Assembly: GCA_963749155.1 (NCBI GenBank)
Contig: CAVVLO010000002.1
Location: 1,120,001-1,184,000, forward strand
Source: an uncultured Armatimonadia bacterium
GTDB lineage: Bacteria; Armatimonadota; Zipacnadia; CAVVLO01
DNA length: 64,000 bases
Direction: 5' to 3'
Shown here: piece after piece, positions 1 through 64,000 of the stretch
How the letters are laid out: each line of letters starts with the position of its first letter
How positions within the stretch are numbered: the stretch's first letter is position 1
Made by a program: the position numbers and the translations under genes
Notes under the pieces: generated by a model
Databases searched by the model: none
What the model was told of the DNA's origin: nothing
What the model saw: the letters and a program-made list of their open reading frames with translations, nothing else

Positions 1-1
1 C

Positions 2-430
2 TGGAATCAACCTGAAGCTACCACCGAGACAATCCGGGATGGGTGGCTCTATACAGGCGATCTGGGCTATGAAGATGAGGAAGGCTATTTCTTCATAGTC
101 GACAGGAAGAAAGATATGCTTATCACCGCGGGGATGAACGTCTACCCGCGCGAGATAGAAGAAGTGCTTTATCGCCATCCCGCAGTCAAGGAATGCGCCG
201 TCATCGGGCGTTATGATGAGCAGCGAGGCGAGGTGCCCGTTGCCGTTGTAGCGCTGAAAGAAGGTAGCACCGCGACCGACCGCGAGCTCATCAACCACTG
301 TCGAGGCAGTCTTGCCCGCTACAAGATTCCCAAAGCGGTCATCTTCATGGACGCCTTGCCGCGGACCACCTCAGGAAAAATCCAAAAACGTCTGCTGACC
401 AAGGAGCTGGACCTCTCCAAGGGCGACTGA
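2..430 (+). CDS. Long-chain acyl-CoA synthetase / AMP-binding enzyme, C-terminal part (5' truncated by window)
   Basis: Frame is open from base 2 and reads GWLYTGDLG..IVDRKKDMLITAGMNVYPREIEE and LPRTTSGKIQK, motifs of ANL adenylating enzymes. Confidence 0.92.
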   Translation, partial: WNQPEATTETIRDGWLYTGDLGYEDEEGYFFIVDRKKDMLITAGMNVYPREIEEVLYRHPAVKECAVIGRYDEQRGEVPVAVVALKEGSTATDRELINHCRGSLARYKIPKAVIFMDALPRTTSGKIQKRLLTKELDLSKGD

Positions 431-462
431 TTAGTGCGATATAAAAGTAGGTTAGTATTTCT

Positions 463-498
463 GCTCCCTGTCCGGTTCTCGGGCAGGGAGCTTTCCTT
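463..498 (+). terminator. Candidate intrinsic terminator
   Basis: 12-bp stem GCTCCCTGTCCG/CGGGCAGGGAGC, 5-nt loop, short TTTCCTT tail. Confidence 0.45.
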
Positions 499-542
499 GG
501 AGGCAGAAGTCAAATAGGAACACGTTGCCAGGAGGATTCCTA

Positions 543-806
543 ATGCGCAAAGAAGACCTCGTGTTGTTGTTCGAACCCGAAGATGATGTCGCCGCGATGA
601 TACTGCAGAGCATGCTGGAGGAGGCCGGGGTTGCAGTAATGCCTCGCCCTTTCGAGGATAAAGCTCTGGATGGCCTGGTTGAGCTTCAGGAAGGCGGCCT
701 GTGGGGCCAGCTTTATGTGAACGCCGAACAGCAGGAAGAGGCCAGGCAAGTCCTTCAGGATTTCCTTGATAGCCGGGAGGAGGGCTCGGACGAGGAAGCA
801 GACTAG
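543..806 (+). CDS. Small acidic protein, DUF2007/GlnB-like putative signal-transducing family
   Basis: ATG 543 after GGAGGA; pattern AAMILQSMLEEAGV..LYVNAEQQEEARQVL resembles DUF2007. Confidence 0.6.
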   Translation: MRKEDLVLLFEPEDDVAAMILQSMLEEAGVAVMPRPFEDKALDGLVELQEGGLWGQLYVNAEQQEEARQVLQDFLDSREEGSDEEAD

Positions 807-928
807 TCCCCTTGTATCGGCAATTAGACGGAAAGAAAAGCCAGGCAGATACCAGGTCAAGGCAGGCAAAGCAGGCTAGTTTGGCGTAGTTGTGGCATCC
901 AGCCGCAGGCAATCTCTAGAGAAACTAA

Positions 929-975
929 CCCCAATAAATAGGGGGGGTAGTTCGTTGACCCTCCATATATTGGGT
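929..975 (+). promoter_or_regulatory. Tandem NrdR boxes (929-944, 960-975)
   Basis: cccCAATAAATAGggg and cctCCATATATTGggt each have one core mismatch to acaCwAtATaTwGtgt, start 31 bp apart, directly upstream of nrdR-nrdD. Confidence 0.85.
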
Positions 976-983
976 GGTAAACT
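955..983 (+). promoter_or_regulatory. sigma70-type promoter of nrdR-nrdD
   Basis: TTGACC (955-960), 17 bp, TAAACT (978-983) with extended TG; the second NrdR box covers the spacer. Confidence 0.7.
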
Positions 984-1016
984 AAATCTTGACATCACAC
1001 GCGGGTGGGCTTGCTG

Positions 1017-1529
1017 ATGAAGTGTCCTCGATGTGGCTCTGAGGAAACCCAGGTGAAAGATTCACGACTGACCTCCGCAGGAAAGGTCGTCAGGCGCCGC
1101 CGTTTCTGCTCGCATTGTGAGTTCCGGTTCACCACGCGCGAATACGCTAGCCTGCCCACTATCCTGGTCACCAAACGCAACGACCGCAGAGAACCTTTTG
1201 ACAAACAGAAATTACTTTCAGGTCTGGAAAAAGCTTGCGTCAGGCGGGCAATCAGTCCTGCGGATATGCAAGATTTCGTCGAGCAAGTCGAGGAAGACTT
1301 GATTGAGTCCGGTGTGACAGAGGTCCAAAGCCGCGCTTTGGGCTCCCGAGTCCTCGAATGGCTTGCCCGCAAAGATCCTGTAGCCTTCCTGAGATTCGCC
1401 TCCGTATTCGCGGATTTTGATAGTCCCGATGACTTTGTAAAATGGGTAGAGCATCTGGTGCATGAAGAGGCCGAAGAAAGGGCCCAGACCAGTGACGAAG
1501 GTCAGCTCCCCTTGATGGAAATCCAGTAA
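1017..1529 (+). CDS. nrdR: Transcriptional repressor NrdR
   Basis: MKCPRC..VKDSR..RRRRFCSHCEFRFTTRE zinc ribbon, ATP-cone (REPFDKQKL), AFLRFASV. Confidence 0.97.
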   Translation: MKCPRCGSEETQVKDSRLTSAGKVVRRRRFCSHCEFRFTTREYASLPTILVTKRNDRREPFDKQKLLSGLEKACVRRAISPADMQDFVEQVEEDLIESGVTEVQSRALGSRVLEWLARKDPVAFLRFASVFADFDSPDDFVKWVEHLVHEEAEERAQTSDEGQLPLMEIQ

Positions 1530-1575
1530 AAGCCTAGTCAGTCGAACCAACTACACCAGGGGGGGTCCAAGTATC

Positions 1576-3705
1576 GTGATCGAACAAGACATCCAACTCT
1601 CACCGGAGCCTCAACCCAAATTATTCGAAGCCCAGAGCAGCGCAACTGATATGTCGCTGTTCGTCCGGACCTCCGAAGAAAAACTCGCCAACTGGGATAG
1701 AACTTATATCGTGGAGGCCCTGCTGCGCGAGACAGGGCTTTCGCTGGAACTGGCAGAGACAATTGCTGTAGAGGTCGAGCAGCAGCTCAAAGCTGCCGAG
1801 GTTAGTTCTATCTCGGCGCCCCTGGTGCGAGAGCTGGTCAACGCGAAACTTATAGAGAGAGGCCTGGAGACCGAGCGCAAGCAGCATACGCGCCTTGGTA
1901 TGCCAATCTACGACGTGCGGTGCCTGCTGGCCGAGGCCAACAAAGAGAACGCCAACCTTCCGCATAACCCCGAAGCTACAAATCTGGCCCTGGCGGAACG
2001 CATCAAAAAGGAATTCGCGCTGCTTGAGGTCTTCTCACAAGATGTCGCCGACGCGCATATGAACGGCGAATTGCACCTGCATGACCTGGGTTTTATTGAC
2101 AGGCCATATTGTTCAGGCCAGTCACTCGAGTACGTCAAGAAATTCGGCCTCGACCTGCCCAATGCTCTCTCCAACGCCAAACCCGCCAAGCATCCCGAAG
2201 TTCTGCTTGCCCATATGGTCAAGTTTTCGGCAGCTCTTCAAGGCCATTTCGCGGGGGCAATAGGCTGGGATGCAGTTAACCTTTTCTTCGCTCCATATCT
2301 CGAAGAGATGCCCGATGGAGAGCTGGAGCAGCTAGCCCAGATGCTTATCTTCGAGTATTCCCAGCAGGCCGTCGCAAGAGGCGGACAGGCCATCTTCTCG
2401 GACATCAACCTGTATTGGGAAGTGCCAAAGCACTTCCGTGATGTCGAGGCGATCGGGCCTGGCGGTCAGTACACGGGCAAGACCTATAAGGAATATGAGA
2501 AGACCGCTCAGCGGTTTTTATGGAAGCTATTCGAGGTCTATATGGGGGGCGATGCGGCGGGCCGGCCTTTCTTCTTCCCCAAGCCTCTCGTCCATATGAC
2601 TGAGGATTTCTTTGCCGCAGAGGGCAATGAGAAGTTCCTGGAGTTTATCAGTGAGGTAGCCACCGTCAAGGGCAATACTTATTTTGTGTTTGACCGAGGC
2701 GAGACGGCCAAAATCAGCGAATGCTGCCGGCTGAGTTTCAAACTGGAGAAGTCTGACCTGGACGATGCCAAACAACCCTGGCGGATGCGTTATAGCGCCC
2801 TGCAAAACATCACTCTCAACCTGCCTCGGGCGGGCTTGCAATCAGGCCAAGATGACTCGGTGTTGATGACCCGACTTGATATGCTGCTCGAGCTGACCGC
2901 GAAGGCGCATATCCAGAAGCGCCGTTTCATTGAGAAATCTCTGGCGCAGGGGCAGGACGGCCCGTTGGCCTTGCTTGCAATGCAGCGCGATGGCCAGAGT
3001 TATCTGAGGATGCACCGAGTCAGTTATCTGATTGGGATGCTCGGGCTCAATGAGCTTGTGCAAGCGCATACAGGCCAGCAAGTTCATGAATCACGCGAGG
3101 CCCTGATGCTCGGGCTGCGCGTCATCGCCCATATGCAGCGCAAGTGTCAGGAGATGAGCGCCAGGTACGGGATGCACTTCGTGCTGGAGCAGACGCCTGG
3201 TGAGTCGACGGCTTACCGCTTCGCCAAGCTGGATCATCGGCAGTATGGCGCGAAGGCCGAACCGCTGCTACGGGGCGAGCTTTCCAATAACCAAATCTAC
3301 TATACGAATTCGACTTATCTCAACAATGGCTTATTTATCGACCCGATAGAGCGGGTGGCCATCGAGGGCAAGTTCCACCCGATGATCGAAGCAGGTGCGC
3401 TTACTCACGTCTGGCTTGGCGAGTCGCAGCCTTCGGCAGCCTCGGTAGGCAACTTTGTAAAGAAAACGTTCAGACAGACGGAGAACGCCCAAGTGGCGTT
3501 TTCGCCGGAGTTTACTTTCTGTGCTGGTTGTGGCAAAACTATACGAGGACTTCACCAGTTGTGTCCGAATTGTGGCTCAGAGAATACCGAAGGTATCACC
3601 CGTGTAACAGGATATTTCTCTAAGGTAACAGGATGGAACGACGGGAAGCTCGGAGAGCTGAAGGACAGATACAGGAATCACCATTATTTCGGCTCCAAGA
3701 CCTGA
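1576..3705 (+). CDS. nrdD: Anaerobic (class III) ribonucleoside-triphosphate reductase with N-terminal ATP-cone
   Basis: HLHDL, RPYC, SECCRL finger loop, EQTPGES, YYTNS, CxxC..CxxC Zn site and the RVTGY glycyl-radical motif. Confidence 0.96.
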   Translation: MIEQDIQLSPEPQPKLFEAQSSATDMSLFVRTSEEKLANWDRTYIVEALLRETGLSLELAETIAVEVEQQLKAAEVSSISAPLVRELVNAKLIERGLETERKQHTRLGMPIYDVRCLLAEANKENANLPHNPEATNLALAERIKKEFALLEVFSQDVADAHMNGELHLHDLGFIDRPYCSGQSLEYVKKFGLDLPNALSNAKPAKHPEVLLAHMVKFSAALQGHFAGAIGWDAVNLFFAPYLEEMPDGELEQLAQMLIFEYSQQAVARGGQAIFSDINLYWEVPKHFRDVEAIGPGGQYTGKTYKEYEKTAQRFLWKLFEVYMGGDAAGRPFFFPKPLVHMTEDFFAAEGNEKFLEFISEVATVKGNTYFVFDRGETAKISECCRLSFKLEKSDLDDAKQPWRMRYSALQNITLNLPRAGLQSGQDDSVLMTRLDMLLELTAKAHIQKRRFIEKSLAQGQDGPLALLAMQRDGQSYLRMHRVSYLIGMLGLNELVQAHTGQQVHESREALMLGLRVIAHMQRKCQEMSARYGMHFVLEQTPGESTAYRFAKLDHRQYGAKAEPLLRGELSNNQIYYTNSTYLNNGLFIDPIERVAIEGKFHPMIEAGALTHVWLGESQPSAASVGNFVKKTFRQTENAQVAFSPEFTFCAGCGKTIRGLHQLCPNCGSENTEGITRVTGYFSKVTGWNDGKLGELKDRYRNHHYFGSKT

Positions 3706-3732
3706 GCCGCATGGCGAAGGTTTTGAGCATAA

Positions 3733-3807
3733 AGGGTTGATCGACACTCGTTCCTCCAAGCAGAGTGCAAGAGCGGAATGGGCAGCCGCTCACGCACGAA
3801 CAACCCT
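3733..3807. ncRNA. Candidate structured RNA (three-stem junction) downstream of nrdD
   Basis: AGGGTTG/CAACCCT closing stem; internal hairpins CACTC/GAGTG and GAGCGG/CCGCTC; no family recognised. Confidence 0.3.
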
Positions 3808-3810
3808 AAG

Positions 3811-3842
3811 AGAACGGCCCCCCCATCGGGGGGGCCGTTCTT
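3811..3842. terminator. Strong hairpin, probably a bidirectional terminator between convergent operons
   Basis: Perfect 14-bp inverted repeat AGAACGGCCCCCCC-ATC-GGGGGGGCCGTTCT. Confidence 0.8.
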
Positions 3843-3913
3843 GTTAGAACCAGTTGATGCCGGCGGCCCATGCCAGACCAGTTGGGCGCCTTCACAAGCC
3901 TATTCCGGACCGG

Positions 3914-4495
3914 TCACTCGCCGATGTCGCTCTCTGGTGCTTCATTTTCCGAGATTTCACCAGTGACCTCGCCTTCGTGAGCCTGAGCATAGTCCACCAG
4001 GAAACTAATCAGTGCCCGCGCGCCTTGTTCAGCGGCCTTGGAGAAGTCTCCTTTGGCGAGATAAGGCACCATTACCTCGACCAACAGCTTCTCGGATTCT
4101 TCATCGGTGAAGATATGCTCCAGCCCATAGCCGACTTCGGACTCGACCCGGCGTTCATCAAGGGTTATCAGGAAGAGGATGCCCAGGTTCTGCTCCCCAC
4201 CCAGGTCCCAGGCGTTATGCAGCCAGAAGACATATTCCGAGGGCTTGAGGGGCCCAGTTGTCTGCACGAGCGCGAACACGAGTTCAGGGCCAACCTCTGC
4301 CTTGAAAGCCGCCAGCTCGCTCTCAAGCAGCTTGGCTGTCTTGGCGCTCAGCTTGCCCACATAGTCATTGACAAAGCCCAGGCGCTCAGGCGGCGCCTTG
4401 CCAGCAAGACTTGCCAAATCGTCACTAGAGAAACCGCACTGCTCGCACTTGGGAAGGGCATCGTTTATCTCCACACCACAACGTGGACACTTCAT
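3914..4495 (-). CDS. TPM-domain protein with N-terminal zinc ribbon, no signal peptide (TPM5)
   Basis: MKCPRCG..CEQCG, then FVNDYVG..GILFLI..ERRVESEVGYGLE; ATG 4495 after GAGGTG. Confidence 0.85.
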   Translation of the reverse strand: MKCPRCGVEINDALPKCEQCGFSSDDLASLAGKAPPERLGFVNDYVGKLSAKTAKLLESELAAFKAEVGPELVFALVQTTGPLKPSEYVFWLHNAWDLGGEQNLGILFLITLDERRVESEVGYGLEHIFTDEESEKLLVEVMVPYLAKGDFSKAAEQGARALISFLVDYAQAHEGEVTGEISENEAPESDIGE

Positions 4496-4515
4496 CCGAC
4501 TCACCTCTTCAGAAA

Positions 4516-5388
4516 TTAGAAACTTGCGCCACCGCCACCGCCACCTGAGGAGCCACCGCCAAAACCTCCGCCCCCTCCGCCGCCGCTCCCACTTCCACTT
4601 CCGCTGTAGAAACTGTGCGCCAGGGGACTATAATCGTCCAGATATTGCTTGCGGCTTACCCGTTTAGTGGCGCCGCAGCTGGGACATTCATACAGGAATC
4701 TTGTGGCTGTGCTCTCAGCCTTATTGCGTTTCATCCTGGTTTTACAGTGTGAACACCTCACACCGCGTATCCAATAGAAAAGGGGGCCAACAAGAAAGCC
4801 CCAGAGGAAAACACCGGCCATTAATAAGGCTACGAGACAACCACAGACGTTCGAAAGCCCTTCCTTGAAGCGATCCCAGCCAGAGGGCTTCCACTCCTCT
4901 CCCGTTTCCAGCACCTCGACAAGGGCTGGCATAAGTGCCGCAAGGCCACTGTACCAGTCGTCATCTTTGAAGTGGGGCACTGCGTATTCTTCGAGCAGGC
5001 GAGTACAGAAGATATCCGGCAGCACCCCTTCCACGCCATAGCCAGTTATTATCTCTACTCTCCGCTCCCCGATACACAGCACCACGATTACACCGTTATC
5101 GAGACCGGCCTTCCCCACACCCCAGTTATCAAAAAGTCCCTGGGCAAAATCGCGTGTATCAGCGAAGCCCTCGGGCAACGCGCTGGTGATGACGAGGGCT
5201 AACTCGTCCCCATGACGTTGCTCCAGGCCTTCGACCAGCGACACAAATTCGGCTTTCTCGGAGGCAGACAAGACGCCCGCGAAATCGTTGATGTAACCTT
5301 CAGGGGCTGGCACCTCGCGCAACGCCCAACCAGGCAGGGCAAATATAAGGAAACAGAGCACGAGCAGCGCCAGGTTAGAAACTCGCAC
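4516..5388 (-). CDS. TPM-domain membrane protein with Zn ribbon and Gly-rich tail (TPM4)
   Basis: GTG 5388 with GGAGG upstream gives signal peptide MRVSNLALLVLCFLIF; YINDFAGVL..DNGVIV..RRVEIITGYGVEG; TM; CSHC..CPSC; ends GGGASF. Confidence 0.88.
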   Translation of the reverse strand: MRVSNLALLVLCFLIFALPGWALREVPAPEGYINDFAGVLSASEKAEFVSLVEGLEQRHGDELALVITSALPEGFADTRDFAQGLFDNWGVGKAGLDNGVIVVLCIGERRVEIITGYGVEGVLPDIFCTRLLEEYAVPHFKDDDWYSGLAALMPALVEVLETGEEWKPSGWDRFKEGLSNVCGCLVALLMAGVFLWGFLVGPLFYWIRGVRCSHCKTRMKRNKAESTATRFLYECPSCGATKRVSRKQYLDDYSPLAHSFYSGSGSGSGGGGGGGFGGGSSGGGGGGASF

Positions 5389-6274
5389 CTGCGCCACCTC
5401 CTCCTGATGAGCCTCCCCCAAATCCACCAAAGCCTCCTCCAAAACCGCCTCCCCCAAATCCGCCACCACTTGAACCTGAATCCCAATCCCACCAGTGCCC
5501 ACTTTCATCTTCGACTAGCAGCTCTTCGCCACAAGCAGGACAGATGAACCAGCGACCCTTTGGATGCAGCTTGTCCCAATTGCGCTTCGTCTTGTGGTTG
5601 CAGGCGGGGCACCGGGGCCGTGAAAAGACTTTCCACAACCAGATTGGGACAAAGAGCACTAGGAACCACAAGTCTGGCCAGTTGGCCAGCAAGCTCACCA
5701 GACTACGCCAAAATCTGACAGGGGCATGAGTAATCCAGTAACCGACTCGCTGGGTCCAGGAAGGCTCCCAAGGTTCGGCAGCCCTCATTATCGGCAAGGT
5801 GGCGTTAACCAGCGCTGTCAGTCCCCCTGCCCAGTTACTGTTGCGAAACTGGGGAGTGGCATACTCCTCCAGCAAGCGGATGCAAAGCTGATCAGGCAGG
5901 ATTGCTTCCAGACCATACCCGGTTGCCATCTCGACACGTCGCCCCGCGATGTCGAGGTAGATAAGCAGCCCATTGTCTGCCCCTTGCTTGCCAATGCCCC
6001 AACTGTCGAAGATAGCTTGCGCACGGTCTTTGGACAGCCCCGGGCCGCCCTCAGGGGCTGCTTCGATGAAAATCGCGACCTCGACTGCGGTCTCCTGGGC
6101 GAACTGCCCAAGCTGAACCTCAAGTTGCTGGCGAGTTCCTGGATCAAGTGCGCCCGTGTAATCGTTTACCCAGCCGACTGGGCGTGGCACTGGTTGGGCA
6201 TACCCCGTCAAGGCCAGGCAGGCGATCAACAGCGCCGTGAAACCGACAGCGTAGCGAGAGGCGCATCGAAGCAT
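5375..6274 (-). CDS. TPM-domain membrane protein with Zn ribbon and Gly-rich tail (TPM3)
   Basis: Signal peptide; WVNDYTGAL..DNGLLI..RRVEMATGYGLE; TM; CPAC..CPAC; ends GGAGASF. Confidence 0.9.
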   Translation of the reverse strand: MLRCASRYAVGFTALLIACLALTGYAQPVPRPVGWVNDYTGALDPGTRQQLEVQLGQFAQETAVEVAIFIEAAPEGGPGLSKDRAQAIFDSWGIGKQGADNGLLIYLDIAGRRVEMATGYGLEAILPDQLCIRLLEEYATPQFRNSNWAGGLTALVNATLPIMRAAEPWEPSWTQRVGYWITHAPVRFWRSLVSLLANWPDLWFLVLFVPIWLWKVFSRPRCPACNHKTKRNWDKLHPKGRWFICPACGEELLVEDESGHWWDWDSGSSGGGFGGGGFGGGFGGFGGGSSGGGGAGASF

Positions 6275-6289
6275 AAGGTGTTCCCGAGG

Positions 6290-7198
6290 TCAGAAGCTGG
6301 CCCCAGCGCCACCTCCTCCCGAGCTGCCTCCTCCGAAGCCACCGAAGCTGCTACTACTGCTGCTGCCCGAGGAAGAGCTGCCTGACCAGCTCGACCTGCT
6401 CGAGGACGAACTGGAACCTGAACTCGGAGAGGGCGGTGGGACATATTCCCATTGCTGGTGACCACAGGAAGGGCAGATATACTTCACATAGCGAGGCAGG
6501 CGCGTCTGCTCTTCCTTGGGAGCTTTCCTGGTCTTCTTCTTGCACTCTTCACAGTAAACGGTCAAAACCCAGCGGAAGAAGAGGATGACCAGGACGATGC
6601 CACCGAAGAACAACAACCTGTAGAACCAGGTCAGCCAGAGGGGTGTGAGTTCGGGCTCTTCGCTCTCCTCAGCGGCATAAGCCTCGTCCTCTTCATAGGC
6701 TTCGCCTTTCTCCAGCACCTCGATGACAGCGCCGGCAAGCGCGGTGAGGCCGCCAGCCCAGTCTTCCTTTTTAAAGGCAGGCACTGCGTATTCCTGGAGC
6801 AACTGACCGCAGCGCACATCGGGCAGAATACTCTCAACTCCATAACCAGTTTCGATTTCAACGCGCCTTGCCCCGATACACAGCAATATGAGGACGCCAG
6901 TATCATTGGTCGCCTCACCCACGCCCCATTCGTTGAACAGAGCGGTCGCCAACTCCTTGGAGTCCTCGTAATCGGCAGGCATCTCATCGAAGATGGCGAT
7001 CGTAAACTCGTAGGGGGTGGTGTCTGATAGAGTGGCGAGACGGTCGTTCAGTTCGACTCTGACGGCCGGGTTGAGCACATCGGCAAAGTCGTTAACATAA
7101 CCGATAGCCTCAGGCAGGCTGGTTTGGGCCCATCCTGAGAAGGCCAACAGTAAAAGCAGAACACCAACTAGCAGGAGTCGCAAGCTAGAAGCTGGCAC
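6290..7198 (-). CDS. TPM-domain membrane protein with Zn ribbon and Ser/Gly-rich tail (TPM2)
   Basis: Probable GTG 7198 (alternative TTG 7183); YVNDFADVL..DTGVLI..RRVEIETGYGVE; TM; CEEC..CPSC; ends GGAGASF. Confidence 0.88.
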   Translation of the reverse strand: MPASSLRLLLVGVLLLLLAFSGWAQTSLPEAIGYVNDFADVLNPAVRVELNDRLATLSDTTPYEFTIAIFDEMPADYEDSKELATALFNEWGVGEATNDTGVLILLCIGARRVEIETGYGVESILPDVRCGQLLQEYAVPAFKKEDWAGGLTALAGAVIEVLEKGEAYEEDEAYAAEESEEPELTPLWLTWFYRLLFFGGIVLVILFFRWVLTVYCEECKKKTRKAPKEEQTRLPRYVKYICPSCGHQQWEYVPPPSPSSGSSSSSSRSSWSGSSSSGSSSSSSFGGFGGGSSGGGGAGASF

Positions 7199-8057
7199 CT
7201 CCGCCACCCCCTCCGGATGACCCACCGCTGAAACCGCCCCCGCCGCCCCCACCACTGGAACCACTCGAGCTGAAGCTGGAGCCCGAATAACCCGAGCCCG
7301 TTGCCCGGCTGCTCATCGCACGGCGGTAGACGGTAGTGCCACATACGGGGCATTTATAGACCATACTGTTGCCGATGGTCTTCTCATACTTGAGACGCGA
7401 CTTGCAGTTGGGGCACTTGGCCCAGAGGAACTTGCCCGCTATCACGAGGGCAATGATGATAAAAGGCAGCAGCATAATCCCGCCGAAAAACAGACTTATG
7501 AGGATTCCAAAAACGACAGGTACGGTCCCGCCACTTGAGGAGCCAGTAGGACTCTCATAGGCCTGACCCGACTCCAGAACCACGCAGACAGCCTCAAGTG
7601 CCTTCTGCAGGCCCTCGCCCCAGTTGCCCTGTTTGAAGGAGGGAACGGCGTGGTCTTCGAGGAGGCGCGTGCAGAGCTGGTCGGGCAGAAGACCTTCTAC
7701 GCCATAACCGGTCTCGATTTCAACGCGTCTGGGACCTACTGCAAGCAGCATCAGGACGCCGTTGTCTGCGCCCTTCTTGCCGACACCCCACTTGTTGAAA
7801 AGCGCAGTGGCAAGTTCTTTCGGGGTGCTGATATCTTCAGGCAAGTCCTGCACGACCACAACGGCAATCTCGCCGCCGGTTTGAGCCTCACAGGTGGTGA
7901 TACGACTTTGCAGGGCGGCTTCTTCATCAACCGAGAGCAAATCGGCGAAGTCATTCACCCGACCGACAGGGTCAGGCAGGTCAGCCGACCAGGCCAGAAC
8001 AGCCAGCAACAACCCAGCCGCCAGCAACACGGCCACCAGGTACGCGGAGCGGGTCAT
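7185..8057 (-). CDS. TPM-domain membrane protein with Zn ribbon and Gly-rich tail (TPM1)
   Basis: Signal peptide; RVNDFADLL..DNGVLM..RRVEIETGYGVEG; TM; CPNC..CPVC; ends GGGASF. Confidence 0.9.
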   Translation of the reverse strand: MTRSAYLVAVLLAAGLLLAVLAWSADLPDPVGRVNDFADLLSVDEEAALQSRITTCEAQTGGEIAVVVVQDLPEDISTPKELATALFNKWGVGKKGADNGVLMLLAVGPRRVEIETGYGVEGLLPDQLCTRLLEDHAVPSFKQGNWGEGLQKALEAVCVVLESGQAYESPTGSSSGGTVPVVFGILISLFFGGIMLLPFIIIALVIAGKFLWAKCPNCKSRLKYEKTIGNSMVYKCPVCGTTVYRRAMSSRATGSGYSGSSFSSSGSSGGGGGGGFSGGSSGGGGGGASF

Positions 8058-8069
8058 CGCGCCTCCCCC

Positions 8070-8708
8070 CTATTGGTGGTGCGGGCTAGTTTCGAAGCTG
8101 ATCTCCGGCACCTTTTCGGCGCCCTCGGCCATCTCGAAGTATTCCTTCTCGGTATCAAAGCCCAGGATACCGACGAAAAGCTTCATTGGCAGAGCTTTGG
8201 CAGCCCGGTTATAGTTGTTTACCGATTCGTTGTAGCGCTTGCGCTCTACCGTGATGCGGTTCTCGGAGCCTTCAATGGCAACTTGCAGATCCCGGAAGTT
8301 TACGTTGGCTTGCAGTTGAGGATAGGCCTCGGTAATGGAGAGCAACTGCGACAGCGCCTGGGTGATCTGGTTGTTGGCCTGACTGGCGTCCTGTACAGTG
8401 CGCGCCGCCATAGCTTTCGAACGCGCCTCGGCCGCGAAGGTGAAGATCTCCTTCTCGTGCTTGGCATAACCCTTAACAACCTGCACGAGCTGGGGGATCA
8501 TATCCGCGCGACGCTGAAGGACATTCTCCACCTGCGCCCAGGATTTGCTGACATCCTGATCCATATTTACGAGGGAGTTGTAGGCGCCGAAAACGAAAAG
8601 TGCCAGCGATATGAGCACTAGCGCCAGTATGGCCGCACATCCCCCAAAGAGCATACAGCTTTTACTGCGCCCTCCTGAGGGCTGGTCTGTGGGTTGGACT
8701 TCTCTCAT
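8070..8708 (-). CDS. lemA: LemA family protein
   Basis: TM, then YNSLV..WAQVENVLQRRADMIPQLV..YAKHE..EAYPQL..ENRITVERKRYNESV. Confidence 0.95.
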   Translation of the reverse strand: MREVQPTDQPSGGRSKSCMLFGGCAAILALVLISLALFVFGAYNSLVNMDQDVSKSWAQVENVLQRRADMIPQLVQVVKGYAKHEKEIFTFAAEARSKAMAARTVQDASQANNQITQALSQLLSITEAYPQLQANVNFRDLQVAIEGSENRITVERKRYNESVNNYNRAAKALPMKLFVGILGFDTEKEYFEMAEGAEKVPEISFETSPHHQ

Positions 8709-9010
8709 TATTTTGCCTCCCTGTTGGTGTTGGGGCAGTTGCACGGGCTCTCGTGGCACTTGGGACAACCTTCGGCATAACGCTGGATGGCATCCTCCAG
8801 CCGGATACCGAGCTGCGAGGCGACGGTCGCCGTCCAGGCGAGCACGTCGCTGAACTCGTGCAGCAATTCGGCGCGCTCGCACTTGCGCAAGGCCTTGGCC
8901 AGTTCGCCGACTTCTTCTACCAGCCAGGTGAAGTTGGTCGTGACTGGCCTGGCGCCATCTCGGGCGCCATAAGTGGCTTCGATAACTTTTTGGAACTCGT
9001 CAAAGGTCAT
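8708..9010 (-). CDS. Single-domain MazG-like nucleotide pyrophosphohydrolase
   Basis: WLVEEVGELAKA..HEFSDVLAW (EExxE..ExxD) and C-terminal CPKC..PCNC. Confidence 0.88.
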   Translation of the reverse strand: MTFDEFQKVIEATYGARDGARPVTTNFTWLVEEVGELAKALRKCERAELLHEFSDVLAWTATVASQLGIRLEDAIQRYAEGCPKCHESPCNCPNTNREAK

Positions 9011-9012
9011 AC

Positions 9013-10455
9013 TTACTTCCTCTTCGGTATTTTCGGCCTGGAGATTGATATGCCTTCCGCGCCTGGCTTGAATCCGTAAACCGTTATGGTCGCAGGCAAC
9101 CCTTGTTCGCCATGTAACTTCTTGTCGTTTGACAGTATATCAAAGTCTTTCTGGGCAGCCTCAAGCGCGATAAGGACATCTGCATCGGTGCGCGCGGGAG
9201 CTTCTCGGAGCAGTCGGCGATTGACCAGGCGGTCGTATGCCTCCCGGTCATCCACCTTGTGCCTGAGAGCAGCGTCGGCGATGACCTCGATTGGGAAGAA
9301 TCCCGCCGCCAGTGCCGCTTCGCGGGCACTTTCGATATAGTCAACGCGCGCCTTCGCCTGCTTGGCCGAGTGCGCGACATTGCTCGCGTCGATGATGAGG
9401 CCGCGCGCTTGCCCAAGCAGCACGCGCACCAGAGGACTGCCCTCTTCCTTCAACTGCCGCAGAGCGAGCTCGCCGACGGGAGTCTCCAGTTCTTGTTTAA
9501 CCCGCTCGAGAGCCTTCGGACTGCCACTTTGCAAGGCGCCGTCGAGGCGCGCAAGGAAGAGCTCAAGGTGCTCGAAACTCTCGTCCAGCAGCTCGGAGGT
9601 GAGCTCAAGAGGGAGACTCTTCTCCACTGGAGGGGGTTGTTCAGATTCAGCCTCAGTCCTAGGCACAGGGCTGGTTTCTCCCTCACTCACACTGAGTCCA
9701 AAAGGCGCATACAGGCTGCCAAGTTCGCGAGTCAGGCGGGTGAAGAAGCCTTCGAGTTGCTCTTTGCGGTGGTCGGCTTCGCGCAGCTTGCCGCGCAAAT
9801 CGTCGTTGGAGTCTTTGGCTTGCTTGCACTTGGCAGCGAGCTGGTCAGCAAGGGCTTGCTTCTCCTCCAGCTCGCCGCGCAGATGGTCTCGCTCGCTTTC
9901 CACAGCGCGCAGAGTGCCCCTAAGGTCTTCCAGTCTGGATTCGAGACCGCGCAACTGACGCTGCAGCGACCGAGTTTCGCCGGATTCCGCGGCTGGCGGG
10001 GCAACCTGGCGTTCTTCGACAACAGAGGGCGCCTGCGAGGGAAGGGGAGCACCAGGCGTCCACAGCGCGTGGGGCAACTCGGCCAGGGATGCCAGCGCGC
10101 TGGCATCACCGCGCAGTTCGAGAGCGAGCTGGACGTGGGCCAGGTGCTCGGGCTGGGCACTGGCAACGCTCAGTGCAGCCTGGAAGACCGACTCAGGAGG
10201 AGCTTCCAGAATTGATTTGACTAAGGGGGCATAACAGGTTGTCCACAGCAGAGTCAGATGGCTTCCAAAGACTTCATCTTTGGCTACGGCGTGGAGAAGA
10301 CGGCTCAGGAAGACGGGATCTTTCATCCCTTCAGCATTCGCCCGCAGCCCCTTCAGGAGAGGCTGGGCAGCTCTGCGCTCCACTTGCAGGAACTCTTTCC
10401 TTGTCTGAACAGGCAAGGATTCCCATAAAGCGCGCCAGGCTTGCTCGCTTAACAA
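9013..10455 (-). CDS. Coiled-coil protein with C-terminal PIN-like NYN/Zc3h12a-type RNase domain
   Basis: Central heptad-rich segment; C-terminal acidic motifs IIDASNVAH..VIADAA..DADVLI..ILSND. Confidence 0.7.
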   Translation of the reverse strand: MLSEQAWRALWESLPVQTRKEFLQVERRAAQPLLKGLRANAEGMKDPVFLSRLLHAVAKDEVFGSHLTLLWTTCYAPLVKSILEAPPESVFQAALSVASAQPEHLAHVQLALELRGDASALASLAELPHALWTPGAPLPSQAPSVVEERQVAPPAAESGETRSLQRQLRGLESRLEDLRGTLRAVESERDHLRGELEEKQALADQLAAKCKQAKDSNDDLRGKLREADHRKEQLEGFFTRLTRELGSLYAPFGLSVSEGETSPVPRTEAESEQPPPVEKSLPLELTSELLDESFEHLELFLARLDGALQSGSPKALERVKQELETPVGELALRQLKEEGSPLVRVLLGQARGLIIDASNVAHSAKQAKARVDYIESAREAALAAGFFPIEVIADAALRHKVDDREAYDRLVNRRLLREAPARTDADVLIALEAAQKDFDILSNDKKLHGEQGLPATITVYGFKPGAEGISISRPKIPKRK

Positions 10456-10469
10456 AGAGGCCTCCTGGG

Positions 10470-11267
10470 CTAGGGATGGCAGACATTACAGGGCTTGAAG
10501 CCCTGCTTTATGGCTTCTTCTCTGGACTGCAGATACCTTGCATTGGAGCGGCTGGGCAGATATTTGCAGTCCAGCCGGTGGAATTTCATCGAGCGCGTGT
10601 TGCCAACGTATTTATGACCAGCAGGCGCATCCGCTTTGGTAGTCGCGGTCTGGGCTTTCTGGCGTTCTTCCTGGGAGGCGTGAAGGGCGCGCTTGCCCTG
10701 ATCAAAGTCTTCGGGCGTCTTGTATTTCTGCCAGGCGCCAAGTTTGGCCTCTCGGGCGCGCTGTTGATCTGGCATCCACTTGTTGGGGTCGGCGGGCGAG
10801 GTGCTATAGACCGAGACGATAGCCCAACCTGAGGCGACCATTGCCTGGTTGATAAGCAGCCATTTGCCGTCTTTCTGGACATAGAGCAAGGCTCGGGTGC
10901 GGTCATATTTGTCTTTGGGATTCTTCGCATCGATGAGCAGGGCAAGCTGCTTGCCCTTGGCCAGGCCAGCCAGATACTGCCGCGCATCATCGTAGCCATA
11001 CCAGCCTGATTCGGGGGAGTCAATGCCAATAAGACGGATCTCGCGCTTGCCGTTAGTGACTAGAGTATCGCCATCAACGACTTTGGTGCATTCCTCCAGC
11101 ACAGCACCCTTGGGGGGGGCGACCTGGGTTGCAGGCTGAGTTGGCGCAACCTGGGCTGCTGATACTGATGGGGTCGGCGCAATCGCAGCCGGCTCGGGCT
11201 TGCAGCCAGCAAGCGGCAGCAACAGAACGAGCAGGAGTGGCCAGAATACTCGGATCCTCATAGGCAT
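10470..11267 (-). CDS. Lipoprotein: thermonuclease (SNase) domain plus C-terminal Ada-type metal-binding domain
   Basis: Lipobox LAGC; VVDGDT..IRLIGIDSPE..DKYDR; YVGNTRSMKFHRLDC..GFKPCNVCHP. Confidence 0.9.
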   Translation of the reverse strand: MPMRIRVFWPLLLVLLLPLAGCKPEPAAIAPTPSVSAAQVAPTQPATQVAPPKGAVLEECTKVVDGDTLVTNGKREIRLIGIDSPESGWYGYDDARQYLAGLAKGKQLALLIDAKNPKDKYDRTRALLYVQKDGKWLLINQAMVASGWAIVSVYSTSPADPNKWMPDQQRAREAKLGAWQKYKTPEDFDQGKRALHASQEERQKAQTATTKADAPAGHKYVGNTRSMKFHRLDCKYLPSRSNARYLQSREEAIKQGFKPCNVCHP

Positions 11268-11355
11268 GGCTCCCGAAGCACAGACTGGACGCCAAATTTC
11301 ATTTGCGACGCCCAGTCCAGTTTATCGCTTTGGTGCTTGAAGCTCAAGACGCGGT

Positions 11356-12495
11356 CTAGCGTTCAATGCCCCTGGCGGCCAGGTACGCCTCTACTTCGGA
11401 AAGTGGCATATCGCCCATCGGCTTGCAACCGGGCGGGGGCCAGCCGCGTTCGGCGTGGAGGAAAAGCCGTGTGTCGGGCTGCAACTGGTCGAAGACGTAG
11501 TCGAGATAATCAAGAGGCGTGTCAAAAGTGCGGTCTTTGGTCAGACCTACCCGGATGCTTATCGCGATATCGGCAGGGGTGAAAACTTCGACCGCTTTTG
11601 CGAAGTCAGCCTCGCCTGCCGCCATATCGGCGCAGTAAAGGCCCTCGGTCGCCGCCATATGCTCGAAGTTGAAGGCGAACTCGCCGCAAGAATGCACTGA
11701 TAACCCGTTGAACTCGCGCGCCAGGCGTTCGTTGCAGGGCTTGGCAAATTCTTCATACAGGTTGGGCGAGACCGTAGCGAGCAGGTCTTCGCTGATGGAG
11801 AGGCCCTTCCCCGGCGGTACCCAGAAATCGGGGCAGTGCATTTTGACGAACTCGCCCTGGACGACTTCTTCCTGCAGCTTTACGAAGTCGACGATAAGCT
11901 GGGTGACCATATCCAGCACCTGGGCGACGGCTTCGGGCGCCTCGTAGAAGGAGGTCATAAAGTCGGTGTAGTCCCAGATGAGGGAAGCGGTATCGAGCGG
12001 CCCCTGGATATCAGTGACGCGGACGGGCAGTTGCCAGTCAGTAGCCTCGCCGAGGAAGCGGGTGAACTCCAGCACCTGGCCGAGTTGGCCTTCGGTAGGC
12101 TCGGGCTGGCGCAGCTTGCTGACATCGTCAGGGCAGCGGACGATAGGACGGGTCCAGGGCTGATCCCAATCGGGGAAGGTTACCTCGCAGCCAAAGGCGG
12201 AGGCCAGCACCCCAGTGCCGAGATAAGGGAAAACCATCGGCACCCAGTCGTCGCGGAACTGGGCGCGAGCGCGGCAGGTGGCAAGCTGGGCCTGGAGATT
12301 GTAGTCCCAGTCCCAGAAGGCCTCGCGAGTATTTTTACCCGTGGGATATTTGGCATCGAAGCCCTCGGGCCAGGGCCAGCCAGACTTGTGCAGGGCGGGA
12401 GCCTTGCTCTCGCCGCTCCAGAAAGCCCTGAGGCGGGCCTTGCGTTCCTCTATCATCGCCTGGCTGAAGCCAGTCTGCTGCTCAAGGTTGAACAT
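11356..12495 (-). CDS. Uroporphyrinogen decarboxylase / cobamide methyltransferase (UroD/MtaA) family protein
   Basis: DIQGPLDTA, SISED..VSPNLYEEF, VHSCG motifs. Confidence 0.75.
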   Translation of the reverse strand: MFNLEQQTGFSQAMIEERKARLRAFWSGESKAPALHKSGWPWPEGFDAKYPTGKNTREAFWDWDYNLQAQLATCRARAQFRDDWVPMVFPYLGTGVLASAFGCEVTFPDWDQPWTRPIVRCPDDVSKLRQPEPTEGQLGQVLEFTRFLGEATDWQLPVRVTDIQGPLDTASLIWDYTDFMTSFYEAPEAVAQVLDMVTQLIVDFVKLQEEVVQGEFVKMHCPDFWVPPGKGLSISEDLLATVSPNLYEEFAKPCNERLAREFNGLSVHSCGEFAFNFEHMAATEGLYCADMAAGEADFAKAVEVFTPADIAISIRVGLTKDRTFDTPLDYLDYVFDQLQPDTRLFLHAERGWPPPGCKPMGDMPLSEVEAYLAARGIER

Positions 12496-15043
12496 ACCAG
12501 GCTCCTTCTACTGCTTCACATACTCGCTGATGGTGAGTTGGGCAGCGAGGTCGGCCGGAGCGCCGCTGGACCTTCAGCCGGCGGGTCTCGCCGGGCAGCA
12601 GGTCGAAGTAGTTGTCTTCGAGCCACAGCTCATCGGGGCCTTCGATAGCCACTGTGCGCACCAGGCGCGGAGCGGAGACGGTCAGTACGCCCTCTCCCTC
12701 ACCCCCTGGCGTAAAACTCCAGGTCACTTCCGGCTCTCCGAGGGCCATATCGCGCAGCTCCGAGAAGTAGTAGAGGGCTCGAGCGAGTTCCTTCCCATCG
12801 GCTTCGAGCTTCGCAACCAGCAACTGGCAGGTCGGCTCGGTGATGGCGTCAGTTGGTAGTGCGAGGTCCGGGACTACCCGGCCGTTGGCAGGGACGGTCA
12901 AGGGCTGCGAGACCTCAGCCAGCACTTCTCCCTCGTAAGTCAGCGCCTGCACCTTCAGAGTGCCAGAAACCGGCTCCGGGGCATCGTTCACCGCGTGGAG
13001 GACGAGTTCAGGCACATCCTGGAAGGTGAGCAGCAGCGGAGCATAGGCGCGCCGGGCCGCGTAGAAGGCGGGCTTTGGGCGGCGATAGTAGTCGATTATG
13101 CTCCAGCTTGTCACGGGCCAGCAGTCCTCGAACTGCCAGAAGAGACTGCCCGCACAGTGGAACTTGAGACTGCGGAAGTGCTCTATGGCGCACTTCAGGC
13201 CTTCCATATGCATAACCTGGGCCTGCTTCACGAAGCGCTCGAAGTCATCTCCCGCGGGGTTGAAGTAGCCGTCCACAAGCAGCTGCGTCCGAGAGTGGCC
13301 GGCGTCGTGCTTGTTGTGGAAGAGATAGACTTCGCTATCCAGGCGCAAATCTTCGGGGGCTGACCAGGCCTCGATGGTCTTCAGCACCGGAGGCGACTGG
13401 ATGCCGTATTCGCCGTAAAAGCGCCCGTGCTCGAAGCGATAGCCGCGGATGTCTACTTTCTCGAAAGTGGCGGTCCAGTCGGCAGGCTCGCCGGGCTTTA
13501 CATCGGGCGCAGCGCCCCAGGGCAGATACGCGTGGCGAGAGCCGGAATCCTGTGAATTGGGGTCGAGTGCGCCTCCCCAGGGACTGCTCGGACGGTAGGG
13601 GCGTGTCGGGTCCAGCACCGCACAGTGAGCTGGAATCAGCTTGTGATACAGGATATGGGCACGATGGGGGAAGGTCGCATCACCGCACCAGTTCTGATAG
13701 AAAGCCCAGTCGTTCTCGTTGTTGCCGCACCAGCAGGCGATGGAGGGATGGTTGCGCAGCCGGCGCAGCACGGACTGGACCTCGGTATCCACCGCCAGGA
13801 CGAACTCGTGGTCATCGCCTGGGTAATCGGCGCAGGCGAACATAAAATCCTGCCAGACGAGTATGCCAAGCTCATCGCACAGCTCGTAGAAAGCGTCCTG
13901 CTCGTAGATGCCTCCGCCCCAGATACGCAGCATATTCATATTGGCATCGAGGGCCATCTGCAGCAGGCGCTCATATTCGGCGCGGCCCAGGCGCGGCAGG
14001 AAGCTGTCAGCGGGAATCCAGTTGGCGCCTTTGCTGAATATGGGCCGACCGTTAAGCTCCAGGATGAAGCTGCTGCCGGACTCATCAGGGTCGGGCGTCT
14101 CGTCGAAGCGGACTTCCCGTATCCCGAAGCGGGTGCTTGTCAGGTCTTCCTGGGCCCCGTCCACGGAGAGCTGACAGTTAAGGGTATAAAGGGGCTGATC
14201 GCCCTGGCCGGCGCACCACCAGAGGTGCGGGTCCTCCACGCGGAAGGTCTCGATGAGGCGACTCTTGCCCTCGGCAGAGAAAGGTGTTTGTTGCTGCCAG
14301 ACCAGCTTGCCGGCTTCATCGGTCGCGGTGAGGGCAAGTTCGGCGAAGTGGGCGCCTTCGGTCAGCGCCTCGACCTCGACAAAGACAGTAACCTGGGCAG
14401 CGCCGTCAGCCAGCAGGCGAGTGCGGACGCAGGTGTCAGTGAGGCGCAGGTTGCGGAAGCCAGCAAGGTAGACGTCCTTCCACACCCCGCAGGTGGCAAG
14501 CCGCGGACCCCAGTCCCAGCCGAAGCTGTACTGCGCCTTGCGCAGATACTGGCGTTTGCTCTCGGGTTTGAAGGCCCAATAGCGATCGGCAGGTTTATCT
14601 CGCAGCGCCCACTTGGGCGGGGTGAAGCGGACCAGCAGTTCGTTGTCTGGCTTCAGCAGCCCGGTGACATCGGCCTCGTGAGCGATGAACATATTGGCAA
14701 AGCTGGCAAGCTCCAGGCCGTTGAGATAGACGGTGGCGAGCGTATCCAGGCCTTCAAAAACCAGCTTCAGCGGCCCTGAGGCGTTCGGCGGGTCGTAGTG
14801 GAAGCGGGTGCGATACCAGAAAACCTGATCTTCAAGCCAGTAAGAGTCCTCTTCCTGCTTGCGGAAGAAGGGATCTGCCAGCCTGCCGGCGGCCATCAGG
14901 TCGGTGTGAGAGCAGCCTGGGACGGTAGCGGGCAGCCACTCACAGTTCGCCAGGTCGTCAGGACGTTCGAGTACCGTGGGGTCACCGAAAGCAAGCTCCC
15001 AATCGGCGCCGGAGAGGTTGATCAGGATATTACTGGTTCTCAT
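12482..15043 (-). CDS. Beta-mannosidase, glycoside hydrolase family 2
   Basis: FEGLDT, RKAQYSFGWDWGP, KGANWIP, LRIWGGG, WQDFMFAC, WCGNNE, FWQFEDCWP..WS. Confidence 0.93.
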   Translation of the reverse strand: MRTSNILINLSGADWELAFGDPTVLERPDDLANCEWLPATVPGCSHTDLMAAGRLADPFFRKQEEDSYWLEDQVFWYRTRFHYDPPNASGPLKLVFEGLDTLATVYLNGLELASFANMFIAHEADVTGLLKPDNELLVRFTPPKWALRDKPADRYWAFKPESKRQYLRKAQYSFGWDWGPRLATCGVWKDVYLAGFRNLRLTDTCVRTRLLADGAAQVTVFVEVEALTEGAHFAELALTATDEAGKLVWQQQTPFSAEGKSRLIETFRVEDPHLWWCAGQGDQPLYTLNCQLSVDGAQEDLTSTRFGIREVRFDETPDPDESGSSFILELNGRPIFSKGANWIPADSFLPRLGRAEYERLLQMALDANMNMLRIWGGGIYEQDAFYELCDELGILVWQDFMFACADYPGDDHEFVLAVDTEVQSVLRRLRNHPSIACWCGNNENDWAFYQNWCGDATFPHRAHILYHKLIPAHCAVLDPTRPYRPSSPWGGALDPNSQDSGSRHAYLPWGAAPDVKPGEPADWTATFEKVDIRGYRFEHGRFYGEYGIQSPPVLKTIEAWSAPEDLRLDSEVYLFHNKHDAGHSRTQLLVDGYFNPAGDDFERFVKQAQVMHMEGLKCAIEHFRSLKFHCAGSLFWQFEDCWPVTSWSIIDYYRRPKPAFYAARRAYAPLLLTFQDVPELVLHAVNDAPEPVSGTLKVQALTYEGEVLAEVSQPLTVPANGRVVPDLALPTDAITEPTCQLLVAKLEADGKELARALYYFSELRDMALGEPEVTWSFTPGGEGEGVLTVSAPRLVRTVAIEGPDELWLEDNYFDLLPGETRRLKVQRRSGRPRCPTHHQRVCEAVEGAWYVQP

Positions 15044-16098
15044 TGGAAGCCTCCGAGGACGCCTCAGGCGGCTCGCAGCCGGCCTCGGCGGTCGGGGGCT
15101 GGGGCTCTCCCGAGGCCTCGGCCAGTGCAGAGAGCTTGAGGTGCATCAGGTTTAGATAATAGAGGCCAATCATTGTAATGGGCACAAAAATGACTGTGTG
15201 AAGTATCAGTGCATACGAGGCAGCCTGGGCTGCAGTCACAACTTCAGGCCTGGCAACAGTCTGGGCCATATGGGTGGTGAAAAATTCAAAGGGCCCAACG
15301 AAACCGGGCGATGAGGGCACCATAATGCCGAGATTGGTAACAATCGCGGTAAGTGCCGAGGCGAAGTAGTTCAGCGGAAGCTTCAAGGCCTGGGCGACGA
15401 AATAGAAAGCGGCGCCTTCCATAAACCAGATGACAAGTGACCAAAGACTGACTTTGAGCAAGAGAACTGGATTGCGCAGGCAAGCAAAGCCGGCGAGCAT
15501 CGAGGGGATCTTGTAACGCACCTGGTCGCGCAGGCGGGCAGGCAGGAAGCGCGCAAGCGCATTGGCGAGACGCTCAGTGCGACTGGGCGAAAAAGCAACA
15601 ATAAGGACGGCCAGGGCAAGCCCTAGCAAGATCAGGCTGGCCAGCAGCAAATAATGCCTGATATCCGGGGGCAAGGGAAAAAGCAACAGGCTGACAAAAG
15701 CGAGTACCAAGCAGGCTGAGGCCATCGAACATACGCTCTACTACGATGGTGGTGAAGACTGTAGTTTTTGACAGGCCGACCTTGCGACCGAGGACATAAG
15801 CCCGGGTGAACTCTCCAGCGCGCAAGGGCAGGACATTATTTACTGCAAAGCCGATAGCGACAGCATGCCAGAGATCCGTAATTTCTATACGCTGGACAGG
15901 TTCGAGAAGGACACGCCAGCGCAGAGTCGGCAAGTAGAGGCGGGTCAGGTCGACAACCACAGCGACGGCCAGCAGCGGGAGCGAGACCTGACGCACAGTC
16001 TCGAGCAGTTCCGCGAAGTCTACCTTATGGAAAGCCAGGTAGAGCATCACGAGGCTGATTATCAAGCCTATCAGGATTGACCGGCTGCGATGCTTCAC
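15030..16098 (-). CDS. Lysylphosphatidylglycerol-synthase TM / flippase-like membrane protein, frameshifted near 15708
   Basis: NNVLPLRAGEFTRAY..VVERMFD in ORF 15574-16098 continues as LVLAFVS..VPSSPGFVGPFE in ORF 15030-15725; removing one base joins them. Confidence 0.82.
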
Positions 16099-17210
16099 AG
16101 GTCGGCAGGCTCCTCTCGAGCTAGTTCTGGCATCTGGGGTAAAGCCAAATGCGCGGGTGGCTCGTAATCAAAGGTCAGATTTATACCCAGGCTGCGCCGG
16201 ACCAGCCGTTGCAGGGCAGCCAGATGGGCCTTGAAGGTCAACTGACGCCTTGCGAAAAGCGCAGCTTCCTGCCCCAGAGCAGTGGCTTCTTCTGGCTGGC
16301 GCCACAGATAATTCAAAGCTTCGGCAAGTTGCTCGGGCTGACTCGGTTCGACCAATAAACCAGAGCGCCCATGCTCGACATAATCGCCCATACCCCAGGT
16401 GGCCGAGGCAACGACAGGCCTGCCCAGGGCTAGCGCGTTAGCTAGAACGGACAGACCAGCCACCCAGCTTACAGGCTTGAGGGGCATCGCGACAAGCCGG
16501 CTGGTGGCGAGGCGTTCGCGAAACTCCTGGCCGGAAACAGGCCCAAGCACGGTAAGGTTGCCCGGAGGACGCTTGGCAGGAAGTCTGGCGGGCTCAGTGA
16601 CGACCTCGATAGGCGCCTCGACAAGCCTGGCCGCCTCATAGAGAGTCTCGAAATCACGCTGATAGATGCCCCCACAAAAGATTACATCGCGCACAGGGCG
16701 CGTCTCCTGGGCATAGCGGAACACCGTTGGCGAGGCATAATGCCTGACAAGCCCAAGCCTGGCAGGATCGGCTCCCAGCAATCTTTGAAAGCGGGCGATA
16801 TCCTCGCTGGCAAGACAGCCAAGGCCTGCCTGACCGAGTACGAGCCTGGTGAGTTGACGCTGCAAGCGCCATCTCAGGTTGGGGGCCATCTCGGGGGGAT
16901 AATGGGCATCCACGGCAACGAAGGGGATCTCTTTCAAACCCAGCAAGCGGAAGATGCTTCCAGCGACAAGCAGCTCGAGAGCGCCTTCTGAGACCAGCAG
17001 GTCGGCGTTTTCACGAACAGCCAGATGAGCAGCTCGGGCGGCAGCCAGCACATAGTTGGGCAGAACACTGGCAGCACTAGGAGGATGGCCTCGGGTGGGC
17101 AATTTGGGCAAAGCGCGCACCACCAGGGCATTGCGAACCCAGGCCCAGGTCTCGGGTGCGCCATAGGCTGCCGATACAACAACTCTGGCCGGTTGCTTAA
17201 TGCCTGGCAT
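16095..17210 (-). CDS. Glycosyltransferase family 4 (GT-B)
   Basis: GGIYQRDFETL..GLSVLANALALGRPVVAS..DYVEHGRSGLLV; the usual second Glu is Asn. Confidence 0.8.
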   Translation of the reverse strand: MPGIKQPARVVVSAAYGAPETWAWVRNALVVRALPKLPTRGHPPSAASVLPNYVLAAARAAHLAVRENADLLVSEGALELLVAGSIFRLLGLKEIPFVAVDAHYPPEMAPNLRWRLQRQLTRLVLGQAGLGCLASEDIARFQRLLGADPARLGLVRHYASPTVFRYAQETRPVRDVIFCGGIYQRDFETLYEAARLVEAPIEVVTEPARLPAKRPPGNLTVLGPVSGQEFRERLATSRLVAMPLKPVSWVAGLSVLANALALGRPVVASATWGMGDYVEHGRSGLLVEPSQPEQLAEALNYLWRQPEEATALGQEAALFARRQLTFKAHLAALQRLVRRSLGINLTFDYEPPAHLALPQMPELAREEPADL

Positions 17211-18300
17211 TGGGGGCGACTCCTTCAAGCAGGTCGAGTTCGCGTTCAAGCAGGACTTCCAACTCGTAGTTCTGGACGATGAAAGCTCGGGCGGCAGCAC
17301 CAAGCTGTCTCGACAGATTGTCATCTTCGAGTATGCGTTCTAGCGCCACAGCCAGCTTTTTGGGGTCATCAGAAGCCACTAGTAGCCCTGTTTGGCCATC
17401 TACCAGCACATCTCGGGTGCCTGGCACATCAGCCCCGACGCAGGGCAAGCCGATGGCCATAGCCTCAAGCAGAGCTTTGGGGTGACCTTCCCATTTACTT
17501 GGCAGGACGAAGGCTTTGGCCTGGCGCAGCAGGTCAGGCAACTCGGGGTGAGGCACGACACCAAGGAAGCGGACCTCGAGGCCAAGTTCGGTGGCAAGCT
17601 GGCGAAGGTCAGGCTCAAGTGAGCCAGCGCCTACCAGTGTGACCGGAACAGGCTTCGGGAGCAACGCGACGGCCCGCAGCAAGAGGTCGAGGCGTTTCTG
17701 AGGGGCCAGGCGGCCTATATAGATGAGCCCTTCACGCGGGGCATCAGGCGCGGCCGGGTGGAACAGGGCTGTATCCACGCCATTAGGGATGAGGTGGACA
17801 CGCTCAGCCGGCACAAAGCCCTCGAGATAACGCTTCAGGATGGGCGTCGTTGCGATCAGTGCGTCGGCAAACTGGATAGTCAGGCGTGTCGTGAAGGAGG
17901 CAAGCATCGCGCGCAGAGGGCCCTTGTCCTGATAGGCCGCGCGCGAGTAATGGAACCCGTATGATGCGACATAGGGCGTGCCCAGAAAAAGCTTCGCCAG
18001 AACCGCTGGCAGGCCCCCTTCAGCCTGAGTGACCCGGATAACATCACACTGGCGTAGTTGACGCCACCTGAAGAAGGGCATCAGGAAGCTGTAAAGGATA
18101 CGCTTGCCAAGAGGAGCGCCAGGCAGCAGCGTAAGGCCTGGCAGGCTAACATCCTGCGGGTCATATGAAAAGTAGAAAACCTGGTCGAAGCGGCGGTGAT
18201 ATGCAGCCAGATAAAAACTGGCAAAGCGAGGCAGTTGGCCTGCTTTTGCCAGGTCTTTCAGCGAGCCCCCTGGAGGTGGTATCAGGCCGAGGATTGGCAA
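17197..18300 (-). CDS. Glycosyltransferase family 4
   Basis: IPNGVD, YIGRLAPQK, LPSKWEGHPKALLEAMA (E-x7-E). Confidence 0.92.
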   Translation of the reverse strand: MPILGLIPPPGGSLKDLAKAGQLPRFASFYLAAYHRRFDQVFYFSYDPQDVSLPGLTLLPGAPLGKRILYSFLMPFFRWRQLRQCDVIRVTQAEGGLPAVLAKLFLGTPYVASYGFHYSRAAYQDKGPLRAMLASFTTRLTIQFADALIATTPILKRYLEGFVPAERVHLIPNGVDTALFHPAAPDAPREGLIYIGRLAPQKRLDLLLRAVALLPKPVPVTLVGAGSLEPDLRQLATELGLEVRFLGVVPHPELPDLLRQAKAFVLPSKWEGHPKALLEAMAIGLPCVGADVPGTRDVLVDGQTGLLVASDDPKKLAVALERILEDDNLSRQLGAAARAFIVQNYELEVLLERELDLLEGVAPNARH

Positions 18301-19398
18301 GAGACCACCTTCTTAAGCCCTTCCATCACCTGGGCTACGGTTATTTGCTCCAGGCAGTCACATTTGGCAAGGGGTGGATTTCTATGCCAGGGAGTCTGAA
18401 TACAAGGCGAGCAAGGCGCTGGCGACCGGATTATGACATGGTCCCCTCCAACTGGGCGGCCTGGCAAGTCATCCCAGGGGCCGAAGAGAGCGACAACCGG
18501 GCAACCAACAGCCGAGGCGAGGTGACATAGCCCCCCATCGGTCGAGAGCAGGGCCTGACAGCAAGCGAGCAGCGCGCCCGACTGCGCCCAGGAGGCAAGG
18601 GGAGCCAGCACAGGAGAGCCGGGCAGGGAGCGCGTCACGCACAGCCTCAACCTCAGGGCGTTCTTCTGGAGAGCCAAGCAAGACCAAGCCGAAACCTTCG
18701 CCAAGTAGATTTATGGCAACTTCAATATAACGCTCCACAGGCCAGCAAAATTGATAAGCCTGGCCCGGATAATCTCGCGGTTTGCTCTTGCCGCTGCCAG
18801 GCGCAATTGCAATAAAAGTCTTTGGTTCAAGAGGCGCAATTTGCGACGCGGCCCAAGTCACTGCTTCCTCAGAGGGCACGAAGACTTCTCGCAGAAGCGG
18901 GGCATCAGGCACGGACAAGCCAGCCTGCCTGGCAAGGTCCAGGAAGACCTCCGAATAATGGCGCGGAGCGCCCCAGTCAGCAGGATGTGAATCCAGACAG
19001 GCGGTATCACCTCCGCCAAGTGAAGCTCGGATCGGCGTCCTGGCAAGCCGGGCGGCAATCCGGGCGACAGGATTTGCCTCAAGCATCAGAGCGATGTCGG
19101 GTTTGAAACGCCGGATGGCACGGATTAAAGCCAGTCGACCGGCAGGGCCAGGCTGTTCGACAAGCAATTCATCTACATAAGGGTTATTCTGTATAGCTGC
19201 CAGCGCGGAAGGCGCAACGAGATAAGCCAGCTTCAGATCAGGACTGGCCTGCTTGAGCCCGGCAAGCAAAGGAGTCGTCATCAGCACATCTCCCAGCTTG
19301 CCGCGTCGAGTGATTAGTATCCGAGCAGGCTGTCCCGTCAATTTGCGAGGAGGAAAGAGCGCCGCAAGCAGATTATAAGCGAGGTGTTTCAGGCTCAC
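18282..19398 (-). CDS. Glycosyltransferase family 9 (heptosyltransferase-like), frameshifted near 18620
   Basis: KLGDVLMTTPLL..NNPYVDE..WPVERY, then STDGGLCHLASAVGCPVVALFGP in the adjacent frame. Confidence 0.85.
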
Positions 19399-20582
19399 AG
19401 GCTGCCCTCCTCAGGATGCCAGCCAATCCCTGCTCGCGGTTTGAAACGCCATAACCTGCGAGCTTCCTCAGGCCACAGCATCCCATCCACAAGCGCGAGA
19501 GAAAGCAATCTGAACCAGGTGCTGAAGGCATCACTAGTATTGAAAGGCACAGTTATACGCCGCCATTCGGTCTCGAGGGCAGGTGGGCGAGTAAACCAGC
19601 GTTTCTTGCGCGAGGCCCACTGGCGGAGAGAGACTTTCCCTGAGAGCGCTCGTAAAGCCTGAAAGATACAGGGCGGGGTAATCAGGCAGTAAGGGAAACC
19701 GCCATCTCTGCGTTGTAGTCTGAGCAGCGCCTTGCGCGCTTTGAGCAGAGCAGGTCGGGCTTCTGCAAGCAATTCGGGGCAGAGCAGCAGGCCTTTGGCG
19801 ATGACATCAATCGCATCTAGGTCTTCGCAGGAGCCTCCCCCGCCTCCAGGCGCGAAAAGACCATCCCACTGTTGCATAGCCAGAGTATTGCTCACCATTG
19901 CGGCGGCGGCAACAGGCAAGTGGCCGTGATACATGGTAATCGGCAGATGATGAAAGGTCGCAGCCATGCCATTGAACAGCGTGGCGCCATGTGGAGGACC
20001 CCAATAACCAGTGGTCCTGTCCTGATCCTCATCCAGCCAGGCAAGCAGGGCGTCCAATCCAGGTTGTGCCTGTAACTCACCTTGCTCTACTTGCCAGGTT
20101 AGCAGAAAGCCCACGAAGAGCACCAGGTTGCTCTGCAGCCAGGCGTTGCGCCAGTCAAGCCCTACTAGCCAGTTGCGGACGGCCTCGGGCGAGTGCCAGC
20201 GAGTCATATAAACGAGCGGGTGAGAGGGTTGGGCGCCCAGGGCAGCCAGGGCATCCACGCAGAACATGGTAGCCTGCAGCCGTATGTATTCGCCGCCATG
20301 GAAAGGAGCTTCTTCCTCGCGAAAACGCGGATCAACAAATAAACCCGTGTCAGCCTGCTGGAAGGTTTTCAGGAAAGTTACAGTGGCCTGGCACTCAGTC
20401 TCGGAGAGTGACTGGAGCTTTCCTAGCAACTCCAGAGCAAAGACGGTATAACAGGTCGCAAGATAATAAGGCTCTCCACCTGGCGCAAGAGACGAGGCGC
20501 CGTCTGGACGTCTTAGCTGACGCAAGAAATCTTGTGCGCGCTGCCTGATGGCGCGCGACTCATCAAGGTTGTCTGGGCTCAT
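19395..20582 (-). CDS. Prenyltransferase/squalene-cyclase repeat (alpha/alpha toroid) protein
   Basis: QW-like repeats FQQADTGLF, DQDRTTGYW, MQQWDGLF, LQRRDGGF. Confidence 0.6.
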   Translation of the reverse strand: MSPDNLDESRAIRQRAQDFLRQLRRPDGASSLAPGGEPYYLATCYTVFALELLGKLQSLSETECQATVTFLKTFQQADTGLFVDPRFREEEAPFHGGEYIRLQATMFCVDALAALGAQPSHPLVYMTRWHSPEAVRNWLVGLDWRNAWLQSNLVLFVGFLLTWQVEQGELQAQPGLDALLAWLDEDQDRTTGYWGPPHGATLFNGMAATFHHLPITMYHGHLPVAAAAMVSNTLAMQQWDGLFAPGGGGGSCEDLDAIDVIAKGLLLCPELLAEARPALLKARKALLRLQRRDGGFPYCLITPPCIFQALRALSGKVSLRQWASRKKRWFTRPPALETEWRRITVPFNTSDAFSTWFRLLSLALVDGMLWPEEARRLWRFKPRAGIGWHPEEGSL

Positions 20583-21879
20583 ATCGCGAAGCTAGTTCGC
20601 GGTAGAAGGCCTCATAACCTGCCAGGAGTGCTGTTTCCGTAAAATCAGCCCGGTTGCCTTTGGCAGCGCCCTGGCTCAATTGTGCAGCCAGTTCTGGGTC
20701 CTGGGCGAAGGCAAGCAAGGCTTCGGCTAGCGCGGCCGCATCGCCTGGAGGCACCAGCAAGCCGTTCTCCCTGTCCGTGACAGTCTCGGGAATCCCACCC
20801 CAGGCGGTGCCAATTACGGGCACGCCTAGCGCCAGCGCCTCCAGAGGCACCCTCCCATGAGGTTCTGGCCAGACTGAAGGGAATACGACAGCATCTGCCG
20901 CTCCAAGCAGTTGCAAGGTTTCAGGGTAAGACCGCTTGCCAACGGTCTGGACGCGCGCATCATCAGGAAGCAGAGGCTCAACCGTAGAGGTCACCTCGCC
21001 AACCAGCACGAAACGTGCCGTCGGCACCTGCTCAAGCACCCTGGGGATAGCTTTGAGCAGCACGTCGGCGCCCTTGCCAGCGCTTGCTTTGCCAGCATAA
21101 ACAAAGAGGGGACCTTCTTCCACGTCTAAAGAGGCGCGCACAGAGGCCCGGGTGGATTTGTCCAGGGGCGTCTGGGTCGGCGGGAAGTTGTAGAGCACCT
21201 GCCGTGACGGGCCAGGGGGCAGTGTTCCACTTGTCTCATAAAGCTGCTGGATTGCGTGACTGATGAAGATCAATCCGTCACATTTGTGCGACGCCCAAAG
21301 GGCAGCGGCGCGCGTTATATAGCGGAAAAGGAAGTCAGTAATAATATATCTGACAAGGGCCAGCCCTTTCAGGCGCTTGCCCCGAGACCGAACAAAATTG
21401 AGCGCGCAACCTGCCTGGCGACCAAAGCCACATGGAGAATTTGGCACATGGCCCCCTTCAAGACAATGCGCCGTCGTACAGAGCAAGCCGTAATCGCGCA
21501 CAGTGAAGGCCAAGGGGAACTCGTAGGCCAGCCGCAGAGCGCCACAGGCTGTCAGCGCGAGCTTGTCCTGAGCATGGACGACATCAGGGCGAAAAGCCAG
21601 CAGACTGCTACGCAGGTGGCTTACATAATAGGCGCGGAAGGGGGGCAGCACCTGAGCGCGCAGCCTGAAACGCTCGCTAGTTTGAAAGCGCGAGGGCAGG
21701 GGCAAGCAGAAGACAGTCAGGCCAGGCTGAGATTGGTAGCAGCCTTTGCCGTAACCAAAGGTGACAAGGCCGACTTCATGGCCGGCGCTTATAAGGCGCA
21801 GAGCCAGTTGTTCTGCGCTCTGCTCAGTGCCGCCCATCACATAAGGCGGGAAGAAAGTCGAGACCAAAAGCACTCTCAT
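20563..21879 (-). CDS. Glycosyltransferase family 4
   Basis: FPPYVMGGTE, PDVVHA, KGADVLL, PSVWPEPHGRVPLEALALG. Confidence 0.92.
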   Translation of the reverse strand: MRVLLVSTFFPPYVMGGTEQSAEQLALRLISAGHEVGLVTFGYGKGCYQSQPGLTVFCLPLPSRFQTSERFRLRAQVLPPFRAYYVSHLRSSLLAFRPDVVHAQDKLALTACGALRLAYEFPLAFTVRDYGLLCTTAHCLEGGHVPNSPCGFGRQAGCALNFVRSRGKRLKGLALVRYIITDFLFRYITRAAALWASHKCDGLIFISHAIQQLYETSGTLPPGPSRQVLYNFPPTQTPLDKSTRASVRASLDVEEGPLFVYAGKASAGKGADVLLKAIPRVLEQVPTARFVLVGEVTSTVEPLLPDDARVQTVGKRSYPETLQLLGAADAVVFPSVWPEPHGRVPLEALALGVPVIGTAWGGIPETVTDRENGLLVPPGDAAALAEALLAFAQDPELAAQLSQGAAKGNRADFTETALLAGYEAFYRELASRYEPRQP

Positions 21880-22643
21880 CAGGCACTCTTCTTCTTTTTA
21901 CGGGCGACGAGGCGCCAGCCTGTAGTCTCCTCGGAGAAACGCTGGGCAAACCGTTTGCGGAAGCCCCCCCAAGACAGGAACAGTCTGGGCCAGAGGGCAC
22001 TGAGGAGGCTAATCAGCCCATTGCCAGGCAGGTCGGCGGTGATAGTAACTGGTGCTGAAACAAGCTCAAGTCCTGCCTCGTCAAGCAGCTTCCTCACCTG
22101 GACAAGAGAATACTCACGTTTGTGATCCGGATCCTGATAAGCAAATAGCCCAAGCCTGCGCCGAGCAAGTTTCCAGTGAGTGTCGCGGTTCGGGAAGGTG
22201 ATAAAGAGCAGTCCCTCTGGTTTCAAGGCTCTGACCGCCTCAGCCAGCGCGAATCGATCATCCTTGAGATGTTCGATTGAGTCAAGCAGCAAGACCAGAT
22301 CATAGGTTTCGGCTGGCACTGGCCAAGGTTCTTCGGCATTGGCAACCTGGATTGTCAGGAAGTCCGCAAGCCCGGAAATCTTGGCAGCCCGGATAGTCTC
22401 TATCAGGCCCTGCGGATTATGATCAATAGCGACAACCCGAACTCCCCTGGTGGCAAGCGCCAGGCTGTGCACCCCCGATCCGGCGCCGATGTCGAGAGCA
22501 GACTGCCCGGATTTTACCCAGGGTAAAATCCATAAGTGGTCCAGGCTTGAAAACAAGTGCTTGGGATGCAGCGGTCTGTCGCTGAAGCCAGCGAGCTGGG
22601 TGAGGCGCAAAGTTGGTTTGGCCAGCGCGCCTTCAAGACTCAT
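21879..22643 (-). CDS. Class I SAM-dependent methyltransferase
   Basis: ALDIGAGSG, YDLVLLLDSIEHL, RALKPEG; ATG 22643, although the frame is open upstream into the GT2 C-terminus. Confidence 0.88.
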   Translation of the reverse strand: MSLEGALAKPTLRLTQLAGFSDRPLHPKHLFSSLDHLWILPWVKSGQSALDIGAGSGVHSLALATRGVRVVAIDHNPQGLIETIRAAKISGLADFLTIQVANAEEPWPVPAETYDLVLLLDSIEHLKDDRFALAEAVRALKPEGLLFITFPNRDTHWKLARRRLGLFAYQDPDHKREYSLVQVRKLLDEAGLELVSAPVTITADLPGNGLISLLSALWPRLFLSWGGFRKRFAQRFSEETTGWRLVARKKKKSA

Positions 22644-23508
22644 CACGGCTTCCACAAGCCAGCGGCGCGCCCCAAGCAACCTGCCGCCTGCTCTGGCAAG
22701 ACGTCTCTTGATAGCATACTTCCGCCATTCAGCCTGGCCTGTTCGATTGCAGTAATGGTAATCAAAAACTGCACCAGGCAGTGCATCGGCAGCCAGGACC
22801 CAGACCCGGTGGCGTAAAGCTGACGGCATCACTTTTTCAAGAGAATGAGCCCCGCGCAGATAACGGTCGAAAATCTCAACAGGCAATTCCAGATGGCTAT
22901 GCCTGGACGATGGCAGCAGGCTGCTGGACGGCTTTCCAGCCACGCGCGAGGAGTTGCTGTAGCCAGAGGAAATCTTCGCCCCCGCCGGCAGCTTCTTCAA
23001 AGGGGAGTTGCTGCCAGACGCTACGACGTATAGCGGCGTTGTCATTTCCAAAATAACCAGATTTGCGTGGAGGAATCGCCGAGGGGATTGCACCTGGTTG
23101 GCACTTGCCTGCCGCGCGCTTGTCGAAAGGATCGGCGTCCTCCCAGGGGACGTAAGCGCCACCAACTGCAGCGACTTGCTTATCAGTAAAGGGCTCAAGC
23201 AGGTTCTCCAGCCAGTAGTTGTCCACAGGGACGGCGTGGCCGGAGAGATTCACCAGAAACTGGCCTTTGGCCAGGCTGGCCCCGATGTTGAGAGCGCGCC
23301 CAAAAGTGAAGGCAGAGTGCGGCAGATGGACAATCCGGACTGGCCAGCGGCGAGCAATATCAAGGGTAGTGTCAGTAGAGCCAGAATCTACAAGGATCAC
23401 TTCGAAGGAGTTCTCCGACTGATTGAACAGCGCCTCGAGCACGAGAGGCAGACGCGCCTCTTCGTTGCGAGTGCGAATAATAATAGAAGCCCTGGGTACT
23501 GCTGCCAT
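22644..23508 (-). CDS. Glycosyltransferase family 2 (rhamnosyltransferase-like), frameshifted near 22907; 3' end uncertain
   Basis: SIIIRTRNEE, VDSGSTD, FTFGRALN, LSGHAVP, GED; the expected V.HSH motif resumes after a +1 shift. Confidence 0.85.
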
Positions 23509-23606
23509 AGACTGTTCCTCGCTAGAGTGAACTAATCGTAAGAGGGAAGCGGTTTCGTGTCAAATAGAGACGCCTTTACCATAAGGCTGGCAAAGGGCAC
23601 TTCACC

Positions 23607-23635
23607 TTGACGCGACAAGGGGTCATGGCTATAAT
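23607..23635 (+). promoter_or_regulatory. sigma70 promoter of secDF
   Basis: TTGACG, 17 bp, TATAAT. Confidence 0.75.
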
Positions 23636-23723
23636 CTGGTGGCCAAATAGCGCGACCGCGGCTTCGGGCTTCCGGAGCCGTTCGTTTTGTGTCGGCGCAT
23701 CAAGTAATAGGGGGAGCCAGCTT

Positions 23724-25643
23724 ATGGCGACCAAGACGCGCACCTGGACCATAATGGTCCTCGTCGTGATCGTATTGTCCTTATGGACTTTGTTCCAGCC
23801 AATCCGATGGGAGGGTGGCAAGGAGGCAATCTCCAACAGGCTCGAGTTCAAGACCGAGCAGCCACTCATAACGGATGAGTCAGCCGCGGGTCGCGAAACC
23901 CAGCAGGTAGAGCTTGCCAAGCAACTCACCGACCAGATCGGCAAGGCGAATATCATCATAGACCCCAAGGGCGTCGAAGTAGTGCCTCCGGACATTATCC
24001 GGGTGCCAACACTATCTACGACCCGCGAGCAGTTCAAGGCTGAGCATGATTCCATATATGCCGAACTGTCCAAGACCTATGCCAACCTGAAGGACCTCTC
24101 CTACAAGTATGAATCCAAAGAGGGGACGGTTGTCGCGAAGATTGGACCTCTGGCTATCTACAAGCCGAAGCTGCACGTGCGGCTTGGGCTGGACCTGCAG
24201 GGTGGTTCTCACGTATTGCTGCAGTGCATGCCCAAAGCAGAGTTCCAGATCCGCTCCAAGACGCCGATGGCTGAAGATGCTGAAGCCAAGAACACCCTGC
24301 GCGAGACAATCTTGCGCGCCCTCGAGATGAGTGGGGTCAAGGATGTCAAGGTCGAGGTGCCAGATTCTGACTTGCTGATCGTCAGTTCACAGCCCAAGAC
24401 CGAAGAGGACGCCCAGAGAGAGGAAGATCTGCTCAAGGCTACCTTCGAGACCAGGCTAGGCCAGGGAAACTTCGAGCTCGAGAAGCAGGTAGTAGTCCTT
24501 AATCCTGAGACTCTAAATATCGTGCGCAACATTATCGAGCAGCGCGTGAACAGCCTGGGACTTACCGAGCCTATCGTGCAGACGCAGGGAGTCGACCGGA
24601 TCATCGTTGAGATGCCTGGTATCGATAATCCTGACGAAGCCATCGCGCTTATCGGCAAGACGGCTTCACTGGAGTTCAGGGCTATACCCCTTGAATATAC
24701 TGCGTATCCTGACGAGCAGGGTGTTGTCACTTTCGAGCGTAATGGCGAGACCGTAGACAATGACACTGTCATCTCCCAGAGCAAGGTCATCATCACTGGC
24801 GCCGACCTGAAGAACACCAACCAGGTCGTTACAGGCCAGATGAGTCAGCCGGTTGTAAAGTTCGAGATCAAGGCCGAGAAATCTGGTGTATTCTCGAGCT
24901 TCACACAGAAAGCCGCTCGTGATGAGCAACTCCTGGCAATCGTCTTTGACGGGAAGGTTGTAAGCGCGCCCGTCGTAAAGGCTCAGATCGTCGGTAGCGG
25001 TGTCATCGAGGGAATGGAAAGCCTGACTGAAGCGCGCGACCTGGCGATGCTGCTGAACGCTGGCGCGCTGCCGGTGCCGGTTGAAGTCGCCGAGGTGCGC
25101 AGTGTAAGCGCAACGCTGGGCGCCGACTCGATCGCGGCCAGCCTGAAAGCGGGTCTCCTCGGGCTACTGCTGGTTGCTGTTTTCATGATGTTCTACTATC
25201 GGCTGCCTGGCATCATGGCGGTGCTGGCGCTTTCCATCTATTTGATTCTCAGCCTGGCGGTACTCGTAGCGCTGGGCGCGACGCTGACCCTGCCTGGTAT
25301 CGCTGGTTTCATTATGACGATAGGTATGGCCGTGGATGCGAACGTGCTTATATTCGAGCGACTTAAAGAAGAGCTACGCACGGACAAGAGCATCAGGATG
25401 GCGATCGAGGCAGCCTTCCACCGTGCGTGGACAGCAATCCTCGATGGGCATGTGACCACCTTCCTGGTTGGTCTGGTGTTGTATTCGCTGGCCACCGGCA
25501 CGGTAAAAGGTTTCGCTGTTACCTTGCTGGTAGGTATCGTCTGCAACCTGTTCAGCGCGATGATTGTGACCAAGTTGCTAATGAACCAGGCAATGAAGCT
25601 CCCGGCCGGCAAGAGCAAGGCCGCGTATGGTGTGACCGACTAA
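23724..25643 (+). CDS. secD: Protein translocase subunit SecD
   Basis: LGLDLQGG, RVNSLGLTEP, GALPVP, TLPGIAG..GMAVDANVLIFER. Confidence 0.97.
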   Translation: MATKTRTWTIMVLVVIVLSLWTLFQPIRWEGGKEAISNRLEFKTEQPLITDESAAGRETQQVELAKQLTDQIGKANIIIDPKGVEVVPPDIIRVPTLSTTREQFKAEHDSIYAELSKTYANLKDLSYKYESKEGTVVAKIGPLAIYKPKLHVRLGLDLQGGSHVLLQCMPKAEFQIRSKTPMAEDAEAKNTLRETILRALEMSGVKDVKVEVPDSDLLIVSSQPKTEEDAQREEDLLKATFETRLGQGNFELEKQVVVLNPETLNIVRNIIEQRVNSLGLTEPIVQTQGVDRIIVEMPGIDNPDEAIALIGKTASLEFRAIPLEYTAYPDEQGVVTFERNGETVDNDTVISQSKVIITGADLKNTNQVVTGQMSQPVVKFEIKAEKSGVFSSFTQKAARDEQLLAIVFDGKVVSAPVVKAQIVGSGVIEGMESLTEARDLAMLLNAGALPVPVEVAEVRSVSATLGADSIAASLKAGLLGLLLVAVFMMFYYRLPGIMAVLALSIYLILSLAVLVALGATLTLPGIAGFIMTIGMAVDANVLIFERLKEELRTDKSIRMAIEAAFHRAWTAILDGHVTTFLVGLVLYSLATGTVKGFAVTLLVGIVCNLFSAMIVTKLLMNQAMKLPAGKSKAAYGVTD

Positions 25644-25656
25644 GGAGGGCACGACG

Positions 25657-26865
25657 TTGGATCTCTTCAGATACAAGCAGTGGAATATCGTCGGCAAACG
25701 AGGCCTGTTCTACCTGCTGTCGGTCCTTGTAACCGTGGTGGCGCTTGTCCTGGTATTTTCACATGGACTCCAGATATCGAAAGCGTTCAACCTGGGCATC
25801 GACTTTACGGGAGGCAGCCAGTATGTGGTGGGCTTCCCCCAGCAGATAGCAACAAATCGCGACGGGCAGATTCAAGTGATTAGCGAAGCCAGGCAGGCAC
25901 TGGAAGCGGCAGGCATCAAGTCGCTGGACGTACAGGTGCTTGGGAGTGATGCGCTGCAGATTCGCACGGACGGGCTGACTAACGAGGCAAAGCAGCAACA
26001 GGAAGACCAGTTGCTGACGCAGCTTTCAAGCTCTATGGGCAGCAAATATGGGCAGCCTTCCATCATCCAGAGCGAGCTTGTAGGGCCAGTCATCGGTAGC
26101 GAGCTGGCTAGAAAAGCTGTCTGGGCTCTGCTGATTGGTTTTGCGCTTCAGCTTGCCTATATTGGTATCCGGTATACGATGCCCGGCTCTAATGGATTGC
26201 GGTTCGGTCTGACAGCGGTTGTGGCGCTCATCCATGACGTGTTTCTGCTGCTCGGACTGGTAATCGTGCTGAAAATCCAGATCAACTCCTGGTTTGTGGC
26301 GTCACTGCTGACAGTGGTTGGTTACTCAATCAACGACAGCGTAATTATCTTCGACCGCATCCGCGAAAACCTGAAGAACAAGCGCCGCGAACCGTTTGAC
26401 CGGGTAGTAAACGCCAGCCTTCTGCAGACAATGGCGCGTTCGGTGAACACTGTGATGACAACCGAATTCGCGTTAGTGGCAATCTGGCTCTTCGGTGGAG
26501 AGTCACTGCAGCCCTTCGCGCTGACCCTGGCAGTCGGTATGTTGACTGGAACCTATTCGTCCATCTTCATCGCGAGCCCGCTGGTTGTTAGCTGGCGCCT
26601 CAAGGATGAAAAGAAACTGAACTTGCGCACACCAGATGGCAGGCCTATCTGTGTGTCGCTTGCAGCAAGTGAGGGTAAAGTGGTCGAGTCCTCGATGACC
26701 CTTGAATATGCGCCAGAGGAAGTTGTGGTTGCCTCGGAGGAAGAGGAGCAGGGAGAAGAGACCGCTGCCACTTCCAAGGTTCAGCCCGGCGCAGTAGCCA
26801 AAGAGCAGGCAGAGAAGAAAGACCTGACCGGGGCTCGCAAGCCAAAACGCGCGCGCCGTCGCTAG
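25657..26865 (+). CDS. secF: Protein translocase subunit SecF
   Basis: LGIDFTGG, VGPVIG, ALIHDV, GYSINDSVIIFDRIRE, GTYSSIFIA. Confidence 0.97.
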   Translation: MDLFRYKQWNIVGKRGLFYLLSVLVTVVALVLVFSHGLQISKAFNLGIDFTGGSQYVVGFPQQIATNRDGQIQVISEARQALEAAGIKSLDVQVLGSDALQIRTDGLTNEAKQQQEDQLLTQLSSSMGSKYGQPSIIQSELVGPVIGSELARKAVWALLIGFALQLAYIGIRYTMPGSNGLRFGLTAVVALIHDVFLLLGLVIVLKIQINSWFVASLLTVVGYSINDSVIIFDRIRENLKNKRREPFDRVVNASLLQTMARSVNTVMTTEFALVAIWLFGGESLQPFALTLAVGMLTGTYSSIFIASPLVVSWRLKDEKKLNLRTPDGRPICVSLAASEGKVVESSMTLEYAPEEVVVASEEEEQGEETAATSKVQPGAVAKEQAEKKDLTGARKPKRARRR

Positions 26866-26888
26866 TCTGATTTGCAACACCAAAAACG

Positions 26889-26923
26889 AGCCGGGCGTCC
26901 AATTGGACGTCCGGCTTTTATTT
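26889..26923 (+). terminator. Intrinsic terminator after secF
   Basis: AGCCGGGCGTCC-AATT-GGACGTCCGGCT, then TTTATTT; upstream A-run suggests bidirectional use. Confidence 0.8.
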
Positions 26924-26952
26924 GGTCCTCAGAATAAAAAGGAATCAGGGCT

Positions 26953-27354
26953 TCAGCAATAGGAGCTTGTTGATGAAGGTTGTTCTGTAAGAGTCTGGAT
27001 GGCTTTGAGCAGTTCGGCCAAAGAATATGGCTTAAGCATATACAGATCAGCGCCAGCGTCCCTGGCGCGCTGCATATCATCTTCGGTGCCTTTGACGGTA
27101 AGCATCATAACCTTCGTTGCGGGTAAATTGGCTTTAAGCTCCTGGCAAAGGGTGACGCCGTCCATTTCGGGCATCATAACGTCGAGAATAGCCACATCAG
27201 GATGCTCGAGCTCGGCCAGGTCATAGGCCTCTTTCCCATCTCGAGCAAGCAACACATCATATCCCGCCCTGGTAAGATTGAGCTTCATAAGCCAGCGAAC
27301 TTTGTCATCATCGTCCGCGACCAGCACTCTGGGACAGCCCGGCTCGTTGCTCAT
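26953..27354 (-). CDS. Single-domain response regulator (CheY-like)
   Basis: VLVADDD, ILDVMMPEMDG, MLT, KPY. Confidence 0.93.
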   Translation of the reverse strand: MSNEPGCPRVLVADDDDKVRWLMKLNLTRAGYDVLLARDGKEAYDLAELEHPDVAILDVMMPEMDGVTLCQELKANLPATKVMMLTVKGTEDDMQRARDAGADLYMLKPYSLAELLKAIQTLTEQPSSTSSYC

Positions 27355-27468
27355 CTTGCACCTCCCCGCGGAGTAGAATCCTCCACCTAGATAAATGGTA
27401 TCATTAAATTCCGAAATAAAGCCCCAATAATTCCAGAGCGTTGTTATCTACACGTAAGACAAGAATAT

Positions 27469-28506
27469 CTAATCGACTGCTTTTAGAACCAATTCGGCAA
27501 GTTCTCGTGCCGGCAGTTCTGGGCCGACATAATCGGCCAGTGCCAGTTCGATACGGGCGGTCACTTCGACGATGTCGGCGCGCAAGCCTTTGAGTGAGGC
27601 TTCAAGTCGATTCACTTGTTCCTCTGTAAGGAGGAAATCACCGGTGAAAACCACCTGATCTAGGATACCGCCGGACTTGCTTGCGTAAACACGAACTAAT
27701 CCACCTGGTAGCTTCGACTCGGACTGTCCCAAAGCCTTCTTCGGATGGCGCTGTTCGAAAACCCATTCCTGCGTGCCATATCGTGAATCAACCAAACCCT
27801 GGATAGCTTCACGTTCCCAGTCGCCGAAGCTAGTCTCTATCGGCGCCAAATCAAGGCCCTGGGCAAGCGCCGGGACTATCAGATCAGCCACTTCATCAAC
27901 AGTCAGCGCTTCTCCAACAACCTCGCGCAGGGTCGTGACGCGCTGAGAGGCGGATTCGAGCTGGCGACCTTCCAACTTGGCAAGAGGGATGTTGAGCACC
28001 TGGAGCATCAAATCCAGATCCAGGTCTACCAGAACGCTTGCATGAAAAAGGAAAACTCCCTCGTCATGGCTAGAGGAAGCAAGTCCCGCGATTTTCCTGC
28101 CCTCGACTTCCAGGTCATTTTTGGGACGAAAATGAGCTTCGATGCCAGCCTCGCGCAGGCCCGTCGCCAGTGCTTCCGCAAAACGCACGAAAAGCTGCCA
28201 GGCGGCGGCGGGAGAAGGCTCACACGGGACGGCAAGGGCGATACCAAGTTGGTCAGGGGTCATCAGGATAGCGCCCCCGCCGGTGGCGCGCCGATTCACA
28301 GCAACGCCAAGGCGCTCACAGACTTCCAGGTTGGCTTCTGCATAAGCATCCTGGAAATACCCCAGGATGACAGAAGGCTGAAAACTGTAAAGGTGGAGGC
28401 TCGGTGGGATGCGCCCCTCACTGAGCGCCCGGCTAAGATGCTCGTCAACTGCCAGCCCCCAAGGAGCGGGGGTCTCCCGCTCCCGGAGGACCCTTAGGAC
28501 ACCCAT
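27469..28506 (-). CDS. lplA: Lipoate-protein ligase A family (catalytic plus C-terminal domain)
   Basis: LAVDE, RRATGGGA, PKNDLEVEGRKIAG, C-terminal FTGDF. Confidence 0.88.
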   Translation of the reverse strand: MGVLRVLRERETPAPWGLAVDEHLSRALSEGRIPPSLHLYSFQPSVILGYFQDAYAEANLEVCERLGVAVNRRATGGGAILMTPDQLGIALAVPCEPSPAAAWQLFVRFAEALATGLREAGIEAHFRPKNDLEVEGRKIAGLASSSHDEGVFLFHASVLVDLDLDLMLQVLNIPLAKLEGRQLESASQRVTTLREVVGEALTVDEVADLIVPALAQGLDLAPIETSFGDWEREAIQGLVDSRYGTQEWVFEQRHPKKALGQSESKLPGGLVRVYASKSGGILDQVVFTGDFLLTEEQVNRLEASLKGLRADIVEVTARIELALADYVGPELPARELAELVLKAVD

Positions 28507-29613
28507 CTAGACCAGCCTTTGGAGGATTAGTGGTAGATCCTGGACAGTAATCTCGGACTCAATCGATTTGGCGCCATCGCGGAGGGTGACCATGCACTGG
28601 CCGCAGGAGGTAACGATGAGTTCAGCCCCTGCATCATCGGCTTCCTTGATGCGGTCCGCAGCGATTTTTTGAGCCAGATCGGGATTGCTCGCAGCAAGTG
28701 GGCCACCACAGCAAGCGGCGTCTTCCCGGTTGCGAGGGAACTCTATCAGGTTGATGCCGGGGATAGCCTTCAGTATCTCCCGCGGGGCGTCATATATACC
28801 CATATGCCGCCCGAGATCGCAGCCGTCGTGATAGGCGACGACCTTGTCCAGCGACTTGCTGAAGGTCAGTGTGCCATCGGCGACAAGCTGAGCGAGCAGC
28901 TCGGTTACATGCACGAACTCAAACTCGTCGGTAGGATAATGATGGCGGAAAGCACCCACACAGCCAGGGCAAGTCGAGAAGACTCGCTTGACTCCCAGCT
29001 CTCGCCACTTGGCGATATTAGCCTCACGTAGCGCTTCGAAACCTTTACGGTCGCCAGCACGCCACAAGGGGTCTCCACAGCAGGTCTCTTCACTACCGGC
29101 CGCAGTGTAGTCAAAGCCAATCTTGTCAAGAATGCGGAAGAGCGACTTGGCAATCTTGTTGGAGCTATAGGACACATTGCAACCTGCGAAATAGAGGTTC
29201 TCGCTGGGCTTGCCCACCATATCGGCATCCAGCCAGGAGCCTCGCTCGTCGCGCGGCTGGCCGAAAGGATTGCCTTCTTCGTTGATACCCTTGCGAACTG
29301 CTTGCAGGCCTTCAGGCAACTCGGCGCCACTCTCGACCAGCTCTGCCCGAGCATTAGCAAGCACATCGGCGGTTTCGACTAGTGCTGGACAATGAGAGGT
29401 GCAGGCTCCACAGAAGGTGCAAGCAAAGATAGCATCGACGGCTTCCTGGGGCTCTATCTCGCCTTCTTGCAGAGCTTTGGCAAGCCGGATCTTTCCGCGC
29501 GCCACCTGGGACTCGCGACCAATCTGCTTGTATACGGGGCAGACAGCCTGACATTTGCTGCATTTCATACAGCGTACGATTTGTTCTTCAGATATGACCT
29601 TGTCCGTCATCAT
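28507..29613 (-). CDS. Fe-S protein with 2x[4Fe-4S] and two CCG domains (GlcF/HdrD-like)
   Basis: CMKCSKCQAVCP, CTFCGACTSHCP, ETCCG, TCPGC, YHDGC, ACCGG, SCGQC. Confidence 0.9.
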   Translation of the reverse strand: MMTDKVISEEQIVRCMKCSKCQAVCPVYKQIGRESQVARGKIRLAKALQEGEIEPQEAVDAIFACTFCGACTSHCPALVETADVLANARAELVESGAELPEGLQAVRKGINEEGNPFGQPRDERGSWLDADMVGKPSENLYFAGCNVSYSSNKIAKSLFRILDKIGFDYTAAGSEETCCGDPLWRAGDRKGFEALREANIAKWRELGVKRVFSTCPGCVGAFRHHYPTDEFEFVHVTELLAQLVADGTLTFSKSLDKVVAYHDGCDLGRHMGIYDAPREILKAIPGINLIEFPRNREDAACCGGPLAASNPDLAQKIAADRIKEADDAGAELIVTSCGQCMVTLRDGAKSIESEITVQDLPLILQRLV

Positions 29614-29636
29614 TCCACCTCAGCGGGCCGGTACAA

Positions 29637-31011
29637 CTAATCTATAAGTTTGCCCGGATTCATAATGCCCTTGGGATCAAGAGCCTGCCGGACACGCTTG
29701 AACGTAGCCAGAGTCGCGGGCGAGAACTCCATAGGCAGGTATTTCTTTTTCATAACGCCGATGCCGTGTTCACCACTGATGGTGCCCTCGAGTTTCATTG
29801 CGGCTTCGAACAACTCATCAATGGCAGCCTCGACTCGGGAGAACTCTTCCTTGTCCCGGACATCAGTAAGGAAGGTTGGGTGCAAGTTGCCATCGCCTGC
29901 GTGGCCAAAAGTACCAACCTGGACGTTATACTTTTTCGCGATCTCATCTACGGCGCGCAGCATGGCAGGGATGCGGCTGCGCCGTACAGTGGCATCCTCG
30001 AGCACGACCGTCGGACGCAGATTCGCGAGAGCGGAAAGAGCAGTGCGTCGACCGGACCAGAGCGCATCACGTTCGGCAGCGGTCTCGGCCTTACGGACCT
30101 CGCGGGCACCCGAGTTTTTGCAGACACCAATGATCTCGGCGGCTTCCTGGATAGCGGCTTCCTTCACCCCATCGGCTTCGATAAGCAAGACGGCGCCAGC
30201 ATCGGTAGGGAGGCCACAGGACTTAAAGTTCTCAATCGCATTTATTGTGGCGTTATCGAGGAGCTCCAGCGTGCAGGGGATGATGCCAGCCTTGATAATG
30301 GCAGCAACAGCCATCCCGGCAGCTTCGGCTGTCTCGAAGACGGCGAGCATGGACTCGGTATGCTTGGGCAGCGGGCAGTAGGTTGAGGCTGGCTTCTGTG
30401 ATGATGCCCAGAGTACCCTCAGAACCAACCATCAGTTGCTGCAGGTTGTAACCGGAGACACTCTTAACAGCCTTGGAGCCACAGCGAATTATCTCGCCTG
30501 TAGGCACGACAACCTCAAGTTCGAGTACATAGTCGTGCGTAACGCCATACTTCAGGCCGCGCAAGCCACCAGCATCCTCGGCGATGTTACCGGCGATGGT
30601 AGAGGTCGCATTGCTTGAAGGGTCAGGCGGATACATCAGACCGAAGGGCTTGACCGCATTGTCAACATCGATAGTGATCGCGCCTGACTCGCAGACCAGA
30701 TAGAGATCGTCAGTGTTGACCTCTTTGATGCGGTTCAAGTCGGTGATGACCATCACCAGGCCACCCTCGGTGGGCACACTGCCGCCCGAAAGGCCACTGC
30801 CGGCGCCACGAGGCGTCACTGGGATGAGTTCCCGGTTGGCGAACTGCATCACCTGACTGATTTCCTCGACTGAATGCGGATAAAGGACCGCTTCAGGCAA
30901 GTGCTCAACTATAGTCGCATCGTACCCATAACAGAGCAGGTCAGCTTTACCCGTGAGGACATTATCGGGCCCAACTATCGACCTGAGCTCTGCAATCTGC
31001 TGCTCAGTCAT
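29637..31011 (-). CDS. FAD-linked 2-hydroxyacid oxidoreductase (GlcD / D-lactate dehydrogenase family), frameshifted near 30375
   Basis: PRGAGSGLSGG, YPPDPSS, KYGVT, GSEGTLG, then GHAGDGNLH and ISGEHGIG in the next frame; CTGCCCGCTG to CTGCCGCTG restores the frame. Confidence 0.9.
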
Positions 31012-31037
31012 CCAGGTTCACTCCAGATTGGGGGCGG

Positions 31038-31478
31038 TTAGCCCTGCTTTTCTTTCTCGGCCTTGGCGATCTCGGCCTCAATCCATTCTGTAACAGCGTC
31101 CTCGCCGTGGAAGAGCTCTTCAAGTTCGGCTTCAAGGTCGCTGGGATCAATCTTCATAATCCAGCCTTCCCCATAAGGGTCGCTGTTGATAAGTGTCGCG
31201 TCGTCCTCGAGTTCTTCGTTGACCTCGACAACTTCGCCACTGATGGGCGAGAAAAGTTTCCCAATCCACTTGCTGGATTGAAGTTTGCCGCAGACTTCAT
31301 TCTGAGCAACTTCGTCGCCATCGAAAGGCAGGTCGATATAGACGATATCGCCGCCCTCTTTGGCGTAGAACTCGCTCATACCAACGAGCACTTTGCCATC
31401 ATCCAATACCTTGGCCCAGCTATGCTCCTCGTGGAAAAACATCTCATCGGGCATCTCATAACCTTTAATCTTGGCCAA
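31038..31478 (-). CDS. GcvH-like lipoyl-carrier protein
   Basis: HSWAK..VGMS..GDIVYIDLP..QSSKW..SPISGEVVEVN..INSDPYGEGW. Confidence 0.92.
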   Translation of the reverse strand: MAKIKGYEMPDEMFFHEEHSWAKVLDDGKVLVGMSEFYAKEGGDIVYIDLPFDGDEVAQNEVCGKLQSSKWIGKLFSPISGEVVEVNEELEDDATLINSDPYGEGWIMKIDPSDLEAELEELFHGEDAVTEWIEAEIAKAEKEKQG

Positions 31479-31491
31479 CCTGGTTTCCCCC

Positions 31492-32454
31492 TTACTTAAG
31501 GATGAAGTCTTCTGGATCCTGAGCGGAATGTTCCGACAGAACAGGTTTTTGGTCGCTGGCGGAACCAGACCGGTAATTGAACGCGGTCAGGCTAGTTTCC
31601 TCCAACCGTTTATTGAAAAGACGCAAGTCAATACCAACAGGACAAGCCCGCGAGCAGGCGCCACAGTCTACACACCGGCCCGCAAGGTGAAGGGCGCGCA
31701 GTATATGATAGACGTGGTTGTCAGATGGCTCACTCGCATTGCGCACATAGACAGGGCTCTTGCAGCCTGCGAAGCACTCATCACAGTAACACAGTGGGCA
31801 AGCATTACGACAGGCATAGCAACGCAGGCAACGTTCGGCGATTGACTCGAAGAGCTGCCAGCGATCTTGAGCAGGGAGAGCCTCTACAGCGGCGATTTGC
31901 GAAAATTCTTCGGCAACCGGCTCGTAGGCGGGGCCTTCGAGCACGTGATCAGCTTCAGGGGAAGTGCGCAGATTGCACTCGCGGCAGTTGTTCTGCCAGA
32001 CGTCGGCAAGGGGAAGCTCTTTTATAACTCCGCCGACAGTGACCTTGAGAGCCTGGCCTTCGACCTCCAGCGCCTCAATAGCCTCAGGAGCAATTTCGAG
32101 CAGGCGCGCGACTTTGGCTGGATCTACCATCCCAGGACAGGGATAGGTGATTAGCGTGATCTGGTCGCGGGCAAACTGACGCTCGGCGATGCACTCTATT
32201 AACGCGCGTCCCTCGCAGCCGCGGACGATGAAGGCGACTGCCTGGTCGCGTTTGGCCCAGTGAAGATAACCAGCCAGGTTCTCCATTGGGGCTGGAGAAA
32301 ACTGAAGCTGGTCTGCCTCTTCAGGAGTGCGCGCAAAAGTAGCGCGCGCCATCGTTGGTAGCGTGCCGGTACCAGGGCCTATAACCAGCGCGACTTTACC
32401 GGAGGCAAGCAGCTCTCGAGCAAGCTCGCGCATCTGAGTGGTCAGAGAGTCCAA
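31492..32454 (-). CDS. FdhB/FlxC-like 4Fe-4S protein
   Basis: RGCEGRA, CPG, CREC, CLRCYACRNACPLCYC, HLAGRCVDCGACSRACP; start TTG 32454 or ATG 32433. Confidence 0.8.
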   Translation of the reverse strand: MDSLTTQMRELARELLASGKVALVIGPGTGTLPTMARATFARTPEEADQLQFSPAPMENLAGYLHWAKRDQAVAFIVRGCEGRALIECIAERQFARDQITLITYPCPGMVDPAKVARLLEIAPEAIEALEVEGQALKVTVGGVIKELPLADVWQNNCRECNLRTSPEADHVLEGPAYEPVAEEFSQIAAVEALPAQDRWQLFESIAERCLRCYACRNACPLCYCDECFAGCKSPVYVRNASEPSDNHVYHILRALHLAGRCVDCGACSRACPVGIDLRLFNKRLEETSLTAFNYRSGSASDQKPVLSEHSAQDPEDFILK

Positions 32455-32897
32455 CTTGCTTTCACCAGCTTCTTGGCAGGGCCAACGCTTCGGACGCGTT
32501 CGGTCACCTTGGCGATGGTCTCTGCGAACTTGCCACCCTCTGCCGCGGAAATCCAGGTAAAGTTGAGGCGTTCTGGCTCGACGCCCATATAGGTCAAGAG
32601 GTCGTAGAGATACTTGAATCGGCGCCTGGCGCGGAAGTTGCCCTCCCCATAATGGCAATCACCAATATGACAGCCTGAAACCAGGATGCCGTCGGCGCCT
32701 TCCTCAAGCGCCTTGACGATGAAGGCCGGATCGACCCTGCCTGAGCAAGGCACGCGGATGACGCGCACATTGGGCGGATATTGCAGGCGACTGACACCAG
32801 CCAGGTCTGCGCCTGCGTAGGAACACCAGGTACACAGGAAGGCAACAATGCGGGGCTGCCAGCCCTCCTGCTCGGGTTGTGGATTAACGGATGCCAA
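32442..32897 (-). CDS. mvhD: MvhD/FlxD-type [2Fe-2S] protein
   Basis: FLCTWCSYAGAD, RVPCSGRV, GCHIGDCHY, WISAAEG. Confidence 0.95.
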   Translation of the reverse strand: MASVNPQPEQEGWQPRIVAFLCTWCSYAGADLAGVSRLQYPPNVRVIRVPCSGRVDPAFIVKALEEGADGILVSGCHIGDCHYGEGNFRARRRFKYLYDLLTYMGVEPERLNFTWISAAEGGKFAETIAKVTERVRSVGPAKKLVKASWTL

Positions 32898-35800
32898 CTA
32901 GAGCTCGCACCTCCGAGAAAACGGCTTCATCGGTGAAGCCCTGGAGAGTTATGGCTTCGCTCCGGCAGGTGGCAGCACAAACGCCGCAGCCTTTACAGAG
33001 CGCCTCGTTGACGACCGAGGTGCCGTCTTTCTCGTCCATATCGATAGCCTGGTAGGGACAGGCCTCCGCACAAGCGCCACACCCGCTGCAGCGCTTTTTA
33101 TCAGTCTTGGCGATGGTGCCTTCGGCCTCGATGTAGTCCTTGGCCAGGACGGTCGCGGCGCGCGCGGCGGCGGCTTCGGCCTGAGTAATAGCTTCGCTTA
33201 TCAGCTTGGGCGAATGAGCCAGACCAGCCAGGAAGACGCCATCGGTTGCAAAATCGACCGGGCGCAATTTGACATGAGCTTCCAGGAAGAAGCCATCGTC
33301 GTTCACTGGCACTTTGAAGAACTTGGCCAGCTCTTCATTTTCCGGGTCGGCCACGGTGGCCGCACTGAGCACAACCAGGTCGGGCTTCAAGGTCATCGCG
33401 CGACCGAGCATCGTGCTTTCAACCTCGACCTTGAGGGCGCCGTTCTCTTCCAGCACCCGAGCATCGCCATCTTCATCGAAGCGGATGAAGCGGATGCCCT
33501 GCTGGCGAGCTTCTTCGTAGACCAACTCATTAAGGCCATAGGTGCGCAGGTCGCGATAAAGCACTGTGATGTTCTTCTCAGGCCACTGTTTCTTCACGGC
33601 CAGGGCGTTCTTCACGGCCTCAGCGCAGCAGATACGGCTGCAATAAGGCCGCTCATCGCAGCGAGAGCCGACACACTGGATCATCACGATATCCTTAGCG
33701 TCAGTGACCAGCGCGGAATCAGCCCGCATTGCTTCTTCCAGATCGAGCTGGGTCAGGACGTCGGACCGCTTGCCGTAGAGCCAGCGGTCGCTGTCAGGCT
33801 TGTACTGGTGGGCGCCAGTAGCGATAACGATGGTCCCAGTCTCCAGGTCGCGCGGGGCGCCGTTATGTTCGACCGTCAGGTGGTAGTTGCCAACATATCC
33901 TCGGACGGTGGTCAGCCTGGCAGCAGTAAGGACTTCCACCAGCGGATTGGCCGCGAGTTTCTGGATGAGATCCCCGATTAACGCGGGCACGTCGGTACCA
34001 TCCACCGTGTGGCTGATGTCCCTGGCCAGACCGCCAAGTGCAGGGGCTTGCTCAAGGAGCGCGACCGGATAGCCTTCCTCGGCCAGGCAGATTGCCGCAG
34101 TCATCCCCGCTATGCCCCCGCCAATTACTACAGCGCTCTTGGTGAGCGGGATCTGGGGCATCTCCAGAGGGCGCTGATATCTCGACTTGGCGATAGCGGC
34201 CGAGATAAGATATTTTGCCTTGTCGGTGGCCGTCAGCTTGTCGTGCATATGCACCCAGGAACACTGGTCTCGGATGTTGGCCATATTGAAGAGGTAGGGA
34301 TTCAGACCCGCCTCGCGGATGGTCTCGCGGAAGAGCGGTTCATGTGTGCGCGGAGTGCAGGAAGCAACGACTACCCGGTTTAGGCCATGCTCGAGTACTG
34401 TCTCGACGATGTGTTTTTGTGTGTCCTGCGAACAGGTGTATAGGTTGCGTTCAGCGACCTCGACAAAAGGAAGTTCCTTGGCATACTCGACCAGCTCGGG
34501 CACGTCTACATAAGCACCGATGTTGGTGCCGCAATGGCAGACGAAGACCCCGATGCGGGGCCTGTCACCGGCTACATCAAGCTCTTCAGGGAAGACCTGT
34601 TTTTTCGTCTGCGTGCCGCGCGAGTCTCTCAAGAGGCCCATTGCAACCGAAGCGGCGGCGCTACCCTGAGTTACGGTCTCTGGGATATCTTTTGGACCTG
34701 CGAAGGCGCCTGCCACCAGGATGCCTTCCCGAGTGGTTTCGACCGGGTTGGTGGGACTGGTTATGGCGAACCCGTATTTGTCCAGCTCGATATTGAGCGT
34801 CTGGGCCAGTTCGTCGCTGCCCTTCGGCCTGGCCAGGCCAGTAGAGAGAACGACCAGATCGAAATCGGCGACCTGGGGATGGCCCTCGGAATCCTCATAA
34901 TGAAGCAGCAGATTGCCAGTCTCCTCGTCTTCCTGGACGGAGGAGGGACGGTAAGGGATGAACTGGACGCCAGTCTCTTCCTTGGCGCGGACATAATACT
35001 TTTCGAAGTCCTTGCCGTAAGCGCGCATATCCATATAGAAGATGGACGGCTCGACCCTGGCTTCATGCTCTTTGGCTATGACGGCTTCCTTGATGGCATA
35101 CATACAGCAGACCGCGGAGCAATATTCGTTGCCGCAGCGGGCATCGCGAGAGCCGACGCACTGGATCCAGGCGACCTTGCGCGGTACTTTACCATCAGAA
35201 GGCCGAAGTACATGACCCTTGTAGGGGCCGGAGGCGCTGAGCATACGCTCGAACTCGAGGCCAGTGACTACATTGGCGAAGCGACCGTAACCATATTCGG
35301 GTTTCAGAGCTGGATCGAAAGGCTCGAAGCCCGGACAGGCAATGACAGCGCCAACTTCCAGTTCACGCTGGGCAGGTTGCTCGTCATACCGGATAGCTTT
35401 CGGCGGGCAGATGTTTTCACAGAGTCCGCAGCCAAGGCAGGCGTCCCGGTTGATAGAATAGGCAAGCGGAACGGCTTGGGGATACTCTATGGCAGTAGCC
35501 TTGCGATGCTTTAGGCCCTGGTTGAAGGCGTCGATGGCAAGGGCGGGGCAATGCTCGGCGCACTGACCACAGCCAGTACAGGCCTCCATATCAATATAAC
35601 GGGGCCGCATCAGGATGGAAGCTTTGAAGTTGCCGGGCTCGCCTTCAAGCTGGGTAAGGCCAGAATTGGTGATGACCTCGATATTGAGATGCCTTCCAAC
35701 CTGAACCAGTTTGGGCGACAAGATGCACATCGAGCAGTCATTGGTCGGAAAGGTCTTGTCGAGGGCCGCCATTACGCCGCCGATAGAGGTGGACTGCTCG

Positions 35801-35910
35801 ACGAGGTAGACATAATAGCCCGCCTCGGCGCAATCGACGGCGGCCTGGAGGCCAGCAACGCCGCCGCCCAGGACAAGCACCGCACCTGTTGTCTGTGGAA
35901 TATCGCTCAT
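32884..35910 (-). CDS. hdrA: Double-length heterodisulfide reductase subunit A (two FAD modules)
   Basis: GGGVAG..LDKTFPTNDCSMCI..QCVGSRD..CCMYAIK; CHCGTNI..SCTPRTHE; second GGGIAG..QCVGSR; C-terminal 2x[4Fe-4S]. Confidence 0.95.
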   Translation of the reverse strand: MSDIPQTTGAVLVLGGGVAGLQAAVDCAEAGYYVYLVEQSTSIGGVMAALDKTFPTNDCSMCILSPKLVQVGRHLNIEVITNSGLTQLEGEPGNFKASILMRPRYIDMEACTGCGQCAEHCPALAIDAFNQGLKHRKATAIEYPQAVPLAYSINRDACLGCGLCENICPPKAIRYDEQPAQRELEVGAVIACPGFEPFDPALKPEYGYGRFANVVTGLEFERMLSASGPYKGHVLRPSDGKVPRKVAWIQCVGSRDARCGNEYCSAVCCMYAIKEAVIAKEHEARVEPSIFYMDMRAYGKDFEKYYVRAKEETGVQFIPYRPSSVQEDEETGNLLLHYEDSEGHPQVADFDLVVLSTGLARPKGSDELAQTLNIELDKYGFAITSPTNPVETTREGILVAGAFAGPKDIPETVTQGSAAASVAMGLLRDSRGTQTKKQVFPEELDVAGDRPRIGVFVCHCGTNIGAYVDVPELVEYAKELPFVEVAERNLYTCSQDTQKHIVETVLEHGLNRVVVASCTPRTHEPLFRETIREAGLNPYLFNMANIRDQCSWVHMHDKLTATDKAKYLISAAIAKSRYQRPLEMPQIPLTKSAVVIGGGIAGMTAAICLAEEGYPVALLEQAPALGGLARDISHTVDGTDVPALIGDLIQKLAANPLVEVLTAARLTTVRGYVGNYHLTVEHNGAPRDLETGTIVIATGAHQYKPDSDRWLYGKRSDVLTQLDLEEAMRADSALVTDAKDIVMIQCVGSRCDERPYCSRICCAEAVKNALAVKKQWPEKNITVLYRDLRTYGLNELVYEEARQQGIRFIRFDEDGDARVLEENGALKVEVESTMLGRAMTLKPDLVVLSAATVADPENEELAKFFKVPVNDDGFFLEAHVKLRPVDFATDGVFLAGLAHSPKLISEAITQAEAAAARAATVLAKDYIEAEGTIAKTDKKRCSGCGACAEACPYQAIDMDEKDGTSVVNEALCKGCGVCAATCRSEAITLQGFTDEAVFSEVRALVGIR

Positions 35911-35921
35911 AACTCTGAGTC

Positions 35922-36689
35922 CTACCTTGACGCGAAGACCGCGTAATCGTCTTTTTCGCCCGACTGAGTCACAAGGCCCTCTTCAATTAGCTCGGTGATG
36001 AGCTGGAGAGTAGCTCTGGACTTGAGGCCAATAAGGGCAGCAAGTTCGGGCACAGTGCCTTCGCCACGCTCCAGGGCGCGCAGGAGCGACTGCCGACTGA
36101 GCTGTTCATCTACCAGGTCATGCAACTTGGCCTCAAGCTGGTCGCGGGTGGCTCCCTCACCAAAGACATTACCTTCCTGCTCGAGGGCATACATCCGACC
36201 GAGCATCCAGCGGATTGGCTCGCTCTGGATGACGCGCAGGCCGAGGTCAATACGCTCGAGGAACTCCTCGCGAGTGCAGCCTTCTGCATCACCTAAAGGC
36301 CCTGCCTCACTTAACTGGTTGGTAAACTCGGTCACCAGGCTGGCGAAACGGGCGCCTTCAGCAGCGGAAACCCAGTCCCAGTCGAAGCGAGCCCGGGCAA
36401 TACCGAGCCGGTCGAGGATGAAGCGCACAAGCGCCATCCGGCGATCGGTATAATAGTTGCCGGTAGCGTAGTGGCAATCTCCAAGATGACACCCTAAGAC
36501 CAGCACGCCATCGGAACCCGCAATCAGGGCATCGAACACGAAGTCGGGCTCGACACGAGCCGAGCACATCGTGCGGATGACGCGCAGGTTGGGCGGGTAA
36601 GGGAATCTGGAGACACCCGCCAGGTCGGCGCCCGCATACGAGCACCAGTTACACAGAAATCCGGTTATCCTCGGGACGAAATCGTTCAT
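35922..36689 (-). CDS. mvhD: MvhD-like protein with C-terminal winged-HTH-like extension
   Basis: FLCNWCSYAGAD..MCSARV..GCHLGDCHY; tail TVPELAALIGL..LITELIEEGLV. Confidence 0.88.
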   Translation of the reverse strand: MNDFVPRITGFLCNWCSYAGADLAGVSRFPYPPNLRVIRTMCSARVEPDFVFDALIAGSDGVLVLGCHLGDCHYATGNYYTDRRMALVRFILDRLGIARARFDWDWVSAAEGARFASLVTEFTNQLSEAGPLGDAEGCTREEFLERIDLGLRVIQSEPIRWMLGRMYALEQEGNVFGEGATRDQLEAKLHDLVDEQLSRQSLLRALERGEGTVPELAALIGLKSRATLQLITELIEEGLVTQSGEKDDYAVFASR

Positions 36690-38371
36690 GTGAGAGCCTT
36701 TATTTCTGCCAGGATTTGATCATCGGTATAATGTCTCATCGTAATGGCGTGGGCAGGACAGCCTGCGCCACAGGCTCCGCATCCTTTACAGGAAGCAGAG
36801 ACCACCTTGGCGACTCGCCGGCTGCCCAAATCAACCAGAGAGATAGCCCCATAGGGGCAGGTTTCCTCGCAAAGGCCGCAGCCAATACACTTGTCTTCAT
36901 CTACGCTGGAAGTGATCGGCTCCACCGGGACTTCGCCGCGCTGCAAGGGGATAGAGGCGCGCGAGGCGGCCGCAAGCCCTGTCGAGATGGCCTCTGGGAT
37001 GTCACAAGGCCAGCGCGAAGCGCCCGCCAGGAAGATTCCATCGGTTGCAAAATCGACTGGGCGCAGCTTAACATGGGCTTCGAGGAAGAAGCCATGAGCA
37101 TCGCGTGGCACTTTGAGAAGCTGGGAAAGAGCCTCCGAGTCCTCATGGGCGACAAGCGGCGTGCTAAGCACTACCAACTCGGCAGGGATGCGCTCATACA
37201 TTTTCGAGAACTCATCCCAGACCAGAATCGTGCCATCTTCAATCTTGGGCGGGCGTTCGACACGATATTTTACGAAGCGGACGCCCAAGTCACGGGCGCG
37301 AGCGTACCACTGCTCGTAGTCGACCCCCCAGGCCTGCATATCGCGGTGGAGGATCCAGACGCGGGTGCCATACTTCTCAACGAGTTCCATCGCGTTTTTA
37401 AGTGCGGTAACGCAGCAGATTTTGCTGCAATAAGGCCGCTCGGGGATCCGGGCGCCAACGCACTGGATCATTACGGCGGTTTTGGGCGGCTTGAGATTGT
37501 CTTCATTGAATCTCTGCTCAAGATCCCACTGGGTCATTACATGCTCGCCGTCATAGTTGTAGAAGCCTTCTGGCTTGAGAGGCTCGGCTCCTGTTGCGAT
37601 GACAAGGATACTCGTATCGAGCTCCATCGTCTCAGTACCGTTGGTGGTCAGTTCGGCTTTGTAGTTGCCGATAAAGCCCTTGAGCCCTGTCAGCTCGGTG
37701 TTGGTCTTCACCGTGATGCGCGGATTATGCTCGATACGCGGAAGCTGGGCATCGAGCAGGCAGCCTGGCATCTCGCCGCTCGGATAAAGCTTGTGGGCGT
37801 GCTTGACCATCCCGCCCAGGGCGTCGGTTTTCTCGATTAACACGACCTTAAACTTGCGAGCGGCAAAGCTCTCAGCCGCAGCCATGCCCGCCACACCGCC
37901 GCCGATGACCAGGGCAGTATCTCCAACCGGGACACTGGTCTGTTCCAGCGGTTCGAGCAGTAAAGCGCGGGCGATGCCCATCGTGACAAGGTCTTTGGCC
38001 TTGTCAGTTGCGGCATCAGGCGCATCTCGATGAACCCAGGAGCACTGCTCGCGGATGTTCACAAACTGGAAGAGGAAGGGATTGAGTCCAGCCTCGGCAC
38101 AGGTGCGCCGGAAGAGCGGTTCGTGAGTGCGCGGAGTGCACGCAGCCACAACCACGCGAGTCAGGCCGTTTTCGGTGATAGCCTGCTTGATGGCGGTAAG
38201 GCCGACATCGGAACAAGTATATTTATTTTCGATAGCGGTGATGACGTAGGGGAGTCCCTCGACATACTCGCGGACGGCGGGGATATCAACAACCCCACCG
38301 ATGTTGGTGCCGCAGTGGCAGAGGAAAACTCCTACCCTCGGCTTTACGAATTCGTTGTCAGTTTCGCTCAT
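36686..38371 (-). CDS. hdrA: HdrA-type subunit (N-terminal CHCG domain, FAD module, C-terminal ferredoxin)
   Basis: CHCGTNI, ACTPRTHE, GGGVAG, QCVGAR..CSKICC, EAHVKLRP, CIGCGLC..CKGCGAC. Confidence 0.92.
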   Translation of the reverse strand: MSETDNEFVKPRVGVFLCHCGTNIGGVVDIPAVREYVEGLPYVITAIENKYTCSDVGLTAIKQAITENGLTRVVVAACTPRTHEPLFRRTCAEAGLNPFLFQFVNIREQCSWVHRDAPDAATDKAKDLVTMGIARALLLEPLEQTSVPVGDTALVIGGGVAGMAAAESFAARKFKVVLIEKTDALGGMVKHAHKLYPSGEMPGCLLDAQLPRIEHNPRITVKTNTELTGLKGFIGNYKAELTTNGTETMELDTSILVIATGAEPLKPEGFYNYDGEHVMTQWDLEQRFNEDNLKPPKTAVMIQCVGARIPERPYCSKICCVTALKNAMELVEKYGTRVWILHRDMQAWGVDYEQWYARARDLGVRFVKYRVERPPKIEDGTILVWDEFSKMYERIPAELVVLSTPLVAHEDSEALSQLLKVPRDAHGFFLEAHVKLRPVDFATDGIFLAGASRWPCDIPEAISTGLAAASRASIPLQRGEVPVEPITSSVDEDKCIGCGLCEETCPYGAISLVDLGSRRVAKVVSASCKGCGACGAGCPAHAITMRHYTDDQILAEIKALT

Positions 38372-39651
38372 TCTGCCACCGTCTCCGCGGCGTGCGCCGC
38401 AGCGGAGCTTGCGCAAGCAACTGCTTCAGGGATATCCATCGCGCCCCGGCAGAAACCGCAGGCGAATATCCCCTCGCGCGAGGTGCGCGTGTAATCATAA
38501 GCATTAGTCTGAAGGAAGCCGGAAGGCGAAAGCTCAAGCTCAAGTGCCGCGGCGACTTCCTGGGTGCCGCGACTCGGGATGAGCGCGACCGCCAGAACTA
38601 CCATATCAAAGGCCATCTCGTGGCGTTCGCCAGTCTGGATGTCTTCGTAGTGGACGATTGGGCTGCCATCGTCGCCTTCCTGGATGTTCGACACACGCCC
38701 CTGCATATAGTTGACGTTGTATTCGCCTTTGGCGCGGGCGATATATTCCTGGAAGCCTTTGCCTGTGGCGCGCAGGTCGGCGTAGAAGACAGTGCTTTCG
38801 ACTTCTTTGTCATGCTCATAAGCCAGCATGGCTTCTTTCGTGCTGTGCATACAGCAGACGGTAGAGCAATAAGCGACGGTGCGAGTATTACGCGAACCAG
38901 CACACTGGATAAAAGCCAGGCGCTTGACCGGCTCGTGGTTGTCAAGCCGAACCAGATGGCCGTCCGTTGGTCCAGAGGCGCAAAGCAACCGCTCGAAATC
39001 CAGCCCAGTGACGACATTCTTTACGCGGCCGTAGCCCAGGTTGGGCAGCAGCTTGGCGTCGAACTCTTCAAGGCCAGTGGCAACGACGATTGAGGCGACT
39101 TCAAGGTCGATATATTCTTCCTTGTCCTCGTAGTTGATAGCCCCTGCAGTGCAGATTCTCTGACAAAGACCGCACTTGCCGGCTGTCAGCTTGAGGCAAT
39201 GCTCGGGGTCAATAGCAACCGCAGCAGGCACGCCTTGAAGAAAATAGGAGTAGATAGCCTTCCGCTCGCGCAGCTCGCGATCAAACTCGTCAGGCACTTT
39301 TACTGGACATTTTTCTACGCAGGCGCCGCAGTTGGTGCAAGCATCAATATCGACATAACGCGGGTGCTTGAGCAGCTTTATAGTGAAGCTGCCGGCCTCG
39401 CCTTCGAGGGCAATGGCTTCAGTCTGGGTCATCACCGTAACATTGGAGTGACCGATGACGTCAGCCAGCTTGGGCGAGAGAATGCATATAGAGCAGTCAT
39501 TGGTTGGGAAGGTCTTGTCGAGCTGAGCCATACGGCCCCCGAGGGAGGGCTTGCGCTCAATAAGCACGACCTTGTAGCCAGCCTCGGCCAGGTCAAGGGC
39601 AGCCTGGACGCCTGCAACACCGCCGCCTATAACGAGGGAGTCGGCTTTCAT
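38368..39651 (-). CDS. hdrA: HdrA-type subunit (FAD module with inserted ferredoxin only)
   Basis: GGGVAG, LDKTFPTNDCSICI, CTNCGAC, CGLCQRIC, QCAGSR..CCMHSTK. Confidence 0.92.
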   Translation of the reverse strand: MKADSLVIGGGVAGVQAALDLAEAGYKVVLIERKPSLGGRMAQLDKTFPTNDCSICILSPKLADVIGHSNVTVMTQTEAIALEGEAGSFTIKLLKHPRYVDIDACTNCGACVEKCPVKVPDEFDRELRERKAIYSYFLQGVPAAVAIDPEHCLKLTAGKCGLCQRICTAGAINYEDKEEYIDLEVASIVVATGLEEFDAKLLPNLGYGRVKNVVTGLDFERLLCASGPTDGHLVRLDNHEPVKRLAFIQCAGSRNTRTVAYCSTVCCMHSTKEAMLAYEHDKEVESTVFYADLRATGKGFQEYIARAKGEYNVNYMQGRVSNIQEGDDGSPIVHYEDIQTGERHEMAFDMVVLAVALIPSRGTQEVAAALELELSPSGFLQTNAYDYTRTSREGIFACGFCRGAMDIPEAVACASSAAAHAAETVAE

Positions 39652-39652
39652 T

Positions 39653-40555
39653 CTAGTCAGCCTTCTCCTGGTCTTTACCCAGTCCAAGCTTCTCAAGCAG
39701 GCCGGTGGTCTTGATGCGATTCATATTTAGTCCGAGATCGTCCTTGGGATCCATCCCGAAGGCCAGGCCCATAAGCTGGGGCAGATAGACGACGGGCAGG
39801 TCGTATTCTTTCTCTCTGACCTCGGCAATCTTGCGCTGGTTGTCGTCATACATAACACTGCAAAAGGGGCAGAAGAGCACCATCGCATCGGCGTGGCGCT
39901 CGGTGACCTCATCGAGCTTCTTGCCAGCCATTGAAAGGGCGAGGTTTTCATCTATAGGCAGCAAGGCGCCTCCGCAACAGTTGTACTTTGAAAGGTAGTT
40001 AAGAGACTTGCCGCCGAGGGCTTCGATAATCAGGTCGAGAGTATGAGCATCCTCTGGACTGTCAAACTTGTCATGTGCCTTGCTGGGCTTAAGGTAATGG
40101 CAGCCGTAGTGAGGCGCAAAAAGCAAGTCGCCAAGAGGATGGACGACCTTCTCACGGATGGCCTCAAGGCCAATATCCTCTATAAAGACGCGCGCGATAT
40201 GGCGTATCTTGACAGTGCCTTCATAGGTGCGGTCGATTTGAGCCAGATATTCGAGAGCCTGATCTCGACTGCGTTCATCGTGATGGAAACGATGATTCGC
40301 CTCAGCGAGGACTGCGGTACAGGCGCTGCAAAGAGACATTATCTCGAGGCCCTGCTCTTCGGCATAACTAAGCTGCAGGACGGCCATCGCATTGGCGGTA
40401 GGCACGTCGGTCGAGATGACAGGGAACCCGCAACAGGAGAAGTCAGGCACATTCACGAGTTCGATGCCAAAAGCTTCGCAGACTTTACGGGCGGAAAGCT
40501 CGTAGTTCTGACCTCTGACGGGGATAGTACAGCCGAGGAAGGCGGCGAACTTCAT
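39653..40555 (-). CDS. hdrB: Heterodisulfide reductase subunit B
   Basis: FLGC, SCCG, CSAC, HYGCH, CCGG, CPFC (two CCG domains). Confidence 0.95.
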   Translation of the reverse strand: MKFAAFLGCTIPVRGQNYELSARKVCEAFGIELVNVPDFSCCGFPVISTDVPTANAMAVLQLSYAEEQGLEIMSLCSACTAVLAEANHRFHHDERSRDQALEYLAQIDRTYEGTVKIRHIARVFIEDIGLEAIREKVVHPLGDLLFAPHYGCHYLKPSKAHDKFDSPEDAHTLDLIIEALGGKSLNYLSKYNCCGGALLPIDENLALSMAGKKLDEVTERHADAMVLFCPFCSVMYDDNQRKIAEVREKEYDLPVVYLPQLMGLAFGMDPKDDLGLNMNRIKTTGLLEKLGLGKDQEKAD

Positions 40556-41091
40556 TTTTTCTCACCCTCTTCTGCGGTAGCTTCGAACTCTTTTTTGAAC
40601 TTATAGTTGGCGAAGAGCTGGCGGACTGTTTCGGCGCGCTGTTCGATTTCGGGAAGGCCCATCCGCTTGCTGCGGCGTTTGTTGTCGAAGTCGGTGATCT
40701 CATAGATGCGGCCATACTGATACACCAGTTCGGCTTGCTTCTTGAAGCCGGCGGGCACATAGCCTCGTTCGACAGCCAGGTTCTTAAGCGCGGTAATGAC
40801 GTCGGTGAGGCGGACGTCCTGAGGACAGCGCTCCTCACAGGTGTAGCACATCGAGCACAGCCAGAGGGTCTCACTCTTCAGCAAGTCCTCATCAAGGCCC
40901 AGCAAGGCCTTATGGATGATCTGGCGCGGGTTGTAATCGGGATTTATTTCAGCCACCGGACAACCGGCGGTGCAGGTGCCACACTGGAAGCAAGCATTGA
41001 TATGCTCGCCTCCTGGTTGGCGCCTGACTTCATCAGCGAAATCAGGATGCAGAGTAGTGACTTCGCGGGTTTCGTCCTCGTTAGTACTCAT
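40552..41091 (-). CDS. hdrC: Heterodisulfide reductase subunit C
   Basis: CFQCGTCTAGCP, WLCSMCYTCEERCPQ. Confidence 0.95.
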   Translation of the reverse strand: MSTNEDETREVTTLHPDFADEVRRQPGGEHINACFQCGTCTAGCPVAEINPDYNPRQIIHKALLGLDEDLLKSETLWLCSMCYTCEERCPQDVRLTDVITALKNLAVERGYVPAGFKKQAELVYQYGRIYEITDFDNKRRSKRMGLPEIEQRAETVRQLFANYKFKKEFEATAEEGEKK

Positions 41092-41129
41092 ATCGGACCT
41101 CTCCCTGGTGGTAAAGAGCACAGCAGGAG

Positions 41130-41158
41130 ATTATATGCCAGCCCCTGTGCAGTGTCAA
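41130..41158 (-). promoter_or_regulatory. Perfect-consensus sigma70 promoter of the hdr operon
   Basis: Minus strand TTGACA, 17 bp, TATAAT, about 40 bp upstream of hdrC. Confidence 0.85.
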
Positions 41159-41261
41159 ACCAAACGGAGGAAGCTCTGGTTCCCTGAAAAAAGCCTCAAA
41201 AAGGCCCCTAAAGTCTTTTTTGCCTTCTGCCGATAAGCAAGACAAGAGGGCAGAAGACGCG

Positions 41262-42617
41262 ATGAAAAGAGCTTTGGTAGCCACAGCAAACGACAAGTGC
41301 CGTGATCTGCTTGAGGGGATGCTCTCAGGCAGAGGCTTTATGGTTGTGCCAGCCAGGGACACCGCTCAGGCTATCAGCCTGCTGGGAGAAAGCGCAACTG
41401 ATCTGCTGCTGCTGGACGCGAGGCTGCCTGGCGCGACGGCGGACTCTGTCCTGCAACTGCTTGAGCCTAACCAGTTTGAGCCGGACCAGAAGGTGCTGCT
41501 GGTAACTTGCGCCTCGGGACGAAAAGTGAAAGAGCAAGGTGCAGCGGCGACCAACTTGCTCGATATGCTCAAGGCCAAAAGCCTCGAAGCCGAGTTGCTG
41601 CGCGAATTAGGCAAGCTGACCGTGCGCGGAGGAGAACTTGGCAGCGCCTGCAGCAAGCTGATGGAACTGGCCCTTCGGCTGACCGGAGCCTCGGGAGCCT
41701 TGCTGGCGGTGCGAGACCACGAGCGGATTGGCTCTCAGGTTGCCAGTACCAAACCACTGACTGCCAGCTTCTGGCGCAGGTTGATGGCACGTACAGCCGA
41801 AGTAGCTGAAGGTCTAGGTCTGGCCAACGTTACAGCTCGACGACTGGAAGAAGGGCTTGAATCAGAACTCGAAGAAGCTGGCGAGAGCGCCAATCCAGAG
41901 AATCCTGCAATTCGAGGCTTCAGAGTTTTCCCCCTTACTGGACGGGGAGGGCCCAGAGGCCTATTGGCGTTAGGGTTTGCTGCCACGCCAAAGCTGAGTC
42001 CCGCAGTAGATGAGGCGCTCAAGCTTGCAGTGCCGTATGGCGGAGTGGTGATAGAGAACCTGCTGCTGCACCGACGACTGTGGGAGATCTCCAGGGTGGA
42101 CGAACTGACGCAACTGGCGAACCGGCGAGAATTCGAAGAACGGCTTTCCGTTGAGTTAAGGCGTTACCGACGCTATGGTACAGGATTCAGCCTGATAATG
42201 ATGGACCTGGACAACTTCAAGGGGGTGAACGACAAACTGGGGCATGTCGTTGGCGATCAGGCAATAGCAGCGGCAGGTCAGGCTTTGCGAAGCACCTTGC
42301 GCGCTGTGGATGTATGCGCGCGATTTGGCGGAGACGAATTTGTGGCCATCCTGCCAGAGACGACCTCCTATCTGGAGTTGATTGGAGGACGCATCCAGGA
42401 GGCCGTTCAAGCCGCCTTGTTACATATACCTGGAGTCGACTCGGTGCCGGAGGTAGGGGTCTCCCTGGGGATAGCTTCCTGTCCAGACCAGGGTACAGCT
42501 CGAGAAGAGTTGCTGGGGGCGGCTGATATAGCGCTTTATCTGGCCAAACGTCCTCAGGCCGTTAAGGTACAACTTGCGAAGGTTGGCGTAAGAGCAACCT
42601 CAGATGCAAGACGCTAG
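41262..42617 (+). CDS. Diguanylate cyclase (degenerate REC, GAF-like and GGDEF domains)
   Basis: DELTQLANRR, DLDNFKGVND..GH, RAVD I-site, RFGGDEF. Confidence 0.9.
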   Translation: MKRALVATANDKCRDLLEGMLSGRGFMVVPARDTAQAISLLGESATDLLLLDARLPGATADSVLQLLEPNQFEPDQKVLLVTCASGRKVKEQGAAATNLLDMLKAKSLEAELLRELGKLTVRGGELGSACSKLMELALRLTGASGALLAVRDHERIGSQVASTKPLTASFWRRLMARTAEVAEGLGLANVTARRLEEGLESELEEAGESANPENPAIRGFRVFPLTGRGGPRGLLALGFAATPKLSPAVDEALKLAVPYGGVVIENLLLHRRLWEISRVDELTQLANRREFEERLSVELRRYRRYGTGFSLIMMDLDNFKGVNDKLGHVVGDQAIAAAGQALRSTLRAVDVCARFGGDEFVAILPETTSYLELIGGRIQEAVQAALLHIPGVDSVPEVGVSLGIASCPDQGTAREELLGAADIALYLAKRPQAVKVQLAKVGVRATSDARR

Positions 42618-42636
42618 GGGTTAACTTGACTAGCTC

Positions 42637-42846
42637 TCCACTGAGAGGGTCCTGGCGGTAAGATGAGTTGAGGGCTTGATTGGATAAGAGAGCTAGGCAC
42701 AAGACCAGGAGAGGCAAGCCTAGTAACTGGCACGGTTATCTGGTCAGGAGGCAGGCACGGCCAGGGCTAGTGGACAACTAGCAGGTATCAAGACCTCAGG
42801 CGAGTATTCTCTTCGTAAGTAGCTACTTTTTTTTCCACTGAGAGGG
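42637..42846. repeat. 13-bp direct repeat bracketing an intergenic region
   Basis: TCCACTGAGAGGG at 42637-42649 and 42834-42846. Confidence 0.7.
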
Positions 42847-42853
42847 CCTGTGG

Positions 42854-43963
42854 ATGGCTGGACTGGTCGTTGCACTCGATGGCGGAGGCAGCCGGACGCG
42901 CGCGCTTGCAACTGACGGCTCAGGGCAGGTACTGGGAACCGGACTTGGCGGCGCAAGCGCCTTTGTGCGGGCAGGCGGAGCAGTGGTTTTCGAGTCTGTT
43001 GCGAAGGCACTGCAGCAGGCGGTTCCTTCCGAGCTAGGCAAGGAGCCGGCTTCGGTAGCTTTCTGCCTGGGTGGGGGCAACGGTGAGGAGGCCTGTGCTG
43101 CTGTAAAAGCGGTATTGCCGGCAGCCAAGGTGAGCCTGGTTGGAGAGGTCGACTGCGCGCTGGCACTTGGACAAGCGCGGTTGGTAGACCTTGTGGTGCT
43201 TGTTGGGACAGGCGTCATCGCAGGAGCCCCCTCGGGAGATTCGCTAGTTGCATGTGGAGGGATGGGCGCCTTTACAGGAGATGAAGGGGGCGGCTTCTGG
43301 GTAGGTTGGGAAGCCGTGCGAGCTGTAATAAGAGCACTGGATGGGCGCGCACCAGGCACTCTGCTCGAGCCTTTGCTGCTAGCTGAGTCACAACTCTCCA
43401 AGAGTGCTGGCTTACCACGAGACGAGGTTCTTGTCAGGCTGGCTGGTTCTCCAACCGAAAGAAGAGGACTGGCGTACCGACTCGTCTGGGGAGCGCGAGC
43501 CATGGGCAGGCAGCATATCGGGGCGTTGTCTCCTTATGTGAGCCAGGCTGCGCGTGAGGGTGACGAGGTTGCACAGGCTCTCCTGGTAAGGGCGGGAGGA
43601 GAGCTTGCTCGGTATGCACTTGCGCTTGGCCAGGAACTTGAAACTGCAGGGGCAAAGTCTGCCAGGGCAGGTTTTCTGGGAGGGCTGGTGCGATCGAGTC
43701 CTGAGGTGCTGGAAGGGATCAACCTGGAGTTTGCACAAGCAAGATCAGGCCTTGCGGCGGTTATACTTGAGGGCGAGTTAGTGTTTGGGGCGGCTTTGAA
43801 GGCACTGGAGCGTGTGCTTACCCAGGAACAGGCAGCAGTGCTTCTAGAGGACTGGAGCACCAAAGCGCACTGGGCTCTTGCACCCGAGCCCGAGTGGATT
43901 GCCCCGGAATATGGCAGCTTTGAGCCTGGAAGTCTGGCTTCAGAGTTCGGTTCGATCGCTTAG
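42854..43963 (+). CDS. BadF/BadG/BcrA/BcrD-type ATPase, N-acetylglucosamine kinase-like
   Basis: LDGGGSRT, VGTG, GDEGGGFWVG. Confidence 0.85.
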   Translation: MAGLVVALDGGGSRTRALATDGSGQVLGTGLGGASAFVRAGGAVVFESVAKALQQAVPSELGKEPASVAFCLGGGNGEEACAAVKAVLPAAKVSLVGEVDCALALGQARLVDLVVLVGTGVIAGAPSGDSLVACGGMGAFTGDEGGGFWVGWEAVRAVIRALDGRAPGTLLEPLLLAESQLSKSAGLPRDEVLVRLAGSPTERRGLAYRLVWGARAMGRQHIGALSPYVSQAAREGDEVAQALLVRAGGELARYALALGQELETAGAKSARAGFLGGLVRSSPEVLEGINLEFAQARSGLAAVILEGELVFGAALKALERVLTQEQAAVLLEDWSTKAHWALAPEPEWIAPEYGSFEPGSLASEFGSIA

Positions 43964-43973
43964 GAGGTACCCA

Positions 43974-44663
43974 ATGAACCTGGTCGACCAACTGAAGGGA
44001 AAGCTGGTGGTCTCCTGCCAGGCAGGCGATTACAGTCCTTTTCATGGCCCTCTCTTGATGGCAGCTTTTGCCTGGGCAGCCGAAAGAGGCGGGGCGGGGG
44101 GATTGCGCGTCGATAAACCTTGTGACATCGCAGCGTGCAGAAGGATCAGTTCCTTGCCCATAATTGGCATCTACAAAGTGATATATCCAGGAAGCGAGGT
44201 CTACATCACGCCAACTTTTCAAGAAGCCCAGGAGGTAAGCGAGGCGGGAGCGGACATATTGGCTATCGATGGGACTGGTCGTGAACGGCCGCTGGGAACG
44301 GAGCTGGGGGCACTTATCGAGCGCATCCAGGGAGAGTTGGGCAAGCCTGTGATGTGCGATTGTTCGACTGTAGAGGAAGGGCTGCGCTGCGCAGAATTGG
44401 GAGCGGATATTGTTGCTTCCACAATGGCTGGATACACTCCGTATTCTAAAAAAACGGAAGGGCCGGACCTGGAGATGGTAGCCAGGCTGGCAAGCGAGCA
44501 ACCAAAGCCTGTTATCGCTGAAGGGCGTTATTGGTCACCTGAAGAGGCGCGCCTGGCACTGGAGGCTGGGGCCCACGCGGTGGTTGTAGGAACGGCGATC
44601 ACGGTGCCGGAGTGGATAACTTCGCGGTTCGTTGCGGAGATGGCAGAAGCAAAGCGCAGTTGA
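43974..44663 (+). CDS. nanE: N-acetylmannosamine-6-phosphate 2-epimerase
   Basis: LVVSCQA, PIIGIYK, VYITPT, GYT, IAEGR, VVVGTAIT. Confidence 0.93.
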   Translation: MNLVDQLKGKLVVSCQAGDYSPFHGPLLMAAFAWAAERGGAGGLRVDKPCDIAACRRISSLPIIGIYKVIYPGSEVYITPTFQEAQEVSEAGADILAIDGTGRERPLGTELGALIERIQGELGKPVMCDCSTVEEGLRCAELGADIVASTMAGYTPYSKKTEGPDLEMVARLASEQPKPVIAEGRYWSPEEARLALEAGAHAVVVGTAITVPEWITSRFVAEMAEAKRS

Positions 44664-44697
44664 CCCGGCTTGAAGAGCTAGGTTATAAGCAGACACT

Positions 44698-45150
44698 GTG
44701 AGCCGGCAAAGCAATACCTCAGTTCCGATACTTGGGTGGACAGTGCACCTGGCCAGGCAGCAACCTGCTCGCGCCTGGGGTGTCCTTTTGGCGATCCTCG
44801 GAGCATCAGTTTTAGCCTGGTGGGCCTTGGGAGCGCCTGCTTATGGGTTGCTTGCCGCCTTTTTACTGATTATGAGCCTGTCGGATTTCTATTTTCCAGT
44901 GAAATTCGAGTTGACGGAGCAGGGCGCAAGAGAGAGCTGCCTTGGGCCCAGGCGATATATCCAATGGAAGGAAGTGCGCCAGGTGTTCGTCGATGCGAAA
45001 GGCGTGAAGCTTAGTCCCCTTGCTGAGGAAAGCAGGCTCGAAGCTTATCGAGGCCTTTATCTGCGGTTCGCTGATAATGCCGAATTGGTAGAGGAGACAG
45101 TCAGAAGGCTTTGGGAGAAGGCGAAAACGGATGAGGAGCTTCGGCAGTGA
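44698..45150 (+). CDS. Hypothetical membrane protein (two N-terminal TM helices, beta-rich C-terminus)
   Basis: Hydrophobic pair followed by a soluble domain; overlaps the next gene. Confidence 0.65.
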   Translation: MSRQSNTSVPILGWTVHLARQQPARAWGVLLAILGASVLAWWALGAPAYGLLAAFLLIMSLSDFYFPVKFELTEQGARESCLGPRRYIQWKEVRQVFVDAKGVKLSPLAEESRLEAYRGLYLRFADNAELVEETVRRLWEKAKTDEELRQ

Positions 45151-45445
45151 GCCGGTAAGCCCGGAGCAGGAAACACTGCTGCTGGGTCAAATAGTTACCT
45201 TTGTAACCGCTCGCCGGCTGGAAGTACCTGCCGTCTTCCTGCTTGAGTTGACAAAACCGCTCAGTTTTATAACGAGCCAGGCTGTGGTGCTTGCCTCCCC
45301 AGTCCTTGGCGCTTTACTGGGACTAGCTACTGCAGAGGCGCTATATTGGGTTCTTGAAGACAGAGCGCGGGTAGAGAAACTTATACAGAGTATCGAGGAG
45401 GCCGCAACTCTGGCTCCGAGCGACCAGCAGAGCAAGCCGGACTAG
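45131..45445 (+). CDS. Small hypothetical protein
   Basis: LEVPAVFLLELTKPLSFITSQA; tightly packed between neighbours. Confidence 0.7.
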   Translation: MRSFGSEPVSPEQETLLLGQIVTFVTARRLEVPAVFLLELTKPLSFITSQAVVLASPVLGALLGLATAEALYWVLEDRARVEKLIQSIEEAATLAPSDQQSKPD

Positions 45446-45448
45446 CCG

Positions 45449-46297
45449 ATGGACAAGACTCTTCAGGATGCGATGGCCGAGCACGCCACATATGGCACCA
45501 GCGTGATGTTGTTGGTGCTTATAACCGTGTTGCTTGGTTTCGTGTTCACGGCGCGGCGCGGAAGAGAGTTATATGTAAGGCGCATCCCTGGGGTGGACGC
45601 CATACGCGAGGCCGTTGGGAGAGCCACCGAGATGGGCAAGCCCGTGTTTTTCTCGATTGGACTTGGTGGCATCGACATCGTTACCTTGCAGGCGCTTTCT
45701 ATCGCAGGTTATGTAGCCCGGCTTGCAGCCAAATATGGGACGAAAGTGATAGTGCCGGTAGTGTCGGCACCAGTATACCCAGTTGCAGAGCAAGTACTGA
45801 AAGAAGCGTATCTGGCCGAGGGCAAGCCTGAAGCTTTCAGTGAAGATCAGGTGCGTTTCCTGTCGGGAGAGCAGTTCGCCTACGCGGCAGCGTACGCAGG
45901 GATGATGCATCGAGAAAAGGCCGCGGCAAACCTGATGTTTGGTTTGTTCTATGCGGAGTCTTTGATTCTGGCGGAAAACGGTCAGAGCCTCGGGGCTATC
46001 CAGGTAGCAGGCACAGTCAGCACGACCCAGATACCTTTCTTCATTGCCACCTGCGATTACACTATCATTGGTGAGGAATACTACGCGACTTCGGCTTATC
46101 TTACGCGTGATCCGACCTTGCTAGGCTCGCTTGTAGGGCAAGACTATTCGAAGCTCCTGACTTTGTTGCTTGTGGTCGGAGGGGTAGCCTTGGCGACGCT
46201 TGCGGCCTTGTGGCCAGAGCTGGCAGGGCTTGATATGAAGCAGTTAAGCGAACTATACAAGGGGTTGTTCGAGTTCATCCCTCCCAATGGAAGCTAG
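45449..46297 (+). CDS. DUF6754-like membrane protein
   Basis: TM, then RRIPGVDAIREAVGRATEMGKP..AESLILAE..QIPFFIATCDYTIIGEEYYA; family name from recall. Confidence 0.75.
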   Translation: MDKTLQDAMAEHATYGTSVMLLVLITVLLGFVFTARRGRELYVRRIPGVDAIREAVGRATEMGKPVFFSIGLGGIDIVTLQALSIAGYVARLAAKYGTKVIVPVVSAPVYPVAEQVLKEAYLAEGKPEAFSEDQVRFLSGEQFAYAAAYAGMMHREKAAANLMFGLFYAESLILAENGQSLGAIQVAGTVSTTQIPFFIATCDYTIIGEEYYATSAYLTRDPTLLGSLVGQDYSKLLTLLLVVGGVALATLAALWPELAGLDMKQLSELYKGLFEFIPPNGS

Positions 46298-47114
46298 AGC
46301 CTGGTACCAACTAGAGCCGGGAACGGCCGCTTTCTATCTTGCGCTTGCAGGCGTGCTGCTGGGCGGCGTTGGCTTTCTGCTGCTACTGACTGCTTTGCCG
46401 AAGAAGGGCAAACAGTATCTGATTATCGCTTTCACTTTCCTCGCGGGGCTATTCTACTCGCTGGAATACTACCTGCCGGCAACCTCGCCCGAGGGCAACC
46501 TGCTGAGTCCCTACATCATTTCGGTCGGCGAGATAGCAATGGTAGTTGGGGCTTTCTCCTTCTTGCTCGGAGTCATCAACCTGACGATGCTGCATGGCAA
46601 CAGTATTGCCAAAAAGCGCAAAGGCTGGGGCGCGTCGGTAGTTTTCTTCGCAGGCTTCCTTACCACGGTCGTCGCCGGCCTGTTGCAGTTTTATAAGGGA
46701 GCACAGGATCCAGGCGCGGAGAAAACCATCTACGATGCCATCTGGTCGTATCTGTTTGACGGGATGCTGGTGCCACTGCAGGCAACCACTTTCTCTCTGC
46801 TCGCCTTCTACATCGTGTCAGCTTCCTACCGCGCTTTCAGGGTCAGGTCACGAGACGCGCTGCTGATGCTGGCTGCGGCGGTCGTGCTGATGCTGGGGCA
46901 GGTAAATGCGGGGCAATGGCTGACGCACTGGATTCCTGAAGATTCGACCTGGTCTTTTCTCAGAGTAGAAGTTATAGCCAATTGGCTGCTTTCTACAGTA
47001 AATATGGCGGCGCAGCGAGCAGTGCTGTTTGGATTGATGGTAGGCGAACTCGCAATGGCGCTACGGATATGGCTTAGCCTGGAGCGCGGCGCTTTCTTCG
47101 AAAGGAAGCTATAA
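46287..47114 (+). CDS. Polytopic hypothetical membrane protein
   Basis: Multiple TM segments; FSLLAFYIVSASYRAFRVR. Confidence 0.8.
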   Translation: MEARAWYQLEPGTAAFYLALAGVLLGGVGFLLLLTALPKKGKQYLIIAFTFLAGLFYSLEYYLPATSPEGNLLSPYIISVGEIAMVVGAFSFLLGVINLTMLHGNSIAKKRKGWGASVVFFAGFLTTVVAGLLQFYKGAQDPGAEKTIYDAIWSYLFDGMLVPLQATTFSLLAFYIVSASYRAFRVRSRDALLMLAAAVVLMLGQVNAGQWLTHWIPEDSTWSFLRVEVIANWLLSTVNMAAQRAVLFGLMVGELAMALRIWLSLERGAFFERKL

Positions 47115-47122
47115 GGGGCAGC

Positions 47123-47980
47123 ATGCTGGAGTGGCTTGCAAAATTCAGGCAGGTAGACCGGCGCCTAATATATCTGGTGCTGACGACGGTAGTGGTGGCG
47201 CCTTTCTTCCTGCCAATGGAGCTTCCAATCTACCCAAGTCCGCCGGCTCGGACCTTCTACGAGGCAGTCGAGGCAGTACCTGCGGACCGGCTTATATTGA
47301 TAGGGGCTGACTGGGATGCAGGCACCCAGGGCGAGATGAGCCCCCAATCAGAGGCCGTTATCGCACACCTGATGAAATCAAAGAAGCGTTTTGCGATCTG
47401 GTCTGCTTTTGTCCAGGGGCCGCTTCTGACACAGACTATCTGTGAGCGGATAGCACCAGAATTTGGGGCGAAGTATGGCGAGGATTGGGTCAATATCGGC
47501 TACCGGACCGCCACGTTCAACACGCTGATGGCGGCGGTGAAGGACTTCCAGGGCACCTTCAAAACGGATTATAAGAACACTCCCCTGGAAAAGTTACCTG
47601 TACTCGATGGCATCAAAGACGTCAAACAGATCGGTATGGTAATTGACTTCTCGGGCTCAATGATGATGCCGACCTATATCAACGTGTTTCAGCCTTACAA
47701 AGAGACCAAGCTCTGTGCAGGGGTAACGGCAGTAATGGGGCCGGACTTCTTCCCCTTCCTTGACGCGGGGCAAATAAAGGGCTTGCTGTTAGGACTTAAA
47801 GGAGCAGCCGAATACGAAGCACTGGTTGGCCGCCCCTCCCAGGCAACCTCGTCAATGAATTCGCAGTCGCTGGCTCACCTGTTGATAATACTGTTGATAG
47901 TGCTGGGCAACCTGGGACTGGTGGCTCAGCGAAAGCTCGAGGCTCGGCAGGCAGAGCAAGACCAGGGGGGGGGGAAGTAG
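47123..47980 (+). CDS. Membrane-anchored hypothetical protein (TM, soluble alpha/beta domain, TM)
   Basis: DRRLIY, KYGEDWVNIGY, GLKGAAEYE, SQSLAHLLII. Confidence 0.8.
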   Translation: MLEWLAKFRQVDRRLIYLVLTTVVVAPFFLPMELPIYPSPPARTFYEAVEAVPADRLILIGADWDAGTQGEMSPQSEAVIAHLMKSKKRFAIWSAFVQGPLLTQTICERIAPEFGAKYGEDWVNIGYRTATFNTLMAAVKDFQGTFKTDYKNTPLEKLPVLDGIKDVKQIGMVIDFSGSMMMPTYINVFQPYKETKLCAGVTAVMGPDFFPFLDAGQIKGLLLGLKGAAEYEALVGRPSQATSSMNSQSLAHLLIILLIVLGNLGLVAQRKLEARQAEQDQGGGK

Positions 47981-48603
47981 TGGAAAACCAACTGGCTATG
48001 ACTACTTTGGCCGCCCTGCTTACGCTGGCTATCTTCTCAATTCTGTATAAGGAAAACATCGTATACAGGTATGCAGAGCACCTGTTCGTGGGCATTGCAA
48101 CCGGATATGGCCTGGTCATCACCTGGAAAGACGTGCTGGTGCCAAAGTGGCTTGATCCGATGCTTTCCGGTGGGGCCTGGCCGTGGATGTTTGCAATGGT
48201 CGCGGGTCTTATGTGGTACACGATTTTCTTGCGCAAGTATGAATGGACCTCCAGGCTGTTGATTGGCACTTTTATGGGACTTGCCGCCGGGGAGAGTTTC
48301 CGCGCTTTCGGCACTTTCTATATGCCACAGATTACGAGTTCTTTCCGCCCCCTCTGGGCCGGGAGTGTTGGCGCTTCGCTCAACCAGCTCGTGGTCTTCA
48401 TCACACTGGTGACAGTACTCAGCTATTTCTTCTTTGCCTTCCGGTATGAGCGAAAGGTGCTGCAAGTATCAGCTCAAACGGGGCGATATCTGCTTATGCT
48501 GTCATTTGGGGCCATCTTCGGATCGACAGTGATGGCCAGACTTTCCTTGTTCATCGAACGAATCCACTTTCTGCTGAAAGACTGGCTGCATCTAATTAGG
48601 TAA
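47980..48603 (+). CDS. Polytopic hypothetical membrane protein
   Basis: FSILYKENIVYRYAEHLFVG, LSYFFF, GRYLLMLSFGAIFG. Confidence 0.8.
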   Translation: MENQLAMTTLAALLTLAIFSILYKENIVYRYAEHLFVGIATGYGLVITWKDVLVPKWLDPMLSGGAWPWMFAMVAGLMWYTIFLRKYEWTSRLLIGTFMGLAAGESFRAFGTFYMPQITSSFRPLWAGSVGASLNQLVVFITLVTVLSYFFFAFRYERKVLQVSAQTGRYLLMLSFGAIFGSTVMARLSLFIERIHFLLKDWLHLIR

Positions 48604-48669
48604 CCTTGGCTTAGCCAGGTCATCAGTCAGCATACCGGAGAAGGCTTTTTTTCCACGATTGGAGCTTAT

Positions 48670-49816
48670 ATGGAACTGTCAGTACTGCACGTGGAAACCG
48701 GCAAATACTGGACCGGTGGGACTGTCCAGGTGCTGAACCTGCATAACGCGCTTACTGAACGCGGAGTGCGGTCGTTGCTGATAGCGCCCAGGGGAAGCGA
48801 GATAGCAGCTCGAGCCCAGCAAGCTGGACTGCCAGTCGAGGAACTGCCTTTTCGCGGAGAGGGAGATTTACTGGCTATATGGCGCCTGCGTTGTATCATC
48901 AGAAAATTTCGACCAACAATCCTCGAACTTCATCAGCCGGCGGGGTGCACCACTTCTGGGAGAGCTTGCCGCCCTCACAATCTCCAGGCGCAGTCGCCCC
49001 AAGGTTATCGTGCATCGCAGAGTTGACAACCGACCAAGTAGTGATCATCTTCAGCGCTGGCAACTCACTCGAGGTTGTGACTTCGTAATCGCCATATCAC
49101 GACGCATCTACAATGTGCTAATCGAATATGGGGTGTCCAGAGAGAAACTCGAGCTTGTCTATAGCTCAGTTGATATAGACGGTTTTGCGGAGCCCTATTC
49201 TCAGGAAGAGTTCGCGAGTCTGCTGGATTTGCCCGCCGAGGCCCAGGCTGTGGGCATTGTGGCTCAACTTATCGAGCGTAAAGGTCATTCTGACTTGTTG
49301 AAAGCTTTTGCCAGGGTGGCAGCAGAGTATCCCAACCTGTATGTCGTGGTATGTGGTCGCGGGCCACTTGAAGAAAGCCTGCGCACTGAAGCCCAGACGC
49401 TGGATATAGCGGACCGAGTGCGATTTCCAGGTTTCAGGCAGGACTTGCGCCGGTTGCTTCCCCGGTTTGCAATGTTGGCACATCCTGCTTATATGGAAGG
49501 GCTTGGGGTGGCTGTCCTCGAAGCCATGGCAGCAGGAGTCCCTGTAATCGCCTGTAATGCCGGAGGCCTGCCCGAGATGGTGCTAGACAGGCAAACTGGT
49601 TTACTGGTGGAGCCGGGAGATGTCGCAGGACTTGAAACCGCGATACGTCGTTTGCTGGAAAGCTCGGCGCAAGCAGCCCGTTATGCGGAAGCAGCACGCA
49701 CAAAAGTAATAGAAGATTTCTCGCTGGAAACAATGGTGGACAGGACGCTGGCAATCTACGAGCGGCTTCTACTACCAAAGTCTGGCAAGGAGAGCTTTGA
49801 TAGCGATGGGGCTTGA
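48670..49816 (+). CDS. Glycosyltransferase family 4, frameshifted near 48934
   Basis: LHVETGKYWTGG..ELH, then SRRG..HRRVD..RKGH..EGLGVAVLEAMA after a +1 shift. Confidence 0.85.
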
Positions 49817-51614
49817 GGATGCAGGTTTGATATTAGCCACTGATTGCGGCTCTACCACTACAAAAGCCATACTGGTAGAGAAACGCTCTGAAGGGTATCG
49901 GTTAGCGGGACGAGGCGAGGCGCCAACAACAGTAGAGGCTCCTTTCGACGATGTTACTATTGGAGTACTCAATGCCACATCGGAATTGGAGGAGACTACC
50001 AGGCGCAAGCTGCTAAATCCGGCGGGCGATGGGCTTCTTACAAAGAGTGCTTCTGCTGAAGCCGAACTGGACTTATATGTATCCACCTCGAGCGCCGGAG
50101 GCGGACTCCAGATGATGGTTGCCGGCGTGGTAGGCTCAATGACTGGCGAGAGCGCCCAACGCGCAGCCCTCGGCGCAGGCGCGATAGTGATGGACGTCAT
50201 CTCGGTTGATGATGGCCGCAGTCAATATGAACGAGTCGAACTGCTTCGCAGCCTTCGGCCTGACATGGTATTGCTTGCTGGCGGGACAGATGGAGGCACC
50301 ATCGTTCATGTTGCAGAGCTTGCCGAGACCCTGGTTGCCGCGAAACCAACACCCCGGTTTGGACTTAATTTCCGCTTGCCTCTGGTTTACGCGGGCAATG
50401 TGGAAGCTCGAGATGAAGTACAACGGTTACTTGCCGAGATTGCAGACGTCCGCCTGGTCGCGAATCTGAGGCCAGCCCTGGATTCAGAAAACCTGGGCCC
50501 GGCGCGCGAAGCCATCCACGAGTTGTTTCTGGATCATGTGATGCAGCAAGCACCCGGTTATCCTCGACTAACAAGCTGGGTGGCGGCGGATATTATGCCA
50601 ACTCCCTCGGCAGTTGGTTACCTGGTGCAGTTGGTAGCAGAAGCAGAACAGCTCAATGTGTTGGCAGTTGATATCGGAGGCGCCACGACTGATGTGTTTT
50701 CTGTTTTCAACGGCAACTACACCCGCACAGTAAGCGCCAATCTGGGTATGAGTTACAGCATCCAGAACGTCGTGAAAGAGGCAGGTATCGATCGCATCTT
50801 ACGCTGGCTGCCTTTTGAGACCCCTGCAGAGGCTGTACGAACTCAACTGAAGAACAAGATGATCCGCCCTACTACTATCCCTCAACGCAACGATGATTTG
50901 CTGATTGAGCAAGCAGTGGCAAGAGAGGCGTTGAGACTGGCGCTAGACCATCATAACCAGCTTGCTGTGAGTTTGAAAGGTATACAACAGATACGTACGA
51001 TTGGCGAAGCCCTGACACAGGAAGGCAGTGGGCGTCGACTGGTCGATATGAACAACGTGGACTTGCTTATAGGGAGCGGTGGAGTATTGTCTCACGCGCC
51101 CAGGCGCTGGCAAGCCGCGTTGATGTTGATTGATGCTTTTGAGCCGGCAGGATTCACCAGACTTGCGGTCGACAGCATCTTTATGATGCCCCAACTGGGA
51201 GTTCTGGCCTCGGTACATCGAGAGGCTGCTCTTGAAGTCTTCGAGCGAGACTGCCTTCTGCCGCTTGGCGCAGTAATCGCTCCTTTTGGGGTTCCTGCGC
51301 GAGCGGGGGTGTCGTTGGGTAAAGCAATAGTTACTACTCCGACTGGAGCTGTCGAGCTGGAGCTTCTAGCTGGAGAACTCCAGCTTGTACCACCCTGGGG
51401 AGATGGACTGGCCAAGCTTGTTGTAGAGCCAGGCCGGAAGTGGGATGTTGGCGCCGGGCCCGGGCATCCTCTGGAAGTTACGGTGGAGGGAGGCCAGGTT
51501 GGATTGATCTTCGATTGCCGAGGTCGTCCTCTGGTGATACCTGAATCTCGCAAGGAATCATGTGTATATAACGAAAGGAGCCTGGTCGAACTTGCCAGGG
51601 GAGGAGATCACTGA
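49806..51614 (+). CDS. GlmL/MutL-type (glutamate mutase L-like) ASKHA ATPase
   Basis: TDCGSTTTKA, SSAGGGL, AGGTDGG, YAGN, MPTP, DIGGATTDVFS, GSGG. Confidence 0.82.
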   Translation: MGLEDAGLILATDCGSTTTKAILVEKRSEGYRLAGRGEAPTTVEAPFDDVTIGVLNATSELEETTRRKLLNPAGDGLLTKSASAEAELDLYVSTSSAGGGLQMMVAGVVGSMTGESAQRAALGAGAIVMDVISVDDGRSQYERVELLRSLRPDMVLLAGGTDGGTIVHVAELAETLVAAKPTPRFGLNFRLPLVYAGNVEARDEVQRLLAEIADVRLVANLRPALDSENLGPAREAIHELFLDHVMQQAPGYPRLTSWVAADIMPTPSAVGYLVQLVAEAEQLNVLAVDIGGATTDVFSVFNGNYTRTVSANLGMSYSIQNVVKEAGIDRILRWLPFETPAEAVRTQLKNKMIRPTTIPQRNDDLLIEQAVAREALRLALDHHNQLAVSLKGIQQIRTIGEALTQEGSGRRLVDMNNVDLLIGSGGVLSHAPRRWQAALMLIDAFEPAGFTRLAVDSIFMMPQLGVLASVHREAALEVFERDCLLPLGAVIAPFGVPARAGVSLGKAIVTTPTGAVELELLAGELQLVPPWGDGLAKLVVEPGRKWDVGAGPGHPLEVTVEGGQVGLIFDCRGRPLVIPESRKESCVYNERSLVELARGGDH

Positions 51615-52726
51615 TGGCGACCGCTTACACGGCAGGGCTTAGAGTAAGCAGCTCAGCCACAGTGCGCAAGGAACGCAAGCTCCCTTTGCTGGGCGAAGTG
51701 TTGGTTAAGGCAGGTGACCGGGTCGCACCTGAAACCGTGCTGGCAAAAGCCGACAGGCCTGGACTGCTGTCCTCGCTGCACCTGGCAGACAAGCTTGGTG
51801 TTGATGCCGATGCACTCCAGGCGGCGTTGCTTGTCAAAGAGGGAGACTCAGTCGAAGAAGGCCAGCTCCTGGGTGAGCACAAGTCCTTCTTTGGGATGTT
51901 TACCTCAAAGGTCATCGCTCCACATGCAGGCACAGTGGAGTTTATCTCTGCCGTTACTGGCAACCTGGGTTTGAGGCGGGCGCCCACTCCCCTCGAGTTA
52001 AAGGCCTTTATAGCGGGCGAAGTGCTGGAAGTCCTTCCCGAACAGGGAGCCGTCCTTGAAGCAAAGGGAGCTTTTGTACAGGGAATATTCGGCGTTGGGG
52101 GCGAAGCAGTCGGCGAACTTGCGCTTGCAGTGGAATCTCCAGATGAGGTGCTTGTGGCGTTGCCAGAGCAAATCGCAGGCAAGGTGCTAATCGCAGGAGC
52201 AGGGGTCAGCGATGACGTGCTGGCAGCGTTACTTGTGAATCCTCCGGCGGCACTGGTTGTGGGCAGTCTGGTTGATAGTCAGCTTGCCAGCTTGCTTGGC
52301 GTAGAATTGGGTGTTGCAATAACTGGCAAAGAGCGTCTTGGTATGACGGTAGTTCTGACTGAAGGCTTTGGCCAATTGGCAATGGCAAGTCGGACCTTCA
52401 ATGTTTTTGCAGGTCTGGTTGGCAAGCAAGCGTCCGTCAGTGGAGCGACTCAGATACGCGCGGGAGTCTTAAGACCAGAGGTAATAGTGCCCCTTGAGGC
52501 CTCGGAAGGCGCTGAAGCCTCTAAAACTGGAACCGAGCTAGTGGCGGGGGCGAGAATACGACTTATCCGCGAGCCTTATTTTGGTTTGCTGGGACACGTC
52601 CTGGCACTCCCCGAGCAGCCTGTAGAGCTTGAGACTGGCGCCATCGTCAGAGTGCTGGAAGCCGAACTGGATTCTGGTCCAACGGTGCAGGTTCCACGCG
52701 CCAATGTGGAGTTGTTTGAAGATTGA
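51614..52726 (+). CDS. Uncharacterised protein with barrel-sandwich-hybrid-like repeats and KOW-like C-terminus
   Basis: GEVLVKAGDRV, LLVKEGDSVEEGQ, QGIFGVGGE, TEGFG, GATQIRAG..RPE, IREPYFG..VPRANVE. Confidence 0.75.
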   Translation: MATAYTAGLRVSSSATVRKERKLPLLGEVLVKAGDRVAPETVLAKADRPGLLSSLHLADKLGVDADALQAALLVKEGDSVEEGQLLGEHKSFFGMFTSKVIAPHAGTVEFISAVTGNLGLRRAPTPLELKAFIAGEVLEVLPEQGAVLEAKGAFVQGIFGVGGEAVGELALAVESPDEVLVALPEQIAGKVLIAGAGVSDDVLAALLVNPPAALVVGSLVDSQLASLLGVELGVAITGKERLGMTVVLTEGFGQLAMASRTFNVFAGLVGKQASVSGATQIRAGVLRPEVIVPLEASEGAEASKTGTELVAGARIRLIREPYFGLLGHVLALPEQPVELETGAIVRVLEAELDSGPTVQVPRANVELFED

Positions 52727-53691
52727 GCCGAGTTAAGGCTGTAAAGAAAGTGCTTACGATCGGCTCTTGCATGGTGGAGATAACTCCCACAGAAGCCGGT
52801 CAGACCATACGTGACGCGCATACTCTTTATAAGTATGCCAACGGGTCAGTGTCCATCTTTGCCTCTGCAGTTGCCCGCCTTGGGGTGCCTATTACCGTGG
52901 TCTCGCGAGTGGGCGCTGATGAGCTTGGCGAATTCATGATTCAGGCACTGGCCGAGCTAGGTGTGGATTCGAGTCTGGTAAAGCCAGTGCCAGGGATGCA
53001 GACACCCGTATCTTTCTGTTCAGTGGACCAGGAAGGGGGCAAGAAGTTCGATTTCTACAGATTCCCTGGCTATTCGGATCCTATGACGGAAGTCTCACAG
53101 GCTGATTTTCCGCAGCCACTGTTTGAAGGTTATGGGTTGTTTGACTTCTCCGAAAATATGCTCCGCAGCAGCAAGCAACGCTCAGCGGTTTTGACCGCGG
53201 CAGCACGAGCGCGCAAAGCTGGTTGCATGGTAGTCTACGCCGTCAATCTGCGCTTTTCAGCCTGGCAGGAGCCAGAGACAACGATCCGGACCCTCCAGAA
53301 GCGCGCCCTGGGTGTTGCGAAGGTGGCAGTGATGAACTCTGAGGAGTTAGCCTTCATCACCAAAACCAACGATGTGAGCGCTGGCTGCTCCAAAATACAT
53401 GAACTTGGCCCTGAGCTAGTGGCAGTGACCAGTGGCGGGGGACCGACCATACTTTCAAGTGAGAAAGGCCTGCTAGAGATTCCGCCTTTTGAAGTCGAAG
53501 TGATTTACGATGTGGGGGCTGGCGATTGTTTCCACGGGGGATTGGTCGTCGGACTGGCAAACGGGCTTGCTCCAGCAAGCGCGGGGCTTTTAGCCAACGC
53601 CGTTGCGGCGTGGAGAGTGTCCAGGGCGCCACGTCTTGAGGATCTACCGACACTTTCTCAAGTGGAAGATTTCATCGCAAGTCGGCGTTAG
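52723..53691 (+). CDS. PfkB-family carbohydrate kinase
   Basis: SRVGADELG, VNLR, NSEE, DVGAGDCFHGG. Confidence 0.9.
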   Translation: MSRVKAVKKVLTIGSCMVEITPTEAGQTIRDAHTLYKYANGSVSIFASAVARLGVPITVVSRVGADELGEFMIQALAELGVDSSLVKPVPGMQTPVSFCSVDQEGGKKFDFYRFPGYSDPMTEVSQADFPQPLFEGYGLFDFSENMLRSSKQRSAVLTAAARARKAGCMVVYAVNLRFSAWQEPETTIRTLQKRALGVAKVAVMNSEELAFITKTNDVSAGCSKIHELGPELVAVTSGGGPTILSSEKGLLEIPPFEVEVIYDVGAGDCFHGGLVVGLANGLAPASAGLLANAVAAWRVSRAPRLEDLPTLSQVEDFIASRR

Positions 53692-53718
53692 CAGAGCAAA
53701 ACTTGTATATAAATGAGA

Positions 53719-53747
53719 AGCCCCGGCTGGGAGTTCCAGCCGGGGCT
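53719..53747. terminator. Hairpin terminator between convergent pfkB and csp
   Basis: AGCCCCGGCTGG-GAGTT-CCAGCCGGGGCT. Confidence 0.75.
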
Positions 53748-53768
53748 CTGGGTTGGCTAGAGTTCAGG

Positions 53769-53978
53769 TTACCACTGAGAGATAACCTGTACGTTCACCG
53801 CCTGCGGCCCCTTGTCGCTCTCTTCGATGTCGAAGGAAACGGCCTGGCCCTCTTCGAGAGACCTCCAACCGTCGCCGCCAACAGCCGAGAAGTGGACGAA
53901 GACGTCTTTGCCCTCTTCGCGTGCGATGAAACCGTACCCTTTCTGGTCATTAAACCATTTTACCGTACCAACAGCCAT
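53769..53978 (-). CDS. Cold-shock protein (CspA family)
   Basis: [39 protein letters not shown]. Confidence 0.96.
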
Positions 53979-54047
53979 GTCGAACCTCCTGATGTGGCGG
54001 ACCTTGCTTGCATCCGCCCTTCCTGGAGTCGGGTGACTCCAAGCCGT

Positions 54048-54075
54048 AGTGTAACACATATACTGAAAAGGTCAA
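54048..54075 (-). promoter_or_regulatory. Candidate promoter of the csp gene
   Basis: TTGACC, 16 bp, TACACT with extended TG on the minus strand. Confidence 0.45.
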
Positions 54076-54177
54076 GGCCAAAAGGCGAACAAAGTCCTTT
54101 TCAAAGCGATTCTAACCCAAAATACCTGCCAGTAAGCCGAAGGAAGGGCTTCTGGAGGCACGAAAGGGGGGCCGGAG

Positions 54178-56142
54178 GTGGGCTTGTTGCTGATTCTTAC
54201 GGTAGTTGGACTTATGCTAGTTTTATTACTGCCGGGCCTTGTCCATGCAGAGCCTGTCCTAAGGCTCGAAGCCTCTTGCCAGGCGGCCGAGTTGGCTTTC
54301 TTTGGTCTGGACACTGAAGGCACAGGAAGAGAAACGCAGAACCTCTTGCGCACAGATTCGGCAGTGACGCTGCACTCTGATGGAGCTCCAGTCGAGCTGG
54401 TGACTGCTACTAGCCGCCAGAATTCGGCTTCTTATCGCGTAAGGACACAAAGCGGAGCCGAGTTGCTTTGGCGGCTTGCGTGGTCCAAGGGCCAGTTGGA
54501 GTGCAGTTTCGAGACACGCGGCCAGGCCCCGGTGCCGATTAGCCTTACTTTCCCCTTTGATGCGCGCGTTACAGCCACGACCTTGCTTGCCTCCGACTGG
54601 ACCAAGGCAGGTTCGACAATTACACCAGCTCTTCTGAGTGTGCCCGATTTTGGACAACTGTTGATCACAGCCAAAGACAATCCCCTGCACTTGCGGTTGT
54701 CAGGAAATTACAGCCGGCGAGAAGTCGACGTTCTCATTGAGACCACGTGTGTCCCTGGCAAGCCAGTAAAGATCACTTTGTCACCATACTGCCTCACAGT
54801 ACCTGAGCGAGTGGATTCGGCGATGTGGAAGCTGGCTCGCAGAGGCTGGTTTGGCGCGCTTGAGGCGCTTGCGGACAACGGAGCGGATGCCTGGAACCTT
54901 CCAACTGGGCAAGCGCTGGTGAGAGAGCTTCATCCACCAGGGATGCTGGGTAATGAGGTCATCAGTGGGAATGCTACGTGCTCGACATGGTTCTATGCCG
55001 ACCAGGTGCTCTGGATCCCAGAGGTCGCGCCGGGCGTCAGTGTTGCTCAGATGCTGCGCAGGACACTGGATATCACTTTAGATACCAGGCTGGAACCTTC
55101 AGGCCGGCTGATTTGCTACTGGATGCCAACTCATATTGGCGCTTATGCGGATTTTCTGGACTCCCAGCCCTCGGTGTTGATCTCGGCCTGGGATTATGTC
55201 GAGGCAACAGGTGATGTGGCGTGGCTCAGGCAACGGATCGATGAGTTGGAGCTTGTCGCTTCCTATCTTGCAGCCCGCGATGTAAACGGCGACGGGCTGG
55301 TAGAAGCCGTTCAAAGTGGCAACGATGGGACGCTGGTTGATCCGGCGCGCGGGGCGTCCTGGTGGGATGCCGTCGATACAGGCTGGCAGGATGGTTATAC
55401 CAATGCTCTTACCTTCCGAGCCTGGTGCTGCCTGGCCGAGCTGGAGGAGAGACTGGGTAGACAAGCCCAGGCTGAGTCTTTCCGCAGGTTGGCACGCCTT
55501 TTGAAGCAAGCCTATGCGCCTGCCTTGTGGGCTGAGGAAAATGGTTGGCTTGGCTGGTGGCGCAGTCAGGACGGAGTTTTACACGACCCAGCGGCGATTC
55601 TCGTCAACAGCCTCGCAATCGAATATGGCTTGCTGGACAAAGCCACAGGTAAAGCCGTGCTTGCTCGTTTCCATAGAGAGCTCGAGAGAGCTGGTTACAC
55701 AAGATTGGATTTGGGAGTGCCTGCAAGCCTTAGGCCTTTTAGACCTGAAGAGTATCTGCTGGGCATAACTCCTGGTATCTGCGGAGTGCCAGGACAGGCA
55801 GATGGTTCAGACACACTGGGCCAGTACCAGAATGGCGGAGTGCATGCAGGTCATACATTACACTGGCTTGCAGCTCACTACGTCGCAGGCGAAACCGAAT
55901 ATGCCGATTCGGTGCTGCAGCAGATGCTGGAAAGGCAGGCGAAAGGGCTCTTCCAGAATGGTGTATGGGGCGAATCGGGCAAGGGAATCGAGTGGACAAA
56001 CTGGCAGGGGCAGCCCACGGGGGCGGACGGCTATCTGGCAGACAATTTTCGCTTTCTGCAGGCGCTCTTTCTACGTGATCCAGAGCTTCGGAAAGGCTAT
56101 TACCGGCCCATTGAAAGGCTCAGAGAAGGGCAACCTGGCTGA
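54178..56142 (+). CDS. Secreted (alpha/alpha)6-barrel glycoside hydrolase-like protein
   Basis: Signal peptide; DYVEATGD.AWL..DVNGDGLVE..SWWDAV..YTNAL..YQNGG; exact GH family not assignable. Confidence 0.65.
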   Translation: MGLLLILTVVGLMLVLLLPGLVHAEPVLRLEASCQAAELAFFGLDTEGTGRETQNLLRTDSAVTLHSDGAPVELVTATSRQNSASYRVRTQSGAELLWRLAWSKGQLECSFETRGQAPVPISLTFPFDARVTATTLLASDWTKAGSTITPALLSVPDFGQLLITAKDNPLHLRLSGNYSRREVDVLIETTCVPGKPVKITLSPYCLTVPERVDSAMWKLARRGWFGALEALADNGADAWNLPTGQALVRELHPPGMLGNEVISGNATCSTWFYADQVLWIPEVAPGVSVAQMLRRTLDITLDTRLEPSGRLICYWMPTHIGAYADFLDSQPSVLISAWDYVEATGDVAWLRQRIDELELVASYLAARDVNGDGLVEAVQSGNDGTLVDPARGASWWDAVDTGWQDGYTNALTFRAWCCLAELEERLGRQAQAESFRRLARLLKQAYAPALWAEENGWLGWWRSQDGVLHDPAAILVNSLAIEYGLLDKATGKAVLARFHRELERAGYTRLDLGVPASLRPFRPEEYLLGITPGICGVPGQADGSDTLGQYQNGGVHAGHTLHWLAAHYVAGETEYADSVLQQMLERQAKGLFQNGVWGESGKGIEWTNWQGQPTGADGYLADNFRFLQALFLRDPELRKGYYRPIERLREGQPG

Positions 56143-56168
56143 AGGGCGGCCGGATGCGGAAGTCAAGA

Positions 56169-56285
56169 TTCTCCACACTCTGTGGAAAGAGTTGTGGAGA
56201 AATAGCTAGGGATTGTACAAGTTTACTAGCGAGAACCCTTCGCCAAAGAGACTCCCCACAGGCTTTCTACACATACTGTGGAGAA
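56169..56285. promoter_or_regulatory. Cluster of DnaA-box-like 9-mers between convergent genes
   Basis: TTCTCCACA 56169, TGTGGAAAG 56181, TGTGGAGAA 56193, CTCCCCACA 56252, TTCTACACA 56265, TGTGGAGAA 56277. Confidence 0.65.
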
Positions 56286-56287
56286 AT

Positions 56288-56914
56288 TCAGCCTGACTCT
56301 CTGATTTCTTCGGCTTCTGTCGCCAGAGCTTTACGCAGGTCGAGTATGTATTTTACAAAGGCCTCGAGGTCTTCGGGAAACTTTCCATCAGGCCAGGTAC
56401 GTGAGACGCCACCGACGCCTCTCCAATAGCTGGCAACAGCCATCCGCTCCTTCTGTTCGTGGTCTTTGAAGAAGGCAAGACTCCGGTACAAATAGCGAAC
56501 ACAGCCCTGTATACCCTGCAGGGGGTCCAGTGGATTGTCTACGCCATAATCGGCAGCGGTGCCTGGAAGCATTTGGGCGATGCCCAAAGCTCCGGCAGTT
56601 GATACAGCATCTGGCCGGAAACTGGATTCACGACTGAGGACAGCTGCGACCAGGTGGCAGTCAACAGGTTCTTTGGCTGCGAGGCGTGACTGCAGGTCGA
56701 TAGCCTGGGCGATAGAGGTCGCGTATTCCTCTGGCATCTTGGGATTGCGTTTCCGGATGTGGTTGTAGATAGCTACACCGTCGGGTGAGAGGACGGAGAG
56801 TTCGCAAGGCTCGAGTGAGCCATAGATACCGACTTCGGCAGGGGGCGCTGGAGCGGCAGCAGGCTGGTTGGCCATCCCCATCAGGAAGACGAGTCCAAGC
56901 AGAAGGGCCTCCAT
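56288..56914 (-). CDS. Lytic transglycosylase (SLT domain), exported
   Basis: SRESSFRPDAVSTAGALGIAQMLPGTA..ASY; N-terminal signal. Confidence 0.88.
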   Translation of the reverse strand: MEALLLGLVFLMGMANQPAAAPAPPAEVGIYGSLEPCELSVLSPDGVAIYNHIRKRNPKMPEEYATSIAQAIDLQSRLAAKEPVDCHLVAAVLSRESSFRPDAVSTAGALGIAQMLPGTAADYGVDNPLDPLQGIQGCVRYLYRSLAFFKDHEQKERMAVASYWRGVGGVSRTWPDGKFPEDLEAFVKYILDLRKALATEAEEIRESG

Positions 56915-56971
56915 TGTGTCTTCTCCTAAAGCTAGTGTGTAGTGGCTGCGACAAGTGCTGCAAGACAGGGT

Positions 56972-58426
56972 TCAACCTTTTATGACAGCAAGTGGCTCCA
57001 TCCGGGCGACTTTGTTAGCAAGGCCAGCGCCAACGGTAACCTCGACCACCTCGGTGACGTCCTTATAAGCCACGGGCGCCTCTTCGAGCAGAGTCTTCTT
57101 ACTGGCACTCAGGACTAGTATACCCTGCTGTTCGAGCTGGCCTGCCAAGTCAATCCCCTTCAACTGACGAAGCGCGGCGGAACGACTTAGCTGTCTACCT
57201 GCTCCATGGCAAGCGGAGCCCCAAGTCTTCTGCATCGCCCCTGGCGCGCCGCATAAAAGGTACGAAGCCCTGCCCATATCTCCTGGCACAAGGACTGGTT
57301 GGCCAACTGAGCGATAATCGTCAGGCACCTCGAGATTGCCTGGTCCAAAGGCTCGAGTAGCTCCTTTGCGATGCACACAGAGGGCTTGCTGAGCGCCAGC
57401 TACCTGGTGAGTCTCAAGTCGGGCCAGGTTGTGGGCAACATCGTAAAGGACATTGAGCCCAAGCGAGGCAGGGGCGGCGTGGAAGACGCGTTCGAAAGCG
57501 TGGCGTATCTGCTCGGTAATCAGTTGCCTATTGCAGAAGGCGTAATTTGCGGCCGCTGTCATTGCACCGAAATAACGCCTGCCTTCTTCCGAATTGAGTG
57601 GAGCAGAACAGAGTTCTTTATCTGGCAGGCTGAGCCCGAAGCGGTGGCTGGCATCCAGCAGCAAGCGCAGGTAGTCAGTACAGACCTGATGACCGAGGCC
57701 GCGCGAACCACAATGGAACATCACCAGCACCTGGCCTGGACCACTAAGGCCAAAAGCATCGGCGGCTTGCTCATCGAATAATTCGGTTACAACCTGGATT
57801 TCCACAAAATGATTGCCACTGCCCAGCGTTCCGAGTTGAGAAGCCCCTCGTTCCAAAGCGGCTTTGGAAACCTCCTCTGGAAGGGCGCCCAATAGGCAGC
57901 CCTTACTTTCCGAGTGGGCCAGATCTGCTGGTTGACCATAACCTTGTGCGACTGCCCAACTGGCGCCATCAGCCAAGACTTTGCTTAGGTCCTTGCTAGA
58001 GAGATTGAGCGAACTTGTACAACCAACTCCTGAGGGAATGGTTGAAAAAAGGTGATGCAACAGATCGCGAAGGCGCGGGGTGACCTCCTCGGCATCAAGG
58101 TGAGTAGTAAGCAAGCGCACCCCGCAGTTGATGTCATAACCGACTCCACCCGGTGAGATAAGCCCTTGCTTGCCATCGAAGGCAGCAACCCCACCGATTG
58201 GGAATCCATACCCGTAATGCATATCCGGGATTGCCAGTGCCTGGCCGATTACCCCAGGAAGAGAAGCGACATTGGCGATCTGCTGCCAGGTTCCATCCTC
58301 GATTACCTGATCAAGCAAGTGCCGAGAGGCAAAGAGCAAGCCGTCAGTCAGCATGGTGGGTGCATTCGTTTTGGGGAGGAGCCATTCATACTCGGCTAGT
58401 CTTTCAAAGGCAGGTTTACAACTCAT
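56972..58426 (-). CDS. rtcB: RNA ligase RtcB
   Basis: PDMHYGYGFPIGG, GYDINCG, GSGNHF, HCGSRG, HN, HRKGAT, HGAGR, EEAPVAYK. Confidence 0.96.
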   Translation of the reverse strand: MSCKPAFERLAEYEWLLPKTNAPTMLTDGLLFASRHLLDQVIEDGTWQQIANVASLPGVIGQALAIPDMHYGYGFPIGGVAAFDGKQGLISPGGVGYDINCGVRLLTTHLDAEEVTPRLRDLLHHLFSTIPSGVGCTSSLNLSSKDLSKVLADGASWAVAQGYGQPADLAHSESKGCLLGALPEEVSKAALERGASQLGTLGSGNHFVEIQVVTELFDEQAADAFGLSGPGQVLVMFHCGSRGLGHQVCTDYLRLLLDASHRFGLSLPDKELCSAPLNSEEGRRYFGAMTAAANYAFCNRQLITEQIRHAFERVFHAAPASLGLNVLYDVAHNLARLETHQVAGAQQALCVHRKGATRAFGPGNLEVPDDYRSVGQPVLVPGDMGRASYLLCGAPGAMQKTWGSACHGAGRQLSRSAALRQLKGIDLAGQLEQQGILVLSASKKTLLEEAPVAYKDVTEVVEVTVGAGLANKVARMEPLAVIKG

Positions 58427-58485
58427 CTCAGCCACCAGGAGCGCTCCGGAGCAGAAGGATGCGTTCTTGTATTGATTATAACTTC

Positions 58486-59112
58486 TCAGCGCGCTCCTGA
58501 GCTTCTGGCACTTCCACATATTGGACAATCTGCATCTTCTGGAGGATACCAGGCGCCACAGCTTGCACATTCGTGCCAGCCCTTCAATCGGCGGTATTGC
58601 TGGAGCTTCAACTCCTTCAGTCGAATAGTCCGTATCGAATCTCTTAAAGCTGGATCCAGTTCTGCAAGGGCTTCTTCAATGGCTGCCAGCAGGCCTGGTT
58701 CAAGTGTAATCGCCTCGAGATCTGGCGCCTCAAGGACTGTACTCTCCACCGATTCTTCCTGCCGGCGAATTCGTGGCATTGCGGCTGTAAAACGGAGCGA
58801 GGAGGCGACCTCTGCGCCTAGCCTGCGATTGAGCGCGCGCCTGAGTTTGGTGGCTTGTGCAGAAAGCTCCTGTGCCCACACGCTGCTTGTGACCGTCACC
58901 TTCACAACCCCTTCATTGACCGCAACATAACGCGTTACAGCAGCAATCTCAGGGCCAGCGACTTCCGCCCAGAGAGAAGGGATCCATTGCTCGAGCGCTG
59001 TCCGGCGTTGAGGCACCTTGTGGAGAAAAGGCCCAAGCGCGTTGCTTATGCTGTCCAGGTTGCTTCGCCTACGCCTGGCCACTGGCTTCCACTTCTCCTT
59101 CGTGAACATCAA
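58486..59112 (-). CDS. DUF721/DciA family protein with C-terminal Zn ribbon
   Basis: WAEVAGPEIA..VTSSVWAQEL; CASC..CPIC; position directly after recF. Confidence 0.82.
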   Translation of the reverse strand: MMFTKEKWKPVARRRRSNLDSISNALGPFLHKVPQRRTALEQWIPSLWAEVAGPEIAAVTRYVAVNEGVVKVTVTSSVWAQELSAQATKLRRALNRRLGAEVASSLRFTAAMPRIRRQEESVESTVLEAPDLEAITLEPGLLAAIEEALAELDPALRDSIRTIRLKELKLQQYRRLKGWHECASCGAWYPPEDADCPICGSARSSGAR

Positions 59113-60166
59113 ATCGAGTCGCCTGACTGCTTGCGCTCTCTGGAATCAGACTGCCCAGAGCAGCGGTCGCAAGCCATTGGTCAAACTGGGAGAGCGCCTC
59201 CACCAGCGCGCTGGCTCGGTATTGGTCGAGTTGAGCAAAGGCCTCGTCCAGGACAACCAGGGGGCTTTCATGGCGACGCGCAGCGAGCAGCTCGCCTGCA
59301 GCCAGTTTTAGAGATAACGCAAAAAGGCGCTGCTGTCCAGCCGAAGCAAAATGACGCATTGGCGCTCCGGCAAGCTTGAGTACCAGGTCGTCACGATGAG
59401 GCCCTGTGGTCGAGAAGCGTAATCTCATATCGAGTTCTCTCGACTCCCGAAGCGCATCAAAAAGACTGTCTGCGAGGTCGCCTTTCACTTTCACATTGGG
59501 CCGATATTCGATTGAGACAGGTTCGCCTACTCTGAGAAGTTCGGAATAACGGGTCACCAGAGGAGCCAGTTCTTCGAGGAAACGAGTTCGAAACTCCATT
59601 ATCGATGCGCCAGCAGTCGCAAGCTGACGCTCCCAAGGCTCGAAAAGGGAAGCGCTCTCATCAAATTGTCGAAGCAAAGCGTTACGCTGCGCCAAAGCCC
59701 GGGAATAAGCGCTCAGCTGGGCATAATAACTGCGTGAAGTCTGTGCCAGATGCAGATTGATAAAGCTGCGCCGCCTGCTTGCGGCTCCTCGTACGGTCTC
59801 CAGGTCCTCTTCGTAGAAAACCAGCACGGGAAAAGTGGTCACGAAATCTGCTTTCGAGGACGCCTGGCCGTTGAGGAGATAAGAACGCGCGCCGGATTTG
59901 GGCAAGGTCACCTCGGTTCGCAGCTCTCCGAGTTCTTCAGACTCGACCATGAGCCCTGTATACGAAGATTCGAAGCCTTGCTGAACAAGCAACCTCTGAG
60001 GATTGGCGCGTAGTGGTCTTCCTGTGCAGGTTAGAGCCAGGGCTTCGACAAGGTTGGTCTTGCCTGCGCCATTAGGACCACAAAACAGATTGCCGCCTGC
60101 CCCCAAGGGCAAGGCGACATCTGTCAGGTTGCGGAAATGTCTTATTGCTGCTCTGAGCAGCTTCAT
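59069..60166 (-). CDS. recF: DNA replication/repair protein RecF
   Basis: FRN, GPNGAGKTN, QRNALL, GPHRDD, SAGQQR, LDE..LD. Confidence 0.96.
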   Translation of the reverse strand: MKLLRAAIRHFRNLTDVALPLGAGGNLFCGPNGAGKTNLVEALALTCTGRPLRANPQRLLVQQGFESSYTGLMVESEELGELRTEVTLPKSGARSYLLNGQASSKADFVTTFPVLVFYEEDLETVRGAASRRRSFINLHLAQTSRSYYAQLSAYSRALAQRNALLRQFDESASLFEPWERQLATAGASIMEFRTRFLEELAPLVTRYSELLRVGEPVSIEYRPNVKVKGDLADSLFDALRESRELDMRLRFSTTGPHRDDLVLKLAGAPMRHFASAGQQRLFALSLKLAAGELLAARRHESPLVVLDEAFAQLDQYRASALVEALSQFDQWLATAALGSLIPESASSQATRFDVHEGEVEASGQA

Positions 60167-60184
60167 ATTCTGTACATCTGCAGC

Positions 60185-61294
60185 CTAGCGCAGCGGTTGC
60201 ATTGGCATGACGACATAGGTGTAGTTCTCGCCACGCTCCGTAGTAATAACAGCTGGTGACAGAGGCGCATTGAGCCTGAAAACAAGCTGGTCGGCGTCTA
60301 TTGCATTCATGGCATCTACCAAAAACTCGCCATTTATGGCTATCTCCATAGGCTCGCCAACTAGCTGGACAGGCAACTCCTCTCTTGCTTCACCTACATC
60401 CTGGCTACGAGCTGAAACTGTCATCGAATCGCTTGCTATGTCGAACAAAACTCGTCCTGCAGACTGCCTGCCAACGATCATCACGCGGCTGACAACCGAA
60501 GCAAGCAGGTCTTTGTCGACCGCAACTTCTCTTTCATAATCGGGTGGGATGACTTTTTCATAATTGGGGAACGACCCCTCCAGCAAGCGACACATTATTA
60601 CCGTATCGCCCATCACGCACTTTACCTGGTTATCTGAGAAGGACATTGTTACTGGCTCTTCAGAGTCCTTCTCCAGCAGGCGATGGACTTCCCTGAAAGC
60701 CTTCGCTGGGATTATCGCTGATTTTGCTTCTGCAACTTGTACCGAGATAGGCTCCTGGCGCACTGCAAGCCTGTGGGTATCAGTTGCCACAAGTCTTAGC
60801 ACATCAGGCTGGATCTCCATCAGCACACCTGTAAGCACTGCTCTACTTTCATCAGCAGAGGCAGCGAAGACCACATGCTCAATCATCTCGCGCACAAGCC
60901 CTTGCGGTAGAGCTATTTCGCTAATGCTCTCCACTGTAGGCAACACAGGGAATTCGTCCGCACTGAGTCCATTAATGGTGTAACTGGTTGCCCCTGATTT
61001 GAGCGCCATCTGATCTCTGCTATCCGCTGAAAGAGTCACCTCATCAAGCGGCAAGCTATCAACCATCGGCGAAAAATACTTGACCGGCACAGTCGTGCGG
61101 CCTGCTTCCTGAATGTTTGCGACTACTACACTTCTGATAATCAACTCGAGATCAGTAGCAGTAATAGTCAGACTGCCGTCAGAGGCTTCAAGCAGTACGT
61201 TATGCAGGATAGGCAAAGTAGTGCGCGTCGTGATTGCGCGCTGTACTGTGTGGATCGCCTCGCGAAGCTGATCGCGGTCACAGGTAATCTGCAT
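60185..61294 (-). CDS. dnaN: DNA polymerase III beta clamp
   Basis: TLPIL, ATDLE, SRAVLTGV, ATDTHRLA, LLEGSFPNY, VVMPM. Confidence 0.98.
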   Translation of the reverse strand: MQITCDRDQLREAIHTVQRAITTRTTLPILHNVLLEASDGSLTITATDLELIIRSVVVANIQEAGRTTVPVKYFSPMVDSLPLDEVTLSADSRDQMALKSGATSYTINGLSADEFPVLPTVESISEIALPQGLVREMIEHVVFAASADESRAVLTGVLMEIQPDVLRLVATDTHRLAVRQEPISVQVAEAKSAIIPAKAFREVHRLLEKDSEEPVTMSFSDNQVKCVMGDTVIMCRLLEGSFPNYEKVIPPDYEREVAVDKDLLASVVSRVMIVGRQSAGRVLFDIASDSMTVSARSQDVGEAREELPVQLVGEPMEIAINGEFLVDAMNAIDADQLVFRLNAPLSPAVITTERGENYTYVVMPMQPLR

Positions 61295-61316
61295 AGTGTT
61301 CCTCCGCCTGGTCTTC

Positions 61317-61521
61317 AATTAAAAGAACATATATATCTTTTCTTGCAGTTCTAGTTAGCAGCCCGGAAAGGTGGAAAACTGCCGTCAAGTCTACTGACTC
61401 TATGCTCTACTGGCCGGAAAAACCAGTGGAGAAGCATCAGAGTTTTCCACATATTCCACAGGTCTCCTGCTATCCACAGACTACTAACAGGTTTTCCGGT
61501 GGACTTTTCAACAACCTGGAG
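61317..61521. other. Probable replication origin oriC (dnaA-dnaN intergenic)
   Basis: DnaA-box-like GGTGGAAAA 61370, AGTGGAGAA 61425, TTTTCCACA 61443, TATTCCACA 61452, CTATCCACA 61470, TTTTCAACA 61505; AT-rich 61317-61343. Confidence 0.8.
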
Positions 61522-62925
61522 TCAAGGTTGACGTACCTTCTGGCGCAACTCTTCAAGCACGCTGGAAAGCCTGCTGTTCTGGCCAAGCGCGCTTTCAATC
61601 TTCTGTACAGCATACATAACAGTAGTGTGGTCACGACCACCAAAAGAGTTACCAATGGCGGGCAAAGAAAGATTGGTCATCTCTCTGCCAAGAAACATTG
61701 CAACCTGACGAGGCAAGCTTATTGCTTTGGTGCGAGAACTACCTATCAGATCTTCGACGGATACAGCAAAATGATCTGCGACCACACTCTTTATCCGGTC
61801 TACAGTCACTTCTGACTGACCTTTGTCTGTTGAATAAGGGGCAACGATAGTCTTTGCGACTTTTAGAGAAGGCGCTGTGTTGAAATGGCGGCAGTAAGCT
61901 ATTAGCTTCTTGAGGGCGCCCTCAAGTATGCGTACATTTGCTGGAATCATCTCGGCGATATATTCAAAAACCTCATCGCTGAGCAGGGCGCCATAATCAT
62001 CCGCTTTGCGCTGAAGGATAGCGACTCTTGTTTCGAAGTCAGGGGCTGCAATATCGCATATCAAGCCCCATTCAAAACGACTCGTCATCCTGTCGTGCGA
62101 AAAAGTCAAGTCTTTTGGTGGACAATCGCTCGTTATGACAATCTGTTTGTTAACTCCGTAGAGCTCGTTAAAGGTGTTGAAAAACTCCTGCTCGGTTCGT
62201 GAAGCTTTCCGTTCAGCGATAAGCTGGATATCATCGACAAGCCAAAGGTCGACCTCTCGGTAGGCTTTGCGAAATTCTGCTGTCTTCCCTTCCCTGATGG
62301 CAGAGACGAAATGGTAAAGGAAGGTTTCACCAGACACATACCTGACGGTTAGCCCTTCATGCTCTTTGCGCGCCAAGTGGCCAATTGCATGGAGCAGGTG
62401 CGTTTTGCCCAGTCCCACTCCCCCATAAATGAACAAGGGATTGTAGGAATCACCAGGTGACCTTGCGACGGATTCCGCCGTTGCTCGGGCAAACTGGTTG
62501 CTTGGGCCCACCACAAAAGAAGTGAAAGTGTAGGCCGGGTTTAGAGGGAGCGACGTAAACTCGCCTGGATCGTATGAGGGCCGTTGTACCTTTTGCGGAA
62601 TCTCTATTGAAGGCGTTGGCTCTTCTGGCAAGTCGCGTAGATACTCTCCCTCTTCGGCTTCCAAAGAAGGCATCGCAGAAGGGACAACTTCAAAAACGAC
62701 TTCCATTTTTGTGCCAGTTAGACCCGAAGCGATGCTTTCAATGGTGTCACTATAACGAGTCTCAAGCCAGTCTCTGCTAAATTCATCGGGCAGCAGCACG
62801 TGCAAGCAACCCTCGTCTCTTTCTGCGCGACTAGGCGCAAGCCAGGAGTCGAAAGAAGGCTTGGACATATGCTTTTGGAGCTCTCCGAGAACCTGAGTCC
62901 AGAGTTCTTGAGAGTCAGCTGACAT
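61522..62925 (-). CDS. dnaA: Chromosomal replication initiator DnaA
   Basis: YNPLFIYGGVGLGKTHL, DDIQ, SRFEWGL, NVRILEGAL, RQVAM, GGRDHTTV. Confidence 0.99.
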   Translation of the reverse strand: MSADSQELWTQVLGELQKHMSKPSFDSWLAPSRAERDEGCLHVLLPDEFSRDWLETRYSDTIESIASGLTGTKMEVVFEVVPSAMPSLEAEEGEYLRDLPEEPTPSIEIPQKVQRPSYDPGEFTSLPLNPAYTFTSFVVGPSNQFARATAESVARSPGDSYNPLFIYGGVGLGKTHLLHAIGHLARKEHEGLTVRYVSGETFLYHFVSAIREGKTAEFRKAYREVDLWLVDDIQLIAERKASRTEQEFFNTFNELYGVNKQIVITSDCPPKDLTFSHDRMTSRFEWGLICDIAAPDFETRVAILQRKADDYGALLSDEVFEYIAEMIPANVRILEGALKKLIAYCRHFNTAPSLKVAKTIVAPYSTDKGQSEVTVDRIKSVVADHFAVSVEDLIGSSRTKAISLPRQVAMFLGREMTNLSLPAIGNSFGGRDHTTVMYAVQKIESALGQNSRLSSVLEELRQKVRQP

Positions 62926-63029
62926 AAGGACTCCACTCCTGGCCATCGTCTCTACCCGATATATCGGGCATGCTGGCCGGGAAACACCCCTTAGCGCTGA
63001 AGAACGAAGTTCCTGCTTCGGGGAGGATT

Positions 63030-63059
63030 ACTATAACAGGGGGTGAACTTGAGGCGCAA
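63030..63059 (-). promoter_or_regulatory. Candidate dnaA promoter
   Basis: TTGCGC, 18 bp, TATAGT with extended TG on the minus strand. Confidence 0.4.
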
Positions 63060-63178
63060 GGCAGTCTCGGTGAAGGATTGTGAGGCTTATTAGTTGACCT
63101 CTACGGAAGGCAATCGAGATATGCCAGCCCAATAGAACAAAAGCTGTCAAGCTTTATTATTGGTGACACATATTTACG

Positions 63179-63910
63179 ATGGATGTTTCACGTGAAACAC
63201 AACCAGAACTCGATTGGGCACAGCGGGCTTTAGAGGCCGCTGTAGCTGGTGCTGCAGGATTAGGTTTCACTATTCCTGCTGATAGCATGCCCTCTTTACT
63301 TGCGCATCTGGTAGAGCTTGCCTCCTGGAATGAAGCCGCCGGCTTAACCGGCAGGCTTTCGCCTGAGGAAACGGGCGAACAGCTTCTGCTGGATTCCTTG
63401 TTGCCAGCCCTCATTTGGCCAGGAACAAAGGCTGACGCCCTGTGTGATATAGGTAGTGGAAACGGCTTCCCTGCTATTCCACTGGCTCTCGCGTGGAAGA
63501 TCGAGGCGGGTCTGCTGTACGAGAGCCGTGCCAAGAAAGCCTGGTTTCTGCAAAGAGCCCTGAGGACCAGTGGATTATCAGGCTATAAAGTGATTCGCAA
63601 ACAGTGGCGTCAAGGGGATCCTTTATCTGTTCAAAGCCTCATCACGTCGAAGGCCGCGTTGCCACCTGAGATTATCTTGGAGGCTGCAGCTCGATACGAT
63701 TCCAAGGCCCTGCTTTATCTTGGTCCATCTGTAAAGGTAGAAGACGTCGTAAGGCTAGGTAATGAACTTGGTTTGGATGCTGCTGCAGTGGAGCTGGTCC
63801 TACCGATCAGCAGAGTCTACAGGCGTTATGTTCTCGCGTGGAAGAACAGTGGTCAGGAAGACGAAACTAGTCAGTCTCCTGAAGCGTATTCGAAGCAGGA
63901 AAGCGAATAA
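63179..63910 (+). CDS. rsmG: 16S rRNA m7G527 methyltransferase RsmG/GidB (divergent)
   Basis: WNEAAGLT..LLDSL..CDIGSGNGFPAIPLA..ESRAKKAWFL..TSKA. Confidence 0.82.
   Translation: MDVSRETQPELDWAQRALEAAVAGAAGLGFTIPADSMPSLLAHLVELASWNEAAGLTGRLSPEETGEQLLLDSLLPALIWPGTKADALCDIGSGNGFPAIPLALAWKIEAGLLYESRAKKAWFLQRALRTSGLSGYKVIRKQWRQGDPLSVQSLITSKAALPPEIILEAAARYDSKALLYLGPSVKVEDVVRLGNELGLDAAAVELVLPISRVYRRYVLAWKNSGQEDETSQSPEAYSKQESE
63184..63199. promoter_or_regulatory. parS centromere site
   Basis: Perfect palindrome TGTTTCACGTGAAACA, 1.7 kb from oriC. Confidence 0.93.
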
Positions 63911-63921
63911 GGAGGATAAGC

Positions 63922-64000
63922 GTGAAGGTACGTCACTTGATGGTGGCGATGTTTGTGTTTGCCACTACATATATATATGCCAGTGCCCAGCCAGAGGCAA
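63922..64000 (+). CDS. Exported protein, N-terminus only (truncated by window)
   Basis: AAGGAGG SD, GTG, signal-peptide-like MKVRHLMVAMFVFATTYIYASA. Confidence 0.55.
   Translation, partial: MKVRHLMVAMFVFATTYIYASAQPEA

Follow-up and report, generated by a model that had tools for sequence, protein, structure and literature searches.

Organisation of the operon

Annotation of the window, a 64,000-nucleotide stretch from an uncultured sediment bacterium, revealed a 12-gene operon on the minus strand running from position 41158 to 27469. All 12 genes that a sequence-only reading had named there were confirmed at their minus-strand coordinates. When the likeliest start codons are used, adjacent genes share ATGA-type overlaps or are spaced by 0-26 nt, in agreement with the claim of overlaps or gaps of at most 26 nt. 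A sigma-70 promoter of perfect consensus (TTGACA-17-TATAAT; 41130..41158, minus strand) lies about 39 nt 5' of the hdrC ATG. The window contains no other perfect match, and none appeared in 100 shuffles. The hdrC ATG at 41091 is preceded by the ribosome site GGAGAGG. Judging by gene spacing alone, the genes are presumably co-transcribed.

A receiver-only response regulator (Response_reg; 26953..27354, minus strand), located 114 nt 3' of lplA, may represent a thirteenth cistron; none of the 80 related loci considered below encodes a homologue, and it does not belong to the conserved module. A strong GC-rich hairpin of 13 pairs, nine of them G-C, with T or A runs on both sides (26888..26917), is the likely terminator both for the minus-strand unit and for the convergent secDF genes.

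Heterodisulfide reductase genes

The operon, whose genes are all on the minus strand, begins with hdrC (40552..41091), encoding a protein of 179 aa that matches Fer4_8 and related families and contains two four-cysteine ferredoxin motifs (Cys 34, 37, 40, 44, 79, 82, 85 and 89); its score against TIGR03290 is 126.8 bits, under the cut-off of 160. The product of hdrB (39653..40555), 300 aa long, matches Pfam CCG in two stretches, and both CCG motifs are complete (C9-x31-CC-x33-CxxC and C152-x40-CC-x34-CxxC), with 246 bits against TIGR03288, under the cut-off of 345.

The two genes that follow, hdrA' (38368..39696, likely start ATG 39651) and hdrA'' (36686..38416, likely start ATG 38371, whose ATGA overlaps the stop codon of hdrA'), had been read as individual hdrA genes. 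Both are present, but they are corrected here to the two halves of one split double HdrA. HdrA' consists of an FAD/thioredoxin-reductase-like domain with a ferredoxin domain inserted, aligns with the HdrA2 model NF040770 over positions 134-559, and is 47% identical to residues 12-411 of a fused double HdrA of 1008 aa encoded further along the operon (32884..35910). HdrA'' combines the N-terminal domain with an FAD domain that lacks the insert and, at the C terminus, a ferredoxin domain; it aligns with positions 1-231 and 380-650 of the same model and shares 44% identity with residues 450-1004 of the fused protein. By these alignments, hdrA' and hdrA'' together correspond to one unit, which the 1008-aa gene encodes as a single chain. 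The fused protein covers NF040770 in three stretches and reaches 1021.6 bits, the cut-off being 1100.

The operon thus contains two 'double HdrA + MvhD' units. The first mvhD gene (35922..36689) encodes an FlpD domain (1.6e-48, residues 8-130) followed by a C-terminal tail of 125 aa with weak winged-HTH likeness (HTH_IclR and MarR_2, E about 1e-3, below the Pfam cut-offs); homologues of this protein, 39-54% identical, occur in five related loci (L027, L029, L033, L034 and L062). The second (32442..32897) encodes a protein of 151 aa (FlpD, 3.3e-55). The next gene (31492..32433 from ATG 32433, longest ORF to 32658) codes for a FlxC/FrhB-like Fe-S protein of 313 aa with 4Fe-4S motifs; it scores 21.7-22.4 bits with FrhB_FdhB_C, just below the cut-off of 23.3, and is 37% identical to FlxC from a second hdr-flx locus of the genome. 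FlxA and FlxB, which are found with the module in 12-13 of the 80 related loci, are absent from the operon and are encoded in that second locus, about 80 kb away on the same contig outside the window.

GlcD, the HdrD-like protein and the ligase

The FAD-linked 2-hydroxyacid dehydrogenase gene glcD (29637..31011) is present as had been proposed, but it is not intact in this assembly, being split by a frameshift near 30376 into overlapping ORFs at 30253-31011 (N-terminal, FAD_binding_4) and 29637-30428 (C-terminal, FAD-oxidase_C). Contigs of strains about 97% identical, obtained in two studies (X1 and X2), are one base shorter at 30376, which restores the frame, and two further contigs (X5 and X8) stop at the frameshift spot. 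If the frameshift is real, the local system is broken. The substrate is most likely a D-2-hydroxyacid, the enzyme being most likely a D-lactate dehydrogenase.

The adjacent HdrD/GlcF-like protein (28507..29613, 368 aa) carries two 4Fe-4S motifs and two complete CCG motifs, and 18 of its cysteines are invariant across 27 sequences. The last gene, lplA (27469..28506), encodes a lipoate-protein ligase with catalytic and C-terminal domains that scores 162.9 bits against TIGR00545 and does not reach the cut-off of 280. It is 30-43% identical to ligases adjoining GcvH-like genes elsewhere and just 23-31% identical to ligases beside canonical GcvH in relatives of the same class. On these identities, LplA is assigned to a carrier-associated ligase lineage.

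A dedicated lipoyl carrier

Between the FlxC-like gene and glcD lies a gcvH-like gene (31038..31478, TTG start) for a lipoyl carrier of 146 aa, with the lipoyl lysine K70 intact in the motif QSSKWIGK, a single cysteine (C63) and a pI of 4.14. K70, Q67, S68, W71, G73 and K74 are invariant in 28 of 28 clade members. The carrier clade is 54-67% identical across at least seven phyla, Archaea among them.

The carrier exceeds the NCBIfam GcvH cut-offs (131 versus 117 and 119.1 versus 115.85), but an identity as the glycine-cleavage H protein was rejected. A separate gcvT-H-PA-PB cluster with its own H protein lies 16-20 kb past the end of the window, gcvT/P occur in none of the 80 related loci, and in a 202-row tree the canonical GcvH of the genome falls into a 51-row clade (SH-aLRT 98), outside which all 95 rows with the KW signature, the carrier included, are placed. 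The grouping with true GcvH that would speak against the sequence-only reading was therefore not found. Two of five complete genomes with the carrier (G002 and G005) have no GCV_T whatsoever; in G001, the carrier-clade protein is the sole good GcvH match, yet a GCV_T domain is present. On phylogeny and gene content the carrier is a dedicated paralogue distinct from canonical GcvH; in some lineages its clade may take the role of a general H protein or serve as a hub of lipoate assembly. An identity as LbpA was also rejected, on the basis of the pI and the missing terminal Cys pair.

The genes stated to be missing from the window (gcvP/gcvT, dihydrolipoamide dehydrogenase, 2-oxoacid dehydrogenase, dsrC, MvhAG and FlxA) are indeed absent from it, and some lie elsewhere in the genome. 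A [NiFe]-hydrogenase-like gene and an Lpd-like gene are found on the same contig, and the genome also encodes LipA and a second LplA. The whole genome, scored as 100% complete, yielded neither an E2 protein nor DsrC. In the absence of DsrC, the partner proposed for sulfate reducers is not available here.

Gene neighbourhoods in other genomes

Gene order was compared in the best 80 related loci, picked by similarity, many of which are short contigs from related MAGs and are not independent. LplA is encoded in 45 of them, and a LipS2-like radical SAM gene adjoins the carrier in 41. A CCG protein occurs in 32, GlcD/HdrD-like proteins in 27, LarA in 25, and Hdr subunits in 18. Linkage of the carrier to a CCG protein recurs in at least seven phyla, versus none of 20 control loci around GcvH of class relatives; these lack Hdr, GlcD, HdrD-like, MvhD and FrhB-like genes, and gcvT/P occur in five of them. 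Near-identical operons are present in Sumerlaeota (L079 and L059) and a rearranged version in Methanomassiliicoccales (L027), so the synteny extends across phyla and domains, as the sequence-only reading required. An independent locus in G005 has the order LUD-CCG, GlcD, HdrD, GcvH-like, HdrD', LplA-DUF116. In Thermodesulfobacteriota, 16 of 17 loci have LplA, together with LipS2-like genes, as the only neighbours of the carrier. The top match among 1.84 billion representatives is a fusion protein of 1391 aa that combines three GcvH-like domains, none of which keeps the lipoyl lysine, with GlcD, Fer4 and two CCG domains.

Structural model of the carrier with the HdrD-like protein

The structure prediction suggested in the earlier reading gave a score of 0.71 for the complex of carrier and HdrD-like protein, and the best of three controls reached 0.21. 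Of 157 solved complexes 116 attain this mark, as do two of 215 mismatched pairs, a calibration that is rough here since custom alignments were used. At least 97% of contacts agree between runs, with a partner pLDDT of 88 or higher. The interface involves residues 46-52, 62-72 and 91-95 of the carrier and residues 149-156, 307, 311 and 342-358 of the HdrD-like protein, flanking the CCG cysteines. The model suggests that the lipoyl-lysine hairpin docks on the CCG region.

Proposed function and alternatives

These data would fit a lipoyl-protein-dependent redox system in which the carrier links the GlcD/HdrD-like pair with HdrABC-MvhD-FlxC, a reading whose chances we consider about even. The GcvH-fold carrier would be lipoylated at K70 by the LplA encoded at the end of the operon, and its dithiolane would provide a protein-bound disulfide/dithiol substrate for CCG-type (HdrB-like, noncubane Fe-S) sites. 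One such site would be that of the HdrD-like partner of GlcD; the other would be HdrB, on which the carrier would also dock, within an HdrABC-MvhD-FlxC complex with two pseudo-dimeric HdrA units. The carrier could thereby couple 2-hydroxyacid/2-oxoacid redox chemistry to flavin-based bifurcating or confurcating HdrA. With standard potentials of about -290 mV for lipoyl and about -190 mV for lactate/pyruvate, transfer from lactate to lipoyl is uphill by about 100 mV, which counts against the proposed shuttle; on standard potentials, a likely overall reaction would be the reduction of a mid-potential acceptor by lactate and reduced ferredoxin. The shuttle proposed in the sequence-only reading gains partial support from the synteny, the dedicated carrier, the fusion, the LarA genes and the docking model; the potentials, the lack of likeness to LbpA and the Thermodesulfobacteriota loci count against it.

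The carrier could instead serve the GlcD/HdrD-like pair only, as a lactate:lipoyl-protein oxidoreductase or the reverse, and be recycled for example by an Lpd-like flavoprotein with NAD, HdrABC-MvhD-FlxC being a separate module with another substrate. The genome has an Lpd-like gene (C2:29889-31238; 378 bits, cut-off 408.8), 20 of the 27 GlcD/HdrD-like loci, mainly from WOR-3 and Stahlbacteria, contain no Hdr subunit within 10 kb, the fusion joins GcvH-like to GlcD and HdrD-like domains rather than to HdrABC, and the sole complex model run, that of HdrD-like docking, points the same way. We nevertheless hold this reading to be unlikely: in four loci (L008, L009, L025 and L063) hdrB-hdrC or hdrCBA adjoin the carrier with no GlcD/HdrD-like gene on the stretch examined, seven loci contain both modules, and here all the genes are packed behind one promoter. 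Glycolate oxidation by GlcD/GlcF to glyoxylate, followed by amination to glycine and its cleavage with the H-like protein, is very improbable. The top named NCBIfam matches of GlcD and the HdrD-like protein, none of which reaches its cut-off, are glycolate oxidase GlcD and, among others, GlcF, and the carrier passes the GcvH models, but the gcv cluster with its own H protein, the lack of gcvT/P around the carrier and the genomes with the carrier and without GCV_T argue otherwise, as do the lack of a GlcE-like second FAD_binding_4 gene in the operon, the frequent LarA, and a LUD-domain lactate-type enzyme accompanying the module in L088.

Lipoyl-dependent OsmC/Ohr peroxidases are established in other systems, and the gene legend of a preprint cites one use of such an enzyme. 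The reduced carrier might accordingly feed mainly an OsmC/Ohr-type thiol peroxidase in the oxidative-stress defence of an anaerobe, with Hdr and the GlcD/HdrD-like pair solely as its reductases. Ten of the 80 loci, mostly of Thermoplasmatota, have an OsmC-like gene no more than 10 kb from the carrier; in L027 it stands directly 5' of LplA-DUF116. The other 70 loci lack one, however. OsmC/Ohr was found neither in the operon nor elsewhere in the window, where six flanking ORFs were screened at E up to 1e-4 and the remaining 40 at 1e-8, and a tblastn search with the L027 protein gave no genomic match at 1e-5, so that we give this explanation little credence. Equally improbable is a housekeeping role of carrier and ligase in lipoate assembly, as a relay or hub of the LplA/LipS1/LipS2 route, with their adjacency to Hdr and GlcD mechanistically meaningless. 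The frequency of LipS2-like and LplA genes around the carrier, the Thermodesulfobacteriota arrangement and a LipS1/S2-like pair in the genome (C2:1102184-1104143) would accord with it; the genome, however, has no E2 target for a relay and already contains LipA, the second LplA and canonical GcvH, the CCG linkage is absent from control loci, and both the fusion and the complex model tie the GcvH fold to GlcD/HdrD-like proteins.

Comparison with known systems

The operon unites a second, specialised lipoyl carrier and its own ligase with genes for heterodisulfide reductase and for a dehydrogenase of the lactate type. Protein-bound lipoate thereby becomes a concrete, testable candidate for the disulfide used by heterodisulfide reductases outside methanogens; one paper has floated the idea for Culexarchaeia. 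The carrier differs from LbpA, of which a terminal Cys pair is a hallmark, and the proposed overall reaction resembles that of lactate dehydrogenase-EtfAB.

Organisation of the predicted operon

The minus strand of the window carries a gene array running from 41091 to 27469, delineated by an ORF listing together with Pfam and NCBIfam scans, in which adjoining genes overlap or lie 0-26 nt apart when the likeliest starts are taken. In order of transcription, all on this strand, it comprises hdrC, whose product has a pair of 4-Cys ferredoxin motifs; hdrB, encoding two complete CCG motifs; HdrA pieces of 442 and 576 aa, the first and second halves of a split double HdrA; a 255-aa MvhD, whose C-terminal tail has only sub-threshold winged-HTH matches; a fused double HdrA of 1008 aa; a further MvhD of 151 aa; an FlxC/FrhB-like Fe-S protein; a 146-aa GCV_H protein, referred to below as the carrier (31038-31478); GlcD (29637-31011), with FAD_binding_4 and FAD-oxidase_C domains in two ORFs; a 368-aa HdrD-like protein with two 4Fe-4S and two complete CCG motifs (28507-29613); and a two-domain lipoate-protein ligase, LplA (27469-28506). 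The array is preceded at 41158-41130 by TTGACA-17-TATAAT, the sole perfect copy of this promoter in the 64-kb window, none being produced in 100 shuffles. The sequence-only reading had described twelve tightly packed genes behind one perfect sigma70 promoter; the ORF and domain scans and the motif search bear this out, with a frameshift correction in glcD. Promoter-like sites inside the operon show no excess over shuffled sequences (4 versus 5.9 +/- 2.4), and terminator-like sites were judged to show none (19 versus 13.5 +/- 3.6). A stand-alone receiver-only response regulator (26953-27354) follows 114 nt after lplA, and a strong hairpin at 26888-26917 closes the unit. Divergent from the operon promoter is a gene for a receiver-GGDEF diguanylate cyclase (41220-42617, plus strand).

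The CCG motifs of HdrB are C9-x31-CC-x33-CxxC and C152-x40-CC-x34-CxxC, matched by the Pfam CCG model as two stretches, while HdrC has two predicted 4Fe-4S sites and HdrA has predicted FAD and Fe-S domains, as expected for HdrABC; the scores of all Hdr subunits lie under the methanogen equivalog cut-offs. The first split HdrA piece covers positions 134-559 of the HdrA2 model and the second positions 1-231 and 380-650. Since each piece corresponds to one half of the 1008-aa protein (44-47% identity), the operon contains two units that each combine a pseudo-dimeric HdrA with MvhD; one is split, with an ATGA overlap, and the other is fused. Neither FlxA nor FlxB is encoded within the operon, and their homologues are found elsewhere in the genome, at contig coordinates C2:1240250-1242137 and C2:813063-814980. 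The former region lies in a classic second hdrC-hdrB-hdrA-mvhD-flxC-flxB-flxA locus outside the window (C2:1240250-1247009), whose proteins are 28-52% identical to those of the operon, and the latter FlxAB-like pair neighbours a [NiFe]-hydrogenase-like gene at C2:809723.

The two domains of GlcD are encoded by overlapping ORFs in different frames. In contigs X1 and X2, from strains about 97% identical and obtained in two different studies, one base fewer at 30376 restores a single frame; X1 differs from the window at 62 positions and by one gap over 2,201 nt. Two other related contigs, X5 and X8, stop at 30375 without bridging the frameshift site and are uninformative on it. A GT4 glycosyltransferase gene is likewise divided between a Glyco_trans_4_4 ORF (48670-49026) and a Glycos_transf_1 ORF (49010-49816). 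Both splits are likely single-base frameshifts, and together they suggest indel errors in the assembly; for glcD, a real mutation specific to this strain is a possible alternative.

The pairing of an FAD-linked oxidase with a downstream protein bearing two [4Fe-4S] and two CCG motifs matches the architecture of D-lactate-dehydrogenase-like enzymes, and lactate would be the presumed substrate. Compared with glycolate oxidase GlcDEF, the GlcD-like and GlcF/HdrD-like components are present, with scores under the equivalog cut-offs, and a Pfam scan of the operon found no second FAD_binding_4 gene corresponding to GlcE. The ligase consists of an LplA/B catalytic domain (PF21948, 5.1e-40) and a C-terminal accessory domain (PF10437, 1.9e-07), and scores 162.9 against TIGR00545, below the cut-off of 280.

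Elsewhere in the window, dnaA, dnaN, recF and a DciA-like gene lie together at 59069-62946 on the minus strand. Cumulative GC skew peaks near 57-62 kb, and the chromosomal replication origin is therefore probably near the right end of the window. An ORF run at 45449-48603 on the plus strand, between NanE-like and glycosyltransferase genes, has no Pfam match save DUF6754 at 45449-46297.

Relation of the carrier to glycine cleavage H protein

The carrier has the GCV_H fold with the lipoyl-lysine hairpin (Pfam GCV_H, 7.2e-36) and exceeds the curated GcvH cut-offs, with scores of 131 versus 117 for NF002270 and, narrowly, 119.1 versus 115.85 for TIGR00527. Membership of NF045810 'GcvH_rel_desulf' was considered and rejected, the carrier reaching 40 bits against a cut-off of 150.

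A canonical gcvT-gcvH-gcvPA-gcvPB cluster, including an H protein of its own, lies in the genome 16-20 kb past the window. The carrier is 34% identical to this GcvH, as against 54-67% to members of its own clade from other phyla, and residues K70 (the lipoyl lysine), Q67, S68, W71, G73 and K74 are invariant in all 28 aligned clade members. On a 202-row tree, which has few columns and is poorly resolved apart from one canonical clade, this clade of 51 rows (SH-aLRT 98) contains three known canonical GcvHs, one of them from this genome, and none of the 95 rows with the KW-hairpin signature, the carrier among them, falls inside it. Moreover, GCV_T is absent from two (G002 and G005) of the five complete genomes that have the carrier. 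The possibility that the carrier groups with true GcvH, raised in the sequence-only reading, is thus not borne out, since it lies outside the canonical clade and gcvT/P have their own H protein. Judged on these sequence comparisons, the carrier is not a glycine-cleavage H protein.

A search retrieved more than 1,100 relatives of the carrier at E up to 1e-10. In 40 genomes of the same class only canonical-type GcvH was found, at best 46% identical to the carrier. Since none of the 40 holds a close homologue of the carrier, the module is patchy and, on an evolutionary timescale, probably mobile; uneven distribution or transfer is likely.

Neither an E2 component nor DsrC was found in the 4.17-Mb genome, which is scored 100% complete. 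Elsewhere it encodes LipA, a second LplA, an Lpd-like protein and a LipS1/S2-like pair. About 16-25 kb before the window start (C2:1095310-1104146), a LarA-family gene lies beside genes for aconitase-like large and small subunits; further on in this locus are this LipS2/LipS1-like radical-SAM pair and then a PqqD-like gene.

Gene neighbourhoods of the carrier in other genomes

Genes within 10 kb of the carrier were tabulated for the 80 best loci, 54-67% identical to it. These span Thermodesulfobacteriota, Myxococcota-labelled 'Deltaproteobacteria', WOR-3 ('Caldifarciminota'), Stahlbacteria, Sumerlaeota, Planctomycetota, Bacillota, Thermoplasmatota and Methanobacteriota-labelled archaea. The counts are lower bounds, as many contigs are short, and the loci were chosen by similarity, many being related. 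LplA was found in 45 of the 80 loci, a LipS2-like protein in 41, a CCG protein (HdrB or HdrD-like) in 32, GlcD/HdrD-like proteins in 27, LarA in 25, Hdr subunits in 18, FlxA in 13, FlxB in 12, OsmC and a LipS1-like protein in 10 each, and a LipT-like protein in 7. Hdr and GlcD/HdrD-like genes occur together in 7 loci, and 6 have none of the twelve operon partner genes. No locus contains gcvT/P. In a control set of 20 GcvH loci from same-class relatives, gcvT/PA/PB are present in 5 and an LplA-like gene, merely 23-31% identical to the operon ligase, in 15, while none has any Hdr, GlcD, HdrD-like, MvhD or FrhB-like gene.

Essentially the same operon, with FlxB and FlxA added, is found in a Sumerlaeota locus (L079). 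A Methanomassiliicoccales locus (L027) has the same parts split over two divergent units and also holds OsmC, LplA-DUF116, a LipT-like gene and two radical-SAM genes ahead of the carrier. In the complete genome G005, a second locus encodes LUD-CCG, GlcD, HdrD-like, GcvH-like (with ESGKWLGK), HdrD-like and LplA-DUF116 proteins. The sequence-only reading had left open that the synteny might not be conserved elsewhere; the census finds it recurring across phyla and in Archaea. The response regulator downstream of lplA was considered as a conserved member of the module and discarded, as homologues occur in none of the 80 loci.

Two further observations concern these neighbourhoods. The ligase catalytic domain is fused to DUF116 in proteins of 525-530 aa next to the carrier in the archaeal locus L027 (5366-6943) and the Thermodesulfobacteriota locus L088 (8268-9860). 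In a Stahlbacteria locus (L013), a GGDEF region 38% identical to the 41220-42617 gene of the window lies about 9 kb from the carrier.

Fusion proteins and a model of the carrier complex

An exhaustive search of 1.84 billion representatives gave 9,337 matches at E up to 1e-3. The top match is a 1391-aa protein from an Anaerolineae MAG that joins GlcD, a ferredoxin domain and two CCG domains to three GcvH-like domains. As the lipoyl lysine is missing from each of these three, the fusion ties the GcvH fold, but not lipoate, to GlcD/HdrD-like proteins. Fusions came only from the exhaustive search, a word-indexed search having found no longer fused forms at E up to 1e-10. Fusions of receiver and GcvH domains also exist, as does a GcvH-GAF-histidine-kinase fusion (P0268; the proteins concerned are P0139, P0155, P0163, P0265 and P0268), and in such proteins the fold may serve in redox sensing. 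P0155 additionally carries an HdrC-like ferredoxin domain and seemingly lacks the lipoyl lysine.

A complex of the HdrD-like protein (27-row alignment) and the carrier (28-row alignment) was modelled with a score of 0.71, the best of three controls reaching 0.21. This mark is attained by 116 of 157 solved complexes and 2 of 215 mismatched pairs, a calibration that is rough here because our own alignments were used. The runs share at least 97% of contacts, and the partner pLDDT is at least 88. The predicted interface comprises residues 46-52, 62-72 (the hairpin around K70) and 91-95 of the carrier and residues 117-127, 149-156, 307, 311 and 342-358 of the HdrD-like protein, the latter flanking the CCG cysteines C145, C301/302 and C337/340. 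The model supports binding of the carrier to the HdrD-like protein, short of proof. We know of no solved GcvH-CCG complex.

Proposed role and energetics

Beyond gene content, synteny and the complex model, all steps of the mechanism are what we infer. The lipoylated carrier would be the disulfide/dithiol substrate of two CCG sites and would link the GlcD/HdrD-like dehydrogenase to the HdrABC-MvhD-FlxC complex; the LarA and LUD-domain neighbours point to lactate. The redox potentials are about -290 mV for lipoyl, -190 mV for lactate/pyruvate, -320 mV for NAD and -450 to -500 mV for ferredoxin. On these values, electron transfer from lactate to lipoyl would be uphill, and NADH would be unable to bifurcate onto ferredoxin and lipoyl. 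Two options would be favourable: confurcation, in which lactate and reduced ferredoxin deliver electrons to a mid-potential acceptor, or bifurcation, in which a low-potential donor reduces both ferredoxin and lipoyl and pyruvate finally takes up the electrons.

The sequence-only reading, in which the lipoyl carrier shuttles between HdrB and the HdrD-like partner of GlcD and is tied to flavin-based bifurcation or confurcation, stands in part: the dedicated carrier, the cross-phylum synteny and the HdrD-like model favour it, while the uphill step from lactate to lipoyl counts against it. In its widest form, the proposal is that lipoyl carriers of a third class, distinct from both GcvH and LbpA and recognisable by a Q/E-S-x-K-W-I/L-G-K hairpin, would be the physiological disulfide/dithiol substrate of HdrB and HdrD-like CCG sites in many non-methanogenic anaerobes of Bacteria and Archaea, a swinging arm coupling the oxidation of D-lactate (2-hydroxyacid) to HdrA-based confurcation or bifurcation; we offer this tentatively, as a proposal rather more apt to fail than to hold.

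Among anaerobes producing neither CoM-S-S-CoB nor DsrC, HdrABC and HdrD-like CCG proteins are widespread, and the thiol/disulfide on which they act has long been a missing piece of anaerobic bioenergetics, as has the acceptor of GlcD/HdrD-type lactate dehydrogenases. The operon offers a concrete candidate substrate, a particular lipoyl protein accompanied by a dedicated ligase, backed by synteny, fusion and a model that passes its controls, and the question can be tested directly with four or five recombinant proteins. If true, the proposal would identify the substrate that bacterial Hdr and HdrD-like enzymes reduce where both CoM-S-S-CoB and DsrC are absent, and would extend the role of lipoate past 2-oxoacid dehydrogenases, glycine cleavage and sHdr sulfur oxidation to fermentative or syntrophic electron bifurcation.

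Comparison with known systems

The FlxABCD-HdrABC complex of Desulfovibrio vulgaris is NADH-linked and directed to DsrC. The operon shares with it the gene order hdrCBA, mvhD/flxD and flxC-like, and relatives of the operon also have FlxB and FlxA. However, the operon itself lacks FlxA/FlxB and the genome lacks DsrC, HdrA is doubled into two pseudo-dimeric units, and the lipoyl carrier, ligase and GlcD/HdrD-like proteins are built in. Sulfate reducers have a GlcD-type D-lactate dehydrogenase whose partner is an HdrD-like Fe-S protein, and E. coli has the glycolate oxidase GlcDEF. The FAD_binding_4/FAD-oxidase_C dehydrogenase of the operon, followed by a protein with two 4Fe-4S and two CCG motifs, resembles these enzymes, but GlcE is absent and the carrier and ligase flank the GlcD/HdrD-like pair. 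To our knowledge, quinone/DsrC is the acceptor for the HdrD-like subunit of the known enzymes where one has been assigned, and lipoate has not been proposed for this role. The system may run the same overall reaction as the electron-confurcating lactate dehydrogenase-EtfAB of Acetobacterium woodii, in which co-oxidised reduced ferredoxin makes lactate oxidation feasible, although the proteins are unrelated (Etf rather than HdrA) and no thiol/disulfide carrier takes part there.

A link between GcvH and HdrB has been suggested for the non-methanogenic Culexarchaeia, in which GcvH is encoded with HdrB in an Ehe hydrogenase-HdrA2B2C2-GcvH cluster and, according to the authors, could carry the HdrB disulfide (PMC9723716). 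In the available parts of that paper, the cluster is archaeal, centred on a membrane hydrogenase and accompanied by SdhA and CdhA, without a GlcD/HdrD-like gene, ligase or LarA, and the proposal is a single-paragraph suggestion without clade analysis or modelling. For the MetFV-Hdr enzyme of Sporomusa, the part of the report available states that free lipoate had no effect (PMC9430772). No description of a GcvH-like/LplA/GlcD/HdrD/HdrABC module was found in the full-text literature outside subscription journals.

The closest known system is sHdr-LbpA, present in the sulfur oxidisers Hyphomicrobium denitrificans, Thioalkalivibrio and Aquifex according to the accessible portions of the reports (PMC6067878; PMC10332631; bioRxiv 10.64898/2026.10.01.755906). 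Both systems have a GcvH-fold lipoyl protein outside glycine cleavage, encoded with an Hdr-like complex having a CCG-type HdrB, and in both the lipoyl protein has its own lipoate ligase and is accompanied by lipoate-assembly genes, LipS1/LipS2-like here and LipT-like in relatives. With respect to the sLpl(AB)/LipS type of assembly, a dedicated LplA lies in the operon, the LipS1/S2-like pair is 45 kb off, and a LipS2-like gene adjoins the carrier in 41 of the 80 loci. Pfam scans of operon and window ORFs (thresholds 1e-3, 1e-4 and 1e-8, set by set) found no DsrE, TusA or rhodanese. Every PDB match of the carrier carries a GcvH label and scores no higher than about 87 bits. In the portion available, the hallmarks of LbpA given by the Dahl laboratory are a Cys pair close to the N- and C-terminal ends and basic surfaces, with pI above about 4.5 (bioRxiv 10.64898/2026.10.01.755906). 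The carrier, in contrast, lacks the terminal Cys pair, its single cysteine being C63, and is acidic, with a computed pI of 4.14, and by these published hallmarks it is not an LbpA, being set apart by described features rather than by sequence comparison. The Hdr complexes differ as well: double HdrA units with MvhD and FlxC give the operon a bifurcation-type layout, whereas sHdr is encoded as hdrC1B1A-hyp-hdrC2B2, and the partner enzyme here is a GlcD/HdrD-like 2-hydroxyacid dehydrogenase, with LarA as a frequent neighbour.

Follow-up and report, generated by a model that had tools for sequence, protein, structure and literature searches.

What do the eight conserved genes at 44698-52726 of this DNA build, and does the GlmL-type ATPase among them serve a distant B12-dependent mutase or the membrane proteins encoded beside it? 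In the present study, we analyzed the window, that is, the whole stretch of 64,000 nucleotides. The locus described in the earlier note was confirmed: the plus strand carries eight conserved genes and one local insert, a GT4 glycosyltransferase gene (Table 1). The ORFs and coordinates of the six tightly packed hypothetical, mostly membrane genes at 44698-48603 were verified; they overlap by 20, 11 and 1 nt and are separated by gaps of 3 and 8 nt. The translational coupling of the ATPase to its partner was also seen in the sequence, where the ATPase stop overlaps the partner ATG as TGATG, with GGAGG just 5'. A hydropathy scan revealed hydrophobic segments in all six products of the 44698-48603 block and none in the ATPase. 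Apart from the DUF6754 protein, none of these six products gave a Pfam match of note.

Table 1. Features of the locus at 44698-52726 of the window.
Feature	Position	Strand	Length (aa)	Description and basis
h150	44698..45150	+	150	ORF; small accessory protein, N-terminal hydrophobic hairpin, predicted PH-like C-terminal half
h104	45131..45445	+	104	ORF; small accessory protein, one hydrophobic segment
DUF6754 subunit	45449..46297	+	282	PF20539; predicted Rossmann-like domain between two membrane helices
h275	46287..47114	+	275	predicted polytopic membrane subunit; hydropathy, synteny
h285	47123..47980	+	285	two predicted membrane helices flanking an extracytoplasmic domain; hydropathy, synteny
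h207	47980..48603	+	207	predicted polytopic membrane subunit; last gene of the core
GT4 glycosyltransferase, frameshifted	48670..49816	+		Pfam halves on two ORFs
GlmL/MutL-family ASKHA ATPase	49797..51614	+	605 (from TTG); 602 (from ATG at 49806)	PF13941
BSH370, partner of the ATPase	51614..52726	+	370	TGATG coupling; AlphaFold model

To evaluate which of these genes belong together, we compared the window's proteins with 69 DUF6754 loci by tblastn; the loci were labelled Armatimonadota, Planctomycetota, Latescibacterota, Binatia, Cloacimonadota, Zixibacteria, Eisenbacteria, Ignavibacteria, Bacillota, Methanomethylicia and Bathyarchaeota. The results indicated that a membrane core is syntenic across many phyla, archaea included, and keeps a constant order, with DUF6754 in 69/69 loci, h275 directly 3' of it in 63/69, h285 in 58/69 and h207 closing the core in 57/69. 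The ATPase was found in 12/69 and the partner in 10/69 loci, from several phyla. The partner gene lay directly 5' of DUF6754 in 27 of the 29 same-class loci, and in three genomes (G194, G054 and G092) the ATPase lay 5' of that partner gene. In addition, 14 natural ATPase-partner fusions of 957-1006 aa were observed. The four-gene membrane core is thus syntenic in 57-63 of the 69 loci. The sugar genes flanking the locus in the window were found in 0 or 1 of the 69 loci.

The GT4 gene that the earlier note placed in the locus is real, but with a homologue in only 1/69 related loci it is a local insert outside the conserved set. It is split over two ORFs (48670-49026 and 49010-49816), each with one Pfam half, and has one extra base at 48933/48934 relative to contigs of two other metagenome runs (X1 and X2); without this base it forms a single ORF of 381 aa. 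An X1 contig (6046 bp) covers 45923-51969, so a near-identical strain keeps the same gene order.

Subsequently, the presence of DUF6754, ATPase and partner was compared across genomes. Among 301 genomes of the window's phylum, DUF6754 and the partner were each present in 257, and an ATPase match above the cut-off was obtained in 255. Read off these three match tables, all three occurred in 244 genomes, none in 38 and a partial set in 19 (completeness 55-94%); because genomes within one phylum are kin, there were fewer independent events than these counts suggest. All three were absent from one family of 27 genomes (f12) and from five further genomes (G006, G010, G118, G139 and G167), the sister genomes of which have all three. 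The genes are often unlinked; G147 and G121, for example, are complete genomes in which each of the three occupies a distant locus of its own, and physical linkage therefore cannot explain their shared presence and absence. The phylum of L059 served as a second sample, with 151 genomes each at least 90% complete; DUF6754 and the ATPase occurred together in 38 of these and were both missing in 110; DUF6754 alone was found in 2 and a weak ATPase match alone in 1. Both archaeal genomes tested had the ATPase elsewhere in the genome. Phylogenetic profiling thus bore out, in two phyla, the proposal that the ATPase and its partner travel with the DUF6754 membrane genes. These results demonstrated that the eight genes are a conserved unit retained or lost jointly in a wide range of microbial groups, and they very probably form one functional unit. 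The set matches no studied machine, and no paper on the system was retrieved when full texts were searched for its identifiers and names.

The third gene of the block matched DUF6754 (PF20539) with an E-value of 1.1e-95. Its AlphaFold model (pLDDT 92) contains a helix at residues 15-36, an alpha/beta domain at 47-220 and a helix at 222-254, which suggested an N-out membrane helix, a cytoplasmic Rossmann-like domain and a C-terminal membrane helix. This predicted orientation is fixed by relatives that have a signal peptide and fn3 domains ahead of the first helix. The ectodomain comprises 18 aa here and up to about 740 aa in other lineages. The fold search returned only generic Rossmann-like matches (Z about 10), and the alignment showed R58, E61, E176, Q194, C202 and D203 to be invariant. 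The predicted architecture of DUF6754, in which membrane helices bracket the cytoplasmic Rossmann-like domain, is new here.

At least six hydrophobic segments were detected in h275 by hydropathy scan, together with the conserved motif ATMFSLLAFFIASAAYRAFRxR (alignment A4), and its 52 members shared no consistent Pfam family at E<=1. For h285, an N-in membrane helix, an extracytoplasmic domain of about 215 aa and a C-terminal membrane helix are predicted from two hydrophobic segments (15-33 and 250-268) whose ends are rich in K/R; no Pfam family was found across 54 members, and a sequence search of solved structures gave no relative. One natural h285-h207 fusion forms a single ORF (L092:1852-3780). 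The invariant residues of h207 are N26, E33, Y149 and F150 (alignment A5); its 47 members had no consistent Pfam family, and a holin match stayed below threshold (E 0.0086, 16.5 bits vs a cut-off of 28.8). Of the two small proteins, h104 was found in 39/69 loci and carries the conserved motif RRLExPA..FLE..PL (alignment A6); it lies immediately upstream of DUF6754 in the window and of the ATPase in four loci (L059, L064, L074 and L102). The hydrophobic segments of h150 fall at residues 28-68, and its homologues lie upstream of h104 in 26/69 loci. Weak bPH_6 matches were obtained for 7 of 20 h150 family members (best E 5e-4) and none for the window's own copy.

The ATPase matched PF13941 (MutL) over residues 12-486 with an E-value of 5.8e-125 and 418 bits; the copy in the genome collection has 602 aa. 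Across 13 sequences from several phyla, the motifs TDCGSTTTKA, GGTDGG, DIGGATTD and GSGG..SHAP were invariant, as were all the ASKHA phosphate and adenosine motifs. The window's ATPase has an additional beta-rich C-terminal part of about 120 aa. For the partner, the earlier note had described barrel-sandwich-hybrid-like repeats. The hybrid motif is present; however, the AlphaFold model (pLDDT 87) and the fold search indicated three different domains instead of repeats alone, namely a predicted barrel-sandwich hybrid, a swivelling beta/beta/alpha domain and a KOW/SH3-like barrel, a composition that is new here. VIA-align matched residues 308-370 to KOW (Z 8.8, rmsd 1.3, 52 aligned) and residues 152-294 to swivelling domains (Z 8.6-8.9, rmsd 2.4-2.7, 105-106 residues aligned, 11-22% identity). 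Weak Pfam matches to RnfC_N (6.2e-8), NQRA_N and Biotin_lipoyl were also obtained, that to RnfC_N being over the Pfam cut-off (33.1 vs 25.6 bits). Many charged residues of the partner are invariant.

The ordinary annotation would make the ATPase the reactivase of a distant B12 mutase and the membrane genes unrelated neighbours. Close relatives of the ATPase are indeed named 'glutamate mutase L' in public records, it shares its Pfam family and ASKHA motifs with GlmL/MutL, which assists the coenzyme-B12 glutamate mutase, and with the GlmL-related Or-4 of ornithine degradation (PF13941, NF040745, NF040744, TIGR01319), and B12-binding domains were matched four times in the genome, on C1 and C5, contigs other than the window's own. 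However, the genome, 100% complete by its table, gave no match to Met_asp_mut_E, the glutamate mutase E subunit, and the ATPase scored below the GlmL (233.8 vs 475), Or-4 (215.6 vs 600) and TIGR01319 (169.3 vs 204) cut-offs. It also differs from GlmL/MutL in length, exceeding it by about 140 aa with a beta-rich C-terminal part outside the PF13941 match, and in its company: a fixed 370-aa partner and, in place of a mutase, the DUF6754 membrane genes, its phyletic pattern tracking DUF6754 in two phyla. The window has no mutase gene, as the earlier note stated, and none was conserved among the neighbours in the 69 DUF6754 loci; the 20 ATPase neighbourhoods were inspected for the window's own genes only. 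An ATPase travelling with mutases, or genes that do not co-occur elsewhere, was thus not what we observed, because the E subunit is lacking and the ATPase shares loci and, in two phyla, genomes with DUF6754. The mutase-helper reading is largely refuted and extremely unlikely, and the ATPase is an orphan here, as the earlier note had proposed. A related mechanism, which we consider unlikely, is that the ATPase and its swivelling partner act as a chaperone or reactivase whose client is the DUF6754 domain, itself part of a membrane enzyme or of a complex that bears a cofactor; ATP would power the exchange or release of a ligand or subunit bound there. The ATP-dependent B12-enzyme reactivases DdrA/DdrB, PduG/H and EutA combine an ASKHA ATPase with a swivelling domain, and the large subunit of diol dehydratase reactivase, built in this way, acts on a Rossmann-like subunit. 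The same combination is predicted here on a separate or fused partner, the candidate client DUF6754 would likewise be Rossmann-like and has invariant polar residues (C202 and D203 among them), and the proposed helper of glutamate mutase is also a PF13941 protein. In contrast to these reactivases, the swivel lies on another polypeptide that also bears the hybrid motif and the KOW-like barrel, the candidate client is membrane-anchored, and no B12 enzyme is involved. Moreover, DUF6754 showed no recognizable cofactor motif and only generic fold matches, the 50 fold matches listed for the partner included no reactivase chain, and the outward domains, the two polytopic subunits and the Opp link described below would stay unexplained.

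The swivelling domain could also be read as part of a PTS-like relay, in which a phosphoryl or other group would pass from the ATPase to the partner swivel, then to the DUF6754 domain and finally to a substrate crossing the membrane. The best matches of the central domain are phosphoryl-carrying swivels, namely PTS Enzyme I (2wqd; residues 152-293, Z 8.9, rmsd 2.7, 105 aligned) and rifampin phosphotransferase (5hv1; Z 8.8), and PPDK shares the fold. The N-terminal hybrid motif belongs to the fold class of PTS EIIA-Glc, and DUF6754, with its invariant Cys-Asp and a predicted Rossmann-like domain tethered to the membrane, recalls EIIB domains. Nevertheless, 33 partner sequences contain no invariant K, H or C and no nearly invariant His, the model has no helix at the Enzyme I His position, the flanking domains differ, and no PEP-utilizers match was found in these 33 members even at E<=1. 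An equally good match is the small subunit of aconitase X (7cnr_B; Z 8.6), an enzyme that carries out no group transfer, and the membrane subunits have no EIIC family match, so that a relay appears quite improbable. A similarly low probability applies to an envelope scaffold or assembly platform that would organize a surface structure instead of moving a solute. PilM, which works with PilN and PilO, and FtsA, which works with the division machinery, exemplify an ASKHA protein anchored to bitopic membrane proteins. In the present system an ASKHA protein co-occurs with two bitopic proteins whose domains are predicted on opposite sides of the membrane, relatives have fn3-type ectodomains, and the genes are near-universal in the window's phylum, mostly with one match each. 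On the other hand, the eight proteins gave no PilM, PilN, PilO, FtsA or MreB Pfam match at E<=0.01, the ATPase belongs to the GlmL/hydantoinase branch, not the actin branch, and the conserved neighbours in the 69 loci include no genes for pilins, secretins or surface structures. Finally, the hybrid domain recalls an Rnf/Nqr-like redox-driven ion pump: RnfC_N matched 27/33 partners, residues 47-125 align with RnfC (8ahx_C; Z 7.4) and residues 51-123 with NqrA (4u9o; Z 7.2), and the partner is a candidate cofactor-free peripheral subunit, like NqrA. The likeness is limited to this one domain, however; the partner has no Fe-S or NADH-binding domain match, the membrane subunits show no Rnf-Nqr family match even at E<=1, and the conserved set contains no flavin- or Fe-S-binding subunit. 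Such a pump is highly improbable.

An ATP-driven transporter is the function that we tentatively favour; the reading of the locus in the earlier note as an ATP-energised membrane complex is partly supported. In 11/69 loci, from three labelled groups, genes for Opp/Dpp-type ABC importers share the strand of the system, and in two Latescibacterota loci (L069 and L075) they are interleaved with its genes, an arrangement that is new here; the window has no Opp genes. Entire membrane modules occur two or three in tandem in five loci (L059, L064, L060, L073 and L089). Together with the range of ectodomain sizes, these observations hint at transport. A further hint comes from sequence conservation: mean column identity falls from 66% in the ATPase (13 sequences) through 54% in the partner to 42% in DUF6754 and 26-33% in the membrane subunits, so that the predicted cytoplasmic parts are conserved far above the membrane and outer parts. 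This pattern, the several membrane modules per locus and the operon link with Opp importers resemble ABC/ECF importers. The likeness serves only as a working analogy: the ATPase has an ASKHA fold, the eight proteins have no ABC ATPase domain, and the membrane subunits show no consistent ABC or ECF family match. Indeed, no transporter family was matched by any of the eight proteins, lenient Pfam scans of h207, h275 and h285 included. To our knowledge, no transporter is energized by an ASKHA ATPase, and the analogy is therefore without precedent. The limited spread of the Opp link, found in a minority of loci of which 7 of 11 are close kin (Binatia), counts against the transporter reading. Strict enzyme chemistry would account equally well for the very high conservation of both proteins of the ATPase-BSH370 pair and for the many charged residues that are invariant in BSH370, and the near-universal, mostly single-match presence equally fits a housekeeping envelope or maintenance role.

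Collectively, we propose, with a probability of about 0.45, that the eight genes encode a multi-subunit, membrane-embedded, ATP-using machine. DUF6754 with its cytoplasmic domain, h285 with its outward domain and the polytopic h275 and h207 would form the membrane module, h150 and h104 may be small membrane-associated helpers, and the GlmL-like ASKHA ATPase and BSH370 would be a cytoplasmic energizing pair. This pair would dock on the cytoplasmic face, most likely at the DUF6754 domain or h104, and ATP binding and hydrolysis would set the swivelling domain of the partner in motion and make the membrane module cycle between conformations. On the outer side would sit h285 and, in other lineages, the fn3-type ectodomains of DUF6754. 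The most likely task of such a machine would be solute transport across the membrane, probably the import of an oligomer (peptide or oligosaccharide).

Between 44698 and 52726 the plus strand carries nine reading units, whose ends overlap or almost meet; the table lists them together with their recurrence at related loci. The five proteins h150, h104, h275, h285 and h207 are uncharacterised and named by their length in amino acids. In a hydropathy scan, each of the first six proteins showed hydrophobic segments; the ATPase had none. The ATPase gene and the gene of its partner (BSH370) have a TGATG in common, with GGAGG upstream. The best relatives of both the DUF6754 protein and the ATPase carried Armatimonadota labels.

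Features of the gene set, its recurrence at related loci and the domains of the modelled partner. Locus counts are tblastn results among 69 loci, in which misses are upper bounds because several loci stop at contig ends; VIA-align Z values barely exceed the tool's stated background of 7–8, and the structural matches are taken as fold class, not kinship.
Feature	Position	Strand	Evidence	Loci
h150	44698–45150	+	ORF	26/69
h104	45131–45445	+	ORF	39/69
DUF6754 protein	45449–46297	+	PF20539, 1.1e-95	69/69
h275	46287–47114	+	ORF	63/69
h285	47123–47980	+	ORF	58/69
h207	47980–48603	+	ORF	57/69
GT4 glycosyltransferase, two ORFs	48670–49026 and 49010–49816	+	Pfam halves	1/69
ATPase, PF13941 'MutL' protein	49797–51614	+	PF13941, 5.8e-125	12/69
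Partner, 370 aa	51614–52726	+	weak RnfC_N, NQRA_N and Biotin_lipoyl matches	10/69
Flanking sugar genes				0 or 1 of 69
Barrel-sandwich hybrid	partner residues 47–125		RnfC 8ahx_C, Z 7.4; NqrA 4u9o (51–123), Z 7.2	
Swivelling beta/beta/alpha domain	partner residues 152–294		PTS Enzyme I 2wqd_A, Z 8.9, rmsd 2.7, 105 aligned, 20% identity; rifampin phosphotransferase 5hv1_A, Z 8.8; aconitase X small subunit 7cnr_B, Z 8.6; C-terminal domain of a pyruvate kinase, 2e28_A, Z 8.0	
KOW/SH3-like barrel	partner residues 308–370		Z 8.8, rmsd 1.3, 52 aligned	

The first GT4 ORF matched the N-terminal and the second the C-terminal part of GT4 models. The window has one base at 48933/48934 that is missing from contigs of two other metagenome runs, which belong to different studies, and its removal yielded a single 381-aa ORF ending at 49816; the split is thus either an assembly error or a strain-specific frameshift. 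The contig of one metagenome run (X1, 6046 bp) covers 45923–51969, indicating a near-identical strain with the same gene order. DNA nearly identical to the window's was present in sediment and wastewater habitats. The earlier note had counted GT4 within the gene set. We removed it, as a homologue was present at a single related locus, and GT4 is a local insert outside the system. The flanks consist of sugar genes on the same strand, with a response-regulator diguanylate cyclase, a BadF-type kinase and NanE upstream and a PfkB kinase and a six-hairpin glycosidase downstream. At 42854–44663, the BadF-type kinase and NanE genes overlap by 86 nt when each is read as its longest ORF, and the true NanE start is probably further downstream, since its Pfam match begins at residue 61. 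A 140-nt overlap was also observed between a 204-aa ORF (53703–54317) and the 654-aa glycosidase ORF, the two together spanning 53703–56142. Farther downstream, 56288–63910 carries minus-strand genes for SLT transglycosylase, RtcB, DciA, RecF, DnaN and DnaA and a plus-strand gene for GidB, and the cumulative GC skew peaks near 57 kb of the window; these features place the system about 10 kb from the likely replication origin. A heterodisulfide-reductase/Mvh-like cluster occupies 31492–41121 on the minus strand. It includes a 1008-aa HdrA-like flavoprotein with several 4Fe-4S domains, an MvhD/FlpD protein, two more Pyr_redox/Fer4 proteins, a CCG-domain (HdrB-like) protein and a ferredoxin-like protein, and suggests an anaerobic, electron-bifurcating metabolism.

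The related loci were obtained by a scan for DUF6754 relatives, in which the window proteins were then searched by tblastn. These 69 loci were labelled Armatimonadota, Planctomycetota, Latescibacterota, Binatia, Cloacimonadota, Zixibacteria, Eisenbacteria, Ignavibacteria, Bacillota and Verrucomicrobiota, with Methanomethylicia and Bathyarchaeota as further labels. The order of the four core genes (DUF6754, h275, h285 and h207) was constant across them. The h104 gene lay immediately 5' of the ATPase gene at four loci (L059, L064, L074 and L102), and L102 reads h150-h104-ATPase-partner-DUF6754-h275-h285-h207. In genomes of the window's class, the partner gene ended where the DUF6754 gene started at 27 of 29 loci, the remaining two being incomplete at their ends. 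A search for longer partner relatives returned 14 ATPase–partner fusions of 957–1006 aa; in the aligned members, the ATPase takes up residues 1 to about 584 and the partner begins at about residue 607 or 631. One ORF of 642 aa (L092:1852-3780) fuses h285 to h207; starts in high-GC loci were set to the longest frame and may be overlong. Such fusions lend support to the members of each pair being physically associated. The search based on h207 gave no h285 fusion and five proteins that carry about 250 inserted aa; in the h207 relatives P0137–P0140 (410–453 aa), the insert of about 250 residues lies between the conserved N- and C-terminal membrane parts.

Co-occurrence was assessed in 301 genomes of the window's phylum. 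DUF6754 was present in 257, the ATPase scored above its cut-off in 255, and the partner was found in 257 with a profile of the partner alignment (A1). The three-way cross-tabulation, read by eye across the three tables, gave all three markers in 244 genomes and no marker in 38; the other 19, which are 55–94% complete, had one or two. Family f12 (27 genomes) was without all three genes, which were also absent from G006 and G118 (two genera of f15), G010 (f19), G139 (f21) and G167 (f2), whose relatives do hold them. In complete genomes of this phylum the three genes were often distant from each other; for example, the ATPase, DUF6754 and partner genes of G147 lie at 0.95, 1.31 and 2.07 Mb, and G121 is similar. 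Among 20 ATPase neighbourhoods, the partner was found in eight (directly adjacent in six) and the membrane module in one. Such scattering is consistent with a report in which one cultured Armatimonadota genome was termed 'seemingly disorganized' (PMC4959169). The ATPase gene was likewise apart from the membrane module in both archaeal genomes considered (those of L079 and L098). In a second phylum, that of L059 (labelled Planctomycetia), the system was patchy: among 151 genomes at least 90% complete, DUF6754 was present in 40 and a strong ATPase match in 38, with both in 38, DUF6754 only in two, only a weak partial ATPase-family match in one and neither in 110. Kinship among the genomes makes these counts larger than the number of independent events; joint presence and absence nevertheless recurs in separate families and in two phyla. 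Collectively, the results indicated with high confidence that the eight genes form one functional system. Two DUF6754 genes in direct tandem were observed in G034:C34, G060:C19, G020:C63 and L038:976-2620, and the tandem genomes of the window's phylum had one match each for the ATPase and the partner. The tandem genes may encode a heteromeric pair of Rossmann subunits.

The ATPase matched PF13941, a family of the ASKHA superfamily with the actin/Hsp70/sugar-kinase fold, over the full length of the domain (418 bits, profile positions 1–450, above the gathering score). The match stops at residue 486, and about 120 more beta-rich residues follow. At least 8000 relatives were found at E ≤ 1e-20, and a sequence search of solved structures gave no match. 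Identity to the window's copy was 49–61% in 13 sequences from several phyla, which puts the ATPase on a par with core housekeeping proteins in conservation. TDCGSTTTKA, STSSAGGGLQM, GGTDGG, DIGGATTD and GSGG..SHAP were invariant in the 13 sequences; they include the phosphate-1 (TDCGSTTTKA), phosphate-2 (DIGGATTD) and adenosine (GSGG..SHAP) motifs, so nucleotide binding is very likely intact. Close relatives carry the public names 'glutamate mutase L' or 'TIGR01319 family'. The scores fell below the cut-offs for GlmL (NF040745, the methylaspartate mutase accessory protein equivalog; 233.8 bits, cut-off 475), Or-4 (NF040744, a GlmL-related ornithine degradation protein; 215.6 bits, cut-off 600) and TIGR01319 (169.3 bits, cut-off 204.05). 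The genome, listed as 100% complete in its table, gave no Met_asp_mut_E (PF06368, glutamate mutase) match anywhere, and its four B12-binding-domain matches all lie on contigs C1 and C5, not on that of the window. These results do not support the name 'glutamate mutase L', and the ATPase is not GlmL. The earlier note had seen no mutase or B12-binding subunit in the window and had tied the ATPase to the membrane genes instead; the first point extended to the whole genome for the glutamate mutase E subunit and to the window's contig for B12-binding domains, and the second was borne out by the co-occurrence in two phyla. The 1.8-Mb genome of L089 (G304, labelled Bacillota) has six PF13941 matches, five of them strong, and three tandem membrane modules at one locus, an expanded version of the system.

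The partner matched no Pfam or NCBIfam model besides weak hybrid-domain matches, and its search against solved structures by sequence returned just noise at E > 0.04. A profile search of 1.84 billion cluster representatives retrieved 1081 relatives at E ≤ 1e-30 and 3273 at E ≤ 0.001. The stretches QGIFGxGGE, GVAITGxE, TEGFG, GATQIRAG.IRPE and PRANVE were invariant in the alignment of 33 sequences, in which no Lys, His or Cys was invariant and no Lys or His nearly so. Consequently, the partner was rejected as a biotinyl/lipoyl carrier, as the modifiable lysine at the hybrid-motif tip is not conserved; as a phosphohistidine carrier, as the catalytic histidine is not conserved (alignment A1); and as an Fe-S protein. 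Its Biotin_lipoyl matches span just profile positions 17–35 of 73. The AlphaFold model (pLDDT 87) comprises three parts by VIA-align. The earlier note had described barrel-sandwich-hybrid-like repeats; one such domain was recovered, and the remainder was instead modelled as a swivelling domain and a KOW/SH3-like barrel. RnfC_N scored 33.1 bits in the window's partner (cut-off 25.6), and a lenient Pfam scan gave RnfC_N in 27 and an SH3-like match in 15 of the 33 partners, in agreement with the modelled first and last domains. In the fused proteins P0135 and P0136, which contain divergent partner forms, two separate BLAST matches overlap at partner residues about 20–112, and several divergent forms of about 450 aa matched the partner profile in two stretches; these alignments suggest a doubled N-terminal hybrid domain.

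The DUF6754 protein scored 320 bits against PF20539 (profile positions 9–250 of 257, above the gathering score). Its AlphaFold model (pLDDT 92) consists of a membrane helix (15–36), a Rossmann-like alpha/beta domain (47–220), a long hydrophobic helix (222–254) and a short terminal helix. Fold searches with the model found no specific relative: many Rossmann-like matches were tied at Z 9.3–10.5, including SDR, PGK, GT-B, sirtuin, RCK/KTN and transhydrogenase dIII folds, and the best Foldseek match was 4-phosphopantoate-beta-alanine ligase (E 6e-4, TM 0.31). The ESM Atlas returned its own family only, and solved structures gave no match by sequence. R58, E61, E176, Q194, C202 and D203 were invariant in 46 sequences. 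In other lineages, a signal peptide and an fn3-type domain (4.6e-7) or a long extension precede helix 1, which, together with the K/R-rich stretch after this helix, puts the predicted N-terminus outside and the Rossmann-like domain in the cytoplasm. The Cloacimonadota proteins (936–995 aa; L060:2371-5346, L060:7697-10684, L073:3644-6565 and L073:9068-11878) have about 680–740 residues ahead of the DUF6754 part with a single weak fn3 match; this extension is a putative large uncharacterised ectodomain. A 1167-aa open frame at the Verrucomicrobiota locus L067, with weak GH32/43/130 matches (E about 1e-4), was set aside as the ORF may be overlong. The h285 protein starts with a K/R-rich N-terminus and finishes in a K/R-rich tail, with two helices between them that enclose about 215 residues, and these K/R-rich ends indicate that its domain should face outward, opposite to that of DUF6754. 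It had no match in solved structures by sequence and no usable one among the ESM Atlas named clusters. Strongly conserved motifs mark both h275 and h207, which are polytopic, and lenient scans of family members assigned no consistent Pfam family to h275, h207 or h285. Profile–profile comparison of h285 with DUF6754 gave a non-significant 35% probability over the first helix and about 100 residues, and that of h275 with h207 gave 0.3%; a duplicated two-gene unit was thus not supported. The h150 protein forms a hydrophobic hairpin, with weak bacterial PH-domain matches to the C-terminal half in 7 of 20 relatives. Complex prediction for the partner and DUF6754 residues 38–225 scored 0.00 in two runs; lacking folded controls, this score weighs neither for nor against their contact.

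Hints of function came from the gene context. Opp/Dpp-type importer genes lay on the same strand at 11 of the 69 loci (two Planctomycetota, two Latescibacterota and seven closely related Binatia), the set comprising an SBP_bac_5 binding protein, two permeases and two ATPases with an oligo_HPY tail; L102 and L096 had partial sets. At the two Latescibacterota loci (L069 and L075), importer and system are interleaved in one operon, a same-strand array at about 1.1–15.1 kb in each locus with the order ATPase, binding protein, OppB, OppC, partner, DUF6754, h275, h285, h207, OppD, OppF. A tblastn search found no Opp genes in the 64-kb window. Membrane modules occur in tandem, two each in L059, L064, L060 and L073 and three in L089. 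Mean column identity was 66% for the ATPase, 54% for the partner and 42% for DUF6754, versus 26–33% for the membrane or outer parts. Importers combine a conserved energiser with variable substrate-facing parts, which the Opp link, the tandem modules and the conservation gradient resemble, short of proof of transport. We have moderate confidence that the system is a membrane complex energised by the ATPase–partner pair, and by this analogy solute transport is the favoured task. A more tentative reading, to which we assign a probability of about 0.3, takes the system as a primary active membrane machine of a new class, in which an ASKHA ATPase would power a four-subunit membrane module via a swivel-domain adaptor. 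The module would have no relative among known transporters, and the machine would be ancient enough to be common to bacteria and archaea and near-universal in at least one phylum. In its boldest form, the machine would be an ATP-fed relay: the swivelling domain would pick up a group at the ATPase and deliver it to the Rossmann domain of DUF6754, which is tethered to the membrane and has an invariant Cys-Asp, and the relay would act together with Opp-type importers in taking up peptides or oligosaccharides.

These readings were weighed against known systems. ABC_tran had no match in any of the eight proteins at E ≤ 0.01, and permease-like matches were scattered and weak (TMD0_ABC in 10 of 52 h275 members, best E 0.006). 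An Rnf/Nqr-like pump would account for the N-terminal hybrid domain of RnfC/NqrA type in the partner, but nothing else is common to the two: no Pfam match to the Fe-S/NADH-binding part of RnfC was found in the partner, no RnfA/D/E- or NqrB/D/E-type subunit was found among 47 h207 and 52 h275 members at E ≤ 1, and with the lack of invariant Cys this reading was largely excluded. A PTS-like relay is a rival explanation in which the partner's swivelling beta/beta/alpha fold would act like the mobile domain of PEP-utilising enzymes; that fold is present, but no His is invariant or nearly so at any position of the partner alignment.

The annotation-derived role as a B12 mutase helper was largely excluded by the sub-cut-off GlmL, Or-4 and TIGR01319 scores and the PF06368-free genome. 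Another rival is a reactivase-like maintenance machine with the DUF6754 domain as its client. In B12-enzyme reactivases of the DdrA/EutA type, an ASKHA ATPase with a swivelling domain acts on a B12 enzyme; here, ATPase and swivelling domain are present but sit on two chains. No B12 enzyme was linked to the system, and no reactivase chain was among the 50 partner fold matches listed, where absence is not exclusionary. As a further rival, the membrane complex might serve as an envelope scaffold; PilM_2, PilN and PilO had no match in any of the eight proteins at E ≤ 0.01.

Full-text searches, whose coverage left out subscription-only papers, found no paper on DUF6754, TIGR01319 or PF13941/PF20539, and nothing relevant on GlmL in a membrane or ASKHA context or on glutamate mutase L in Armatimonadetes. 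Pfam names the system by a DUF and a misleading 'glutamate mutase L' label. The system is widespread, with 1081 partner cluster representatives, at least 8000 ATPase relatives and a full marker set in 244 of 301 genomes of the window's phylum, where its genes, scattered but inherited together, lend themselves to clean genetic tests. Should the system be a transporter or an energy-coupling machine built on an actin-fold ATPase, it would add a new kind to the few primary membrane energisers. Thousands of annotations would then be corrected, and a core trait of several poorly known phyla and some archaea would be explained.
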